From: Nemertoderma westbladi
Lineage: Eukaryota > Animalia > Xenacoelomorpha
Direction: 5' to 3'
DNA: 64,000 bases
Assembly: GCA_032718475.1 (NCBI GenBank)
Contig: JAUCBJ010001489.1
Location: forward strand, 1-64,000
Shown here piece after piece: positions 1 to 64,000 of the stretch. Below the pieces are notes generated by a model, which saw nothing but the letters and a program-made list of their open reading frames with translations, did not search any database and was not told where the DNA came from. Position 1 is the stretch's first letter. Every line of letters begins with the position of its first letter. The position numbers were made by a program, and so were the translations under genes.

Positions 1-10
1 ATTGGGGCGG

Positions 11-212
11 TATGCTCTACGAGATCTGGAATTATACTTACAGATTTGGCGAAAATAATTATTTAAAATTATTTATCGAGAAAATATTTTTTTTGGGGCA
101 GTGTGTAGGATCCCACTTCTGACACCATATGCTCTATGAGTTCTGGAATTATACTTACAGATTTGGCGAAAATAATTATTTTAAATTTTTTATCGAGAAA
201 ATATTTTTTTTT
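11..212. repeat. Two direct copies of an ~85-bp unit (period ~117 bp)
   Basis: tatgctctaNgagNtctggaattatacttacagatttggcgaaaataattatt occurs at ~11 and ~128. Confidence 0.85.
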
Positions 213-1534
213 TAATTTTTAATTTTTTGAAAATTTTTTAATTTCCAAAAGGAAATAAGTGAAAAGGAGTAAATTACATAAATACGAGATAAAATGTAAC
301 AGTGATGATAACATCAAAGTCACGTATTGCAAAACTCAGAATTGCCATTGGGTTCCACAGACATAGTTTACTCGATAGTGCGATCAGTTTTGGATGCTTG
401 GTGTCGCATCACGTGTGCATTGACAGCGTCCAGTTTTCCGAAATCGTTTGTGTCATATTTCATTAGTGATCACACACCCGCTTCACCTTCATTCATTTTA
501 GGCATTATATATATTTGGGTGGGTACTTCCGTTCTACTAGATAGGTCCAATTAATTTAATTTGAGTTAAATCCTTTAATAAACGCACAATAGCGCTCAGT
601 GGTTGTGTATTCGGGTCGAACCTAATCTGTCGACCAACGCTGAAGTTGCGAAATAATCTGACAGGAGTTGAAGTTAGACCCCCACGTGAGAAGATGCGAG
701 CGATGGATGACCATAGCCAGCATGCTGCGCGCAGTTTGTATGGACGCGGTGTTTCCTCCCTAGATCCCCTGCGAGAACGTTCCGAAACGGCGCGACAACC
801 TGTTTCATTGCCGAAGCTTGCGGTTGATACACCATGGCGTGGAAGAGGAGTCAGAAGTCACCGAGGAAGAAATATAAAAGGTACCTTTTGCCGCGACCAC
901 AAAGACCCATGGAAACATGCGCAGCAAAGATGCTGCGTGAATGTGAAGCGAGGAGGGCGACCGACGCGTCGCGACAATATCTGGGGCCAGGTTTTGGGCA
1001 AGGCGCATTTTGCACCTCCAATCCCGCAAGGAAAGGGAATGGACCGTGGTAAACTATCGACTGTTATCTGAATCCCAACAAATCCTGGTTTTGCCCAAAA
1101 TCTGAAGGCGGTTCTAGATTTGCTCTAGAATGCGCAGTGGTAGGGTGGCTTTATTTGTTTCTATTTAATTTATGTTTGATTAAACCGAATTGAAAATAAT
1201 TATATTTGTAAGCTCTGGAGAATATGTAAATTGATCTAAATTAATTTTTATGTCAGAAAAGTGTTTGGATTTAAAAATCCTTATATTTTGATTTATTACA
1301 TACGTAGATTTGATTAAAGAATAGTAAATATTCAAATGTTGAAAGAAAGTTTAATTTGTATGTAATTTTGAATTCATTTGTAGTGATGATGTAGATTACA
1401 GTACGGGGAGTTCTCTAGGAACTGAAGATGTTGACATGTTGCATAGCAACCCCAATTATTTTACAAACAGTTCTCTGTGACAATTATAATTGGTGAATAC
1501 CATATCATATTATATTATCAAGTTTTGTCTAACA

Positions 1535-1600
1535 GGCTGTTAGCTCACTCAGTAGTGCGTCGGTGCACAAATCTATAGGTTAGGGGGGCGATCCTTATGA
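1535..1600 (+). mobile_element. Decayed tRNA-derived SINE head
   Basis: ggctgttagctcactcagtagtgcg resembles a tRNA 5' end and A box; gggcgatcc is a degenerate B box at plausible spacing. Confidence 0.4.
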
Positions 1601-4397
1601 AGTAATTGGAATTTTTTGTATATTATTTCAAACAAACTAATATTTGGGGGTTTGTCTTTTTGCCGTATGTGTACGTATTTGAGAGTTCCCATAGCCTACC
1701 GTAGGCTACCGTATGTGGGACGTATTTGCCCGTATTCAGGAAGCAGTACTGCAGTATGCAGTACCGGTAGTTCTGTAGTCGGTCTTGGTGTACTGGTTAC
1801 CGCTAAACGTACTGTACCACAGTCTAACAGTACTGCAGTAGGCTGGCAGACTGTGGACTGACAGACTAGTAGACTTACCTGCTACTGCTACCGGCAGACC
1901 GGTACCCTCTCAGCCACTGGCTGACTGATACGGGTACCTATCACCTGTTGACCTGGCCTATTTTGCATTTACTGATTTATATGCCTACTACTGCAGTACT
2001 CAGGTACTGTCTGACTGTCAGACTGTGCTGCCTATCTGCTCTACTCTGTCACTGTCACTTAGGGCTAGGCAGACCGGTCTACCGCCTGCCGGTACTATAA
2101 ACTGCAGAACTGTGTTTTAGGACCTCTCAGCTCTCAGCCAATCTCTATCTGCCTGGAATCTGGATATCATTCTGTCCTTATTCTGTTATTCAGTTATTAG
2201 CCTACAGGCCTATTGATTATGGATGGTGAATGCGAATGTGTCGGAATTACCAGTAACGAGTTACCCCGCCGAAAGTTGATGTACACTGGTACAATCTTAG
2301 ACATTGAATGCAAATATCAATAAAATCTCGAGTTACCCGAGTTATCGGAGTTAGGGGATACCAGTACGTTTCCATTGCCTATTGCGTTTGTTAACAACGT
2401 TAAGCCACAACCTGGCAATGATGATTCGTTAAGGTAAGTCTGTAACTGTAAGTCAGTAAGTAGGCCTATAGACAGATAGATACAGAGTTAGACCTACTGG
2501 CTCAACCGTCGACACTCTACCTATCTCTGTATCTGCCTATATCTTGCTTATCATTAAGGGGGGTGTTGTCGGATTTTGACATAATTTAGAAAATGATACT
2601 ACATATTTATATTAAAAGTTGACAAACCACAATTTTTATATTTGAAAAAACAATTTTAAAATTTTTTTAAATTTTAATTGAATTTTTTTTTAATTTGATA
2701 TAATTTAATTTTTTAAAATTTTAAAATTTAAAAATTGTTGAAATCCCAAGTTGACGTTTTCATTCTAAATTAATTATTAATATAAATGTTTTTGTTTGCC
2801 CAATAGTGATATGAACTCGCCGTGACTTGCCCCTTAAATCAGAGTATGATGCTTGAATATAACGGCACCCCTGTCAGTCCCAATTTTAAAGGCGTTTGCG
2901 GTCTCCTTTTATTTTAAGAAATGAGATAAGAAATGGTTTTTAAATTTTTTCAAAATTCCGACAACTCCCCCCACCCAGTATTGGGGTGAAGTTGCATTTC
3001 CAATTAACGGACAAATGAATAGGAAACCTGGGTTTCTTTACACCCATTTTAATTACCTTTGTCTGTTTGTAGCGATCGCCATTTGGAGAGTCCCAAGGAG
3101 GTGAAGGTTTCTGGGGCTGCAATTGAGATGCTCTCCGATGCTGATTTGAAATCTCTAAATGTCAATGGAATTAAAATACAAATCGAGTAGGCAGCTAGTT
3201 GGGAAGTGATCGAAATAATTATTGATATACTGTTTGTTTAATGTAAAGTATTTTATAAGTAACTACTGTAACTGACTCATTTACAAGTAACTAACTGACT
3301 CATTATAAGCAACTAACTGGCTCATTGCCATTGTTTGAACTGTCTTATTAATTGTTCTGTAGTTTTTCATATTTGAAATATTATTACTATATCATTACTC
3401 TTAATCGCGCTAAAATTGTTATATCCTGTTCTGTAGTAGATCACATAGATAGGACAGCTTTGGGTTCAATGAAAAACGCATGAAGTTTGGTAAATGATTT
3501 ATTTTTTTGTGCTTAATATAAAACTTTTTGAAATGATCCTAAATCTTTTAAGACGAATAGCAATTTATTTTAAATATATTCGTAGAACATAGAACATACG
3601 TTCTGTTTTTAATTGGTTATTATTATTGTTATTTATGTACAGTACATGTGTCAAAAGTATGTATATCGATCGATAACTTTGTTCTAAATAAAACAATGAA
3701 TATGCCCTGCCCAGGTACGATTTTGAAATATGCGTAGGAATATTCTGTTTAATATACTGTATATTGATCACAGCCCCCCCCCCCCCACCCCCCCCAAAAA
3801 AAAAAATTATCTAGATGGGGGGGGGGGGGGGGGGATACTATGAAATTGTAATTAGAAATTATTCCAAGCTTGAAATATGAACTCAGTTGATTAACGCATT
3901 GGCTAATTGGCACCTTCGTCGTCGACTTATCTCATTCTTTGTTTGGCATACTTGCCAAACAACTGGCATACATTGCCTATTATAGTTGGGAACCAGTCCA
4001 ATCATCTCACCAGTACTAGGCAACGTGTAGGCATACCCATACGGGCCTAGTAGTCAGTAACAAATTAGTCAGTCAGAATCCGAGTTGTATGGCCCGATTA
4101 GGTCGGCGTACCTGTCAGTATTCCAACTCAAACTTGCAAAGCTCTTCTCACTATTTCTTCAGTGGCTGGGTCAATCAATGTAGGAAGGGCATCGTACAGC
4201 CGAAGACATACACTGTAATTAGGTTTTCATACTTTCACCACGAAAAATTCGCGTCTCAGTTTGCCTAATACCTTTCATGGTATTTTGCACGATTTAAATT
4301 CGGTGAAGAACCATTAAAATATCATGGTTAAAGTGCCATTTCACCATGAAATTTTCACGGTATAATACAATGCTTATCATACTGCCGAAGAAACTTC

Positions 4398-4580
4398 CAT
4401 GAATATTTCATTTGCATTGGACATGAAAATGTCATGTTGAAATAACATTTTACCATGAATATTTCATTTGCATTGGACATGAAAATTTCATGGTGAAATA
4501 ATATTTTACCATGAATATTTCATTTGCATTGGACATGAAAATTTAATGGTGAAATAATATTTTACCATGAATATTTAATG
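4398..4580. repeat. Tandem repeat, ~56-bp unit, ~3.3 copies
   Basis: ccatgaatatttcatttgcattggacatgaaaatttcatggtgaaataatatttta repeated; degenerate copies on both sides. Confidence 0.9.
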
Positions 4581-4760
4581 TTCTACAACCACGAAAATTT
4601 CAAGGTCAAATAGGCCTACAATGTTTTGTACTTTCATAGATCGTCCAGGGAATATTTAATGCTCATGAATATTTTAAGTTCAAACAAATTTTATCATGAA
4701 AATTTTAATATTAATAATTAATAATATTGTGATATATATAATAATAATTAATAATAATAA

Positions 4761-6033
4761 CACTTATCCATTATACCTGAGAGAGATGTCAGCACCCCTC
4801 ACTTACACTGTGGTTCCGGATTTAAGATAACACTATATGACACAGGCGGCAAGGATGAGATAATTACGGGGAACTATCGCCCGAGAAACATAGAGAATAT
4901 AGTCTCCTACCGACTGGTCAGGTCTGGTGGTGTCACTCTGGAAAGTCAGGAGATAAAATCTCTAACTATAAATAAGAAAATCAGCGCCCTATCAAAGTTT
5001 GAAGTCTTCGATATGTTGTTCGAGTTAGCTTATTTCTGCCGAGTGGTAGATTATCAAATACCATCAGAAGCACTCCATTTAAAAGGGGCAGTACGTAGAC
5101 TCTATCTCAAGAACATGGCAAAGTTCTGCAACCATTACGGCGATCTGAAGGGTCAACCCGGAATCAACAATAACTGCATAGTGAACGCTGCCTGTTCAAT
5201 GAACAAAATATCGTTAAGCCACAATATCCAGGTAGAAGACAGCATACTCACATTTGAAATGTCCGTTGAAAACAACTTATCATTGAAGAGGAAAGTAAAT
5301 GGGTTCACTATATATGAGCCTAGCCCAAAGCTCCAAAGTAGCTACAGAACTTATAGTTCGACGGACGTATTTAGCGACTTGTCAGAAGGTGAAATTATCA
5401 CTTTGAAGACTGTAGGAAGATGGCTCACAGGAACCGAGTGTAATGATAGAAGTTTGATATTCGACTATTACCACAAGTCTAATAATATAGACGACAAAGA
5501 TGCTAAGGAGCACTATGGAATCAACAATTGGCATATAATCCGATGGGTAAAGGAGGCTGCAAAGATAGTTGCAGTAGGAAATCCAAAAGGATCAGAGATC
5601 AGAGACGAGTTCAGTCCCGTTATGGCGGTATACTATGTTATTAGCTTCAATTCCCTTAACAAGAGAGGATTACCGCAAGTTGTTAGGAGATGTGAGCCAC
5701 TATGTGTTGCCCACATGGTACTATATTAAGGAATGCACCTTCCACATAGGCCAACCAACCCCGGTATTCTCAATGATAGGAGTAAATTCACTATTGGTGT
5801 GCGGAGAGATGATGTTACCTATAGCGGATAAACCCTTTCTAGACAAATATGTTTTTGTTCGTAATACTATTGAAGTAGGGATGTCTACTACAACCTTGAT
5901 GAATAAAAACCTAGAGACGGGAATAGTAACTATCAAGGATAAGAACTACGTATTTAGAAAGCGGCATCAGAACAAACATACAATGGAGGCTAATATTGCC
6001 ACCACTACTTATCTAGTAGTGTTAGTAGTATAG
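4761..6033 (+). pseudogene. Intronless orphan ORF with one probable frameshift (~5635); candidate viral-derived fragment
   Basis: Frame is stop-free from 4761 to 5729 (extends upstream of the listed Met at 5013) and overlaps ORF 5635-6033; no TE motif recognised. Confidence 0.45.
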
Positions 6034-6145
6034 GTATATACTACTGGTATATAGTAATATACTTATCTGCAGTCTACATAATTATATCAGGTCCAACCTA
6101 AAGGGAAAACCAATTACTCAATTTGATGCTCTTTTAAATTTTGTC

Positions 6146-6706
6146 ATGGAGCAGAACCCATCTGCCTCATCTTTGAAAGTTGGTAAAATTCTTAGAACAT
6201 TCTTAATAAAGTACAGAGCTAAGTGGCAATCAGCATGTCGAATCCTGTCTAAATTCGAAACTAAAAATTATGCATGGCTTCATTCGACCTTTGTAGCTGA
6301 AGGTGATTGTTTACCATCGTCAGTTACACCTCAGCAACAACAACATCAGCCAGATCATATGAGTGTTGAGGCGGGAGAAAGTAATTATTTTTCTCGCAAA
6401 AATAAATCAGATAGAAGAACAATAGACTTTGGGGAAGCTTCAGATTGTACGAAACGCAGATAAGTACAGGAAATAACATCAGAATTTAAAACTCCTGCTC
6501 TTGTCGCAGCAACTGCAGCTTCCTTGAAAGCTGAAGATAGAAAACGTACATCTGAAATAATCAAGCATGTTTCTACCGAGCCCGAATCATCTGTAGTATA
6601 TTCTGATGATGAAGCTCTTGCACTAATGCTCGATGGAAAATTAAGTAAATCAATGTACCAGATAATCAGAAACAAAGCATGTTCTAAGGGTGTCAACATC
6701 TACCCA
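6146..6706 (+). pseudogene. Transib-like transposase N-terminal fragment
   Basis: FGEASDCTKRR*...YSDDEALALMLDGKLSKSMYQIIRNKACSKGVNIYP matches the Transib N-terminal pattern (F.E.S.R.KRR...EALAL..D..LSK.QY..IR......IYP); internal stop. Confidence 0.7.
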
Positions 6707-8104
6707 GGACTTCTGAAGCTAAACTGGTTTTCAAGGTCACAGACATATTCGGAATGGATGTAGGCCTAATCGATAATCCAGAACCAGAAATCGACAACAG
6801 TTCGGACTCAAACAATTCCCAAGAACTCGAACTAACTCAGATTGAGAGTAATGCAGGAAGTTTTGTGGACACCAGTGACGGTCAGATTTTAAAAGGCAAA
6901 TTCATGAATACGACCACCGACAGAACCGGTAGTCCAGCCAGTAGCGATAACGCAAGGTAACAATCATTTTTTACAAATTTTTTACATTTTTCAAAATTTC
7001 AAAAAAAAAGGTTTAGGCCTACCAAGCTTCAAGCTAGTGTTCTCCAGAGGTTTTTTGGCCTTCTGGAGCTTCTGGACATATTAAGGATATGTATGGTAGG
7101 CTGGGGTTGTATGGCCATTTTTTCAACTTTTTTTAATCCCACAGGAGCACAGTTACGTAAAACCATCATGGCCACCCCTAGGAAGAAACCTACACATCTC
7201 AGCTATATATTAAACTTTTGAAAACCATGGTAATTTTCGATTTCAGGTCCCCGGAGGGGATTTTTTTAAAAAGAATCTGGAGTGGCCACTGCCACTGGCC
7301 ATACCACCTCAGGGCGGGGTGGTATGGCCACCAATATTGTATAAATTTCAAATGCCTTAGCACCCCTCTCATGGGGTTGTAAGGCCATTGGAATGACTTT
7401 TAAAAAAATCACAATGAAATTCTGTCCTAGAAACAGCCATTTTTTTTTTCAAATATCAGACAATAACTGAACTACAAGTTGTTATAAAATAGCCCACCAG
7501 AAATTTCAAAAGTTTTCACCACAGGTTTGAAAATCACCCGGTTTGACCTTTTTTAAAGGTGACAGAAAACACCCGATTCTACAAGATTTAACTCGTATTA
7601 TCTGTTATTTTCATTATTTATGTATTTAGAAAGTTGTTTGTAGGTAGTAAATATGGGTAATAATATGGGTAAGGTAGTTTGTAGGTATTAGTATTACCAG
7701 ATTACCAGTAATAGCCATTTTTGGATATAAAACCATTGAGTCAACCTGCAGACCTAGAGGTAGAGCATGAATAAAAATTATGATATCAATGTAGAATCTG
7801 ACAATTATAAATTGTGGAATAACTAACAATTAGAGAAGGTGGAATAATACACCTATATTGTATCACAAAATAATATAGAATATATGGGTTTCAGAGATCT
7901 GGAGTTAAATATACTGACAAAGTAAAGTAGCCTTTAACAGTATTAATGGGCTGTCCCTATCAGTTGTTATTGTGGCCATACCACCCCAACGTCTAAATTT
8001 GGCGGAGTGGTATGGCCATGATTTTTTGAGGGTAAATAACTCATCTAAAAGTTAACGAAATCGAATAAATTAAATTATTAATTAATTATAATTTAATAAA
8101 CATA

Positions 8105-10825
8105 CTTACTCTGGGAATCCAAGAGTGTCGCAATAGTGTACTCCTCCTTCAGCTCTATGTCGACAACATGTTTGCGGCTGTCTCCTCCACAGAAGTACCG
8201 ATGCATCTGATGCAATAATGCATGCTTCAGTTTAACTGCTACTCCGCTCATTAAACACCTAAAATGGAGCATTGCATTGGGTATAATAGGCCACGCCGAA
8301 GCACTAAACTTGTTTTACATTGATAATCATAATTGTGATAAAACGTCCAACTTCTACTAACACTTACTTGACAAATGGTATGACTTCGGAGATACACGCA
8401 TCTTCAGATTCCGATCGTGCAGTAATCTCGGCGAATCGAATGGTTTAAGAATGATAGCAATCTATAAAATATAAAAAAACGATAGGAAATAAGATGAGGT
8501 ATGGTATATAAAGCAATTCTATTCAATTTATATACGTTTAACTGTATTGTATTTATGGTATGTATTGTATTGTGTTCTATTGTATTATATTGTATTGTGA
8601 TATGTATCTATTTTATTATGGTCTATGAAAGTATGATATGATATAGAAAATAGTCTACAAAATATTATAAATTTACATAGAATGAAATAAAAAATATAAA
8701 TGCAATTGAATTAGGTCTAGTAGTAATAATATAATATAATATATTGGAAATAAATAATATAAATGGACTAATAAATAAATAATAGTAATAAATTATAAAT
8801 TAGTAATATGGGTAACAAATAATATATAACTAAACTAACCTGTTTAAGTAGATCCATTTCCCTTGAATTTAAAGAGTTCCTATCTCCTTCCCCGATTTCT
8901 ATGAGTGCTCGTACAATTGGGTGTTTCTCGTCAAGGAAACACTCTTATCATGAGGAACGTGGAGCTCCATCGCATCGGTGAGTCCGTGCATAGCACTCGT
9001 TCAGGATGGTTCTCAACTTTCTGGGCCTCTCTTAACGCATCCATCGCTTTAGGACTATGGTGGAAGAATGCTGCTATCTTGCGAACTTTATCGATACAAC
9101 TGGAGATGTCAGTTAGGTTCTTTATAGCATTTGTAACAACCAAATGCAAAGTGTGGGCAAAACACCCGACATGAGACCAATTGTTCTCAGTCATAGCCAA
9201 CACCATATTTGAGGCGTTATCTCTAAACATCAGGTGCAACTTTTGATCCTCTCCACCAGCTAGACCCCACATACCTAGAATATTCTTTAATACCGCAGCA
9301 ATATTGCGGGCATTATGAGACCCTGGGAATGGTTGGTAATCGAGTACGACACTCTTCCTAACTCAAGCGCTATTTATGAAGTGTATAATTAGGCTAATAT
9401 AGCTATCCTGGCGCGCAGAAGACCATATATCGGTTGTGGCAGTGAAACACTTAACTTCTTTATCTAGGATTATTTTAAGTTTACCGGCTACTCTTTTAAA
9501 TGCGTCTGGTATTAGAACAGTTTGAATATGTGTATTGCTTGGGAGAGTGTATCGTGGATTTAATGTATTAATAAAGACACCGAATCGTTTGTTGTTAATA
9601 AGGTGATATGGAAGCATACCATTGCAGATCCATTAGATTAGCTGACTGTGGTGTACTTGGATTTCGGAACAAACTCTGATAGGGTTGTCTGACGCAACGG
9701 CACAGCTGTAGATAAGGAACACGCGGATGAAACTTCCACCATATCAGACACAAGACTCTCAGTCTCAGACACAAGACTATATATTGAACCTTCTTTGGCC
9801 TTCTTGAGATCTTGTTCCTTATCTAGTGCAACCTGCAGGGCTTTCACTTCCTTGAATGATGATATGTGGTGGGACTCTAAATGGCGATACAGGGGACCAT
9901 TTCCGAACGATCTGAATTTACCACCGGTTTTTCCTCTTGACACCTTAATTCCACACCCCCCGACCATACATATTGCCTTCGACTTATCCGTTGAATAAAT
10001 CGAATAATATCCCCAAATGGGCGACGAATCTACATTACGACGTTTACGAGAGGAAGAGGCAGACTCCGCTAACATCAGAAGGCCTCGTGGTGGAGGTGGT
10101 TGTGGCGGAGGGCCTAGTTGCAGCGACGACGACTGTACCGTTATCACTCACATTCCCTTCGTCATCGTCACTACTGTCCGAGGGTGATTCCGATGGCACG
10201 TACACATCTTCACCATCTGATATACCGGAAATGGTACGGTCGGAAATACTAGCGTTTCCGGCACTGGTACAGGATGTACCAGCCGAACAAGATCGAATCC
10301 GGAAACCTCTACCAGAGCCCAACTCCACCATTAGGCCAACAGCTATAATAAGCTGTACTATAAAGTTCATAAAGCGGAAACACGTCATCCAGTTAATTAA
10401 TATACCGGCACAAAGTTCGAAGTTTCTGAGTTTATAATAACTATTTCTGCTACTATTTAGTACTATTACTGTACTGCTGTATAACAGTATAAATGCTGTA
10501 ATCCTGTAATCATGTAATGCAGTATGTCCGATTGTAGGCCTATTGTATTAAGTTTAACTAATGATTGAATGAAGTAGAGCCACTGACAGACTGCCATGCT
10601 GCCGTGCCAATAGACGTTGGTCAGTTCACAGTCAGCTAACTCTGTATCTGGATGTACAGATGTAAGCCTGCCTTCTGGCCTTGCCAATTCATGCAGCTAT
10701 GCATTGTGCAGCACAGTACTTTTTGCCGGAGCTCCAGCACCTAATTCGAACAGAGCCAGACTGGAGCCGGACATGCCAACTCCGGCCAGAGCCGGAGCCA
10801 GAGCCGGAGCTCCGGCCGAACCCTA
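8105..10825 (-). mobile_element. Degenerate hAT DNA transposon: BED zinc finger transposase with an intron and one TIR
   Basis: BED finger SPIWGYY...C..GC...LYRHLESHH; TTDIWSS; RDNASNM; CFAHTLHLVV; DSPMRWSSTFLM; LKPF...ACISEVIP; IATLLD; terminus TAGGGTTCGGCCGGAGC at 10825 with ccggctc subterminal repeats; GT-AG intron 8462-8839; stops and frameshifts. Confidence 0.9.
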
Positions 10826-10849
10826 ATAATAAATAAACATTGATAATAT

Positions 10850-11010
10850 AATTCGCAATATAAAAAATTCAAAATTATATGGTATTATTCAGAAATCGTT
10901 CATACTCATACGTCAATCAGCCTAAAAAAACAGCTTCAAATAATCAATTTACAAAGTTGAAATAATTTAAAATTTGAGGCTGGCACCAAAATTTGGCACC
11001 CACCGCTAAA
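10850..11010 (-). repeat. Fragment related to the internal repeat of the piggyBac-like element at 58161-59732
   Basis: gctggcaccaaaatttggcaccca is the reverse complement of tgggtgccaaattttggtgccagc at ~58507. Confidence 0.6.
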
Positions 11011-12266
11011 AACAAGATTAAAATTTCTAGCTTATTTTATATGAATTCCTTTTAGTTAGTTTCAGTTAGTCTTTTAGTTAGTAGCTTTAGTTTCAGAGAG
11101 GGGGAGGTTTTATATTGAATGTTATAGTGAATTCAATATAACCACTACACCAAGGTGTGCTCTGAACAGAGGTGGAACAAATGTCAGATACCGTCAGATC
11201 AGATCAGATAAGGACAGACGTTTTAGCCATCCTACTTCCAATACATAAATTTGGCTATAAAACTTGAGCAAGCACATAATCACAGAACAAGAACACAACA
11301 CAACCCACAAATTTAACAGGGTTTTAATCATTGATTTATCCTACAGCCAGTCGAAACGGCACTACTATTGTATATGTTATGTAGTGTACCCATAAAAGAG
11401 TTTTTGCTACTATACTAGCTAAGATACAATACAGATACAGTACATATTTTAATTAGGCAACCAAAGTTTACTCAAAAAACATAAAAAATTAACAAAGCAC
11501 ATACTTTCTGCACCAAATAATTTACTCATTGACCAAATCACATACAAGCGGACCAAAAAAATAAATCTGGCCAAAGAAATAACAAATACATATAAATATA
11601 CAATAAAAATACATATACTACATAAAATATACTATATAAATCAAACAGCAATAGTCAGATATATTATATTTATTTCCATAGAGTCGGCTTTTTATTTATA
11701 TTTTTGGGACATGGGTCCAAAGAGCCTTTCTGACAACTTTCTCTTAGTGATTTCGCTAAGCATTCGAGGTCGATTGATGGGTTTTTACCCAGCGGAAGGA
11801 GCGTTGGAAGCTCAGTTGAAAAGTTACCTAATTACTTGCCAAAATTGTGTACTGAGTTGTATTCCCAATAATCTCCTTTCTCGATTCCATACGTTTTAGG
11901 AATAGAGTCGTTAGTTCCCAAAGCTCTCTCAAAGACACTATTTACTGTAGCTGCTAGACAAATCGAAAATAATTTAAGTTTCCAATGACTTTCCAATATC
12001 TCTTGCCAATTGGTTAGTTCCAGCCTTGAGAGCGCTTCCCTCATGTTTCTCTCCAAGATGATTTTCGACAATTCCTCTATTGAGTATTGGAAAAAACGGA
12101 ACATAATACACGGCGAGGCTATGGATCTTGCATCTTTCTGTCCTCTCTCCAATTGTTTAATGGAGGTTGATAAAGTTCTATCCTGGCCCAGAGTTGCTCC
12201 TGTGAGAACTCTTTCTGAACTGTGCCGAACTGACCTTTCTGACGTGCCTTTCTGAACTATACAGTA

Positions 12267-12568
12267 GTTAATTCGTCACCTGATGCTAACTTTTCTCTTG
12301 ATGTTGGTACCGGCAGACATGGCTCCTATTATCTCTAATCGTTGCAAATTTGTTGCATATATGATCCATTCCACAGGAAATGACTGACAAACAACTAATA
12401 CCGGTACATAATGTAACTGGCATTTGGTTCAAACAAATGCCAGTTACATTATGTATTAGTTGTTTGTTAGTCATGTTGCGTCGTTATGGCAAACCCGCCA
12501 TCCATAAAGTGTAAAGTTAAATGAGTAAATCTAAATAATAACAAAATGTCCGTTAAATAAGTTACAAA
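12267..12568 (+). repeat. Dispersed ~300-bp repeat with a long internal hairpin (copy 1)
   Basis: Near-identical to 42908-43208; palindrome at 12380-12474. Confidence 0.9.
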
Positions 12569-13436
12569 TGTCACGATGAAATGTGCTATACTACTTGAAC
12601 TACTTACTACTTTGTTTAATCAAAAAAATAACTGTTGTAAATAATATACTAATATATTATTAAGTCTAGACCCCAATGACTAATTGAGTTATATATGGAA
12701 CAGGAATACAACATGACAAAAAAAAAACGGAACACCCACATCTGTCGTCGGTACATTGAGTTCAGTCAGTTTGACCTGAATTAATTAGTCTGTTGAATGT
12801 GTCCGTTTGTGTTTAACCCCTGTTTTTAGATCCCCCTTCACCTCTGTCAGTAACGTCTTGGCTGTCAGGTTCCTATCTACTAGTGTAAAGTTTGGTGTGT
12901 CAGTGAAGAATGACAAAGTATCCAAACTAAAGTCTTTAACACAGTGTTGTCTCTGTATTAAGTTCAGCAAAAGGCGTCATTGGGATGAGCCAATGGCAAA
13001 CTGTAATTGTGGTATTGGTACCACCCCCTGTCCTGTTTCGTGCAATTTTGCCATTGGATCAGAGACTCGTCACATGGTACAGCCGTCGCCCCCCACATGC
13101 AGTCCTATACGTCCTCTGTATACCGTGGTGTCCGTTTCAAGGTAATTTGCTCCACAAATTCCAGACCCAGAAAGGCGTGGTTGGAAATGGATTGAGCAAT
13201 ATTGATCTGATCTCTAGAACAAGAGTCTCTGAGTGTTTAACAGCTGTGAAGAGTCCTTGGTGTAGTGTGGCTTATAACTTGCCTTGGCCAATGGCGGATA
13301 GATGTATACCTCGTGAGTCAAGGACGTTTCCGCCCTCAACTTGCTGACTTAATGTGCCACCAATCCCAATAGCGGATCTATCCCCGTAAGTTGTAGATTT
13401 GCCATGTGGAGGCAAAAGTTTATAAGTTTATTTTTA

Positions 13437-15220
13437 TTAAAGTTTGTTATTTAAGTTTATAATGAACTTACGACCAGACATGGAATTGTATCTCATAAAG
13501 TTTAGCATAGTATCATTGAGAGTAGGTCCTAGGGATGACAAATAATACCCAGGGACTGTTCTTATACTAAAACTGTCGCGTGCATAGCTTATTAATGATT
13601 GTGTAGCCAGCAACTTGGCACCTTCCATTAAGTCAGAAGCAAAATTGATTAAAACTTCTTTTTTTAACCAGTGCATTTCTTCAATCTTGGTTTGATCTTT
13701 TATATCTTCGATCTCTCTCCTATGATCAGATGTGCGAGGCATGTAGAAAGGTAGGTGCCAGCCTGAAGAATCAGTCTCACATCTTTTCAGGTGATTAAGT
13801 ATCAGGTTATGGTGGCACTTGTTGTGCTCGCATTTAAGGTTCCACAATGTCTTTAAATTAGTTAGTAGAAGTAAATCATGACAGCCCATTATAGTGTCAA
13901 TTAGAGAAGGAGGAGGAAATCCACCAAGTGATGGAGGTAATAATAATTGTTTATGATCATCCCACATTCTACGCTTTGAACTAAAAAATCTGGTTAATCC
14001 AAATACACATTGAAATCTATGCAAGAAACATGCATATATTAGGGATGCTTGAATACCATCACCGTTGCATGACAATAGCTGCTGCATTGTTGATGTACAA
14101 CTATTATAATAGTTTTCAGGTGTAATATCTCTACTGATTTGCAAAGGACCCGTTACAAACTTCAAAACTGCTAACACCTGTTTCCCCATATTCATGAATT
14201 CTGATTTAAACTCACAGATAGATGGTGAGCTATTGCTTTTTTCTGAAATTATCATATTACACATGTTTTCGACTGTTGAGAATACCTTTTGATAAAGCAT
14301 AATCATATCTTTGACTTCCTGCCATTGTGTTGGCACAGTAAACTCTATTTCCATTATATTGGCATAATCATCTGACGTGCCCATCTCATCATTTCTAATT
14401 TGTTTCACATTGTGGTACACTTTCTTTATATACAATATTGATATATGATGACTGTAATTGTTAACACATGTACCGTAAACGTCACTACACCTGTGCAACA
14501 TGCCTTGACCCATGTCAAATGTAGTCTCAACATATGAGTTACCCTTTTTAAGTATCTCATGTACAAAAGTCTCATTGTCATCCAATTCCATCTTTTTAAT
14601 GATTTTCTTAAAACCATTTTTACATAACTTATAGGGATTTCCATTCTCTTGTATGTGTGACATGCAAGCTCCAACTCCATGACATCGCTATACTCTTGCA
14701 TATCAAATGCAACCATGATAACCCTGAATGCTTGTGGGTGGTGGTTTGGACCCCATTTACCATGATCGTAAGTCCAGTAAGTTGTCCACACTTTCTTTTC
14801 TCCTTTGATCTTAATTGTATTGTTAGTGGGATCTGATCTGTCAGTTTGATATATGGATGAAACATTTTCCGTCATTGCTTCACAGACCCTCTTTCTAAAG
14901 TTAACTTCATTGCTTTTTACATCTAAACAACTAGTAGGCATTGATTTAGACACTGCTAATGCCGGCATCTCCACTAATCTAAATTTAAGCTTCCCTGCAG
15001 TGTCTGATAAAGTAAGTTCACGTACGCTAATTACCTGTTGTTTTGCTGCAATTCCAAAGTATATAGGTTGTGCATCAACACAACCTGATATGTCATTGAC
15101 TAGTTCGTAAATGCTAACATCTTCTGTTGCAATCTTATTAAGTAAACTCAGAACTGCTTGAGTTGTTACTTCACGACCATTCTTGAAAGGTTGCAGTAAC
15201 ACACCTTGATAATCTGCTTT
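13437..15220 (-). pseudogene. L: Endogenous viral element: arenavirus-like (Bunyaviricetes) L protein RdRp core, one frameshift near 14595
   Basis: Pre-A/F AAKQQVISVRELTLSDTAGKLKFRLVE; A YDHGKWGP; B FDMGQGMLHRCSDVYG; C GTSDDY; D NMIISEKS; E CEFKSEF...LKFV; in correct order across ORFs 14426-15202 and 13437-14663. Confidence 0.93.
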
Positions 15221-15391
15221 ATATTTTTAGAATTATTATAATTAATTTTGTTATGTTTATAATGAATTATATCTTTTGACAGACTAATTGATGGGGGGGG
15301 GGGGGGGGGGCAATCAATATTCTCCCCTCTACAGGTGAAAATTGAGACAAATAACAGCCTGTTTACTACTAAAATAAAACTGCATCCTGTT

Positions 15392-15689
15392 CTATAGGAA
15401 AAAAACATTATAGGGGAAATTTTAGCAAATTGTGTATATTTTAGCCGATAGACAAGATTACATGTTTACCAAGTTTGATATAATTTAGTCAGAGATTGAA
15501 AGAGTTACGATTTTAATGAATTACGTTATTTTGTTCCTCTAAGACAGACGATTTCTGCAAATCCTTGACAAAAACAAATATTGTTTTCTGCATCAGATGT
15601 ATCAAACATTCAGCAAGATATTGGAAATAAAAGTAAATTGAAATAGTGCAATTTTACTTCTTAACCTTTATAAACTGAATAAAATTAAC
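15392..15689 (+). repeat. Dispersed ~300-bp repeat (inverted copy at 61849-62147)
   Basis: Near-identical reverse complement of 61849-62147. Confidence 0.9.
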
Positions 15690-15922
15690 TGTATTAGAGC
15701 AATTATATTTGACACCTTTATGAACTAAGTAAAAAAGTACCTTGAATTACTGCAATTATACTTGCTTGAGTAAAGCAATTATATTTGGCAACTTTATGAA
15801 CTGAGTAAAAAAGTAACTTGAATTACTGCAATTATACTTAATACCTTTATGAAATGTGTAAAAGTAACTGAAAGTAAAGCAATTATACTTGATACCTATA
15901 TGAACTGAATTCGTATAATAAT
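15690..15922. repeat. Degenerate tandem repeat (~55-bp unit)
   Basis: gcaattata...cctttatgaactgagtaaaaaagta recurs; an inverted piece lies at ~46441-46490. Confidence 0.7.
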
Positions 15923-16424
15923 CGAGTTAGGGTTGGGGGGAATCACGAAGTCAAATCTTTAGGGTGATCAAAATAGGTAGATATTTGGTGCCAATATTTC
16001 GGCCACAACATGTAATAATAATAATAAATACAGTAATTATTTATATTATACAAAATAACAGGCCTTCAACAGGGCTAATCAGGATCTGTCGGGCTACGTA
16101 AGAAACTGACTACTGGACTAAAAACACTACTTCCCTAGATTCACTACTCAGACTATATCACTACTGGGTTGGTACTACCGGTAGGTTAGGTGTGGCAACA
16201 AAATATAATATTATTATGGGGCTACGCGTATCCGCGTATCCCTGTAATCGCCGGCAAAGCAATTAATTAACAGAATTTCAAACAAAAAATTTACAAAAAA
16301 TTTATTTAAAGCCGCAAAATAATTTAGTATACGATTGTTATTATTCGCACCAAGAATTAATATTAAAAGATATTCGTGAAAAATACGGAATTTATATTAC
16401 GATATGTCTGCGTACAGTATAATC

Positions 16425-17544
16425 TTACCATCCCCGGTTGTAATCTATGTTGTATTGCGTGTTGAGTGTTGGGTGCTCGTGTGTTATGAAATACTTCTCG
16501 CTGAGTTTTCTGTCGGTCCAATCCTTGCATATGCGTTTAATTTTGATTGTGAATGGGTGCGGTGTACTGTTATGGCCTTCATGTTTATCTAGAAAGTGTT
16601 CCCCGATTGGTTCTTTCCGGTTGGCATTATGTATAGAATTTCTATGTTTCATTATGCGTATGCGCAAGGGGCCCGCCGTTTCTCCTATGTAGTTCTCCAC
16701 TTTATGGGTGCACAGAGTACATTGTAATTCATAGACCACGTTGCTGGTAGTGCAGGCTCTAACTCCGTGGTTACAAGTGTAGCAGGGGGTGTTTCTAAGG
16801 GATGGACAAGGGGATCCCGTAAGGCTACCTCGTATCAGGAAACGTTTAAGGTTGGGGCCTGGTAGGTGGACAACCCTGATATTGGATCTGAGCGGGGACA
16901 ACTCAACAATAGTTTGTTCCCCTTTTCGTACATGTTCGTTAAAAAATGGTATAACTAATGGTATACACGTAGCGTTAACATTTTTGCGTGGGCGGGTTTT
17001 GGGTATTGGACCTAATATTGTATTCTGGGTGCTGATACGTGGGTGTGGGGCGGGGTGGTTAGTATGTCTGGGCATGTTGTGGGGGCTAGTCCTGGTGTAT
17101 GTATACAGTACAGTATGTGTACAGTATGTGTATTATTGGTGTTGGCGTGGGAGTGTCCGTTAGTGCGTGGGCGTAATGGTGGGTTAGTGCTCGATATTGT
17201 GTTTCTACGGCTAGTGCTATTATTCCGTGGGTGTGTTATGGGGGGGAAAGTGCGTTAGATATAAGTTTGGTATCTAAGTGGGCGGGGTAGTCATTGTTAC
17301 ACAGGATGTTTCTAACTTTATCAAGACTGCGTGAGCGGCCGTTCGGGGTGTTACTATTGCAAATAGCGCGTTGAATGGTTGACCTAGCGACATTGACAAT
17401 CATGTTTCGGGGGTGGTTACTGTGGTAGTTCAAAATGATACCAGCACTACTAGGTTTAATAAAAAGTTCAAAATCTATCCGTCCTTCGTTGTTAATGGTG
17501 GTTGTCACGTCAAGGAATGCTAAACTAGAGAAAGATTTCTCCAT
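16425..17544 (-). mobile_element. 5'-truncated Penelope-like retroelement (RT thumb plus GIY-YIG endonuclease)
   Basis: LAFLDV...ELFIKPS...YHSNHP...NDYP; C-terminal PCYTC...NVVYELQCTLC...YIGET...RIMKH...IGEHF...E...I....PTLN; frame-disrupted P/T-rich linker. Confidence 0.9.
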
Positions 17545-18199
17545 GGTTTCTGACTTCTGATTTCTGACTATCCGACAATCTGTCCGTCAAATATGAGAAA
17601 AGGGCATACAATCTAGTTAAAAGTTCAGCTAGAGGGGTTTTCCTGGTCGCAGAATTCATTTCGAGTGTCAGATTTAACATCGGAAGACTTCCAAATTGTC
17701 TGTTTGGCAGTCAAGCTGTCTGTTGGTAATTTTTTGACGGACATACTGACAGGCATATAGACAGAAACGACAAGGCCAAATTTGAATATTGACATCAGAA
17801 ATAAAGTCACCAACCACGAAAACCCTTATAGGGAATTTTGTAGACAGATAGTTTGCTTTTTATTGATGGACAGACATTCTGACGGACAAATCGACAGTCA
17901 ATCGGACAGACAGCCATATCTCGAGAAGTAAGACAGATCTTGCTAAACGGTTTTAAAATTTGGAATCTTCATCTCTAAATGAAATATAATAAAAAAAAAT
18001 TTTTTTTTTATATTAATACTTATTTATTATCAATAAAGAGTAAAATTTAGAACATTGCACAAATAAATAATGTATAGATATATGTATATGTATAAAACAC
18101 AGTCAAGATGAGCTTCAATTTGAATATTTGTATATTGACAGAGAATCATAAGATAAATCAATTGGATTATAGAGTGGAAAATTTAAATTTAGATTATTC

Positions 18200-19665
18200 A
18201 ATTGCGAGTATTAATAAGTTGTGTTACAGTCACCATCACCCATCAACCCCATCAAACAGTCCGATGTAGTGGAAGGGTGTGTCCACGGTTCCCACCAACG
18301 ACGCCGCGTTTCCCATGAGAATTGCCACCACCAAGCGTCTCAGCAAAAACTTCCGTTGCGACCGTTGCTCATGGGTCCGAGCATGAAGACGCGCCCCGAC
18401 TTCCTGGAGGAAGCTGGCAGTCTCGGGTCCAGGTCGACCAAAGGTCTCAAAGGCCACAGGACTGAAGTAGCAGCGACCACGCTCTACCAACTCGCTATAC
18501 TTCCTAATCTTCACCCGCTCAGCCTCCTCAGCAGCACGCCACCAGCGATGAGGGTCTGCTGGAGATGACTCGTGGCGAGGGGATCCGTTACGGTTGCGTC
18601 CCAGGCCAATGAGCGGCCGCGGTTCCAAGGCATCACTGTAACCCCGTCAACCCTCTTACCATCGCTCTGACACAGACCTGGGGGCTCAAGGATGGGGGAC
18701 ACCCCGCAGCTGACCAGCGCCCGCCTTACTATATCGTTCAACATAGCGTGGTGGGGATGCCGGCCAGCGCTCCTCAGGTAGCAGATACCATGGAGACCAT
18801 CAGCAGCTACCAGGCTACCACAGCAACAGGTATGCGGCTCGACTACCTTACATCCCAGCTGCATGGCAACGGCGATGCAGAAGTGGCTGTCATCCAGCTT
18901 CAGTCCCAACGACGAGATGGGTAGAGCACTGAGCCAGCATCCGGCAACTGGGTGGTCCAGGGAATTTAACCTAGCAAGGTCGACTGGGGATGAAACTAGA
19001 CGCAGCGCTGCGAGGTTAGCCAAGTGGACTGGGGCCACCCACGCCCTCTGAGCAGTCATAGAGGGTAGAGTAGCGTCCGAAGGGAGGGAGGATATCCAGA
19101 ACTCCCGGGCCAACTCGTTGGTTGGGCTCACCACCCCCACTGAGTGGAGCAGGCGGTCGGACAGAGAAGAACAGGCAGCCACGGCTGGCGGATGGTGCGA
19201 GCTGCACTGCCGAACTCAGTCCGAGACCACCCACCCGTGCGGGGAGGCAGGCCTGGTCCCAGGCTGGGTCGCTGATATTAGTGTTAGCGACTTCCTGCAG
19301 GGTACTTCGGAGGATATCGTCGTAGTTCTTAAGTGATTCAGGGAATAGGAAGCACGGCGCTGTCCGGAGGAAGCCAAGGTTAGCCGAGGTATGGCAAATG
19401 AATTCTTTAGGAGGAAGAAGCCGTGGTGGGCATCTAGTAGAGGTATGCGGCAGGCTAGGGTAGAGAGGTCCCCTATCTTTGATGCGAGGCAGGATGCTAT
19501 AGCGGCATCACCAATGCGGGCACCCAGCATTGACAGCTGTTCAAGGGGTGGGTACTTGATACCAGGGCAGACTGAGTTGAACTCCAACTGGATACGGGCG
19601 CGAGATTCCTCTGTCTCCAGCCCTAGGAAGAAAAGTTCACTCCTCCCAGGGTTTATCCTCAACCC
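18200..19665 (-). mobile_element. 5'-truncated REL-endonuclease non-LTR retrotransposon (CRE-like), frameshifted
   Basis: GLRINPGRSE; GGLGL; WLSALPISSLGLKLD; C-C...H..C zinc knuckle; RHAMLND-like motif; KRVDG...WDATV; KIRKY...FSPVAFETFG. Confidence 0.88.
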
Positions 19666-19964
19666 CAAAAAACCTCAAAAAACCTCAAAAAAAATTGAAA
19701 AAAAATTTGATTTCCTGTACTGATCCCCTTAAAAGTAGTAATTCTCCGGGATGATATGGACGCGAAATTCCATTAAATTCCATTTGTGAAAATCTTCGTA
19801 TATCATTCCAGTATGTTATTGTTAAAGAATTTTGTGGCTCTAAAACCCTATCTACAACTCAAAACTTCAGCTATAAGGTTAGTTAACTATATTGTAATTA
19901 TGATAAAGTGAGTTGATAAACTAAATAAAGTAAATAAGCAATATAATAATTTATTAATTATTTT

Positions 19965-20094
19965 GGGTGTCGTCCATAAAAGGACGCCGAGATCAGAGGG
20001 GGTCATCAAAATCCGGACATATTCCGACAGGGGGGAGGGGGGGTCCATAAATCCGGGATTTTGATTTACTCAGACGTCCTTTATGGATGACCCC
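19965..20094. mobile_element. Short MITE, PIF/Harbinger-like TIRs
   Basis: gggtgtcgtccataaaaggacgc ... gacgtcctttatggatgacccc imperfect inverted termini. Confidence 0.6.
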
Positions 20095-20334
20095 TTGAGC
20101 ATTATGTTTTTATATATACAGTATAGGTCTGATTCAGATAGTCGGAAGCACAATACGGGATATTGTAAAGAATAATATTAAGTAGTTTTAGTTTAAACTA
20201 GGCCTATTTTATACTGTTATATAGTTTTTAATATTTCTCACATTCACACATAACATTCCGTTGATACTGTTATTTCTGTATCACCTCTGTAACTAATATA
20301 CTTCAGTATAATTTATATTTCTGGTTAGAAAACA

Positions 20335-21801
20335 CACCACACTGTGGACACTAGTAGAGCCAGATTCTGGTGGTAGAGCCAATGGTGGCGGTGTCACCAC
20401 GTTTGTTGATGGCAGCTGAACCGGTTCAGATTGAGGCTGTCGGGTGGAGTAATATATTTGTGAGGGGTATAGATTACTAATTTCGGTACGTGCATTTGGT
20501 AGGTGTACAGCCATTTGACCAGGTGTCGGCGAAATACGAATTTGAGAGTGGCGTTGCGGGAAGAATGTCAATGCAAGAATATATAAATGTTATAATACAG
20601 TTGATATTTTGTATTATTTAGTGATAGGGTTTGGTTTGGTTAGATTAGTTTGTGTAGGGTTACGCTTGGATAGTGTTAGGTTTGTCCACGGCTAGGTTAG
20701 CAAGCAAACACTTTCGCCGTGAGGACCAGCCAGTGCATAATCTTGTACTTTGGCAGCCTCATGGAGTGAATAGGCATGGTGGACAGCCCATGACTTTCTT
20801 GAGACACATCTTAAAGGACACTGGCCTTAAAGATGCGGATGATCTAGCAAATGTCATGGGTGATGGGGAGTTGTGGCGGTGCAATTTTGTTGACAAGCCG
20901 GCACAGCATTCTTAAAAATGCAGCTGCAATGCAGCATGCCGATCCTAGTAGTAGTAGCAAGCAAACAGTCGGCTGAAGCCGGAGGCGACCCAAAGGCTCA
21001 TCTGTCGATCGCGCTCAACCAACTGATCTACCCCAGTACCCACCATTAGGTTAGGTTAGGTTATGTTAAAAAACCCAAAATATAAAAATGACAAAAAATA
21101 ACAATTATCGGTATATAATATATATATACCATTTTCATAATTAAAAATTTATACCATTAGTGATAACTCACTTCTTCTTAACCTTCTTGCCAACAAGAAT
21201 GGCTAGAGACTGCGACTGGTATTCTGAGTCACTGTCAATCACCTGCAATGCAACACGCTTGCGCTGCGCTGCGGCCATCAAACCTAGTCCGCTGCAGTTC
21301 TTTGTCTGACCCAACACAATCGGAGTCTGCCACAGACATTCTCTCGATTTCCCGAGCTCTTAGTAATGAATCTATATAATAGTAGACGTTGTTTACTACT
21401 TAAACAATAAAAAGTAAACATTGTATTGCTGTTCCATTTCGTACAAACCAGTTAAATATGTTATTGATAAATACTGGTATAGTAACCTACCGGTAAACCA
21501 GTACATATGAAATTACTAACTTTGTCTATTTACATATAAATATAATATATATAAAAATAATTGAAAATTATGATCAATCACCTGTATGGGAATTCCACAC
21601 GACTCGAATACTGAATAGCCCCCAATTACTGGCTGATTTACAGTCAGCTGGAGTACAATCTTTTAGGGCTTTAGATATAAGACGCGTAGATTCAGGATAT
21701 TGTACAGTTTTTGAGTCTTCTTCCAACCAACTGGTGCAGCACACCCCACTAAACTCGTCCTTCATCAACATTGAAGATGATATGCAGTAATTGCAAGCCA
21801 C
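20335..21801 (-). pseudogene. Spliced remnant resembling a DUF4806/BEN-type DNA-transposon accessory gene
   Basis: Exon VCCTSWL...VQYP...ISKALKDCTP...W...R joins in frame (ACAG|GT..AG|AT) to DSLLRAREIERMSVADSD; a P/S-rich exon follows at ~20335-20580; family call is by resemblance only. Confidence 0.45.
20711..20957 (+). mobile_element. Highly 5'-truncated RTE-clade LINE copy with (TAG)n tail
   Basis: Near-identical to 50788-51031; 13-bp TSD tagcaagcaaaca at 20698-20710 and 20955-20967. Confidence 0.92.
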
Positions 21802-21984
21802 AATTTATACAAATATGTATACTTTACTATAGATGTTTGTATGTCTTCTATATTGCTTCTAATAATATATGAAATTCACTAGGCCTAAACTAAACGTAAT
21901 GTAATTCCATGAATGTACCATAGATTAAAATAGGATTAAAATAGGAGTTATCGGCCTGACAGATAGTTGGCTTTCCTGAACTTA

Positions 21985-24900
21985 ATTTAAATATTTGTTT
22001 TTGGAATATTGCAGGATGCAAGGACAAACTTTCTAGTGGTAGTATTATATCGTTCATAGTAAACTATGATTTAGTTTATATATCAGAGACTAAAACGGCC
22101 GCCAGTGTTTCTGTACCAGGTTTTGCGACTATTTCAAACCCGTCAAAGTCACCACATCGTGGTGGTATAATCTTACATGTTAAATACGCTATACTCGACA
22201 GAATCAAATCTATAGATAAGTCAGTAGAAGGTCAGATATGGATTGAGTTTGACTATATAGCTGATACATTGTTTGGTAGAGTCTATATTCCGCCGAATGA
22301 TAGTCTGTACTACGATGATTCATTATTCACTGAACTGCACCACAAATTTGACTCGTCAAAAGATTTCGTTGCGTTAGGTGATTTTAACGCTCGTGTCGGC
22401 ATTCCACAAATCTATGATATCGACAATGAGATAAATACAAGTAATCTACACTATAGAAATATATCTGATCTAACAGTTAACAAAAGTGGTCAAATTCTAT
22501 AGTGCATTTGCACAGCTACAAATTAAATTGTTTGTAATAATCTTTGTTCTGGGTACTCTAACCTAGGAGGTGGTCTAACTTATAAGAAAGGTGGTAAATG
22601 GGTGTCAGAAATCGATCTTTGCGTGTCGAGCTCTAATATTTATGGTTCAATTGCAACGCTCGACGTACATCAAGACATTCTAGGTTCCAATCACGCACCA
22701 ATATCTATTTTGGTTAAGGTTGATAGAGAAAACTTTTTTGTTGATAAGAAGGGTCTATTTACTCGTAGTATGAGTTTAGGTTGTTCAATTTATGAAGACG
22801 GTGATGCTGTTAAGCTTACTGGAGTAGCCATGGATATCAAAGGACTTTCCCATAAATTTGTCGAATGCGACAAGTTTGAGGCAAGGATTGCGCAATGTGA
22901 TCCTCCTGTTATCACGGATACTAACGATGTCGATACGTTGTTGGACTCGTTCTTTGAGACAATCAATGAAGCAGCCCGATCGTGTCGAAGATCTCGTAAC
23001 GATCCAGTGATCTCAAGGGATCCTGATGCATGTCGATGGGATCATATCATCAACTCAAATGATCCTAAAAGTTTATGGAAAGCACTCGACTGGAATGGAA
23101 ACATTTCATTTGAAGATGAGAATAATGCAAATACTGCACCTAAAGATGAGGAGTTTAGGACTCATTTTGAGTCTCTTCTCAATCCTAGTGAACCTGCAGA
23201 CATTGACTCCGACATTACTAGTACTATTTACGTACCATGTCTGGATGATCCATTTACTCAACGCGAATTTGCCGAAGGTTTGGCCGATATGAAAACCAAC
23301 AAAGGTTATATTGGAGTAAGCCCTGGCTTGCTAACTAGGCTTCCAGGTTCATGGCTGATATTCATCTTATCAATCTTTAATTTAATATTTATTGGTGCAA
23401 TATATCCTGTAAAATGGGATGTTAGTAAATTAATAACGTGTTTCAAATCTGGTAATAGATTAGATTGTGGCAATTACCGTGGTCTTAGTATAATGACAAC
23501 ACTGTTAAAGTTTTTTGATATATTAATTTACAATCGGTTATAATATTGGATTAATTTAGATAAATGTCAGGCAGGAGCTCAAAAAGGCCGAGGGTGCATT
23601 GAACACATCCTCGGACTTCGACTCATTATAGATTATGCAATTTTCAAGAAGTCTAAATTATACGTCGTTTTCATTGATTTTAGTAAGGCGTATGACCGTG
23701 TTCCACGTGATAAAATGTTTGAACTACTTAAATCTTCAGGGTGTGGTTTTCGGATGTTATTTATTATTAAAGCGCTGTATTCTGCAACAAAATCTATCTT
23801 AAGATCTGCTGTAATTCTGACTACTATTGGGGTCCGCCAGGGGGCGCCTTCAAGCAGGATTTTATTTTGTATGTACCTTAATAAACTTGTTATCATGTTA
23901 AAAGAAGCTGTTAAATGTGATGGTTTCCTTGGTGCTTTAGTTTGCCTTTTGTTTATGGACGATACATTAATAGTATCAACTTCTAGGAAAAATTGTGAAA
24001 TTAAATTACATGCTCTATACGATTATTGTACTGTTTTTGGTATGGCAATTAATCAAAAGAAAAGCAAATTTTTTGTAATAAACGGTAATGTTAATGACAG
24101 TAAACCATTTATTTTAGGTACTACAGTTATTTCTATATGTGAATTTTATGTTTATGTTCTGTTTTCGCCGCTGATGGCCGCATATCTACTGCACTAAAAC
24201 ATCATATTATCATATGTGAGAGAACAATTAATAAATTTGCAATATTTTGCAGTAAGAATACATCACTCCCATTCGCTTTAAAGAAAAAGGTTTTTGATGC
24301 ATGTATAATATCTTCTATTTTATATGGTTGTGAAACGTAGTTGTCTGTTAATGCATGTACTAAGCAAATTGAACCGGTCTACAATAGGTTAATTAAAATT
24401 TTACTTTCAGTACGTCAACAAACACCAATTGATTTGTGCTTAATTGAGTTTAATATCCCACCACTTAGTCACTGTATTGTAAATGCTAGACTTAAATATG
24501 TGAAAAAGATGTTTAATTTACCCGTGCACGATACTGATGTGCCTTTATATTATATTTATGATCTTTGTAAAGCTGCAAACACTCCCGGATATCGTTGTTT
24601 AATGTCAGCACTTGATTACAAGGTTGATGACCCCCTAACTTCCGTCCGTTTACGTGTATTAAATAAACCACTTTCAGCTACCAAGTTCCGTACTTACAGT
24701 GACACTATCAACCCTGGCCTTACTGCTCATCCACTATACAGTTGCTTGAAACCCGTCATCCCGGACTTTAAACGTGTCCACTTCACCAGACTCCGTCTCA
24801 TGTCACATAGACTCCGAGTGGAAACTGGTCGATGGACTCGTGTTGCTCCTGAGTTACGTGTTTGCTATTGTGATAATACCTCTGTACAAAATGAACATCA

Positions 24901-25060
24901 CATACTATTAAAATGCCCGATATCTGAATACATTAGAATTAAGTTTGTACAGTTAGATTTCACCGATTTATCTTCATTATTTTCTACCGATTTACTAGTT
25001 GATCTGTGCAGTTATGTCTCTGAAGTCCTATGTCTTTATTATTGAATTAATCTAGTGCTA
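21985..25060 (+). mobile_element. APE-type LINE (RTE-X-like) ORF2 pseudogene: endonuclease, RT and C-terminal CCHC
   Basis: ICFWNIAG, ISET, GDFNAR, SEIDL, GSNHAP (APE); NYRGLS, FIDFSKAYD, GVRQGA, LFMDD (RT); RLMSHRLRVETGRW..C.C....EHHILLKC; several stops. Confidence 0.9.
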
Positions 25061-25419
25061 ATTACTCTAGTTATTGATATTATTTCACGTATTAATTATT
25101 GTGCTATATATATATATACATATTATTCAGAAATTGATTTGGAATTGTGCGCCATTATTATGATATTATAGGCCGGACGGGCCGCATACCGTCTACTACT
25201 ACTACTACCAGTACCATAGTCCTCTTCAGAACATGGTAAGAAAATACACTTGTTAGCAATATAACTAAATAGATAAAATTGAAGTCAGTGAGATAGTTTT
25301 GAAGCTTTGCCAATACCTATCTCCAATGAAGAACATGGTCTCTCATAGGTATGGTCTCTCGTAGGTTGGTAATTATACTCAGTAATAATGGATAATTGAT
25401 TAACCCAATTAGTCGCTTG

Positions 25420-25692
25420 GCAGTTGTTAGAGCACTCTCAGGGAGAATCGGGGTGGTTGTTAGAACGTGCTCGAGGAGAATGTCGGTTGGTAGAGTGTGC
25501 TCAGGGAGAATAACAGCGGTTGGTAGAGCGTGCTCGGGGAGAATAACAGCAGTTGTTAGAGCGCCCTCAGGGAGAATCAGGGCGGTTGTTAGAACACACT
25601 CGGGGAGAATAACGGCAGTTGTTAGAGTGGGCTCAGGGAGAATCAGGGTGGTTGTTAGAGTGTGCTTGGGGAGAATAATGGCAGTTGGTAGA
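25420..25692. repeat. Minisatellite, ~33-bp unit, ~8 copies
   Basis: gttgttagagcgNNctcagggagaatNNNggcN repeated; explains ORF 25396-25695. Confidence 0.9.
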
Positions 25693-26349
25693 TAAATGTG
25701 ATAAGGATTTTGTTTACCTTTATAGTCTGCGGTTAATAGTGGCTAGTAGGCCTATAATTAGTGATGTTAAGGCATGTTCCGGCCTTTCTCTGTGCCCTCT
25801 CAGTGTCAGACTAATGGCGCGACATCTCCCTGCACTAAATTAATTATTCAATGGTCTAGGCTCCTCCATCCATATACCCATCCACTCCCATACACACTCC
25901 ATGAATCTCCATGTGGTCTTGTATGTTGTTCTCTCTCTACCAATACAGCCCATGTCCGCAATGTTACGCCCTAGGGGCTCTCTCATCTACCTGATATAAG
26001 ACATATAGGCGGAGGCGCACTGCACACAAAGCTTTTGTTGGTCCCAGCAAGTAAGCCTCCTGCTGTGTGATCTAGAAGATAACTCGTCATTGAATTAATA
26101 TAGTCCAATCAGGTGACTTGATCAAATGTGTTTGCATATTATCACATTTGATGAAATCTGCTTTTTCTGGTGGCCTGTACTGTAGAAGTAATTGGTACCC
26201 TCAATAATTCATTTAGTTTAATTTTGTTCACGAGCTGAAATATTTTATATGCTAGAAGTATTTTGTACATAATTTGAGTTTGATAATATTGATTGAGATA
26301 TTTTACATGCCAGGTGTCTTTCTTTTCACGGTTTGAGTCTTACAATCAA

Positions 26350-26835
26350 GGTTTCGAATCGTACAAATAGTTTCAAATTCCGCTCTAACTCAGACGTACC
26401 ACTTTAGCATGAGGCACATGTTTGTGGCACTTGGCACAAGATACAAATATATCTACTGCTAGATAGAAATTTGCAATTTTCATTATTTACAGGATTTCAA
26501 AGGTGCTGATACGATTGCAAATAGTTTCCGATCCCGCTGTTCCATAATTGTGCCACTTTAGTATGTGGCACATGTTTGTGGCACATGGTATACAATATCA
26601 AAATTTATCCTGCTAGACAAAAATTGACAATTTTCAGTACTTATGGGTTTTCAAGGATGCTTATACGATTGAAAATAGTTTAAAATTCCGCTATCACACA
26701 TATGTGCCAGTTTAGCATGTGACACATGTTTGTGGCACATGGCTCCATGGCACAAAATGTCAAAATCTATACTGCTAGACAGAAATTGAGAGAATTTTTG
26801 GGTATTTACCGGATTTCAAGGGTGCTGATTCTATT
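26350..26835. repeat. Three degenerate ~160-bp tandem units
   Basis: ccactttagcatgtggcacatgtttgtggcacatgg recurs at ~26399, 26553 and 26707. Confidence 0.75.
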
Positions 26836-27899
26836 AAAACTTGTCAATTGTCCATCTCATTTATAAGTGCTATTTTTGGAAAGTACCAACAGTGAAATTC
26901 TTCAATTTTGGTATTGCTATCAATATTTGGATGTCATTTTTGGTCCTTTTTGGCAAATTGGGGCAACCCAGTTTAGCAATAATTTTGTTGTATACATGTT
27001 GATCTTTCATTTGAATGGCTGCTTGGGGCGTAGCAAAGCCTAGCAAAAAAAAATTTTTGATGTGCCAACTTATTTATATAACTATTTTATAATATCATTG
27101 TTTAAATTTTAGATTGATATGCTAGCTACTCATAATGGCGCAGTATGTAAAGGCATATATGGCCTTTATCATAAGTGCCCATGTTTTCACGGAAACTTAT
27201 CAAATCACAAAGTATGGGTATTAGAATGTGACTTAGTACTTCCAAATTTACCTTTGGATGCTGACAGAAAAGATTTGAGATTAAATGCATTCAAATCCAA
27301 TGACTTTACCATGTTCATTGGGAATGCTGCAATGAATGTTAGTTAATTTTATTAATAAAAGTTTTAAAAATTAATAAATTATTTTACAGTTGTTTTTTTT
27401 GATCATCGACATGAAATTTTATGGAAATTTTGACGCTTGTCGATATTACGATAGTATTTTGGTTTGTCTGTTTCTCCGTTAGTATGTTTTTGTTAAACTA
27501 TTTATTTATATTATATTTATCACCCTCTCCCCTACCTCCCACCATTATTGTCGAGAAACTTTATGTATGACTGTCCAGTTGCGAAAATGTTGAAGTATGT
27601 ATGATTTTGGTGTATAATTTATGTACTAGTAGCCTCACCTAACTTTTGAGATATGTGTGAATATACCCCTTTCAAATGTAGAATTATGTCACTACAATTC
27701 CTTCCCATCTCCTCCCCATTTTTTGAGTTAGGATATTTCCAACTACAATTTCCCTTTATGTGTTACTGCTGTGGTAGATCCAAATACATACCGTATTCGG
27801 TATGTATACGCATATTGTTGATATGTCTGACAAAATTAAATATAATATGTCTAATAGAATCCACATAATCAAGACATGTTTGTTCATACACACGACAGT

Positions 27900-28492
27900 G
27901 CTATGGTGATGCTTGTTTCCAGTTTCTTCTGCGTTAGCAAAGAACTGGTTACTTGACAGGCAGAAGGAGCGCAGCCTGGCGTCTAATTACGGAACTGTAA
28001 GTAAATAAACATTCCTCTGACATTGTTCAAGGACTTGGGGAACTCCTTGTTCAGGGAACATCAAAAGCTGCTACAACAGCCTTTCAACGTGAACCACCTG
28101 TCCCTGAGGTAAATATCGCCCCAGCTGTACTGACAGAGGGCATTGAAGAATTGCCCACGACACCACCACATCTTCCCCAGGCTCAGAAAGACAGTATTAT
28201 TTTAGTGGCAAGAATGCTTAGAGCCGAAACGAAATTGATAGAATTTGGTTTGGGGCCAGATGAAGCTGTAATGAGGCGGCGGTGCCCAGTTTGCCACCGA
28301 TATTTTACTGCCGAACATGGAGCACCAGATGGACAAGTACATCGGAACATCGCTGTGGGGAATGAAGCCAGCAGCATTTGGTGTCCCTACACAGATGACC
28401 TATCGATTCTCTCTCTTTACGAATGTCAAAAGAGAGAGCGCATGTTACAGCGTAAGAAACGCTATAACGCAAAAAAAATTAAAAAGGAATAA
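27900..28492 (+). pseudogene. C-terminal fragment with C-x2-C...H...WCP zinc finger, probably from a DNA transposon
   Basis: RRRCPVCHRYF...GQVHRN...IWCPY followed by a basic tail. Confidence 0.35.
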
Positions 28493-28510
28493 ATCATCTA
28501 TCTCAAGAAC

Positions 28511-28606
28511 CTGTGGCCTAGTGGTTGTAGTCTCGGCTTCCCCCTCGAGGTCCCAGGTTCGAATCCGACACCATGCTGATGAGACCCCCCAGTAAGGTCG
28601 AAACGG
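28511..28606 (+). ncRNA. tRNA-derived SINE head followed by a partial hammerhead ribozyme core
   Basis: A box tggcctagtgg 28514-28524; B box ggttcgaatcc 28556-28566; CTGATGA-GACC(ccccagtaa)GGTC-GAAAC 28576-28604. Confidence 0.7.
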
Positions 28607-28739
28607 AGAGATATGAGATATTAATTTCAAGAAAAATTACGCGATTCCTAAAATTTGTACTCTACCCGGTTAAAAAGTACGCATGTGATGGGATTACTCC
28701 TATAATTGCGCCAATAAAAGATAAGTTATTTTCGGTAAA

Positions 28740-29795
28740 ATAAACTTATCATTCGAGGTTAGGCTATCAATAATCAAAAATCAGGGGCTAATAAAATGGC
28801 AGCTGGCTTTGAAATTAATACTCCATATCTCAACTTCAAACTTAGTTACCTTCTTTAACTTTCTTTTGGAACCAAACAAAATACTTTCAGTCTTACCGTA
28901 GTGAATGGATAGCTTATTATCAACCAACCACTCATTACAGGATTCTAGAACTGCAGTTAACTTTTGGGAAATATGGATAGGATCTTTATGAGAGAAAATA
29001 AGAGCACTGTCGTCGGCATATAAAATGAGTTTAAAATCGGGATTTATACTACTTATCATATCATTTACACAGAACGTTCTAGAATTTTAGATACAATACT
29101 TAAGATACTAACAGGTCTGTAATTACAGGGTTCTACTTTACTATTCTTTTTATACAGAGGAACAACCTTAGCTAATTTCAGTTCGTCTGGTACTACATTA
29201 TCTACGATAGAGTAATTAATAATACAAGTAATAGGCACTTTAAGTACTTCAGCACCATCCTTAAGAAAACGGGCAGGTATTAGGTCTAGACCGGTACTTT
29301 TTGAGGCTGAGAGGCTAAGTAGATTTTGAAAAACGAAATCCTCAGAAACGGGTTTTAAAAATAACTTTTCTGAATTTTGTAACTTTTCTTAATAAAAATT
29401 ATTTAGAGTTTCGGACCCTATACTATATTTATACTTGATAACGGTAACTTCTTAACTAAATTAGAGGCAACATTAGTAAAATAATTATTAAATAAATTAC
29501 TAATTAGAGTATGATCATGAATCAGCACACTGTTATCTTGCAGAACAATATTCGATTTAGATTTAAGGTTTTTATAAACTAAAGATTTTAGGGTAGACCA
29601 TAGACTTTTAGGATTATCTTTATTCTCACTTATTTTGTTATACAAATATTCAGATTTAGCTTTTTTTATTTCCCATTGGACAAGGTTTCTATATTTGCAG
29701 TAATTATTATAATCAGCTAAAACACGGTATTTCCTAAATTTATACAAATAGTTATCTCTTTCTCTGATATTATTAAGAATACCCGAGGTCATCCA
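28740..29795 (-). mobile_element. CR1/L2-group LINE RT fragment with an internal deletion
   Basis: WMTSGI; KSTGLDLIPARFLK; AKVVPLYKK..NYRPVSILSIVSKILE jumps directly to NDM...LYADD; KTESILFG. Confidence 0.88.
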
Positions 29796-30407
29796 GTAAG
29801 CAACCGAGGGTGGACTCTCTATAGCCGAGGGGCACTTGTATAATAACTAATAATCACGAACCCCGTCCTCTTATAATATACACCTAACTCTGCAGTAGTC
29901 AGTAGTAGTAGTAATAGTAGTTATGTAGTAGTGGTAGTAAGTAGAATAAGAGTGAGAAAGAGAGAGAGAAAGAGAGAGACTGAGAGGGAGTAGAATAGAA
30001 TAAGATGCGGATTCATAATTATTCAAACTCATGTACTACTTACTTCAATGTGCCAATTGTAATAATAATTAAACATTACTCTGATTACGCTGGGTTTGGC
30101 CCCATAAGATATTATACTGACGTATTAATATTAATATATCCATTCGAGTAAACAAGAAGTGAAGTAAATGTTTATTATTATAGTTTTAAAAATTGAATGA
30201 TATACCCAAGATAGTGAAATAGATAATATACCAGAAATTGCCATTTGATCAGATGTATCAAAGCGGCGTCTTTAGTATAATACAATTCATTTTGTTATAC
30301 AATTTAAATATAGTAAATCTATTTATAAATATATAATGTAAAGATGATAGAAAAAAATAAAGTATTGAGGGTCTTTAGCTGGTTATATTATATTAGATAA
30401 AGATACA

Positions 30408-30447
30408 ATAGTAAACGTTTTCGACCTACCGGTCTGCATCAGACTAT
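30408..30447 (-). ncRNA. Minimal type I hammerhead ribozyme in the inverted pLTR
   Basis: Reverse complement of 34422-34461. Confidence 0.7.
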
Positions 30448-30870
30448 GTACTGGCAACTAACAGGAAAAGGTGGGGGGGTCTATATATATATATAAGTTT
30501 TAAAGGGGAATACCTGATAGGTGAATCCCAGAAAGGTTAACGTGTATGTATGTACTGTATAACGTAAGGTAATTGTGATAGGGAAAGTACACCGAGTTAG
30601 TTGTAAGCTGTCAATCTAAAGTACAAATATAGGGTTGCAGGTTGGGTTATAAGGTTGGGAGAAGTTGATAGGGAAATCCCAGGAGTGGTCATGTGTCTAC
30701 ATACTGAATGGTATAATTGGATTAGGTAGGTTACAATAATGGAGCAACCACCAACGACCCAGGAGCACACACCAACTCAAAGGACGCCAACAACAAACTA
30801 ATCAGACAACTCAACAAATCTTTAAAAACACCCCCGTCGAGCCCTACCACCGAAAAGCGATGACGAAATA

Positions 30871-33800
30871 GTGGAAGCTCTCATCGCCGAACTACACCGT
30901 GACGTAGACCGAACACCCAATGTCTCCCCCAAAAATGTGCCTCAGGACAACCTTACGAAACAACAACGAACTGTCCTCAAATCACTCAAGTCAAACACTA
31001 ACATTCGTATCTGTAGGGGCGATAAATCTGGTAACACTGTAATCCTAGATACCAATGACTATAAAAATGAATGCTTACGTATTCTAAGAGACCCTAACAC
31101 CTATACTACATTAACTAAAGACCCTACTAATAAATACAGAACACAACTTGACGCACTACTACAAACCTGTAATATCGACACCAAACACACACTACACCCA
31201 CTACTACTACCTAAACACCCTAAGATAGCGTACTTCTACTGCACTATTAAAGACCACAAGGACAGGGAATCATGGATAAACTGGGGCGACGGTAGACTCT
31301 TACCTAAGGGCAGACCTATAGTTGCCACCATGGGCACCCTTCTACACCCACTTTCCCGCTTTGCTAACGACCTTCTAGAACCCGCGGTCACTCGCCTGGA
31401 GTCTAACTTGAAAGGGACAGACGACTTCCTATCAGCCCTCCCTAGAGATATTGGACCCGACTGCACTCTGATTTCACTGGACGTAGTAGACATGTACACT
31501 AACATTACCCATGATGTAGGATGTAGGGCACTACGACAAGCACTCTCCGAGGACACGCACTTCACACAACAAACACTCATCTCATTAGATAACTTTATAC
31601 TACTCGTCCGATTTATACTTGAACATAACTACTTCACTTTTGATAACACACTATACCTTCAATTACGAGGCGCAGCCATGGGTAGCAGTTTCTCGAAAAA
31701 CTACGCTAGCCTAACCATATCTAGATTAGAGATACACTTCCTCCACATCCTGAACAACCCCATTAATAACTACCTAAACGCGAGTGTATCAAACAGACTC
31801 CCTAACACAACTAACCTGGATACTAACACACCCGATCTGGATCTAACCACCCCTACCAACCCGAGCTCAACAACCACTGATCCCAACACTACTAACAAGA
31901 CCAGATATAATCCTAGTATAACTCCCCTAAAATCTATCAAAAACACCCCTGAAACTCACAGAACTACCATAACTACCCATGTAACTAATACAACCACCCC
32001 TGAAACTAACATAACTACCCCCAAAACTACCCTAACTACCCATGAAACTAACATAACTACTCCTGATATTAACATAACTACCCCTGCAACTAACATAACT
32101 ACCCCTAAAACTAACATAACTACCCCTGAAACTACCATAAGTACCCACGAAACTAACATAACTACCCCTGAAACTAACGAAACTAACATAACTACCCCTG
32201 AAACTAACATAACTACCCCTGGAACTAACATAACTACCCCTGGAACTAACAGAACTACCCCTGGAACTAACATAACTACCCCTGAAACTACCATAAGTAC
32301 CCATGAAACTAACATAACTACCCCTGAAACTAACGAAACTAACATAACTACCCCTGAAACTACCATAAGTACCCATGAAACTAACATAACTACCCCTGAA
32401 ACTAACGAAACTAACATAACTACCCCTGAAACTACCATAAGTACCCATGAAACTAACATAACTACCCCTGATACTAACGAAACTAACATAACTACCCCTG
32501 AAACTACCATAAGTACCCATGGAACTAACATAACTACCCCTGGAACTAACAAAACTACCCCTGGAACTAATATAACTACCCCGGAACCTACCCCTTCCAC
32601 CCCAGTCTGTAATAATATAACTACCTCAGTAACTTATAAAACTAAACTAGCACCAAACACTACACCTAACCCCGTTTTCTCAGATCCAATAATAACGACC
32701 CCAATATCTAACCTTACACCTCCTGATTCCAACATCAATATTCCAGAAACTATCCTATCTATCTCAGATCCTAATATAACCATAACTAACGAAACTACCT
32801 CAACCTCGGATCCAAACATAACCCCCCCAGACGATAATACAACTTACCCTATTCCATTCTACAAACGGTTTGTTGACGACAGCTATGGTATAGTACAACG
32901 TATATTAAGTGAACAGGACATTCACAACATACAGAAAATCACTAACTCCGCTTGTAACGACTTATTCCAAAACTCTGATATACAATTCACCATTGAATAC
33001 TCCCACACATCACTCCCATTCCTTGACGTCTTGACACAGATTAACAACGAAACACTAACAACTACATTATACAAAAAACCAACTAGCAATAAACTCCCGA
33101 TTCACTACAATAGCTTCCATGATAAGAAATTACTACTATCCGTAATTCGTAGCCAACTCCTACGCATCCACCGCAGATGTAGCGAGTCTAACGACTATAC
33201 CAAACTCAGAGACGAATTCCTTGGCGAATGTCTACTCAGGCAGTACCCCCAGAACCTCCTTAACAAACTTAGACATTGGACTCCCCAAACTAGACCTAAA
33301 GACACTAACTCGAAACCCACATTTTACCTATCCACTAACCAACAGATGAAGGGCATATTCCAAAATACTGTACGTAGATACTCCAAAAACTACGATCTTG
33401 ACATCAACATTAATGTAGTCACGAAGAACCCCACATCACTAGGACAAATACTAACCAAAAATAAAACTCAATCGCAAACACACACAAATAACACCACTAA
33501 TGAGCCATGTAACTCTAGCCGCTGCCTTACATGCAAAACTATCACTAACATACAACAGACACCATGGGGTGAAAAGATAAAAGGACACTATACATGTAAG
33601 TCCCACACTGTATGTTACTTGGCCTGGTGCCACTGCCACCCTACTCTATACTACATAGGCCAAACGAGACAGAAACTTCACGAACGCTTTAATGGACACC
33701 GCAACAACATACGACACTACCCCTCACGAGCCAATGACGGAAAAACACACGAAGACATACTCCTAGCTAGGCACATATACGGTTGTGGTTTAGAAAATCT

Positions 33801-33912
33801 ACGCACCGCAACCATAAAACAATTCACAAACATACCCGAACTACTAGCGACGGAAGCTAACCTAATCTATACATACAACCCCCCACTTAACGTAGCAAGA
33901 CCAGCAATCTAA
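30871..33912 (+). CDS. Penelope-like RT plus GIY-YIG endonuclease ORF (1013 aa), 5'-truncated, with a large repeat insertion
   Basis: GDKSGNTVILD; IKDHK; GRPIV; SLDVVDMYTNI; GAAMGS; KRFVDD; LPFLDV; YKKPT; PC...RCLTC; VCYLAWC...YYIGQT...RFNGH; PPLN. Confidence 0.93.
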   Translation: MEALIAELHRDVDRTPNVSPKNVPQDNLTKQQRTVLKSLKSNTNIRICRGDKSGNTVILDTNDYKNECLRILRDPNTYTTLTKDPTNKYRTQLDALLQTCNIDTKHTLHPLLLPKHPKIAYFYCTIKDHKDRESWINWGDGRLLPKGRPIVATMGTLLHPLSRFANDLLEPAVTRLESNLKGTDDFLSALPRDIGPDCTLISLDVVDMYTNITHDVGCRALRQALSEDTHFTQQTLISLDNFILLVRFILEHNYFTFDNTLYLQLRGAAMGSSFSKNYASLTISRLEIHFLHILNNPINNYLNASVSNRLPNTTNLDTNTPDLDLTTPTNPSSTTTDPNTTNKTRYNPSITPLKSIKNTPETHRTTITTHVTNTTTPETNITTPKTTLTTHETNITTPDINITTPATNITTPKTNITTPETTISTHETNITTPETNETNITTPETNITTPGTNITTPGTNRTTPGTNITTPETTISTHETNITTPETNETNITTPETTISTHETNITTPETNETNITTPETTISTHETNITTPDTNETNITTPETTISTHGTNITTPGTNKTTPGTNITTPEPTPSTPVCNNITTSVTYKTKLAPNTTPNPVFSDPIITTPISNLTPPDSNINIPETILSISDPNITITNETTSTSDPNITPPDDNTTYPIPFYKRFVDDSYGIVQRILSEQDIHNIQKITNSACNDLFQNSDIQFTIEYSHTSLPFLDVLTQINNETLTTTLYKKPTSNKLPIHYNSFHDKKLLLSVIRSQLLRIHRRCSESNDYTKLRDEFLGECLLRQYPQNLLNKLRHWTPQTRPKDTNSKPTFYLSTNQQMKGIFQNTVRRYSKNYDLDININVVTKNPTSLGQILTKNKTQSQTHTNNTTNEPCNSSRCLTCKTITNIQQTPWGEKIKGHYTCKSHTVCYLAWCHCHPTLYYIGQTRQKLHERFNGHRNNIRHYPSRANDGKTHEDILLARHIYGCGLENLRTATIKQFTNIPELLATEANLIYTYNPPLNVARPAI
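31945..32590 (+). repeat. Coding minisatellite, 21-bp unit gaaactaacataactacccct (ETNITTP)
   Basis: About 30 units with 21- and 9-nt variants, all frame-preserving. Confidence 0.95.
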
Positions 33913-34421
33913 ACCCAATGTTTTATATAATACACCCTATATTCTATATCTTACACAACTACAGTGCCCTCTATAGCGAATTTCCGGGGTTTTATGTGCT
34001 TTTCCCCTACCTTCCTTTTTGTTTTTGTCTTGGTTTTTTCTGTTTCTTGTGATTTCTTACTCTGTAAAAATTACAGCTATCATTATGTTGCATTCTACCT
34101 AACCGTGCGCTTTAAGTAGATACCTCATAATCCTATGTAACCTACCTAATCCAATTATACCATTCAGTATGTAGACACATGACCATTCCTGGGATTTCCC
34201 TATCAACTTCTCCCAACCTTATAACCCAACCTGCAACCCTATATTTGTACTTTAGATTGACAGCTTACAACTAACTCGCTGTACTTTCCCTATCACAATT
34301 ACCTTACGTTATACAGTACATACATATACGTTAACCTTTCTGGGATTCACCTATCAGGTATTCCCCTTTAAAACTTATATATATATATAGACCCCCACCT
34401 TTTCCTGTTAGTTGCCAGTAC

Positions 34422-34461
34422 ATAGTCTGATGCAGACCGGTAGGTCGAAAACGTTTACTAT
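34422..34461 (+). ncRNA. Minimal type I hammerhead ribozyme in the 3' pLTR
   Basis: atagt-CTGATGCA-gacc(ggta)ggtc-GAA-aacgtt-t-actat: 5-bp stem I, 4-bp stem II, palindromic stem III. Confidence 0.75.
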
Positions 34462-35139
34462 TGTATCTTTATCTAATATAATATAACCAGCTAAAGACCC
34501 TCAATACTTTATTTTTTTATCATCTTTACACTATGCTGCCGCTGGTGAATGCCTACCACTTCATCCGTTCGTATAAATATATAATGAGCCTTACATTGTA
34601 TATTTATTCCACAGGTAGACAAAGTAGTATGTTAAAACTTGATATAATTTGGTATAATGTATAACATATTACAAATAACACTGAGGCAGCTAAACTATAT
34701 TGCAAAGAAATATAAAGTAATATACTAGACCCTCCCTCCACTCTATAAATAGTGTTCACCACCTACCCCACCCACCGCCCTTATTACTTCATAATAATGA
34801 AAGAAAGTACTGGCGCTCCGGTCACTCCGTTCCCTCTGCTGGGGTGGTTAAGTAGTAGGTTTTGACACTATGCAATGCGTTAGAAGCGCATTGGATAGGC
34901 GAACATTTCTTGCAGTGAAAGTATTTCCATACCTATTATAGTTTTCGAGATAGTCAGACATGAGTAGCTAAAATTTGAATTTTTTTTTGGTAAAGTCTGA
35001 TTTCACCGGTACCTATCATCCGAAATATGGATTGTGATATATCGTTAGATGCGGGTCTACTAACTGTACGTTCACATATTTTCAAGGAAAAAATTCGATC
35101 AAGGGTTTTCGAAATATTTTCGAATTACCGGAAGCAGAC

Positions 35140-36130
35140 TTTGGACGACCATATCTCCGGTACCGGTAGGCCTATTGAGTCGAATTTTTTTTAATCTACT
35201 TAGAAGACTCCAGTGAATGTTTTTTAGTTTGAAAGTTTTGCCCCAAAATGCTTAGAAGTAATTTCGAAAAAACTGATCATTTCGCGATCATGATCTTTTG
35301 ACCCCCTAGAATTGTACTTTTTTATGGTCAAATTTTGGCTACCCCCCCTAATTCGAGGGTGAGGAATCTTTTTGTAATGTTAAGTTTTTTCATACGGTGA
35401 ACTCACAGGACTTGGTCTTCGAAATAAAACCGAAAACATGATCTTTCCTGATCATGGCCTGATCAAATCGCTTTTTGAAAATTTCGAAATGCTCAAAAGT
35501 TGCCCCTTCTTAATAGAAGTCGATTAGTAAAAAAAAATCGGGGGTCTCAAACAAAATTTTCGAGAAAATTGGGAAAAACCGAAAAACACGATCTTTTATG
35601 ATCAGGTATCAGATCTCGAGAACTGGTTGTCCGACCGAGCCAATTTTTTTTAATCAACTCAGAAAGACCATTGAACATTTCTTACAATGAATGTTTATAA
35701 AAAAAATGCTTAGATTAGATTTTAAATATACTGATCTTTTCGCGATCATGATCTTGAGTTTTGACCCACTAGACTTGAACTTTTTTATGCCCAAATTTTG
35801 GCTACCCCCCATAATTCGAGGGTGAGGAATCTTTTTGTGATGTTAAGTTTTTCCATACGGTGAACTCCCAGGACTTGGTCTTCGAAATATAACCGAAAAC
35901 ACAATCTTTTCTGATCGTGGCCTGATCAAATCGCTTTTTGAAAATTTCGAAATGCTCAAAAGTTGCCCCTTTATCATAGAAGTTGATTCGTAAAAAAAAA
36001 TCGGGGGTCTCAAACAGAGTTTTCGAGAAAATTCGAAAAAACCGAAAAACACGATCTTTAATGATCAGGTATCAGATCTCGAGAACCGGTTGTCCGATCG
36101 AGCCAATTTTTTTTTTAATCGACTCAGGGC
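35140..36130. repeat. Tandem duplication, ~470-bp period
   Basis: 35287-35660 and 35744-36125 are near-identical. Confidence 0.9.
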
Positions 36131-36269
36131 GTTCTGAACGCTTCCTTCAAATATCCAAAATGCTTAGTTACACCAGTGACAAAGTTGACCAGTTACCAGT
36201 CACCAGTGACCAGTTCACAGTGACAAAGACTATACAAACATTATTGTCAAGATAACCCTTTTAAAAGTT

Positions 36270-36560
36270 AGATATGGTGATTTTGTGATTGTACCGTTTG
36301 AGGGGGCCTGGTTTTTGGCTGTCGTACATGATGTAAATTTAAATGAACATCAGGATAATGTGGAATACAATGTTAAATTTATGGCTCCCCCAGGCCCATC
36401 TACTCACTTCTGGTGGCCAAGCAGTATAGAGCATGGCATATATCCTATGAATGAGATAATTTGTAAATTGTCTTCTCCAGCCCTTCCTATCTCTGATAGA
36501 CGATTTGTAATACCAAAGGAGACAGAAATAATTGCTGTATGTTCAAAACTGCGACTCTAA
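36270..36560 (+). pseudogene. C-terminal domain fragment resembling DDE transposase tails (Sola-like)
   Basis: GDFVIVPFEGAWFLAVV...VKFMAPPGPSTHFWWP...IICKL; resemblance only. Confidence 0.4.
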
Positions 36561-37162
36561 TTTTCATATCATATTGGTTCTGGGTCCACCAGATCATATT
36601 TTCTATTACTCATAGTACATATGTGCTCTGTACTGTATTACGACTTACTGTGTTAGCCTTTTCAGGTTAGCATGCATTTCAAGTTTAAGTATAAATTCTA
36701 GATATATCTGGATGGAATTTTGATGTCCCATTCCTGACAGAGTCATAATCTTAATTTCTCCAAAAGTATAACATATTCTGAATAAAATTTTTCTTTACAA
36801 CTGAAGGTAAGTTATCCAGGATGTCATAAAAACATGAAAGTATGGCCATTAATAAACGAATTGTAATTATTTGTTCTTCTGAAACCCTCTCCAAATGTCC
36901 CATTCCTGACATGGAATTTCCGTATAATGACTGACCATTAGAACTCACAGTCACAAGTCCCTAAAAGCAGTAGGAGGGTTCCCTATCCCCCAAATTGATT
37001 TGAGCCGGATATATAAATGTATCCCGATCCAAATATATTAACAATAACTAGACACTTAGAGAGTAAGCCTGTTGTGCACCTTTTCGGAACTTGTTTAGAA
37101 CTCCAAAAGTTTAGGTTAATTTAGAAAAAAGTTGAAATCTCAACTCATTTGAAAATGGAACT

Positions 37163-37215
37163 TGATAGGGATGTTACCCTGATAGGGATGTTACCCTGAT
37201 AGGGATGTTACAGTA
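37163..37215. repeat. Three copies of tgatagggatgttac ending in cagta; possible transposon terminus
   Basis: Direct repeat visible in sequence. Confidence 0.6.
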
Positions 37216-37333
37216 TTTATTACAACTCACCTGCCACTTACTTCACGTTTACTAGTCTGTAATTATATACCGTAGTTGTCATCACCATTGCAAATAATAA
37301 CATAAGAATTAGAAGGACTAATTATTCTTTACC

Positions 37334-38914
37334 CCTTTTTAATTATTCCTCGGTGGGGTTATCGGGACGGAGGAGTTTCGACGCGAATATACCGCGAAGA
37401 AAGTGGAGGAGTTTACGGCCCAGGTCGACCGGATCACTGACATAGCTGCGGTGGATCCCCACTGCGCGTACGCTGGGCTGGTGTTCGGTTTGTCGTGCCG
37501 GTGGCGGTACGTGTCGCGGGTAGTTCCTGGTGCAACCGACCACTTCGGGAAACTCGAAGAGTCGGTAGAACTCTTCCTCTGCCAGATCACCGGCAGAGCG
37601 TCGATTACGTGGGAAGAAAGACTGCTGCTGTCCCTGCCAGTCCGGCACGGTGGATTGGGCGTTCCGGTTCCCGCCGACCTTGACGCACAGTACGGCAACT
37701 CGCGCGATATGTGCGAACCGTTTCAGCTAGCCGATACCCATTCGATGTCGGTGATCCGGGAGCGGCAGAAGCTGGCATTGGCCGCGCTGAAAGTTCGTGG
37801 GGCGCTGCACCTGAAAACTAAAACAGAAGAGGTGTACAGGAATATCTCGCCAAACCAACGCAAGTTGTGTGAGTTAACCTCAGAGAAAGGCGCTTCAACT
37901 TGGCTTAACACCAAACCGCTAACCCAAGTTCAAACTCACCTAGATAAGGAAGAGTTCCGAGACGCCCTGAGTCTACGTTACGGGTGGTCCCCTAAGGATC
38001 TCCCAGCTCGTTGTGCCTGTGGGGAGCGATTTTCCGCTTCGCATATTCTGTCGTGCCCTACTGGAGGTTTCCCCTCCATAAGGCACAACGAGATCCGCGA
38101 TTTCGTGGCTGATTCTCTTACCGAGGTGGCGCACAATGTGGCAGTTGAGCCGATGCTCCAGCCACTGACAGGCGAGCAGTTCGCCCTCCGATCCGCTTCG
38201 ACTGACCAGCAGGCGCGGCTGGACGTTTCGGTGAGTGGCTTCTGGGGCAACCGCTTCCAGAGGACCTTCATCGACGTTTCAGTATTTAACCCGCTGGCCG
38301 CTACGAACGCCGCCATGTCTTTGGATGCTGCCCATCGCCATCACGAGGACCGAAAGATCCGGAAGTACGAGGAGCGGGTGAGGGAGGTTGAACACGGCAA
38401 CTTCACTCCCCTCATCTTCACGGCTTTCGGCGGGATGTCCAAAGCCGCCACGCAGTTTGTTACTCGCCTGGCTCACAAGATCGCAGACAAAAGGGAGGTC
38501 CGGTACTCCGACAGTATTACCTGGGTTCGCCGGCGACTGAGTTTCGCGTTGCTGAGGTCGTCGCTGCTCTGTTTGCGTGGCTGTAGATCAGCTTCTCGCC
38601 GCCCAGTCCGCTGCAATATCGCGGAGGCGTCCATTCTCCTGGCGAATGCAAACTCGGACCCAACAGGCTGAATGGCAGTGCAGTGGTAGGCAGTGCAGTA
38701 CACAGTACAGCAGTACATACTGTTTAAATAGCAATCTGGTTGCTAGGCAGCCGTCAAATACAGCTGGTGGTGGTTGTACAATTGTTTTTTAAATTTCCCG
38801 CGTTTCTGTAATTACTGTTTTTAATTGTTTGTTATAGTGCCTATAATTGTGTTTGTATTTCTGAAGGTTTTTATTATTTTGTGAATAAATGAGGCTTGTA
38901 AAGTTGTAAAAAAA
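37334..38914 (+). mobile_element. 5'-truncated REL-endonuclease non-LTR retrotransposon (CRE-like) with uninterrupted 3' ORF 37403-38671
   Basis: LPVRHGGLG; EKGASTWL; CACG...HILSC; RHNEIRD; RLDV...FIDV; RKIRKY; FTPLIFTAFGG; poly(A); 14-bp TSD aattattctttacc at 37320-37333 and 38915-38928. Confidence 0.93.
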
Positions 38915-39769
38915 AATTATTCTTTACCAGTATATTTAATAAGCGAAATCAAGTAAGGTTTAGAATGCAGAAATATTACCACATACCGGTAACTCCTGCA
39001 CGTGTCTCTCCATTTATATCTAAATCAGAAGTGTGTACCTACTACAGGTATCATCCAAAAACAGGCAGTTTCAGTTCTTCCTTCTTATTGGCCATTGCCA
39101 CACCAACAAGAAAAGGTAGAATTTGAATCTCCCTATTTCCTGCCAAACTAAAGTTCAGATACATGAGATAGGTTCAGTTCAGATAGGTCTGTACAAATAC
39201 AAACAATCAAATTGCTACATACTGTAGAACAGATCAAATGTTGTGTTGCGCAAACAAAGTACAATTGCGACAAAACGTTTCCTTCTAGGATATGGATGCT
39301 ATATCAATTCAAATTCTAAAATGTCATAATAGGCCTATATTTATTTATTATATTAAATTTATTTTAACAAATATGTAACAAGCTCTAAATTTGATTGCGA
39401 AATAATAGCTTAGATATGGGCCTTTGAAAGTTGCATGTATTTGCTTCGCTGCAAGCCATGCCATGTATTTTTATTTAATAAATAAACCATATTCTAGAAC
39501 ATGTTGTTTATCTGGTTGTCTTGCTTGCTAAGTTTGTAACAAAGTAAACGTGTCAACATACTATAAATAATAATATAATACAATGATTGTTCCTCTACTA
39601 AAAAACCACCACCACTACTGATAGCACCAACACCAGCAGTATCTATTGTTCTCAGTTTCTCTGTTTACCGGACTATCCCATTAATATAAATACCCCTGAA
39701 GGTTTTACACACCGCGCTACAAACCACACTACAACGTCATTGCAGCAACCCTAATTCAACACTCCAACT

Positions 39770-40640
39770 TTAACGTTTACTGGCAGTGGAGTTAAAACTA
39801 AGATATTCATGAACTCCATGCATAACAGCACCATGGCTGTCACCACATGTGGGGCATTTAATTCGCCATGGACACTGACCTGATTTATGACCAGGTCGGG
39901 TACAATGTGTACAAACAGATGGTTTATGGTGATTTATAATATTAGCCTTTTCCACGCAAGATTTACTTGCAAATATAGAACATCGATAGAGGAAATGACT
40001 TTTACCTTTACAATGGGGACAAGAAGGTGGATTTATTTTTAAAGACTGAGATTTTGAAATATTACTATCTACCATCATTGATGTCTCTCGTAATTTACTA
40101 TTGCCAGTTGTGGCTCCACTAGCCAGCGACTTATCGGTAGATTGTCGTTGACCCTTATTGGCAGTATGTAAATTGGAGTAATGTGGATGATCTCCTGCTT
40201 CCGCATAAAAATCAACAAAACGCAGAATATCATACAAAGTAGGATCAGAAGGGCGGCCATTAGCAGAACGCCTACGATTTGATATACGTGTAGCTTCCAT
40301 TTGCCATTTAATTATTAAATTTTGTGGAAGCCGTGCTATTAGAGCACGTAAGTTATGATGGGTATTCATCTCTTCAGGGTCATGAAGATGACTAAGTGTA
40401 TTATAAATGTATCATATTTGGTCTGCATAGGCTATTAATTCTTTTGGTGTATTATTGATTGGGGGCTGATTTATAACCTTTAACATTTATAACCAGATTT
40501 ATAACCATATTCCTAGTTACACCATGGGGGTGCAAATGTTTCAGCATTTGATGGATTCCTTATTATTATTATTCCATGAATGCAGAGGGGGTGCATTCAT
40601 GGAATAATTCTTGCGTTGGTATACCAGTAATCTATCAGTA
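39770..40640 (-). pseudogene. BEL/Pao LTR retrotransposon gag fragment
   Basis: LIARLP...W; three Cys/His knuckles CPHC...HFLYRC, CTHC...GHKSGQC, CPTC...HGAVMH. Confidence 0.85.
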
Positions 40641-41599
40641 AGATTAATTTCTGACGCGCTGAGACTTAACTGATGGGCAATATAATACCCAACTATGTGT
40701 TGGTACCAAGTGTGCCCCCTTGCAAATAGCAGAGGGGCAAACTTTATATATAATAACCATATATAAACAAGATTAATCTCAATACATAATAACAAATTAT
40801 TCTTAATCTTCTTGATAACAAATTGTTAATGTTATGGAAAGTACACTTGCAGGTGAGGCTGATGCTGCTTCTACTAGTTCGTGGGAGAGTTTGTTTTTGT
40901 GTTCAATTGGAAAGGAACTAAACTCTAAATGCAAAAATGATGCTTACATTACCACTGGCTCTACAGTTTGTAAAGTTTGGACAATAAATGTGGATGAAGT
41001 GGTATTAGTTTCAAAGAGAACAGATGTAAAGAATGGGCTGCTGACCATGTACTCACCATAATATGAGTTTATGTAATATGTAATATGAGTTTGGATCTTT
41101 ATTCATCCTTACAACAATGCTATGACCCATTTCAAGGTAACGTTTATACCAGGTAAGACAATTGCAATGCATTGACATTGCAATTATTACTGAAGATATG
41201 GCCAATAGTGATCAAGGTAAAACATTAAATGTAGTTAAAGGGCAGATAGTTTGTCCGGATCCCCTAAATGATGAGCTAAAACCTTCAATGAAACGTTATC
41301 CCCCCCATTCTATTATTTTGATACAAGCCTTTTTTTTTACTGAACCATGCAAGAGTATTTTTCAAAAGTGTCAATGGGAGCTGTGGAAACCTTTGATCAA
41401 TTTTGGTTTTTATCTAGCTATGAAGGTGGTAGTATGGAATATTATCATCAGACAAACTGTTTCAATATCTATCCTGTTTGCTAATACAATTTTAATACAG
41501 TTTGTAATGCAATTTTTTAATTTTCATTGGAATTGTACTGTACACTCTCATATGTCCCCCCTCTCTGGCCTCCTATTTATTTGCATTATTAATTTCCAA

Positions 41600-41830
41600 C
41601 TCTTCAAATGCGAAACAAGTGGTTTGCCCAAGCTACTAATATTTCCATCGATGACCTCATTATCGTTGATGAACCAAATCTCCCACGCCACAAGTGGCTT
41701 CTGGCCCGTGTGCTTGAAGTCCACCCTAGTGAAGATGGACTTGTCCGTTCTGTTACCCTTAAACTTTCGAATGGCTCGATATTGAAGTGCCCTATCCGAC
41801 GCTTAGTATTACATGAGTTGGCCAGAGGCC
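41600..41830 (+). pseudogene. BEL/Pao integrase C-terminal (DUF5641-like) fragment
   Basis: RNKW....NISIDDLIIVDEPNLPRHKWLLARVLEVHPSEDGLVRSVTLK......CPIRRL. Confidence 0.88.
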
Positions 41831-41949
41831 ACCATGGTAATTATGGGGAATTCCCCAAAAGTTAAACTGAAGGCTTAGGTCATCCTTCTAACTCAGCCCT
41901 TCATTCGTAAATGTACATATAAAGTACTTAGGCCCTATTAAGTAGTTGG

Positions 41950-42850
41950 TTGAGTAATATGTGTAGGTACTATTTCTGTTGTGTGGCGAGCCACGAAGTG
42001 GTTATTGGAGGTGATAATAGGAGCTGATGTAGTAGAGCATTATGGGCAGCTAATACATTTTTAACTCCAAACTTAGAGTCTATGCAAGCGGTTTTTTCTG
42101 AGTGTGCTAAATAGAACGATACAGCTTTCTGAGTTTCTTCGTCAAAACCCATAGCTGTAGTCTAACAACTTGCGATAAGCCGTTGGAGTTAAATTGTGGT
42201 ATGGAAATTCGGGGAATGTGTCGTAAAGTCTCTTTAATTCCTGTCCAGGGCTAATGAATTCCTTACCTACTGTATTTAGAAAGACATATTTTAGATCATT
42301 AGTAATATCTACAGATTTGGGTTGCATTCAAACGATTTTAGGTCTAATATTTTCAATATAGAATAAAATTTCGTCATAGAGATCATCTGATAAGCCAAAA
42401 TGGGCAAGTTGTTGTGATGCTGTTTTATGCTCAGCAACAGCAACAACATACCATCCCCACAGAATTTAGGTTGCCCCCCACGACGAAACTCAGAAAGCTG
42501 TAAAGTGCTCACAACCATCGGTCTTTGTACTTCTAGAACCATAAGGGGGGGCCATGAAGGACCTCACATCAAGCAACAACAAGAACAACAAGACAGGGCT
42601 CACAACAAGAAGGTAATCTGTCCTATTTATTTGTTTTTGGCTTAGTAAATTTTGTTTTGCTAATTCAACTTGCTCCTTAACATTACTATCTGTTATAATA
42701 CGTATAGTTTCTCGTGGATCTCTATCTACAAACTTTTCATAGTCCTCTATCCTACGTTGTATAATTATCTTACTTATGAGGTTAGAAATACTCGACTTTT
42801 GGAAGGCTTTGTGAGCATCGAAACAATCTTTAAATTGGTCCCACAATAGT
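41950..42850 (-). pseudogene. Tyrosine recombinase remnant (Crypton-like)
   Basis: QRPMVVSTLQLSEF (catalytic Arg box); YVFLNTVGK; LTPTAYRK; VSFYLAHSEKTA; multiple frameshifts. Confidence 0.65.
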
Positions 42851-42907
42851 AAGGATATTTCTGATCTTCTTTTAGGACAAAAATTGCCAGTGTACCGGTA
42901 TATACAT

Positions 42908-43208
42908 TAGTTAATTCGTCACCTGATGCTAACTTTTCTCTTCATGCTGGTACCGGCAGACATGGCTATTAATTTATCTCTCTAATCGTTGCAGATTTGT
43001 TGCATATATGATCCATTCCACAGGAAATGACTGACAAACTAATACATAATGTAACTGGCATTTGTTTCAAACAAATGCCAGTTACATTATGTATTACTTC
43101 TTTGTCAGTCATGTTGCGTCGTTATGGCAAGCCCCGTCATCCGTAAAGTGTAAAGTTAAATGAGTGAATCTAAATAATAACAAAATGTCCGTTAAATAAG
43201 TTACAAAT
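42908..43208 (+). repeat. Dispersed ~300-bp hairpin-containing repeat (copy 2)
   Basis: Matches 12267-12568. Confidence 0.9.
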
Positions 43209-43780
43209 AATAGTTTTTAAATCAAAATATTGAACAATCCAGTAAGCAAGTTGAAAAAACACATTACATATAGAGAGATGCAGAGTATGCACTTACAGAT
43301 AGAGATGCATAGTATGCACTATGTAAACTCTATAATTACTAATTGCCAGTCAACCCTTGACTGCCTTGGTATAAAAGCGTAAACTCTATTATCAGTGAAA
43401 CATGCAAAATATTTAATTTTAAATAGACTTATATTATATATATATATATATATATATATTATTATATGTATTAGTAAGTAGTGTAGTAGTGTAGTGGAAT
43501 GGAAATAGGCCTTTAAGTAAAGCAAGCAAAAGTGCAGCAAGAGCAGAAGAGTAACACACAAATTTTTGCACACTACATTTATCCCTTGATAAATGTAAAC
43601 TGATGTTGAAATTATATTCCCACATTATATCATTCCTACATTATTCCTATATCATTCCTACGCCATCTGCTTTGATTATCCAATGGCCATTGAGGCCCCT
43701 AACATGACATGGTGGTCTGTGATTGGCTTATGGTTATCCAATCTGGCCTAGCCAAATTTTCCATACCATGTACACTGTAG

Positions 43781-45101
43781 GGTAATGGTGAAAAATATCG
43801 AGACTTGAAAAATATCGAGAGTAAAAATAACGAGAGTAAAAATATCGAGAGTAAAAATAACGAGTGTTGAAAATTAACGTGATTAAAAAATATCGAGAGT
43901 AAAAATAACGCGAGATGAAAAATATCGAAAATAACGAGTGTTGAAAAATATCGAGTGTTGAAAAATATCGAGAGTAAAAATATCGAGTGTTGAAAAATAT
44001 CGAGAGTAAAAATATCGAGTGTTGAAAAATATTGAGAGTAAAAATATCGAGTGTTGAAAAATATCGAGAGTAAAAATATCGAGTGTTGAAAAATATCGAG
44101 TGTTGAAAAATATCAAGAGTAAAAATATCGAGAGTAAAAATATCGAGTGTTGAAAAATATCGAGAGTAAAAATATCGGGTGTTGAAAAATATCGAGAGTA
44201 AAAATAACGAGTGTTGAAAATATCGAGTGTTGAAAAATATCGAGAGTAAAAATATCGAGTGTTGAAAAATGTCAGTGTTGAAAAATATCGAGAGTAAAAA
44301 TATTGCATTTTGCTTGAGCATTTTATTTAGAATTATGGAACAATATTGCAGTGCATGGGTTACAACAGTGCAAGTGCAAGTGAATGGCATTATGTAATAC
44401 ACCTTGGGTACCCATTTACCAGATTTATTATACTAGCTAGTTTTTGCTATTTTGTTAATAAATATTATAAAAGAAGTGCTAGCTGTAAACTTTGATAAAT
44501 ATTATAAATATTGTTAAATACAGTATTATATTAGAACACGTATAAGCTACCAAATGTTGATAAATATTGTTGTTCTAGAACATTTTTAGTGAAAAAAATT
44601 ATCATACAACCCTTATTTAAAAAAATTGTTACTATCGATATGTTTACTCTCGATATTTTTCAACATTCTATATTTTTTTCAACACTCGATATTTTTCAAC
44701 ACTCGATATTTTTCAACACTCGATATTTTTCAACACTCGATATTTTTACTCTCGATATTTTTCAACACTCGATATTTTTACTCTCGATATTTTTCAACAC
44801 TCGATATTTTTACTCTCGATATTTTTCAACACTCGATATTTTTACTCTCGATATTTTTCAACACTCGATATTTTTACTCTCGATATTTTTCAACACTCGA
44901 TATTTTTACTCTCGATATTTTTAACTCTCGATATTTTTCAACACTCGGTATTTTTACTGTCGATATTTTTACCCTCGATATTTTTGCTCTCGATATTTTT
45001 TGAACTCTCGATATTATCGTTATTTTTCAACACTCGATGTTTTTACTCGCGTTATTTTTACTCTCGATATTTTTCATGTCTCGATATTTTTCAATATAAC
45101 C
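43781..45101. mobile_element. Non-autonomous foldback element (Mutator/FB-like) with long arms built of tandem subrepeats
   Basis: Arms of aaaaatatcgagagt / aaaaatatcgagtgttg in inverted orientation; termini ggtaatggtgaaaaatatcga and tcgatatttttcaatataacc; 8-bp TSD cactgtag at 43773-43780 and 45102-45109. Confidence 0.88.
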
Positions 45102-45619
45102 CACTGTAGAGGTGGAGGGAAGCGACCTGGTGGTGTACACCATGACCCTGGACGGCGTGGTAGGGAGCACCCTGTGCAACGTGGATGGGAGCATCCTGGG
45201 CAACCTAGGGGTTTGCACCCTGACCCTGGGCGGGGAGCACCCTGGGCAACATGGAGGGGAGTGTCTTGGGCAACATATGTTCTAAATTCGTGCTCCCGAT
45301 TGGGTGGCACTATCCTGATGATGTGTATTCTGGCGGCCATCATCATCGCTTCCACATTAGTGGCTGACACATTAGTGACTAATGCCAATAGAGTTCCTCA
45401 ACCACATGGGCCCCGGCATTTAATTTACGGCCGTTCACAAAAGATTATATTAAAGTGTTACGGGACCAGGGATGACGCCATTGATTGTTATTACAGGTAA
45501 ATTTATTATAATAATCCCATACATAATAATATTCTTAAAAGCAAAATTAATTATAAGACTATGAGAATCAGAGATCAATCTGTGATCAATCAATAGTCGC
45601 TGATTTTAAAACCGCACAA

Positions 45620-45830
45620 GGAAATAGCATACGTTTTCCACATCCTAACTAACAGTCTTAATTCATCCAGCAACTTGCTACGTGGTACCCTATCGTATGC
45701 TTTAGAGAAATCTATAAAACAAATAAATAATTTATAATTTTTATATATTGCAAAATCAATGATAAGATGTAATGACAAAATTTGTTCCAAGCAGCCCCAC
45801 TTTGGTTGCCCTCGGAATGCTTATTTATTT
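45620..45830 (-). mobile_element. Short LINE RT fragment related to the 21985-25060 family
   Basis: EQILSLHLIIDFA...FIDFSKAYDRVPR. Confidence 0.85.
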
Positions 45831-47600
45831 TTGATTTGTGCCAAATAAGAAAATAAACTTCCCAACTAAATCCAACAGCAACAAAATAAACCCAACAAAA
45901 TCCCAACTAAATTCCGGATCCATTAAATAATATGATGTAAGGCGGGAACACTCTTCCATTCCCAATTCTTTAACTTTCGACTCATAGAAATAGAAAAGGA
46001 AAGTAAAAACAGATAGATTGCACAACCATTGATACCTCCTTGGTTTGGCCACTGGTTCCTATTGCGACTTTGACCTTTCTATCTAAACCATGTACCGGTA
46101 CTTCACACATTCGTTTAAGTCTCTCTCTATGGGTTGTGAACTCATAACTCAGTTCTACCCGGAAGTTACTGGTATGATTTCTTGTAGTTCAATTTTAATT
46201 TTAATAGCGCTCATAGTTAGTACTTTCACACCTCACATACTGATGTTACTCTTATTCCACTGTGCCACTGTTTTAGTAGCATTCTTATACATAGGCCTTT
46301 ATTCGCTTAATTACTTAAATTTACTGTGTAAATATTCAATTATAATGAAATTAAAATCGTATTCATACCTTAAAATAATTGTAAATTAAAATCGTATTCA
46401 TACCTTAAAATAATTGTGCTATCATTTTCACATACAATACAATTATACGAATTCAGTTCATATAGGTGAGGTGTCACGTATAATTGCTGTACTAATTACT
46501 TTTTTCTATTATATTTTAATTACTAATTGCTTTTAATTTTATTTTTATTTTTTATTTTTTTTTGTTATTATTTGTAAGTATTTGCCGAGCGCCAGCTAAT
46601 CCACCATTATAACGTTGGCCATTACCAAAATTACCGTTAACAAAGCCACAATTCACAATTGTATACCGTAGTTGATCTTGATAGTACGGAAATATATGCT
46701 ACAGATGAAAAACAAATACGTACATACGAAAATATATACAATTTAAAGTGATAGACATTGGGAGAGGGAGTTATTTACCAACATCAGTTTTTCTATGTAT
46801 TTCAAGATGGTTATACTCTTTAACTTTCTAGAGTAAATGCTACTTCGACTTTTCTATCTAAACCATGTACCGGTACTTCACACATTCGTTTAAGTCTTTC
46901 TCTGCAAGACAGGTTGTCCCATGGAAAGGTAAAAAATTCTTCACCCAACAAACAAAGAATACTGTGTTGCGAACACATGTGCAACTTACAAAGCACACAA
47001 AAAAAACAAAAATGCAATGAATCCAACTTAGTAACCAAGGCCTGTGATTAGCTAATTTAGAATTCATAAGCTGTTTGTAGTTGAAAACTTTCTGGATGCC
47101 AAGAATGGATTGTACTATTAATAATAAATTCAGACGTAACTAAGTATTTCATTACAGAAAACAATTAACAAAAAATATATGAATGCTACTTTTTAATATT
47201 TTAAATTTGCATTCTTGTTTAAATCAAACAAACATGTAAATAATGAGTTCTGTGGTGTACATTATTATTAATTTTTATTAGCTATTATTATTATCATATG
47301 ATAATATTGTTTGAAGGCCCTACACTAACAAAATCGCTCTCATTTGACTAATAAATACTATTTGATAATCACCTTTGTTTACAGCTAAAATTTAAATAAA
47401 ATATTTATGTTAATATTTCTTCAATTTAACTTCAAATATAAAATATCCATTGAAAAATTTAATAAAAATTTATATTAAATATTATATAGTTATAATTATA
47501 ATTATATAGTAATTAGTATGGTTATTAAATAAATATAAAAATAATTTATATTTTAATAATGTAGTTAAAATTGAAATGTACAACAATAAACAGAACTTAC

Positions 47601-48766
47601 ACCTCGCAATACTAGATGTTCAACATGGACACTAAAGGGTGTCATCTTTTCCACCAAAGCGGTTATAGGTACTTCAGGTAGAGGTTGCATGGTCATAATA
47701 ATACGGACAGGCTTCATAACCACTACTAATATCGGTAGTTTGTGGGAGGTATTGCCTCTAAATGCAGGCTCGTACAATCGGATCTTAGTTCCTATACCCA
47801 CATTGGGTTGAAATAAATTGCGACTCTGCTCATTGCCATGATTTATAACAAAAAACATCATCATCGATGATGTCAAATCTCTGAAAAAAATTTATTTAAA
47901 ATAAAATATATTTTTCAAAAGTACATGACCATATAAGAAATTCCACAAATAATAGACATGATATAATAAAAAAAAAAAAGAAACACACGTATGGAAATTT
48001 AAAAATTTTCAAATTAAGAGTCTTTCCAAAAAAAGTAACTTCTATTTATAAAAAATAAAAAACTATCAAGATATGATGCGTATTATTTAGGTATCTCATC
48101 AAAAATAAAACAAAATAATTTCAAATAAAATTAAGCCTCACAAAAGAAAAACTGCTGCGTTAGAGCAAAACATATTTCGATAAATTAATTAGCAAAAGCC
48201 AACACACCTACGCTACATAAATTTATTAAAGATTATTATATCAAAAAATATCACTGCAGTTCTAACATTTGTAAACTTCAATTCAAAAAAACTTTGATTT
48301 AAAAAAAATCCATCGATTTTAAATACTGCAAAATAGAATACACTTACAGATTAGCATATAAAAATTACTTTTAATTTCCATAACTATTACTCCAATTAGA
48401 AATATTTATAAAAGACGAAATGAAAAGAAACATGCGTAACTCCGAGGAAACGGGAAATCTCACAAATACCCAGGTCTACCAACACATGAAGTATCTCCTT
48501 CAATGACTTACTACGAATCTCACTAGCGAAAAATTACAGAAAAAAACATAAAACTAATAACGTAATGAATATTAAATACTTACAAGAAATACACCATTGT
48601 GTTATAATTAGGCCTAGCCTTTTTAACTGCTTTAGCAGCCATAGACTTATTCCATTTCTTTGATTTTAATCCATTTAAAACGTGCATGACTCGACATTCC
48701 AGGAAACAATCATCTACTCTTGTCCTCGCCGACAAAACGTTGACAAGGCCGATTATTGCTGCCATT
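47601..48766 (-). CDS. Two in-frame exons of an unidentified gene (48766-48584 and 47880-47601)
   Basis: tag|aATG; TT|gtaagt ... tttttttcag|A GAT keeps frame (YFLDLTSS); exon 2 ends GGT|gtaagt; ~154 aa without stops. Confidence 0.6.
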
Positions 48767-48840
48767 CTATAACAAAAATATAAATATACAATGTAAACAA
48801 GACAATACAATAATGCTCTCCATAGGGAAAAATATCAACC

Positions 48841-48924
48841 GGCTATATTGGGTCTTGAACCCGGTACCTATGTTTCAAACTTCTGGTTATCATCAGCCGG
48901 GTGAGTATACTGAGCTACAACACC
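48841..48924 (-). ncRNA. tRNA-like element with a type I hammerhead ribozyme between the A and B boxes
   Basis: Minus strand reads ggtgttg-tagctcagtatactc-acccgg-CTGATGA-taac(cagaa)gttt-GAAAC-atag-GTA-ccgggt-tcaagaccc-aatatagcc. Confidence 0.72.
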
Positions 48925-49124
48925 GAATGAATATTTCGCTATGGAATGCGATATCATATTTATGCCAACTAATCACTCAAAGGAAAGTACAACTTCGTTA
49001 TTGCCGTGCTCTGCCAGAAAAGGCAACCATGCCTCAAAGAATAACTATTATACAGTGTTGTAGAAAACACTATATCCCCGTATTTCTGCCTGGTTAAACT
49101 AAGCAAAAGTTAAACTAAATGTGG

Positions 49125-49290
49125 ACCAAAGGATACAACTGCGATTAAATTTACTCAGAAATAAAAGGTTAGAACACCGATTAAAATAACTGAGGAAGAA
49201 AGGTTACGACAACGGTTCAACTAATTGGGTAACAAAGGTTAGGACAACATTTAAACTAAAAGAGGAACAAAGGTTACGACAGCGATTAAA
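49125..49290. repeat. Degenerate ~36-bp tandem repeat
   Basis: aaaggtta.gacaac...ttaaact recurs 4-5 times. Confidence 0.65.
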
Positions 49291-51185
49291 CTAACTCAAA
49301 AAAAAATGGTTTGCGTAAACAATCATTTACAGCCAAGGTGTAGGCTTGTTTTGCGATTCTAGAATCTGGCATTGTAATAAGTTTTAGCCAATATTTTAGA
49401 ATACTCACTTTCCTTTCAACTATGAGCGGGAAAATACCATACTCGCCGTACACCATATAGTTTGGAGTTGACGATTTCAATTTAAGCACTCTTTTTAAGA
49501 AAGACAGCTGGATCCGCTCGATACCCAATGCAGGGCAAAATCCCCAGACCTCACAACCGTAATTTAAAATAGGTTTAATAAGACATTGAAACAGTTTGCA
49601 TAAAAGTTGCACAGGCACCGTAGGAAAACAATACATATACCTCGACAACGAAAATACAACAACTTAATACACAATACAACAGCAACAAAATACACACAAC
49701 AATTATTTCTGAGCTGCTAAAGAGCTACCCCCTGAGGACAAAACAACTCCCAGGTACAAATTGTGACACCACCTGAACGGGAGTGCCATTGTAAGTCCAT
49801 GTATCCAGTGGGGACATTGACCCCGCCTTTTTAAAGACAACCACTTTAGTCTTATCAAGGTTTACACTGAGTCCCCAGAACTTACAGTAGTCCGACAAAG
49901 CATGTAAAGATCTCTGCAGACCAAGGGACGAGTGGGAAACGAGTACAATATCGTCCGCATAGAGTAACATAAACAGTTGTAAGGTAGCGATGTCCAAGCT
50001 GTCAACCCCACATGTAGACATGTGGCTCTCAAAGTCATTGAGAAACAGTGAGAAAAGATTCGCCATGTAAGACTCCAGGTCAGGTCAGGTTGTGGTTGAC
50101 TATGTTCTACGCATGTCCTTAGATCATCATAATGATGATGGGGTGATGATAACTCCACCTACTGGTTCCAGAAGTCGAGGAAATCCTGCCAAGTACCTAA
50201 CTGATCTAGACTTTGCTGATGACTTAGGAGTACTCTCAGAATCATTAGAGGGAGCCCAACGGCTCCTCAGCTCATTAGAACATGCTGCTTCTAGTGTTGG
50301 TCTTTTTATTAACTCCAGAAAGACCAAAATTCTGACTGTTAACTTTGAAAGTCCTCAGCAAGTCTCTGATCGGATGAGCATAAGCTCAAAGGATGGTATG
50401 CTTGAGCATGTGGACGACTTCTGTTACCTGGGATCATGGATCCGGAAGTCAGGTGAGGACCTTCGAATACGTAAGGGAAAGGCATGGACAGCCTTGAATA
50501 GGCTTTCCAGGATTTGGAAATCACCGAGAATTAATCGGAAACTTAAGGTCCGATTATTTAGAGCAGCAGTAGTTCCAGTACTCCTCTACGGGAGTCCATG
50601 CTGGGCTCTAACTGCTGAGGACACCAAATCTCTGGATGGCACATTCACAAGAATGCTACGCCGGGTTCATTGTGTCAAGTACAATGCACACATCTCCAAC
50701 CAGACACTATATAACATTGGAGGTGTCTCATTGGTTCCCCCAAGCTGGACACTAGAACAAAATCGCCTCCGCTTTGCAGGACATTGCTTTCGCCGTGAGG
50801 ACCAGCCAGTGCATAATCTTGTACTTTGGCAGCCTCATGGAGTGAATAAGCATGGTGGACAGCCCATGACTTTCTTGAGACGCATCTTAAAGGACACTGG
50901 CCTTAAAGATGCGGATGATCTAGCAAATGTCATGGGTGATAGGGAGTTGTGGCGGTGCAATTTTGTTGACAAGCCGGCACAGCATTCTTAAAAATGCAGC
51001 TGCAATGCAGCATGCCGATCCTAGTAGTAGTAATGTAAGACTCCAGCTAGACAGTCAAAAGATTGTGAAAATTGACCATCCCAACGAACACGTGATTTTA
51101 TTGCCTTATACATTTCCTTAATAATATTAAAAATTCTCCCGCAAAAACCCATGTTACTTAATTTTAACCAGAGTGCCTGTCTGTC
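49286..51185 (-). mobile_element. RTE-X-like LINE RT fragment interrupted by an RTE insertion
   Basis: ALWLKL...IKEMYK...GVLHGE at 51047-51185 continues as LFSLFLND...LLYADD...GLQ...NLDKTK and PILNYGCEVWG. Confidence 0.85.
50079..51032 (+). mobile_element. 5'-truncated RTE-clade LINE with uninterrupted partial ORF (50092-50991) and (TAG)n tail
   Basis: DLDFADD, INSRKTK, FCYLGS, VLLYGS, RLRFAGH; 14-bp TSD atgtaagactccag at 50065-50078 and 51033-51046. Confidence 0.93.
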
Positions 51186-51862
51186 CTGTCTGTCTGTCTG
51201 TAAATGTAAATGGTGATTTAATAATCTGAAAAAAATGATATATTATTGGTGTAGTGTATGCCGCCCTCTGTTGTTCATTTTTTTAGAATCTTCATTTTTT
51301 TCAGATTATTAAAATATATTATAATAGTTGATTTTCAGAATTTTCAGAATGGCAAAATCTTGTTATTGACGAAAGTATGTCTGTTTCTGCCTAATTGGTA
51401 GCTGAGGCGAGTTCTAAGTTGAAGGGTGTTAAATTTGGTTTTACATCAGATTGCTTAATTAATGGGGGGGGGGGGGCTACCCCCAAAAACAATTAGTCGT
51501 CCCCCAAAAATAATTACTTGTCAATCTAAAGAAATTATTCCAGCACCAAATATTTTATATTAACTACGATTTGGTCAGTTGCCATGCTTCAGTTACAGTA
51601 TTCGTACTGATAGGCCTATTGCCTTCAGAACAACGTATTCTGTTATTAGGTTTCGTACCAATATACCTACAGCAATCACCCGTTTTTTATGTCACACCCG
51701 AAATTGGGTGTGCCAAAAATAAGGAACCACTAAGTCTTCTAACTAAGTCTTCTAACACTAAGGCTTCTTTCTATATTACAGCTTCTACTGCTAATATTAC
51801 TAAGGGGTTGCTGGTTATTTATCTCCATTGTAAGTATCTACTGTTATGTTATTATTGTTTAG

Positions 51863-52815
51863 GTCCTGCAGGAAGCTATTGCTGTAACAGAGGAGGATCA
51901 GATTTCGGTTGCAACAGCGATTTTCACCGCTGTATCAGAGCTTGTCCTCCCCACTGTGTTCGGCCGTTCGGCTCCTCAGCCGCCAGAGGTAAATTTATCT
52001 TATAATTAGTGTTGGGCCGTTCATAAAGGGATTCTCGGTTACGGAATAGCTAGACTCTATAGTTTTTAATACCCGGTCTCTTATGTTCAATTAAATATCA
52101 TATGTATATTATTTTATTCCTTTATAGTTTGTAATTGTAATTTAATAAGATATATTCACTCCTACCGGCTTATTTATTTCTTTATTACCATTTTGCACAG
52201 GATACGTCCTGCAGGAAAGAACAACTCCTATCGGTTCTAGACGACGGGCATACTGAATATCTGCGCATAGCGCAGATAGGAGAATCGATGTCCGAAGGTT
52301 CGGATGTTTGTAGTCTTGGATCCGGGGATTCTATGCGAAGTAGAGCAGTGGATCCAGATATATTATATATTTACCTATTAATTCATCTTCTTTTTATCTT
52401 GTAACTGAAATTACTTTAGAAATTAGTTTCGGTAAAACAAATAAAGTTACTGTCCTTGTTTTTCATTACCAGTACCAGTACTACATTAATATAGGGACAA
52501 AACATAAAGTAATAATTTAATTAAAATTTGTTTTCAGTTTTCAGTTCAAGAAAGCCCGCAAACGTAAGGGATGCCGTATTTGTTCGTACTGTCAGGGGCG
52601 TTGCGGCAAGAAAAAGTACCACGCCAGAACAACCTGCGTCATGAGAAAATACCACGTTCTCAGATATAACAGCTCAAACCATGGACGAAGGTCTTCTCAT
52701 AGAAAGAGAGAGAGAGAGGGAGTTACTTAGAGAGGACGTCGAAATGGTAGACGTTGACGTAGGAATCGGTAGCAGTGCTGCCCAGCACGGCCGCCAGAAT
52801 GACCCAGTACGGATG
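51863..52815 (+). pseudogene. Three exon-like GC-richer segments of an unidentified spliced gene with a CCHC-like knuckle
   Basis: ttag|51863-51988|gtaaat joins in frame to cacag|52201; ttcag|52545 encodes CRICSYC...HARTTC; donor gtgagt at 52816. Confidence 0.4.
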
Positions 52816-53954
52816 GTGAGTTAGCTGAATTATATTGCGAGATATGCATATAGATTGGATATATATAGACTCCTATCCAGTAGTTTTGAATAACTCGGGG
52901 CCCCTGCGGAAATTACAATCACAGTCGCGTTGATAGAAATAAAATCTTATTAAATTTGAACACTAAATATATTTTTATAATATATATAAATCAATAAATA
53001 AAAATTCTATGCTGGGTAGCTATGTAGACACCCACAGAAAGTTTCAGACTAATTGTTCAAAAATTGTAGAAGTAGTAGGGTTTTGAAGTTGACAATTTCA
53101 TAAAAAAAATATTTTGAGATAATCGACCTTTCATTATACATAGTAATAGTAATTTCAATAGCTGAAGGCTATTGCCCCCCCAAAAAAAAATAAAATTAAA
53201 AATAAAAATGCCCCTCAAACCACAGCTGTTGTTAACCAGAGTTGTACTACTGTCAATCAACCCAAAGGAGCCCAAATCGCGGTATATTGTGTTTGTGACA
53301 CATGAGGTACAATATCTTGAGCGACGTATTATCTAAAATGTCAGAGAGCCCATTAAAATTACATTATTAGTTCACACTTTAAAATTAAACTATAAAAAAC
53401 TGTGACATTAAAAGCGAATAAAATAAATAAATAAAATTAAAAATTAATTAAAAACAAACAAATACTATTTTTTATAGCGTACAATAAATTTCATCACGAT
53501 TTGTAATTTATAAATAATAGTAATCTTGTTTCTATTGCCGGTATATTACTGATGATTAATTTGTTTAAGAAATAATATAATTTATAATATATCTATAATA
53601 AATAATCTATAATATAATTTGGTGGGTTAAGGCCCCATATTCCATAAAAGGAAAGAAAAACGCCTCTCTCTGAACAGGTACACTATCATGGGGAGTGGGA
53701 ACTGGCCAGTGTTTGCTATTAAAAAAAATTATTATTATATATTCTTTATTAAAAAAAAATTTTGTAATAAACTATTATATTATGAAGATTATTTATAATC
53801 ACTTGTAAATCTTTCAAATCCTCCTAATCACTGAAACATGGTGACTGGTAACTGAAACAGAAGGTCGTGCTGCGGGCCTTCGGGGGCTTCGAACAATTAA
53901 AATAGGCAAGCTATTTACTCTTCTGCTATATCTCTTCTAGCACCTATAAATGAA

Positions 53955-54078
53955 CATGCTGACGTCAGATTTTGGCTGACCCCCTCCCCTTCCCTCATCA
54001 GCACGTCATCAGATTTTCCCACCCCCACCCCCCCCCCCCCCCCCCCTAAAGTGCTGACGTCATACTTGGACGGCCCCA
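53955..54078. mobile_element. PIF/Harbinger-like MITE 3' end
   Basis: tgctgacgtca repeats and terminal tgacgtcatacttggacggcccc. Confidence 0.5.
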
Positions 54079-54989
54079 TATCTTGAGCGAGGTCTTGTGG
54101 TCTAACATACCACTGACGCCAAGATAACCGCCCAAATCATGGGTGTGGGCAGCCAGACAGCTATGCCCACACACGTTTCGTTTGCACTGATAGACCAACA
54201 TTGTGGTCCCTGATCGAACTGCAGACCGCCCTTTCTTCTCCATCATTGTCATCTCCTTTTTGCAATATTTGCAGTTTGGAGGCAGCTCTCCCAACCCATG
54301 GGTGTTACACCATCGCTATATGTGATATGGCCATCGATGTAAGAAACCTCTATATAATAAAGATTAATGTCTTTGAGGCAATCGAGATCGCAACCAGGGG
54401 CATCACAATCCAGTTTCATCATATTGTAGGAATTCGTAGTACAGTAGCAGAGTAGTACCGGTATTAACAGAGTCTGTCAGGGTATGTAATGCTAGCTTAT
54501 AACTCAGTATATCACAGGCATTGCTATATATCCAACCCAAACAACACTTTTAAGTGCTAGCTTATAACTCAGTAGTCAGTATCATAGGCATTTCTTTATA
54601 TAGTATTGAATAGATAATGTATCTTGTTACAGGACATTGATAATGAATGCAAAATAATTTGATAATGAATGCAAAATAATTTAAAATCAGTCAAGTTCAG
54701 GTAAAATTCAAACCTTCAAATAATAAAAAAAAAATATTGTATGCAGTGTGTGGGTGGAGGACATATCCTGATGCTAGTCGAGGCAGCCATGCCATATTAG
54801 GCCTACTAGTCTAATGAAATAAATATAGGAAATTCTACTATTTTAAAAAAAGTATTCCTATATTACTAAAATTCCTATTTTTTAAATTTATTGAATAATT
54901 TATTGCAAAATACTCTATCAACACCAAGTTAATTGAGGTGTTGGCCCTTAAAACAACCGTTTGGGGTTGGGTACTAAAATATACTATGA

Positions 54990-55291
54990 TTTATAGATTG
55001 TCTTAGGGCTAGGTAGAACTGTTTCTGTCCTGTTTTGTTGAGGTGAATTTCATCTTGAAGAAGGGGTTTATGTGGGTCAGTAAATCAATCCCCTTACTGC
55101 CAAGGATTACCGCAGTCTGTTTCCTTCAAATATGACCTCTTGGATGTGTTAAAAGCAGTTCTTTCCTTATAAGGGAAGATCCTGAATAGGGGAATTGATG
55201 TCTTCACCATTTCTAAGCAGTCTTTTGTTGGCTTATGGCGTAAATCATTACCCATAAGAGAAACAATAGTTATGCATGGATTGTGTTCCAA
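54990..55291 (-). pseudogene. SGNH/GDSL esterase domain remnant
   Basis: SLMGNDL (block III) and LLQDEIHLNKTGQKQFY (block V DxxH) with intervening stops. Confidence 0.65.
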
Positions 55292-56344
55292 ATATTGAAT
55301 GGATTAGTTGAAATTATTTTATTCATTTTATATACGTATTATATCCATCCCGTTCTTTTTAAATACTAACCAGGCCTTTGTCTAAAAAAATATTTGTTCT
55401 AGAACATTAATTTTTTCAAAATAAAATGGCTAAATTTCAAAAAAAATAAATTATCAAAAACTAGCTAGTAAATATTTAATTTGGTGAGAGGTGTATGCAT
55501 ACTGAACCAGTACCCACTATTTTACAGTCAAAATAGCCAAGTTGCTATAAAAGTTTCCGGCCACTTTGCTGGTGAAGTTGCTGGTAAAGTTGCCACGTGT
55601 AAACATTAAACAGCGATTAAATTAAATTGCTCCAAACACATTGCTAGTTGCCGAGAAAGTTGCTCTAAAAGTTGCCACGTGTAAACAGGCCTTTAGGACA
55701 GGGGGCATTGTTTTGTAGGGGCCATATCCTTTTTAATGGCCTTTTAAGTACATGGTCTAAAGTAGGCCATTTTGCTGCTATTAAAATTCAATAAACATGT
55801 CCACTTTCAGTGAGAAATAGTAAATAAATTCAGAAAATAAAAAAAGTTAATGAAAATATAAATCGTAAGATCGATATTATGAAATGTAAGCAAATAAGAC
55901 AATACCGATGGATCGTAATATTGTTATTTTCGCAGACTACATATTAAATTTAGAAATGAAGCGACATATTAAACACCTTTAACTAAGAATTATATTTTGT
56001 CATGAAATCGGCTATTTCTCCGCCGATTTTTGCTGGAATGATTTGAAATTTGTTCAGAAATGTTGACACTTGTTCAGAATACCATTTGCACAAAAAGGCA
56101 CTTTTGGCCACAGCAGAGTGCCATTTTGTGGCCTATTTTTTTAATTATTTGGTTTGGCCATTTTTAAACACACCAGATGATAATTAGTACCACAAAAAAT
56201 AACTTTCAAATATAGTTTAAGATTTCAAAATGTTTCAGATTTAGTCATTAAAAACGTATGTTAATTCTAGGAAAAGTTAAGGGATTTGAATATTGAGTAT
56301 TTCTGTGAATACAGACTCAGACACACACGGGCACGATGTTACTC

Positions 56345-58065
56345 CCCCCCCCCATGTTACTTCCCAGTCCCACCGTTGTTAACAACAGTTATTGTATCAT
56401 ATAATAAAAAATATAGGTCTACATCCACTGAAGTGCCCATCGTGAAGTGAAATCCCAAGTGAAGTGCGATATCAAGATTTCCTTAGAATATGCCCTGAAT
56501 TAGAAATACAGAGATATGAAATGGCCCTAAAACCTAAAACAAATATATTAAATGGCCTTCCCAGGAAAATACACCCATGTTAGATTGAGTTCATAATCTA
56601 CAGTTAATTACTTTAAATTTATTAACAGTGGCCCCTTTATAATATCAAAATATAAAATATGGCCCTAAATTCATAAATTAATTTTATTGATGTCTATTGG
56701 CAGAAATAGACTGGCAGACAGACATGTGTCAAACGGAAAAGACAGGGGGAAGGATAATTGGGATTACAATCAGAGATGTGAGGCAAAGGTGGCTTCTACT
56801 GCTTGCCTTGCCATTTGCCCATCGCCTTATAAGTTAATAATAAAAGTAAGTAATAATCGGTTCGTAAGTGGCTTGTAAGCCGCTTGCAAAAGGCATTATA
56901 TTATTATGGTCGTAAAGTGAAATCCTTTTCCAGTTTCGTTATTTATGATATGTTAAGCTGAAACTTGTGAAATCAGTACTATAGTACCTGTAAATTTCAA
57001 ATTATATCAGGCTCAGCATATTATAGTTACCCCCCTCCCCTCATACCTCCCACCGTTGTTTACAGCAGTTATTGTATTATATAATAATAATATCCACCAA
57101 AATCCCAATTGAAGTGCGATATCAAGATTTCCTTAGAATATTCCCTGAATTAGAAATACAGAGATATGAAATGGCCCTAAAACCTAAAACAAATATATTA
57201 AATGGCCTTCCTAGGAAAATACACCCATGTTAGATTGAGTTCATAATCTACAGTTAATTATATTAAATTTATTAACAGTGGCCCCTTTATAATATCAAAA
57301 TATAAAATATGGCCCTAAATTCATAAATTAATTTTATTGATGTCTATTGGCAGAAATAGACTGGCAGACAGACATGTGTCAAACGGAAAAGGCAGGGGGA
57401 AGGATAATTGGGATTACAATCAGAGATGTGAGGCAAAGGTGGCTTCTACTGCTTGCCTTGCCATTTGCCCATTGCCTTATAAGTTAATAATAAAAGTAAG
57501 TAATAATAGTAAAGTGAAATCCTCCTCCAGTTTCGTTATTTATGATACGTTAAGCTGAAACTTGTGAAATCAATACTATAATACAACCTGCGCTGCATCA
57601 TTGGGGAGAAACTGATCCATAGGGCCTATGCAGATTTTTAAGTTTTTTATATGCAGTTTTAAATTTCACAAAATTTAAAACCTTCGATATTTCATATTTT
57701 ATAATCATTTTGACGTGACACCTGGCAATCATTATAGTAATAATTAAGGTGCATAATACTAGCACAGGCACATTTTCCATTCAAAAACGTGCATTTATAA
57801 TCTCTGTACCTGTAAATTTCAGATTATATCAGGCTCAGCATATTATAGTTAACCCCCTCCCCTCATACCTCCCATACCGTTGTTTACAGCAGTTATTGTA
57901 TTATATAATAAATAATATCCACCAAAATCCCAATTGAAGTGTGATATCAAGATTTCCTTAGAATATTCCCTGAATTAGAAATACGGAGATATGGCCCTAA
58001 AACCTAAAACAAATATATTAAATGGCCTTCCTAGGAAAATACACCAATGTTAGATTGAGTTCATT
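56345..58065. repeat. Tandem array of ~650-bp units
   Basis: 56687-56860 matches 57337-57510; partial third unit 57810-58065; inverted copy at ~60600-61040. Confidence 0.92.
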
Positions 58066-58160
58066 TTACGGGGTGCTTCAAGAGGGGCATGGCGCTTCTC
58101 CGGAGAGACAAATTTTAGATTTTTCGATTCTACTTCGTATAAGACATTTCTTTTCCTTAA

Positions 58161-59732
58161 CCCTATTAAACCCGGGGGGGGGGTCAATATGACCACCCCC
58201 CGTGGTTTTTTTATTATAATTCTGAAACAAACGCAGTTGGGAATCTGAAATTTTATGACTTTTCCTAAAAATCTATTGTCTTCATGGTAGTGAAAACCGT
58301 TTTCAAAAATATTGGGTATTTTTCGAGTTATAGCACCATTTTTTAACCCTACTTTTGGCACTTTTTTTGAGACGTTTTTTGAAAATTACATTTCATTAAA
58401 TATGATTTGTAACATCTCTATTTTTGATTTACACCGTTTTTTGGTGTTAGAAATTGGATGGAATTCATATAAATTGATTTAGAAACTTCAAACTTGTTTT
58501 TTTCGATGGGTGCCAAATTTTGGTGCCAGCACCAAATTTTGAAATAAGTCAATTTTGTAAATTGATTGTTTGAAACTTGTTTTTTACGCAATTGGGGTTT
58601 TTTGGGGTTCTGGATTCGATGAAATATATACGAGTTGCACCAAGCGTATCAAACTTGTATTTTTCGGTGCTGTGTGCAAATTTTGGTGCTAGCACGAAAT
58701 TTTGAAAATCCATTCAATATATAAAATTGCTTGTGACAATTTATTTCTTGCGTTTTAGAGGTTTATGGCTGTTCTGAATTCAATGGAAAATATAATTATC
58801 GAACTAGACATCTCAAACTTGTATTTTTCGGATGTGGGTGCAAAATGTGGTGCTGGCACCAAATTTTGAAAACCATCAAATATATCAATTGATTGTGTCA
58901 CCTTGTTTCTTGCGTTAAACGGGTTTGTGATGGTTCTGAATTCAATGGAATCAGTAAAAATTTCATAAGAGTTCTCAAACTTGTATTTTTCGCCGGTGGG
59001 TGAAAATTGTTGTGCCAGCACCAAATTTTGGAAAATATGCAAATTGATAAGTAGATAGTATCACCTTGTTTCTTGCGTTATACGGGTTTATGAGGGTCCT
59101 GAATCCGATGGAATCAATAAAAACAGCACTGGACATCGCAAAATTGTACTTTTTGGTGATGGGTACGAAATTTGGTGCTAGCACCAAAATTTGCCAAATT
59201 ACGCCGAAAAATACAAGTAGCAATGATCTGGCATATTAGAAATGTATTCCACTTAGAATCAGCGCCCTCGAAAACCAGAAAATGTGAATTTATATCATCG
59301 TTTAAGTGAATTAACAATTTTGTGTTCTAACTGAAAAGTGCTGGTTACTTGTTTTTTTCATTTTTTTCCTACGCAGAGAGGACTAAACAGCCATTTATAG
59401 TAATCATATCATTTTTAAATATTTTCCAATGTATTTTGCACCCCAAAAAACCTGTATTGAAAAATAATTAGCTGAAAATGTAACTTTCAAATTTTGTGAA
59501 AATTGTGCACTACTTGTAATTTTGGTGCTGCAATATAACCACCCCAGTACATTTTTTCGAAAATTTTTTTTTTCGGTCGGATCCAGACAAGTGATACCTA
59601 CGTACAAACAAAAAATCAGATGTTTTCGTAAATATTTGTAGATTTTAGAGGGGGGGGGGGGGGTCAATATGACCCCCCCCCCCCCCCCCCCCCGGTATTT
59701 GTACAACATTTTATAGCCCAGTACTAATAGGG
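58161..59732. mobile_element. Non-autonomous piggyBac-like element
   Basis: ttaa|ccctatta ... taataggg|ttaa; subterminal gggggtcaatatgacc at both ends; internal ~165-bp repeats. Confidence 0.88.
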
Positions 59733-60599
59733 TTAATACGGAAATTTATTTTATGATGTTGTTATTTAATGAATGTGTTGTTCAAATACCCGTTAGAGTA
59801 ACAACATAACAACATAAATAATTATAACTCCTACTTTTGGTCTACAAATGTAGACCTTGAGCGCTATTGGGTTTTAATTCTAACTAATTTTAGGGCTAGC
59901 AATAATTATAGTTTTAATGTTAAGACCAAAGACACTAGAGTGTACAAAACAAAGAGGTAAAGTCGCTTTAAGTCCCATTGCCATTTAAAGGAGCAGGTTA
60001 CAGAAGCGTGCTGGCGGAACCAAAACAATAAACGAAAGTTAACACATTTTACAAGATTATGCAGGTTACTTAATTGGGCCTTGGTTCTTTACTTTGTACT
60101 CACCCCTAATATTGTCTCTAATTGACAAAAAGGTATCTGGAGATGTATTAAGAATTATAAGATCCTTGAAGAATAACTCTAATAATTTTTGTCGTCAAAT
60201 GAAACGTAGACCTATGGATGCATCAACGGAAGAGGTGAAGTCACTTATCCTAGATCAATCAAAATGAGGTAGCTGCTTGTATAAGGAATTCTACAATTGT
60301 TTAGTCACATTGGAAGAACAATATTACAGGCGTGCATTAATGTGTGCAATGCGTGCATGTGTTAGCCTATGTTCGGGGTGTATTCTAATTATGTTCTAAC
60401 TGTGTTCTCGTGTGTTCCCTTATGTTCTATAATTATTTCTATTCGGCGTGCAAAGGCTTGATCCAGACCCCTCTAACCATCTCACAATCCAGTCAGGCAG
60501 CCTTAGATTTGGCAAAAATGGAATCTGCGTCGATAACATCACATAATATGCTGAGTCTCTTATAATCTGAAATTTCTTAACAGAGATTAAAGCTACATG

Positions 60600-61040
60600 T
60601 TTTTGTATGGAAAATGTGCCTGTGCTAGTATTATGCACCTTAATTATTAATATAATTATTGCCAGGTGTCACATCAAAACGATTATAAAATACGAAATAT
60701 GAGAAGGTAAAATTTTTGAGTATTTGGCCCTCTAGCAGTGGACTGGGGAACTGCATATGGATTCTCCCCAATGATGCAGCGCAGGTTGTATTATAGTATT
60801 GATTTCACAAGTTTCAGCTTAAACGTATCATAAATAACGAAACTGGAGGAGGATTTCACTTTACTATTATTACTTACTTTTATTATTAACTTATAAGGCA
60901 ATGGGCAAATGGCAAGGCAAGCAGTAGAAGCCACCTTTGCCTCACATCTCTGTTCGTAATCCCAATTATCCTTCCCCCTGTCTTTTCCGTTTGACACATG
61001 TCTGTCTGCAAGTCTATTTCTGCCAATAGACATCAATAAA
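60600..61040 (-). repeat. Inverted copy of the 56-58 kb repeat family
   Basis: Reverse complement of ~57330-57785. Confidence 0.9.
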
Positions 61041-61179
61041 ATTAATATATATATATATATATATATATAAATGCCATCAGTCAGTCAGTACCGACCTCCT
61101 GGCTCCTGGTACAGTTGTAGTACAGTAGTACCTATCAGAACAGTCAGTAATCTTATTATTATTATTTTTCCCCCAGGTA

Positions 61180-61848
61180 TCACATGGAGCGACCACCACT
61201 ACAGTCTAAAGCCACGTGGAGTGGCAGGTAATATGTCCTGTCCGTGTTCGGTTCGTCGACCGGTAACTCCATGGCCCATCCTTTCTCGACGTACTTCTTA
61301 ATCGTTCTGTGGATGTACTCATTCTTCTCGGGGCTCCGTTTTAGTGTTTGTTTCAGCTTGCGGAGTCTCGTGAGTACCATCCCTCTATTATCGGGCAGTG
61401 GTATCTTCGGTAGTTTCCATACCATTCCTATAGTATACCGCCCCTCATCGCATGTCATCGATTCCTCCACTCTTTGTAAAGCCTGCTTGTCTTCTACCGA
61501 GGTCCCGACCCTGGTCTCTTTCAGTCCCTCGAAATCTTGTCTGAGCAGTCTTTTAAGCTGCTCCTCTGCTCCCTCATCACCCATTTCCTGCATTGTTCCC
61601 GCGAACATGCATCCTGATGTCTCCGACATCCTAAATGGTATCTTGCTCTTGATTGGGCCACTCAGCGTCCACCCGAATGGTGTTAATATCGCCACCGGGT
61701 CACACTGCTTGTCTTCGCCGAAGACCGTTTGCATTCTTTCGTGGGCCGTTGGGCAGTCCATTCCTACTATGATGGATACCTTCCTAACGTCCACATCTGG
61801 GATTGAGAAGTCAATGTCGTCCAGGAATTTATATTGCTCGACCTCGAT
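61180..61848 (-). pseudogene. BEL/Pao pol fragment (protease to RT start)
   Basis: VSIIVGMD...PVAILTPFGWTLSG; SVEDKQAL; GRYTIGMVWK...LPDNRGM; YVEKGWA; YYLPLH. Confidence 0.9.
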
Positions 61849-62147
61849 GTTAATTTTATTCAGTTCATAAAGGTTTAGAATTATAATTGCACAATTTCAA
61901 TTTACTTTTATTTCCAATATCTTGCTGAATGTTTGATACATCTGATGCAGAAAACAATATTTGTTTTTGTCAAGGATTTGCAGAAATCGTCTGTCTTAGA
62001 GGAAGAAAATAACGTAACTCATTAAAATCGTAACTCTTTCAATCTCTGACTAAATTATACCAAACTTGGTAAACATGTAATCTTGTCTATCGGCTAAAAT
62101 AAACACAATTTGCTAAAATTTCCCCTATAATGTTTTTTTTCCTATAG
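61849..62147 (-). repeat. Dispersed repeat, inverted copy of 15392-15689
   Basis: Near-identical reverse complement. Confidence 0.9.
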
Positions 62148-63094
62148 AGCAATCTTATACATTGACAAGACTTATAAAATAATTGATGTTGAATAATTAT
62201 TATTAAGATTAAAATATATTATTATGACCCTCCAACCGGTTGCTTCCCACTCCCAGACAGTCACCGACCCACCCCTATAGGTTCACGAGGCAAAGCGGTT
62301 CCTGTCCGTAGAAACTGCGACTCTGAAGTAAGCGATAGTATCTCCGGATCGCGATAGATATTCCTTTTTGTGGAGAGTTGATGAGTTTATGATACAGGGG
62401 AGGTTGTTGTAAAACACAAAGACAACCTCATCGGTTCTGGTTGACTTAGAATCGACAGTTCTTCAGTATTACTCTAATATAAAAGGTTTATACAGTATAA
62501 AGGGTTTGCTTTAAGAAAGTGGGGAATACCAGTCACTCTGTCCACTGGAAAACTTAAATATGGCTACTGCAAGCTATAATCTAAATAAGTTAATTATAAA
62601 TTGCATTTGCATACCTGCCCACTGCCTGAAACCAAACTGTTGTGTTGGAGACACACTCGTTATATGCAACTTCAGCGGCACAAAGACCCATTGACCCATT
62701 TCATCCACCGTCGAAGTCGACGACTTGAACCAGCCACAGATATCCCATCCTCCCCCCGTAGCGAGCGACCTCCGCTTGAACATGAGCACGAAGCTCCTCA
62801 TTGCTAATCTTCTGATCAATACACTATATTGGAAGGAAGTTTAATAATTTACTATTACTACTATAAGTAAGCATCCAACTCATCTTAGCCTTAAAAAAAT
62901 TATCAGACGACTAATATAAGTGTAAATAATTTGGCTTAGAATTTGCATACCATGTAATAGGGACCTTACGCTTACATGTATGCAGTAGCGTGTGGGCGTA
63001 GCTATTGGTGCAGGCGTAGGTGTGAAATCTTATGTCGGATATTCTTATTTAATTTCGATAAATGTACGTTTTCAAAAGTTCTATTATGGTAATT

Positions 63095-63835
63095 CTAATA
63101 ATAATTCTAATACGCTAGCAGATGCACAGCTTCTACTAAATAAAGTGGAGAGGGCTGCTAAGGAGGTTGGATTGCATATAAATGCTACAAAGACCGAATT
63201 CATGACCTTTAATGTTGATGGAAACTTGACAACCATTGATATTAATCAACTAAGGAAGGTCGATGACTTCCAGTACCTTGGATCATGGATAGAGAGTAGC
63301 AAAAAGGACATAGAAGTTAGGAAAACAAAGGCTTGGGTAGCTCTATCAAAAATGGATACCATCTGGAAATCAGATCTTTCCAGGCACCTGAAGACTAAGT
63401 TCTTTCGAGCCACAGTGGAAAGTGTATTTTTATACGGGGGTGAGACCTGGACAGGATACTGACTAAATCACTTGAACAACGAATTATTGATGGTTGCTAC
63501 ACAAGACTACTAAGGGCAGCCCTAAACATCAGCTGGAGACAACACATGACAAACGCCGAACAATACTACCTGTATCAACCACCCTCTGTGAACGCAGATT
63601 AAGATTCAGTGGGCACTGCTGGCGAAGTAAAGACGAGGTCATACCAGATCTACATCCCTGGCAACAAACTCATGGAAAGCGTAGTCGTGGGAGACTGGCC
63701 ATAACATATATAGATCAACTTGAAAGGGATACTGAACTTGGGAGAAACGAAATTGCGACAACTATGGAGAATCGGGAAGCCTGGAAGGATCTCATTTCCA
63801 CTGTCCGAGTTCGCTCGACCTAGTAGTAGTAGTAT
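63095..63835 (+). mobile_element. 5'-truncated RTE-clade LINE (second family) with (TAG)n tail
   Basis: GLHINATKTE, FQYLGS, FLYGGETW, RRLRFSGHC; 13-bp TSD tattatggtaatt at 63082-63094 and 63836-63848. Confidence 0.9.
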
Positions 63836-64000
63836 TATTATGGTAATTAAAATATTCATCATTAGGCGTCCTACTAACAGCCTCATTTAATATAAAAACA
63901 TTAATTGGACATTCTTAAAAAATTTTATCATAAGTGAATTATCATGAAGTAGGCCTACTTTTTACAAATACAAAAAATTATGTGGTAGTCAACTCAACTC

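Follow-up and report, generated by a model that had tools for sequence, protein, structure and literature searches.

The minus strand of the window, by which we mean the whole 64,000-nt stretch of DNA analysed, carries between positions 13,455 and 15,207 some 584 codons of a bunyavirus L polymerase, comprising motifs F and A to E and part of the thumb. We interpret this segment as very probably a damaged DNA version of the polymerase core of a virus from an unnamed mypovirus-like branch, which was captured in the germ line by reverse transcription and later duplicated, the copy in the window being a truncated derivative. By sequence comparison the fossil branches deepest within a mypovirus-like clade, itself the sister of Arenaviridae, and it lies outside that family. 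The features of the locus, in window coordinates, are as follows.

11,709–12,257, minus strand: orthomyxovirus-like PB1 piece, a second viral fossil (Pfam Flu_PB1, E 6e-7 in the open frame and 1.6e-14 with stops read as X)
12,258–12,569, no strand assigned: host interspersed repeat dividing the PB1-like piece from the rest (91% copy at 42,901–43,208)
12,570–13,454, minus strand: multi-copy degraded piece with a picorna-type 3C protease-like motif at about 13,088–13,165 (Pfam Peptidase_C3G, E 0.19, below cut-off)
13,455–14,585, minus strand: L polymerase piece 2, the downstream piece, with motifs B, C, D and E and part of the thumb (Pfam Bunya_RdRp, E 1.4e-12; Arena_RNA_pol, E 4.4e-10)
13,564–13,565, minus strand: point at which the window's copy is without 498 letters present in other copies (joint seen in contigs of runs X1, X2 and X3)
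14,586–14,623, minus strand: frame break in the interval between motifs A and B of the window's copy, where two open frames overlap
14,624–15,207, minus strand: L polymerase piece 1, the upstream piece, with fingers, motif F, SCL, motif A and the segment behind motif A (Pfam Arena_RNA_pol, E 7.8e-8)
15,208–15,700, no strand assigned: high-copy host repeat at the upstream end of the L piece (depth in thousands; 15,388–15,689 has a 96% copy at 61,849–62,151)
21,960–25,045, plus strand: LINE-type element with endonuclease and reverse transcriptase (Pfam RVT_1, E 4.4e-24; Exo_endo_phos, E 0.003)

The viral limits of approximately 13,455 and 15,207 were set from contigs aligned to the window, and the L pieces are read from two overlapping minus-strand frames without stops, 14,426–15,226 and 13,437–14,687. 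The three Pfam matches of these frames are all above the curated cut-offs, and in a PDB search with the L pieces arenavirus L proteins came out on top, with nairovirus L next. A first-pass annotation made from the letters of the window had proposed that the whole RdRp core was present in order, and indeed every motif it quoted was found in that order on the minus strand across the two frames; the RdRp motifs A to E expected of Mypoviridae (PMC10770932) are thus present, although they are common to other bunyaviruses as well. Its estimate of about 590 codons with one frameshift near 14,595 was close in length and in the position of the break, which we place at about 14,600, but the break is not the sole lesion, given the loss of 498 letters further downstream.

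The fossil amounts to roughly one fifth of the L proteins most like it, and within this stretch we found no endonuclease or cap-binding part of L. Because about four fifths of L is missing, the window's copy would be unable to make a working polymerase. An AlphaFold model of L piece 2 (pLDDT 46.6, pTM 0.29) was too poor to serve as a basis for fold comparison.

Placement of the fossil beside Arenaviridae

A HMMER search with the downstream L piece among 1.84 billion representative proteins gave 22 matches at E ≤ 0.001. The best 11 of these (E 1.9e-30 to 1.4e-17) comprised eight unnamed L proteins of 2,807–3,196 residues on contigs of 8.6–9.9 kb, two unnamed fragments and Hubei myriapoda virus 5, with the first arenavirid match appearing only at E 8.9e-9. 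Three further members of this group came from a second search, one of them Erysiphe necator associated negative-stranded RNA virus 20 (EnNSRV20). The upstream piece matched the unnamed protein P0004 at 34% identity (E 1e-23 by blastp, in a small database).

Further searches for L homologues were largely negative within their scopes. A word-based search with L piece 2 among proteins of 729–2,080 residues, a range below the size of the true relatives, yielded 0 of 2,528 candidates; two IMG/VR scans yielded 0 of 25 and 0 of 1; and JGI metagenomes yielded 0 of 598. An IMG/VR scan using the alignment retained 2 of 38 candidates, one sized like the L segment of Hubei myriapoda virus 5 and the other a distant bunya-like fragment. 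The IMG/VR contig L002:3-3065 carries a partial L of 1,020 residues from a distant bunya-like virus.

The first-pass annotation had labelled the element arenavirus-like, and it was reasonable to consider whether this is a true arenavirid fossil in an invertebrate, given that Arena_RNA_pol matches both pieces and that arenavirus L heads the PDB lists. We regard this as very improbable. The same Pfam profile also matches Hubei myriapoda virus 5 and six of the eight unnamed full-length L proteins, and since it matches mypo-like proteins too, a match is not diagnostic of Arenaviridae. Likewise DHxKWGP, DMGQG and EFKS, which had been taken as pointers to arenaviruses, turned out to be common, together with SCL, to the mypovirus-like clade. 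Identity over the aligned core is 29–34% to 13 mypo-like rows as against 22–25% to seven arenavirid rows. In motif F the window has RELT, as do six of the seven mypo-like rows displayed, whereas all five arenavirid rows have RELY or RELF; the SDVYG end of motif B is found in the window and in six of eight mypo-like rows but in none of five arenavirids. This motif F and B signature was read from our own alignment and is not an ICTV criterion.

The main tree was built from 26 rows and 489 columns under the mixture model LG+C20+F+G4, without phenuiviruses, hartmaniviruses and some published mypo-like viruses, and was rooted on two nairoviruses plus two or three unclassified rows. In it the window groups with the IMG sequence P0005 and with P0009 (98/96). 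The sister of these three is a group (98/94) in which the clade of Hubei myriapoda virus 5 joins that of EnNSRV20, and the EnNSRV20 clade is separate and fully supported (100/99). The whole mypo-like clade has support of 99/96 and Arenaviridae 97/97, and the two are sisters at 92/91. Long branches meet at P0005, and when P0005 and P0009 were removed the window was still the deepest mypo-like branch (99/98). A tree from the downstream piece alone had weaker support (87/94, unstarred).

AU tests were run under LG+G4 with three long or short rows removed. With the pieces joined, placement of the window within Arenaviridae (seven arenavirid rows) was rejected at p 0.0009, as was its placement within the group that Hubei myriapoda virus 5 forms with the two unnamed sequences nearest to it (p 0.0009). 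Taken singly, both pieces fell on the same side of the tree, and Arenaviridae was rejected at p 0.011 and 0.009. The label of nearest relative therefore passes from arenaviruses to the mypo-like sequences, which supply the best matches; the remark that Mypoviridae is a related lineage was borne out, this family being the nearest classified relative of the fossil in a clade sister to Arenaviridae. The donor lineage is probably of family level.

Two groups of sequences in this tree deserve mention. P0009 is a 209-residue L fragment on a 19,033-nt ENA contig, which far exceeds the length of an L segment, and it shares the window's branch; it may be another endogenous copy of the window's lineage in a different host. 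P0001 to P0004, P0006 and P0041 to P0043 form an unclassified, fully supported clade, sister to Mypoviridae, with L proteins of about 2,820 residues and one named member, from a powdery-mildew sample.

Copies, junctions and lesions

The L stretch was recovered in three of the six listed runs (X1; X2 and X3), which represent two samples of two studies and whose type we took to be DNA by guess; one of them is possibly the source of the window itself, and no RNA run was listed among those with the stretch. Flanking sequence was covered by X1 contigs identical to the window at depths of 16.6 and 17.6, and in X2 at 10.8 and 13.3, while the L stretch was covered at depths of 75–122 in X1 and 22–41 in X2. 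The greater depth of L than of the flank suggests several copies, although contig depth is not a copy number. Repeats with depths in the thousands, and contigs identical to the window over AT-rich non-coding DNA, are consistent with genomic DNA. In run X5, a third sample with the same species label, the L and PB1-like pieces had no contig cover, and since contigs cannot prove absence we make no claim of polymorphism.

Among the contigs listed, none crosses either junction of the L piece at this locus. The PB1-like piece is covered exactly in X2, and a 749-nt X1 contig (11,546–12,294) passes with zero differences from AT-rich non-coding DNA through this piece into the host repeat. For the L piece, a 2,202-nt contig (X1 and X3) carries the 498 extra letters at 13,564/13,565, followed beyond 13,455 by about 1 kb unlike the window. 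These letters were present in contigs of three of four runs, and the match of P0011 stops at query residue 374, the very same spot. At 15,207/15,208 the contigs have loose ends, other copies running on where the window enters the high-copy repeat. Other copies are thus longer, which makes the window's copy a shortened derivative.

The first-pass annotation counted the frame break as a frameshift, and two frames are indeed present in the window, but the contigs listed carry a form that differs from the window at about 14,600 in all of their depth (202/202 in X1, 46/46 in X2 and 417/417 in X3). As the window's form is absent from them, the break may be an assembly error, or it may be private to this copy, given that contigs drop rare variants.

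The L contigs fall into two copy families about 8% apart, which occur side by side in the DNA runs of the two samples. Over 165 nt they show 1 as against 14–15 differences from the window (X1, X2 and X3), and over 157 nt none as against 12 (X1 and X2). Silent sites were counted over 21 L differences among the 40 listed, with one beside the break excluded. In 14,871–15,035, 9 of the 11 listed differences are synonymous and 10 of the 11 fall at third positions (expected share 0.33 for transitions; p 0.0012); we infer that these 11 belong to the second family. The listed contigs for 13,497–14,376 match the window at about 99% identity, and there synonymous changes make up only 3 of the 9 differences listed, the share that neutral drift would yield. 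Because the families differ mainly at silent sites, as if they had diverged during virus replication, this pattern suggests that at least two related viral genotypes were integrated; most simply read, the copy in the window then drifted away from its own family.

It was also necessary to consider that the sequence is not integrated at all, and comes from an exogenous virus or from episomal viral cDNA fused to host DNA by misassembly, as the guessed run type and the failure of any listed contig to bridge the L junctions might allow; but near-identical copies with the same structure occur in two samples of two studies, and an exact X1 contig joins the PB1-like piece to non-coding DNA on both sides while X2 covers that piece exactly, leaving this the faintest of prospects. 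The element is fragmentary, lesioned and embedded in host repeats, the features by which non-retroviral integrated sequences are recognised, and it is a genuine endogenous viral element, of a kind already known. The earlier proposal of a germline-type fossil from a divergent, undescribed lineage near the arenaviruses was supported, and the further impression of a recent element was likewise sustained, in that the fossil looks young and little decayed. The CpG observed/expected ratio is 0.37 in the L piece against 0.75 over the window, and as the low value could reflect either viral heritage or later decay through methylation it is of no use for dating.

Neighbouring viral pieces, host repeats and origin

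The PB1-like piece, which like the multi-copy state of L had escaped the first-pass annotation, lies 1.2 kb from the L fossil on the same strand and at the depth of the flank. It has one in-frame stop and has lost about 140 residues internally. In the PDB it matched a 710-residue PB1, presumably that of Thogoto virus, at E 5.6e-11 in two stretches, 221–267 and 448–520. A word-based search for its homologues gave 0 of 770 candidates, and an Atlas search gave RdRp-type leads only, all under 0.9.

Between the two lies the degraded piece at 12,570–13,454, whose summed depth reaches 681 in X1. Its cysteine-protease motif is one that we take to be of the picorna 3C type; the sub-threshold Pfam match was the only one in a scan of three minus-strand frames and two plus-strand ORFs, and a PDB search returned nothing at E 10. 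As a candidate third viral fossil this piece is a weak lead.

The surroundings are rich in transposons. On the minus strand, 8,931–10,147 presumably is a hAT-like DNA transposon remnant and 16,425–19,674 presumably holds remnants of Penelope-like and other non-LTR retroelements, both named from motifs and both without a Pfam match at E 0.01. The six coding remnants to which a name could be given between 8.9 and 19.7 kb are all on the minus strand, with mixed orientations farther out; this bias was seen post hoc, and three of the names are tentative. The 169 frames scanned (31 of 76 of 100 or more residues and 138 of 139 of 62–99 residues) contained no host gene and gave only transposon and viral domains plus two sub-threshold matches. 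Pfam found DUF5641 within the window, which we assume to be a BEL/Pao-associated domain. These BEL/Pao and LINE remnants, with the CpG ratio of the window, fit the earlier impression of an invertebrate genome.

Elsewhere in the window, 30,351–34,518 holds a 1,028-codon frame that has no Pfam match, is bounded by inverted repeats of about 400 nt at 98–99% and is, we assume, Penelope-like; its reverse transcriptase region is split at 31,962–32,590 by an in-frame, threonine-rich array of 21-nt tandem units. Two head-to-head arrays with a 15–17-nt unit form a long inverted repeat at 43,789–45,094 and are foldback- or MITE-like. Three overlapping open frames of 322, 151 and 144 codons on the plus strand at 4,761–6,463 had no Pfam match.

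From what is known of non-retroviral endogenous elements, the locus would have arisen when viral RNA was copied by the reverse transcriptase of a retroelement; the DNA copy would then have been inserted in the germ line and afterwards duplicated, and the window's copy would be a truncated and internally deleted derivative. If the fossil has a role, the likeliest would be to serve as template for antiviral small RNAs, in a region rich in transposons that resembles a piRNA cluster, as in ticks and mosquitoes. Such a role, which we propose by analogy, is conceivable but falls short of an even chance.

The same origin is equally compatible with a neutral passenger that was inserted and duplicated with transposon-rich DNA and gives no functional RNA, and we judge the chances of this to be balanced. 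The truncation, the internal deletion and the stops across the three pieces are what would be expected of it, and duplicated fossils are common in arthropod genomes according to the portion of PMC6580184 available to us. On the other hand, two and perhaps three unrelated viral pieces on one strand within 3.5 kb seem to exceed what scattered insertion would give. A more far-reaching proposal, in which a new family-level lineage infected the host recently and repeatedly and left a single-strand antiviral memory cluster with bunya-, orthomyxo- and picorna-like pieces, we consider unlikely.

A domesticated viral gene would be a further alternative, with one integration, longer copies kept coding by purifying selection in the host, and a decayed duplicate in the window. 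The silent bias between the families, the long frames without stops and the lack of the break in the listed contigs could all be read in this way. Two viral genotypes, however, would produce the same silent bias, and the copies end at differing neighbours, as their loose ends reveal. We therefore hold domestication to be improbable, and retain the capture of viral RNA in the germ line followed by duplication as the preferred account. Because there are two close genotypes and little decay, the virus may still circulate in its host.

Relation to known viruses and viral fossils

We found no description of the window's lineage, or of an arenavirid L fossil, in a literature search in which subscription journals were mostly uncovered and for which supplements on wasp EVEs and marine viromes may hold relatives. 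The parts of PMC11596407, PMC11437466 and 10.1101/2022.10.18.512700 that could be consulted contain nothing specific to this lineage. A survey of vertebrate EVEs (10.1101/2023.10.26.564176), as far as its accessible text goes, brings in arenaviruses only with regard to retrovirus-derived ectodomains, and an insect survey (PMC6932829, available in part) reports no insect arenavirids. Mypoviridae figures as a named donor for EVEs of wasps (10.1101/2022.11.16.515002) and a mypo-like virus has been reported from a marine crustacean (10.1101/2021.04.21.440720), both according to partial texts. On the sequences compared, among which these wasp EVEs and the crustacean virus are not included, no relative of the core exceeds 34% identity, and the donor lineage is probably undescribed.

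Mypoviridae has a single classified species, from myriapods (PMC10770932), as also stated in the accessible part of PMC12282299, and is the closest relative of Arenaviridae according to ICTV (PMC12139605). Its representative, Hubei myriapoda virus 5 (genus Hubavirus, order Hareavirales), is the nearest classified virus to the fossil (E 7e-18, 29% over 414 columns). The two have the RELT and GMLH..SDVYG forms in common and fall in one clade (99/96), but SCL and motif A are 49 residues apart in the window as against 189 in the virus, and whereas Mypoviridae has three monocistronic segments of about 16 kb in all and a myriapod host, the window holds a fragment of L as a DNA fossil, and no NP or GP was identified. 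EnNSRV20 and seven unnamed Logan relatives, with L proteins of about 2,820 residues, show the highest identity to the window (30–34%) and the best HMMER scores; they are unclassified and form a clade apart from it, the powdery-mildew origin of the named member being taken from its name. Arenaviridae has motifs A, C and E in common with the window, but differs in the forms of motifs F and B, in a spacer of 23–28 residues between SCL and motif A, in L proteins of about 2,000–2,400 residues (in the rows used) and in its vertebrate hosts. The arenavirus genome is divided into two or three segments, as a rule ambisense, that encode NP and GPC and in certain genera also Z (PMC12139605).

The sister group of the arenaviruses is thus represented by one classified species, its other members here being metagenomic sequences that have neither a name nor a known host. 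A germline copy links the deepest branch of this group to an animal host, and so bears on an invertebrate origin of arenaviruses. Were the more far-reaching proposal above true in a host outside the arthropods, it would widen the range of hosts at the base of the arenavirus line, and capture of viruses of the piRNA type would extend beyond arthropods. With a PB1 fossil beside L, the locus is also a test case for viral memory by small RNAs. An invertebrate arenavirus would have been a greater surprise than this result, fossils of bunya- and orthomyxo-like type being well known in arthropods.

A close parallel is in Ixodes, in which, to the extent that PMC6580184 could be consulted, bunya- and orthomyxo-like replicase pieces are enriched, duplicated and located near non-LTR elements, lie preferentially in piRNA clusters, and include one scaffold hotspot with three viral groups. 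The window's locus resembles these, as far as that partial account allows, in having replicase-derived bunya- and orthomyxo-like pieces that are duplicated and lie by non-LTR elements; it differs from both the Ixodes and the wasp EVEs in that the lineage that donated its fossil is probably one not yet described.
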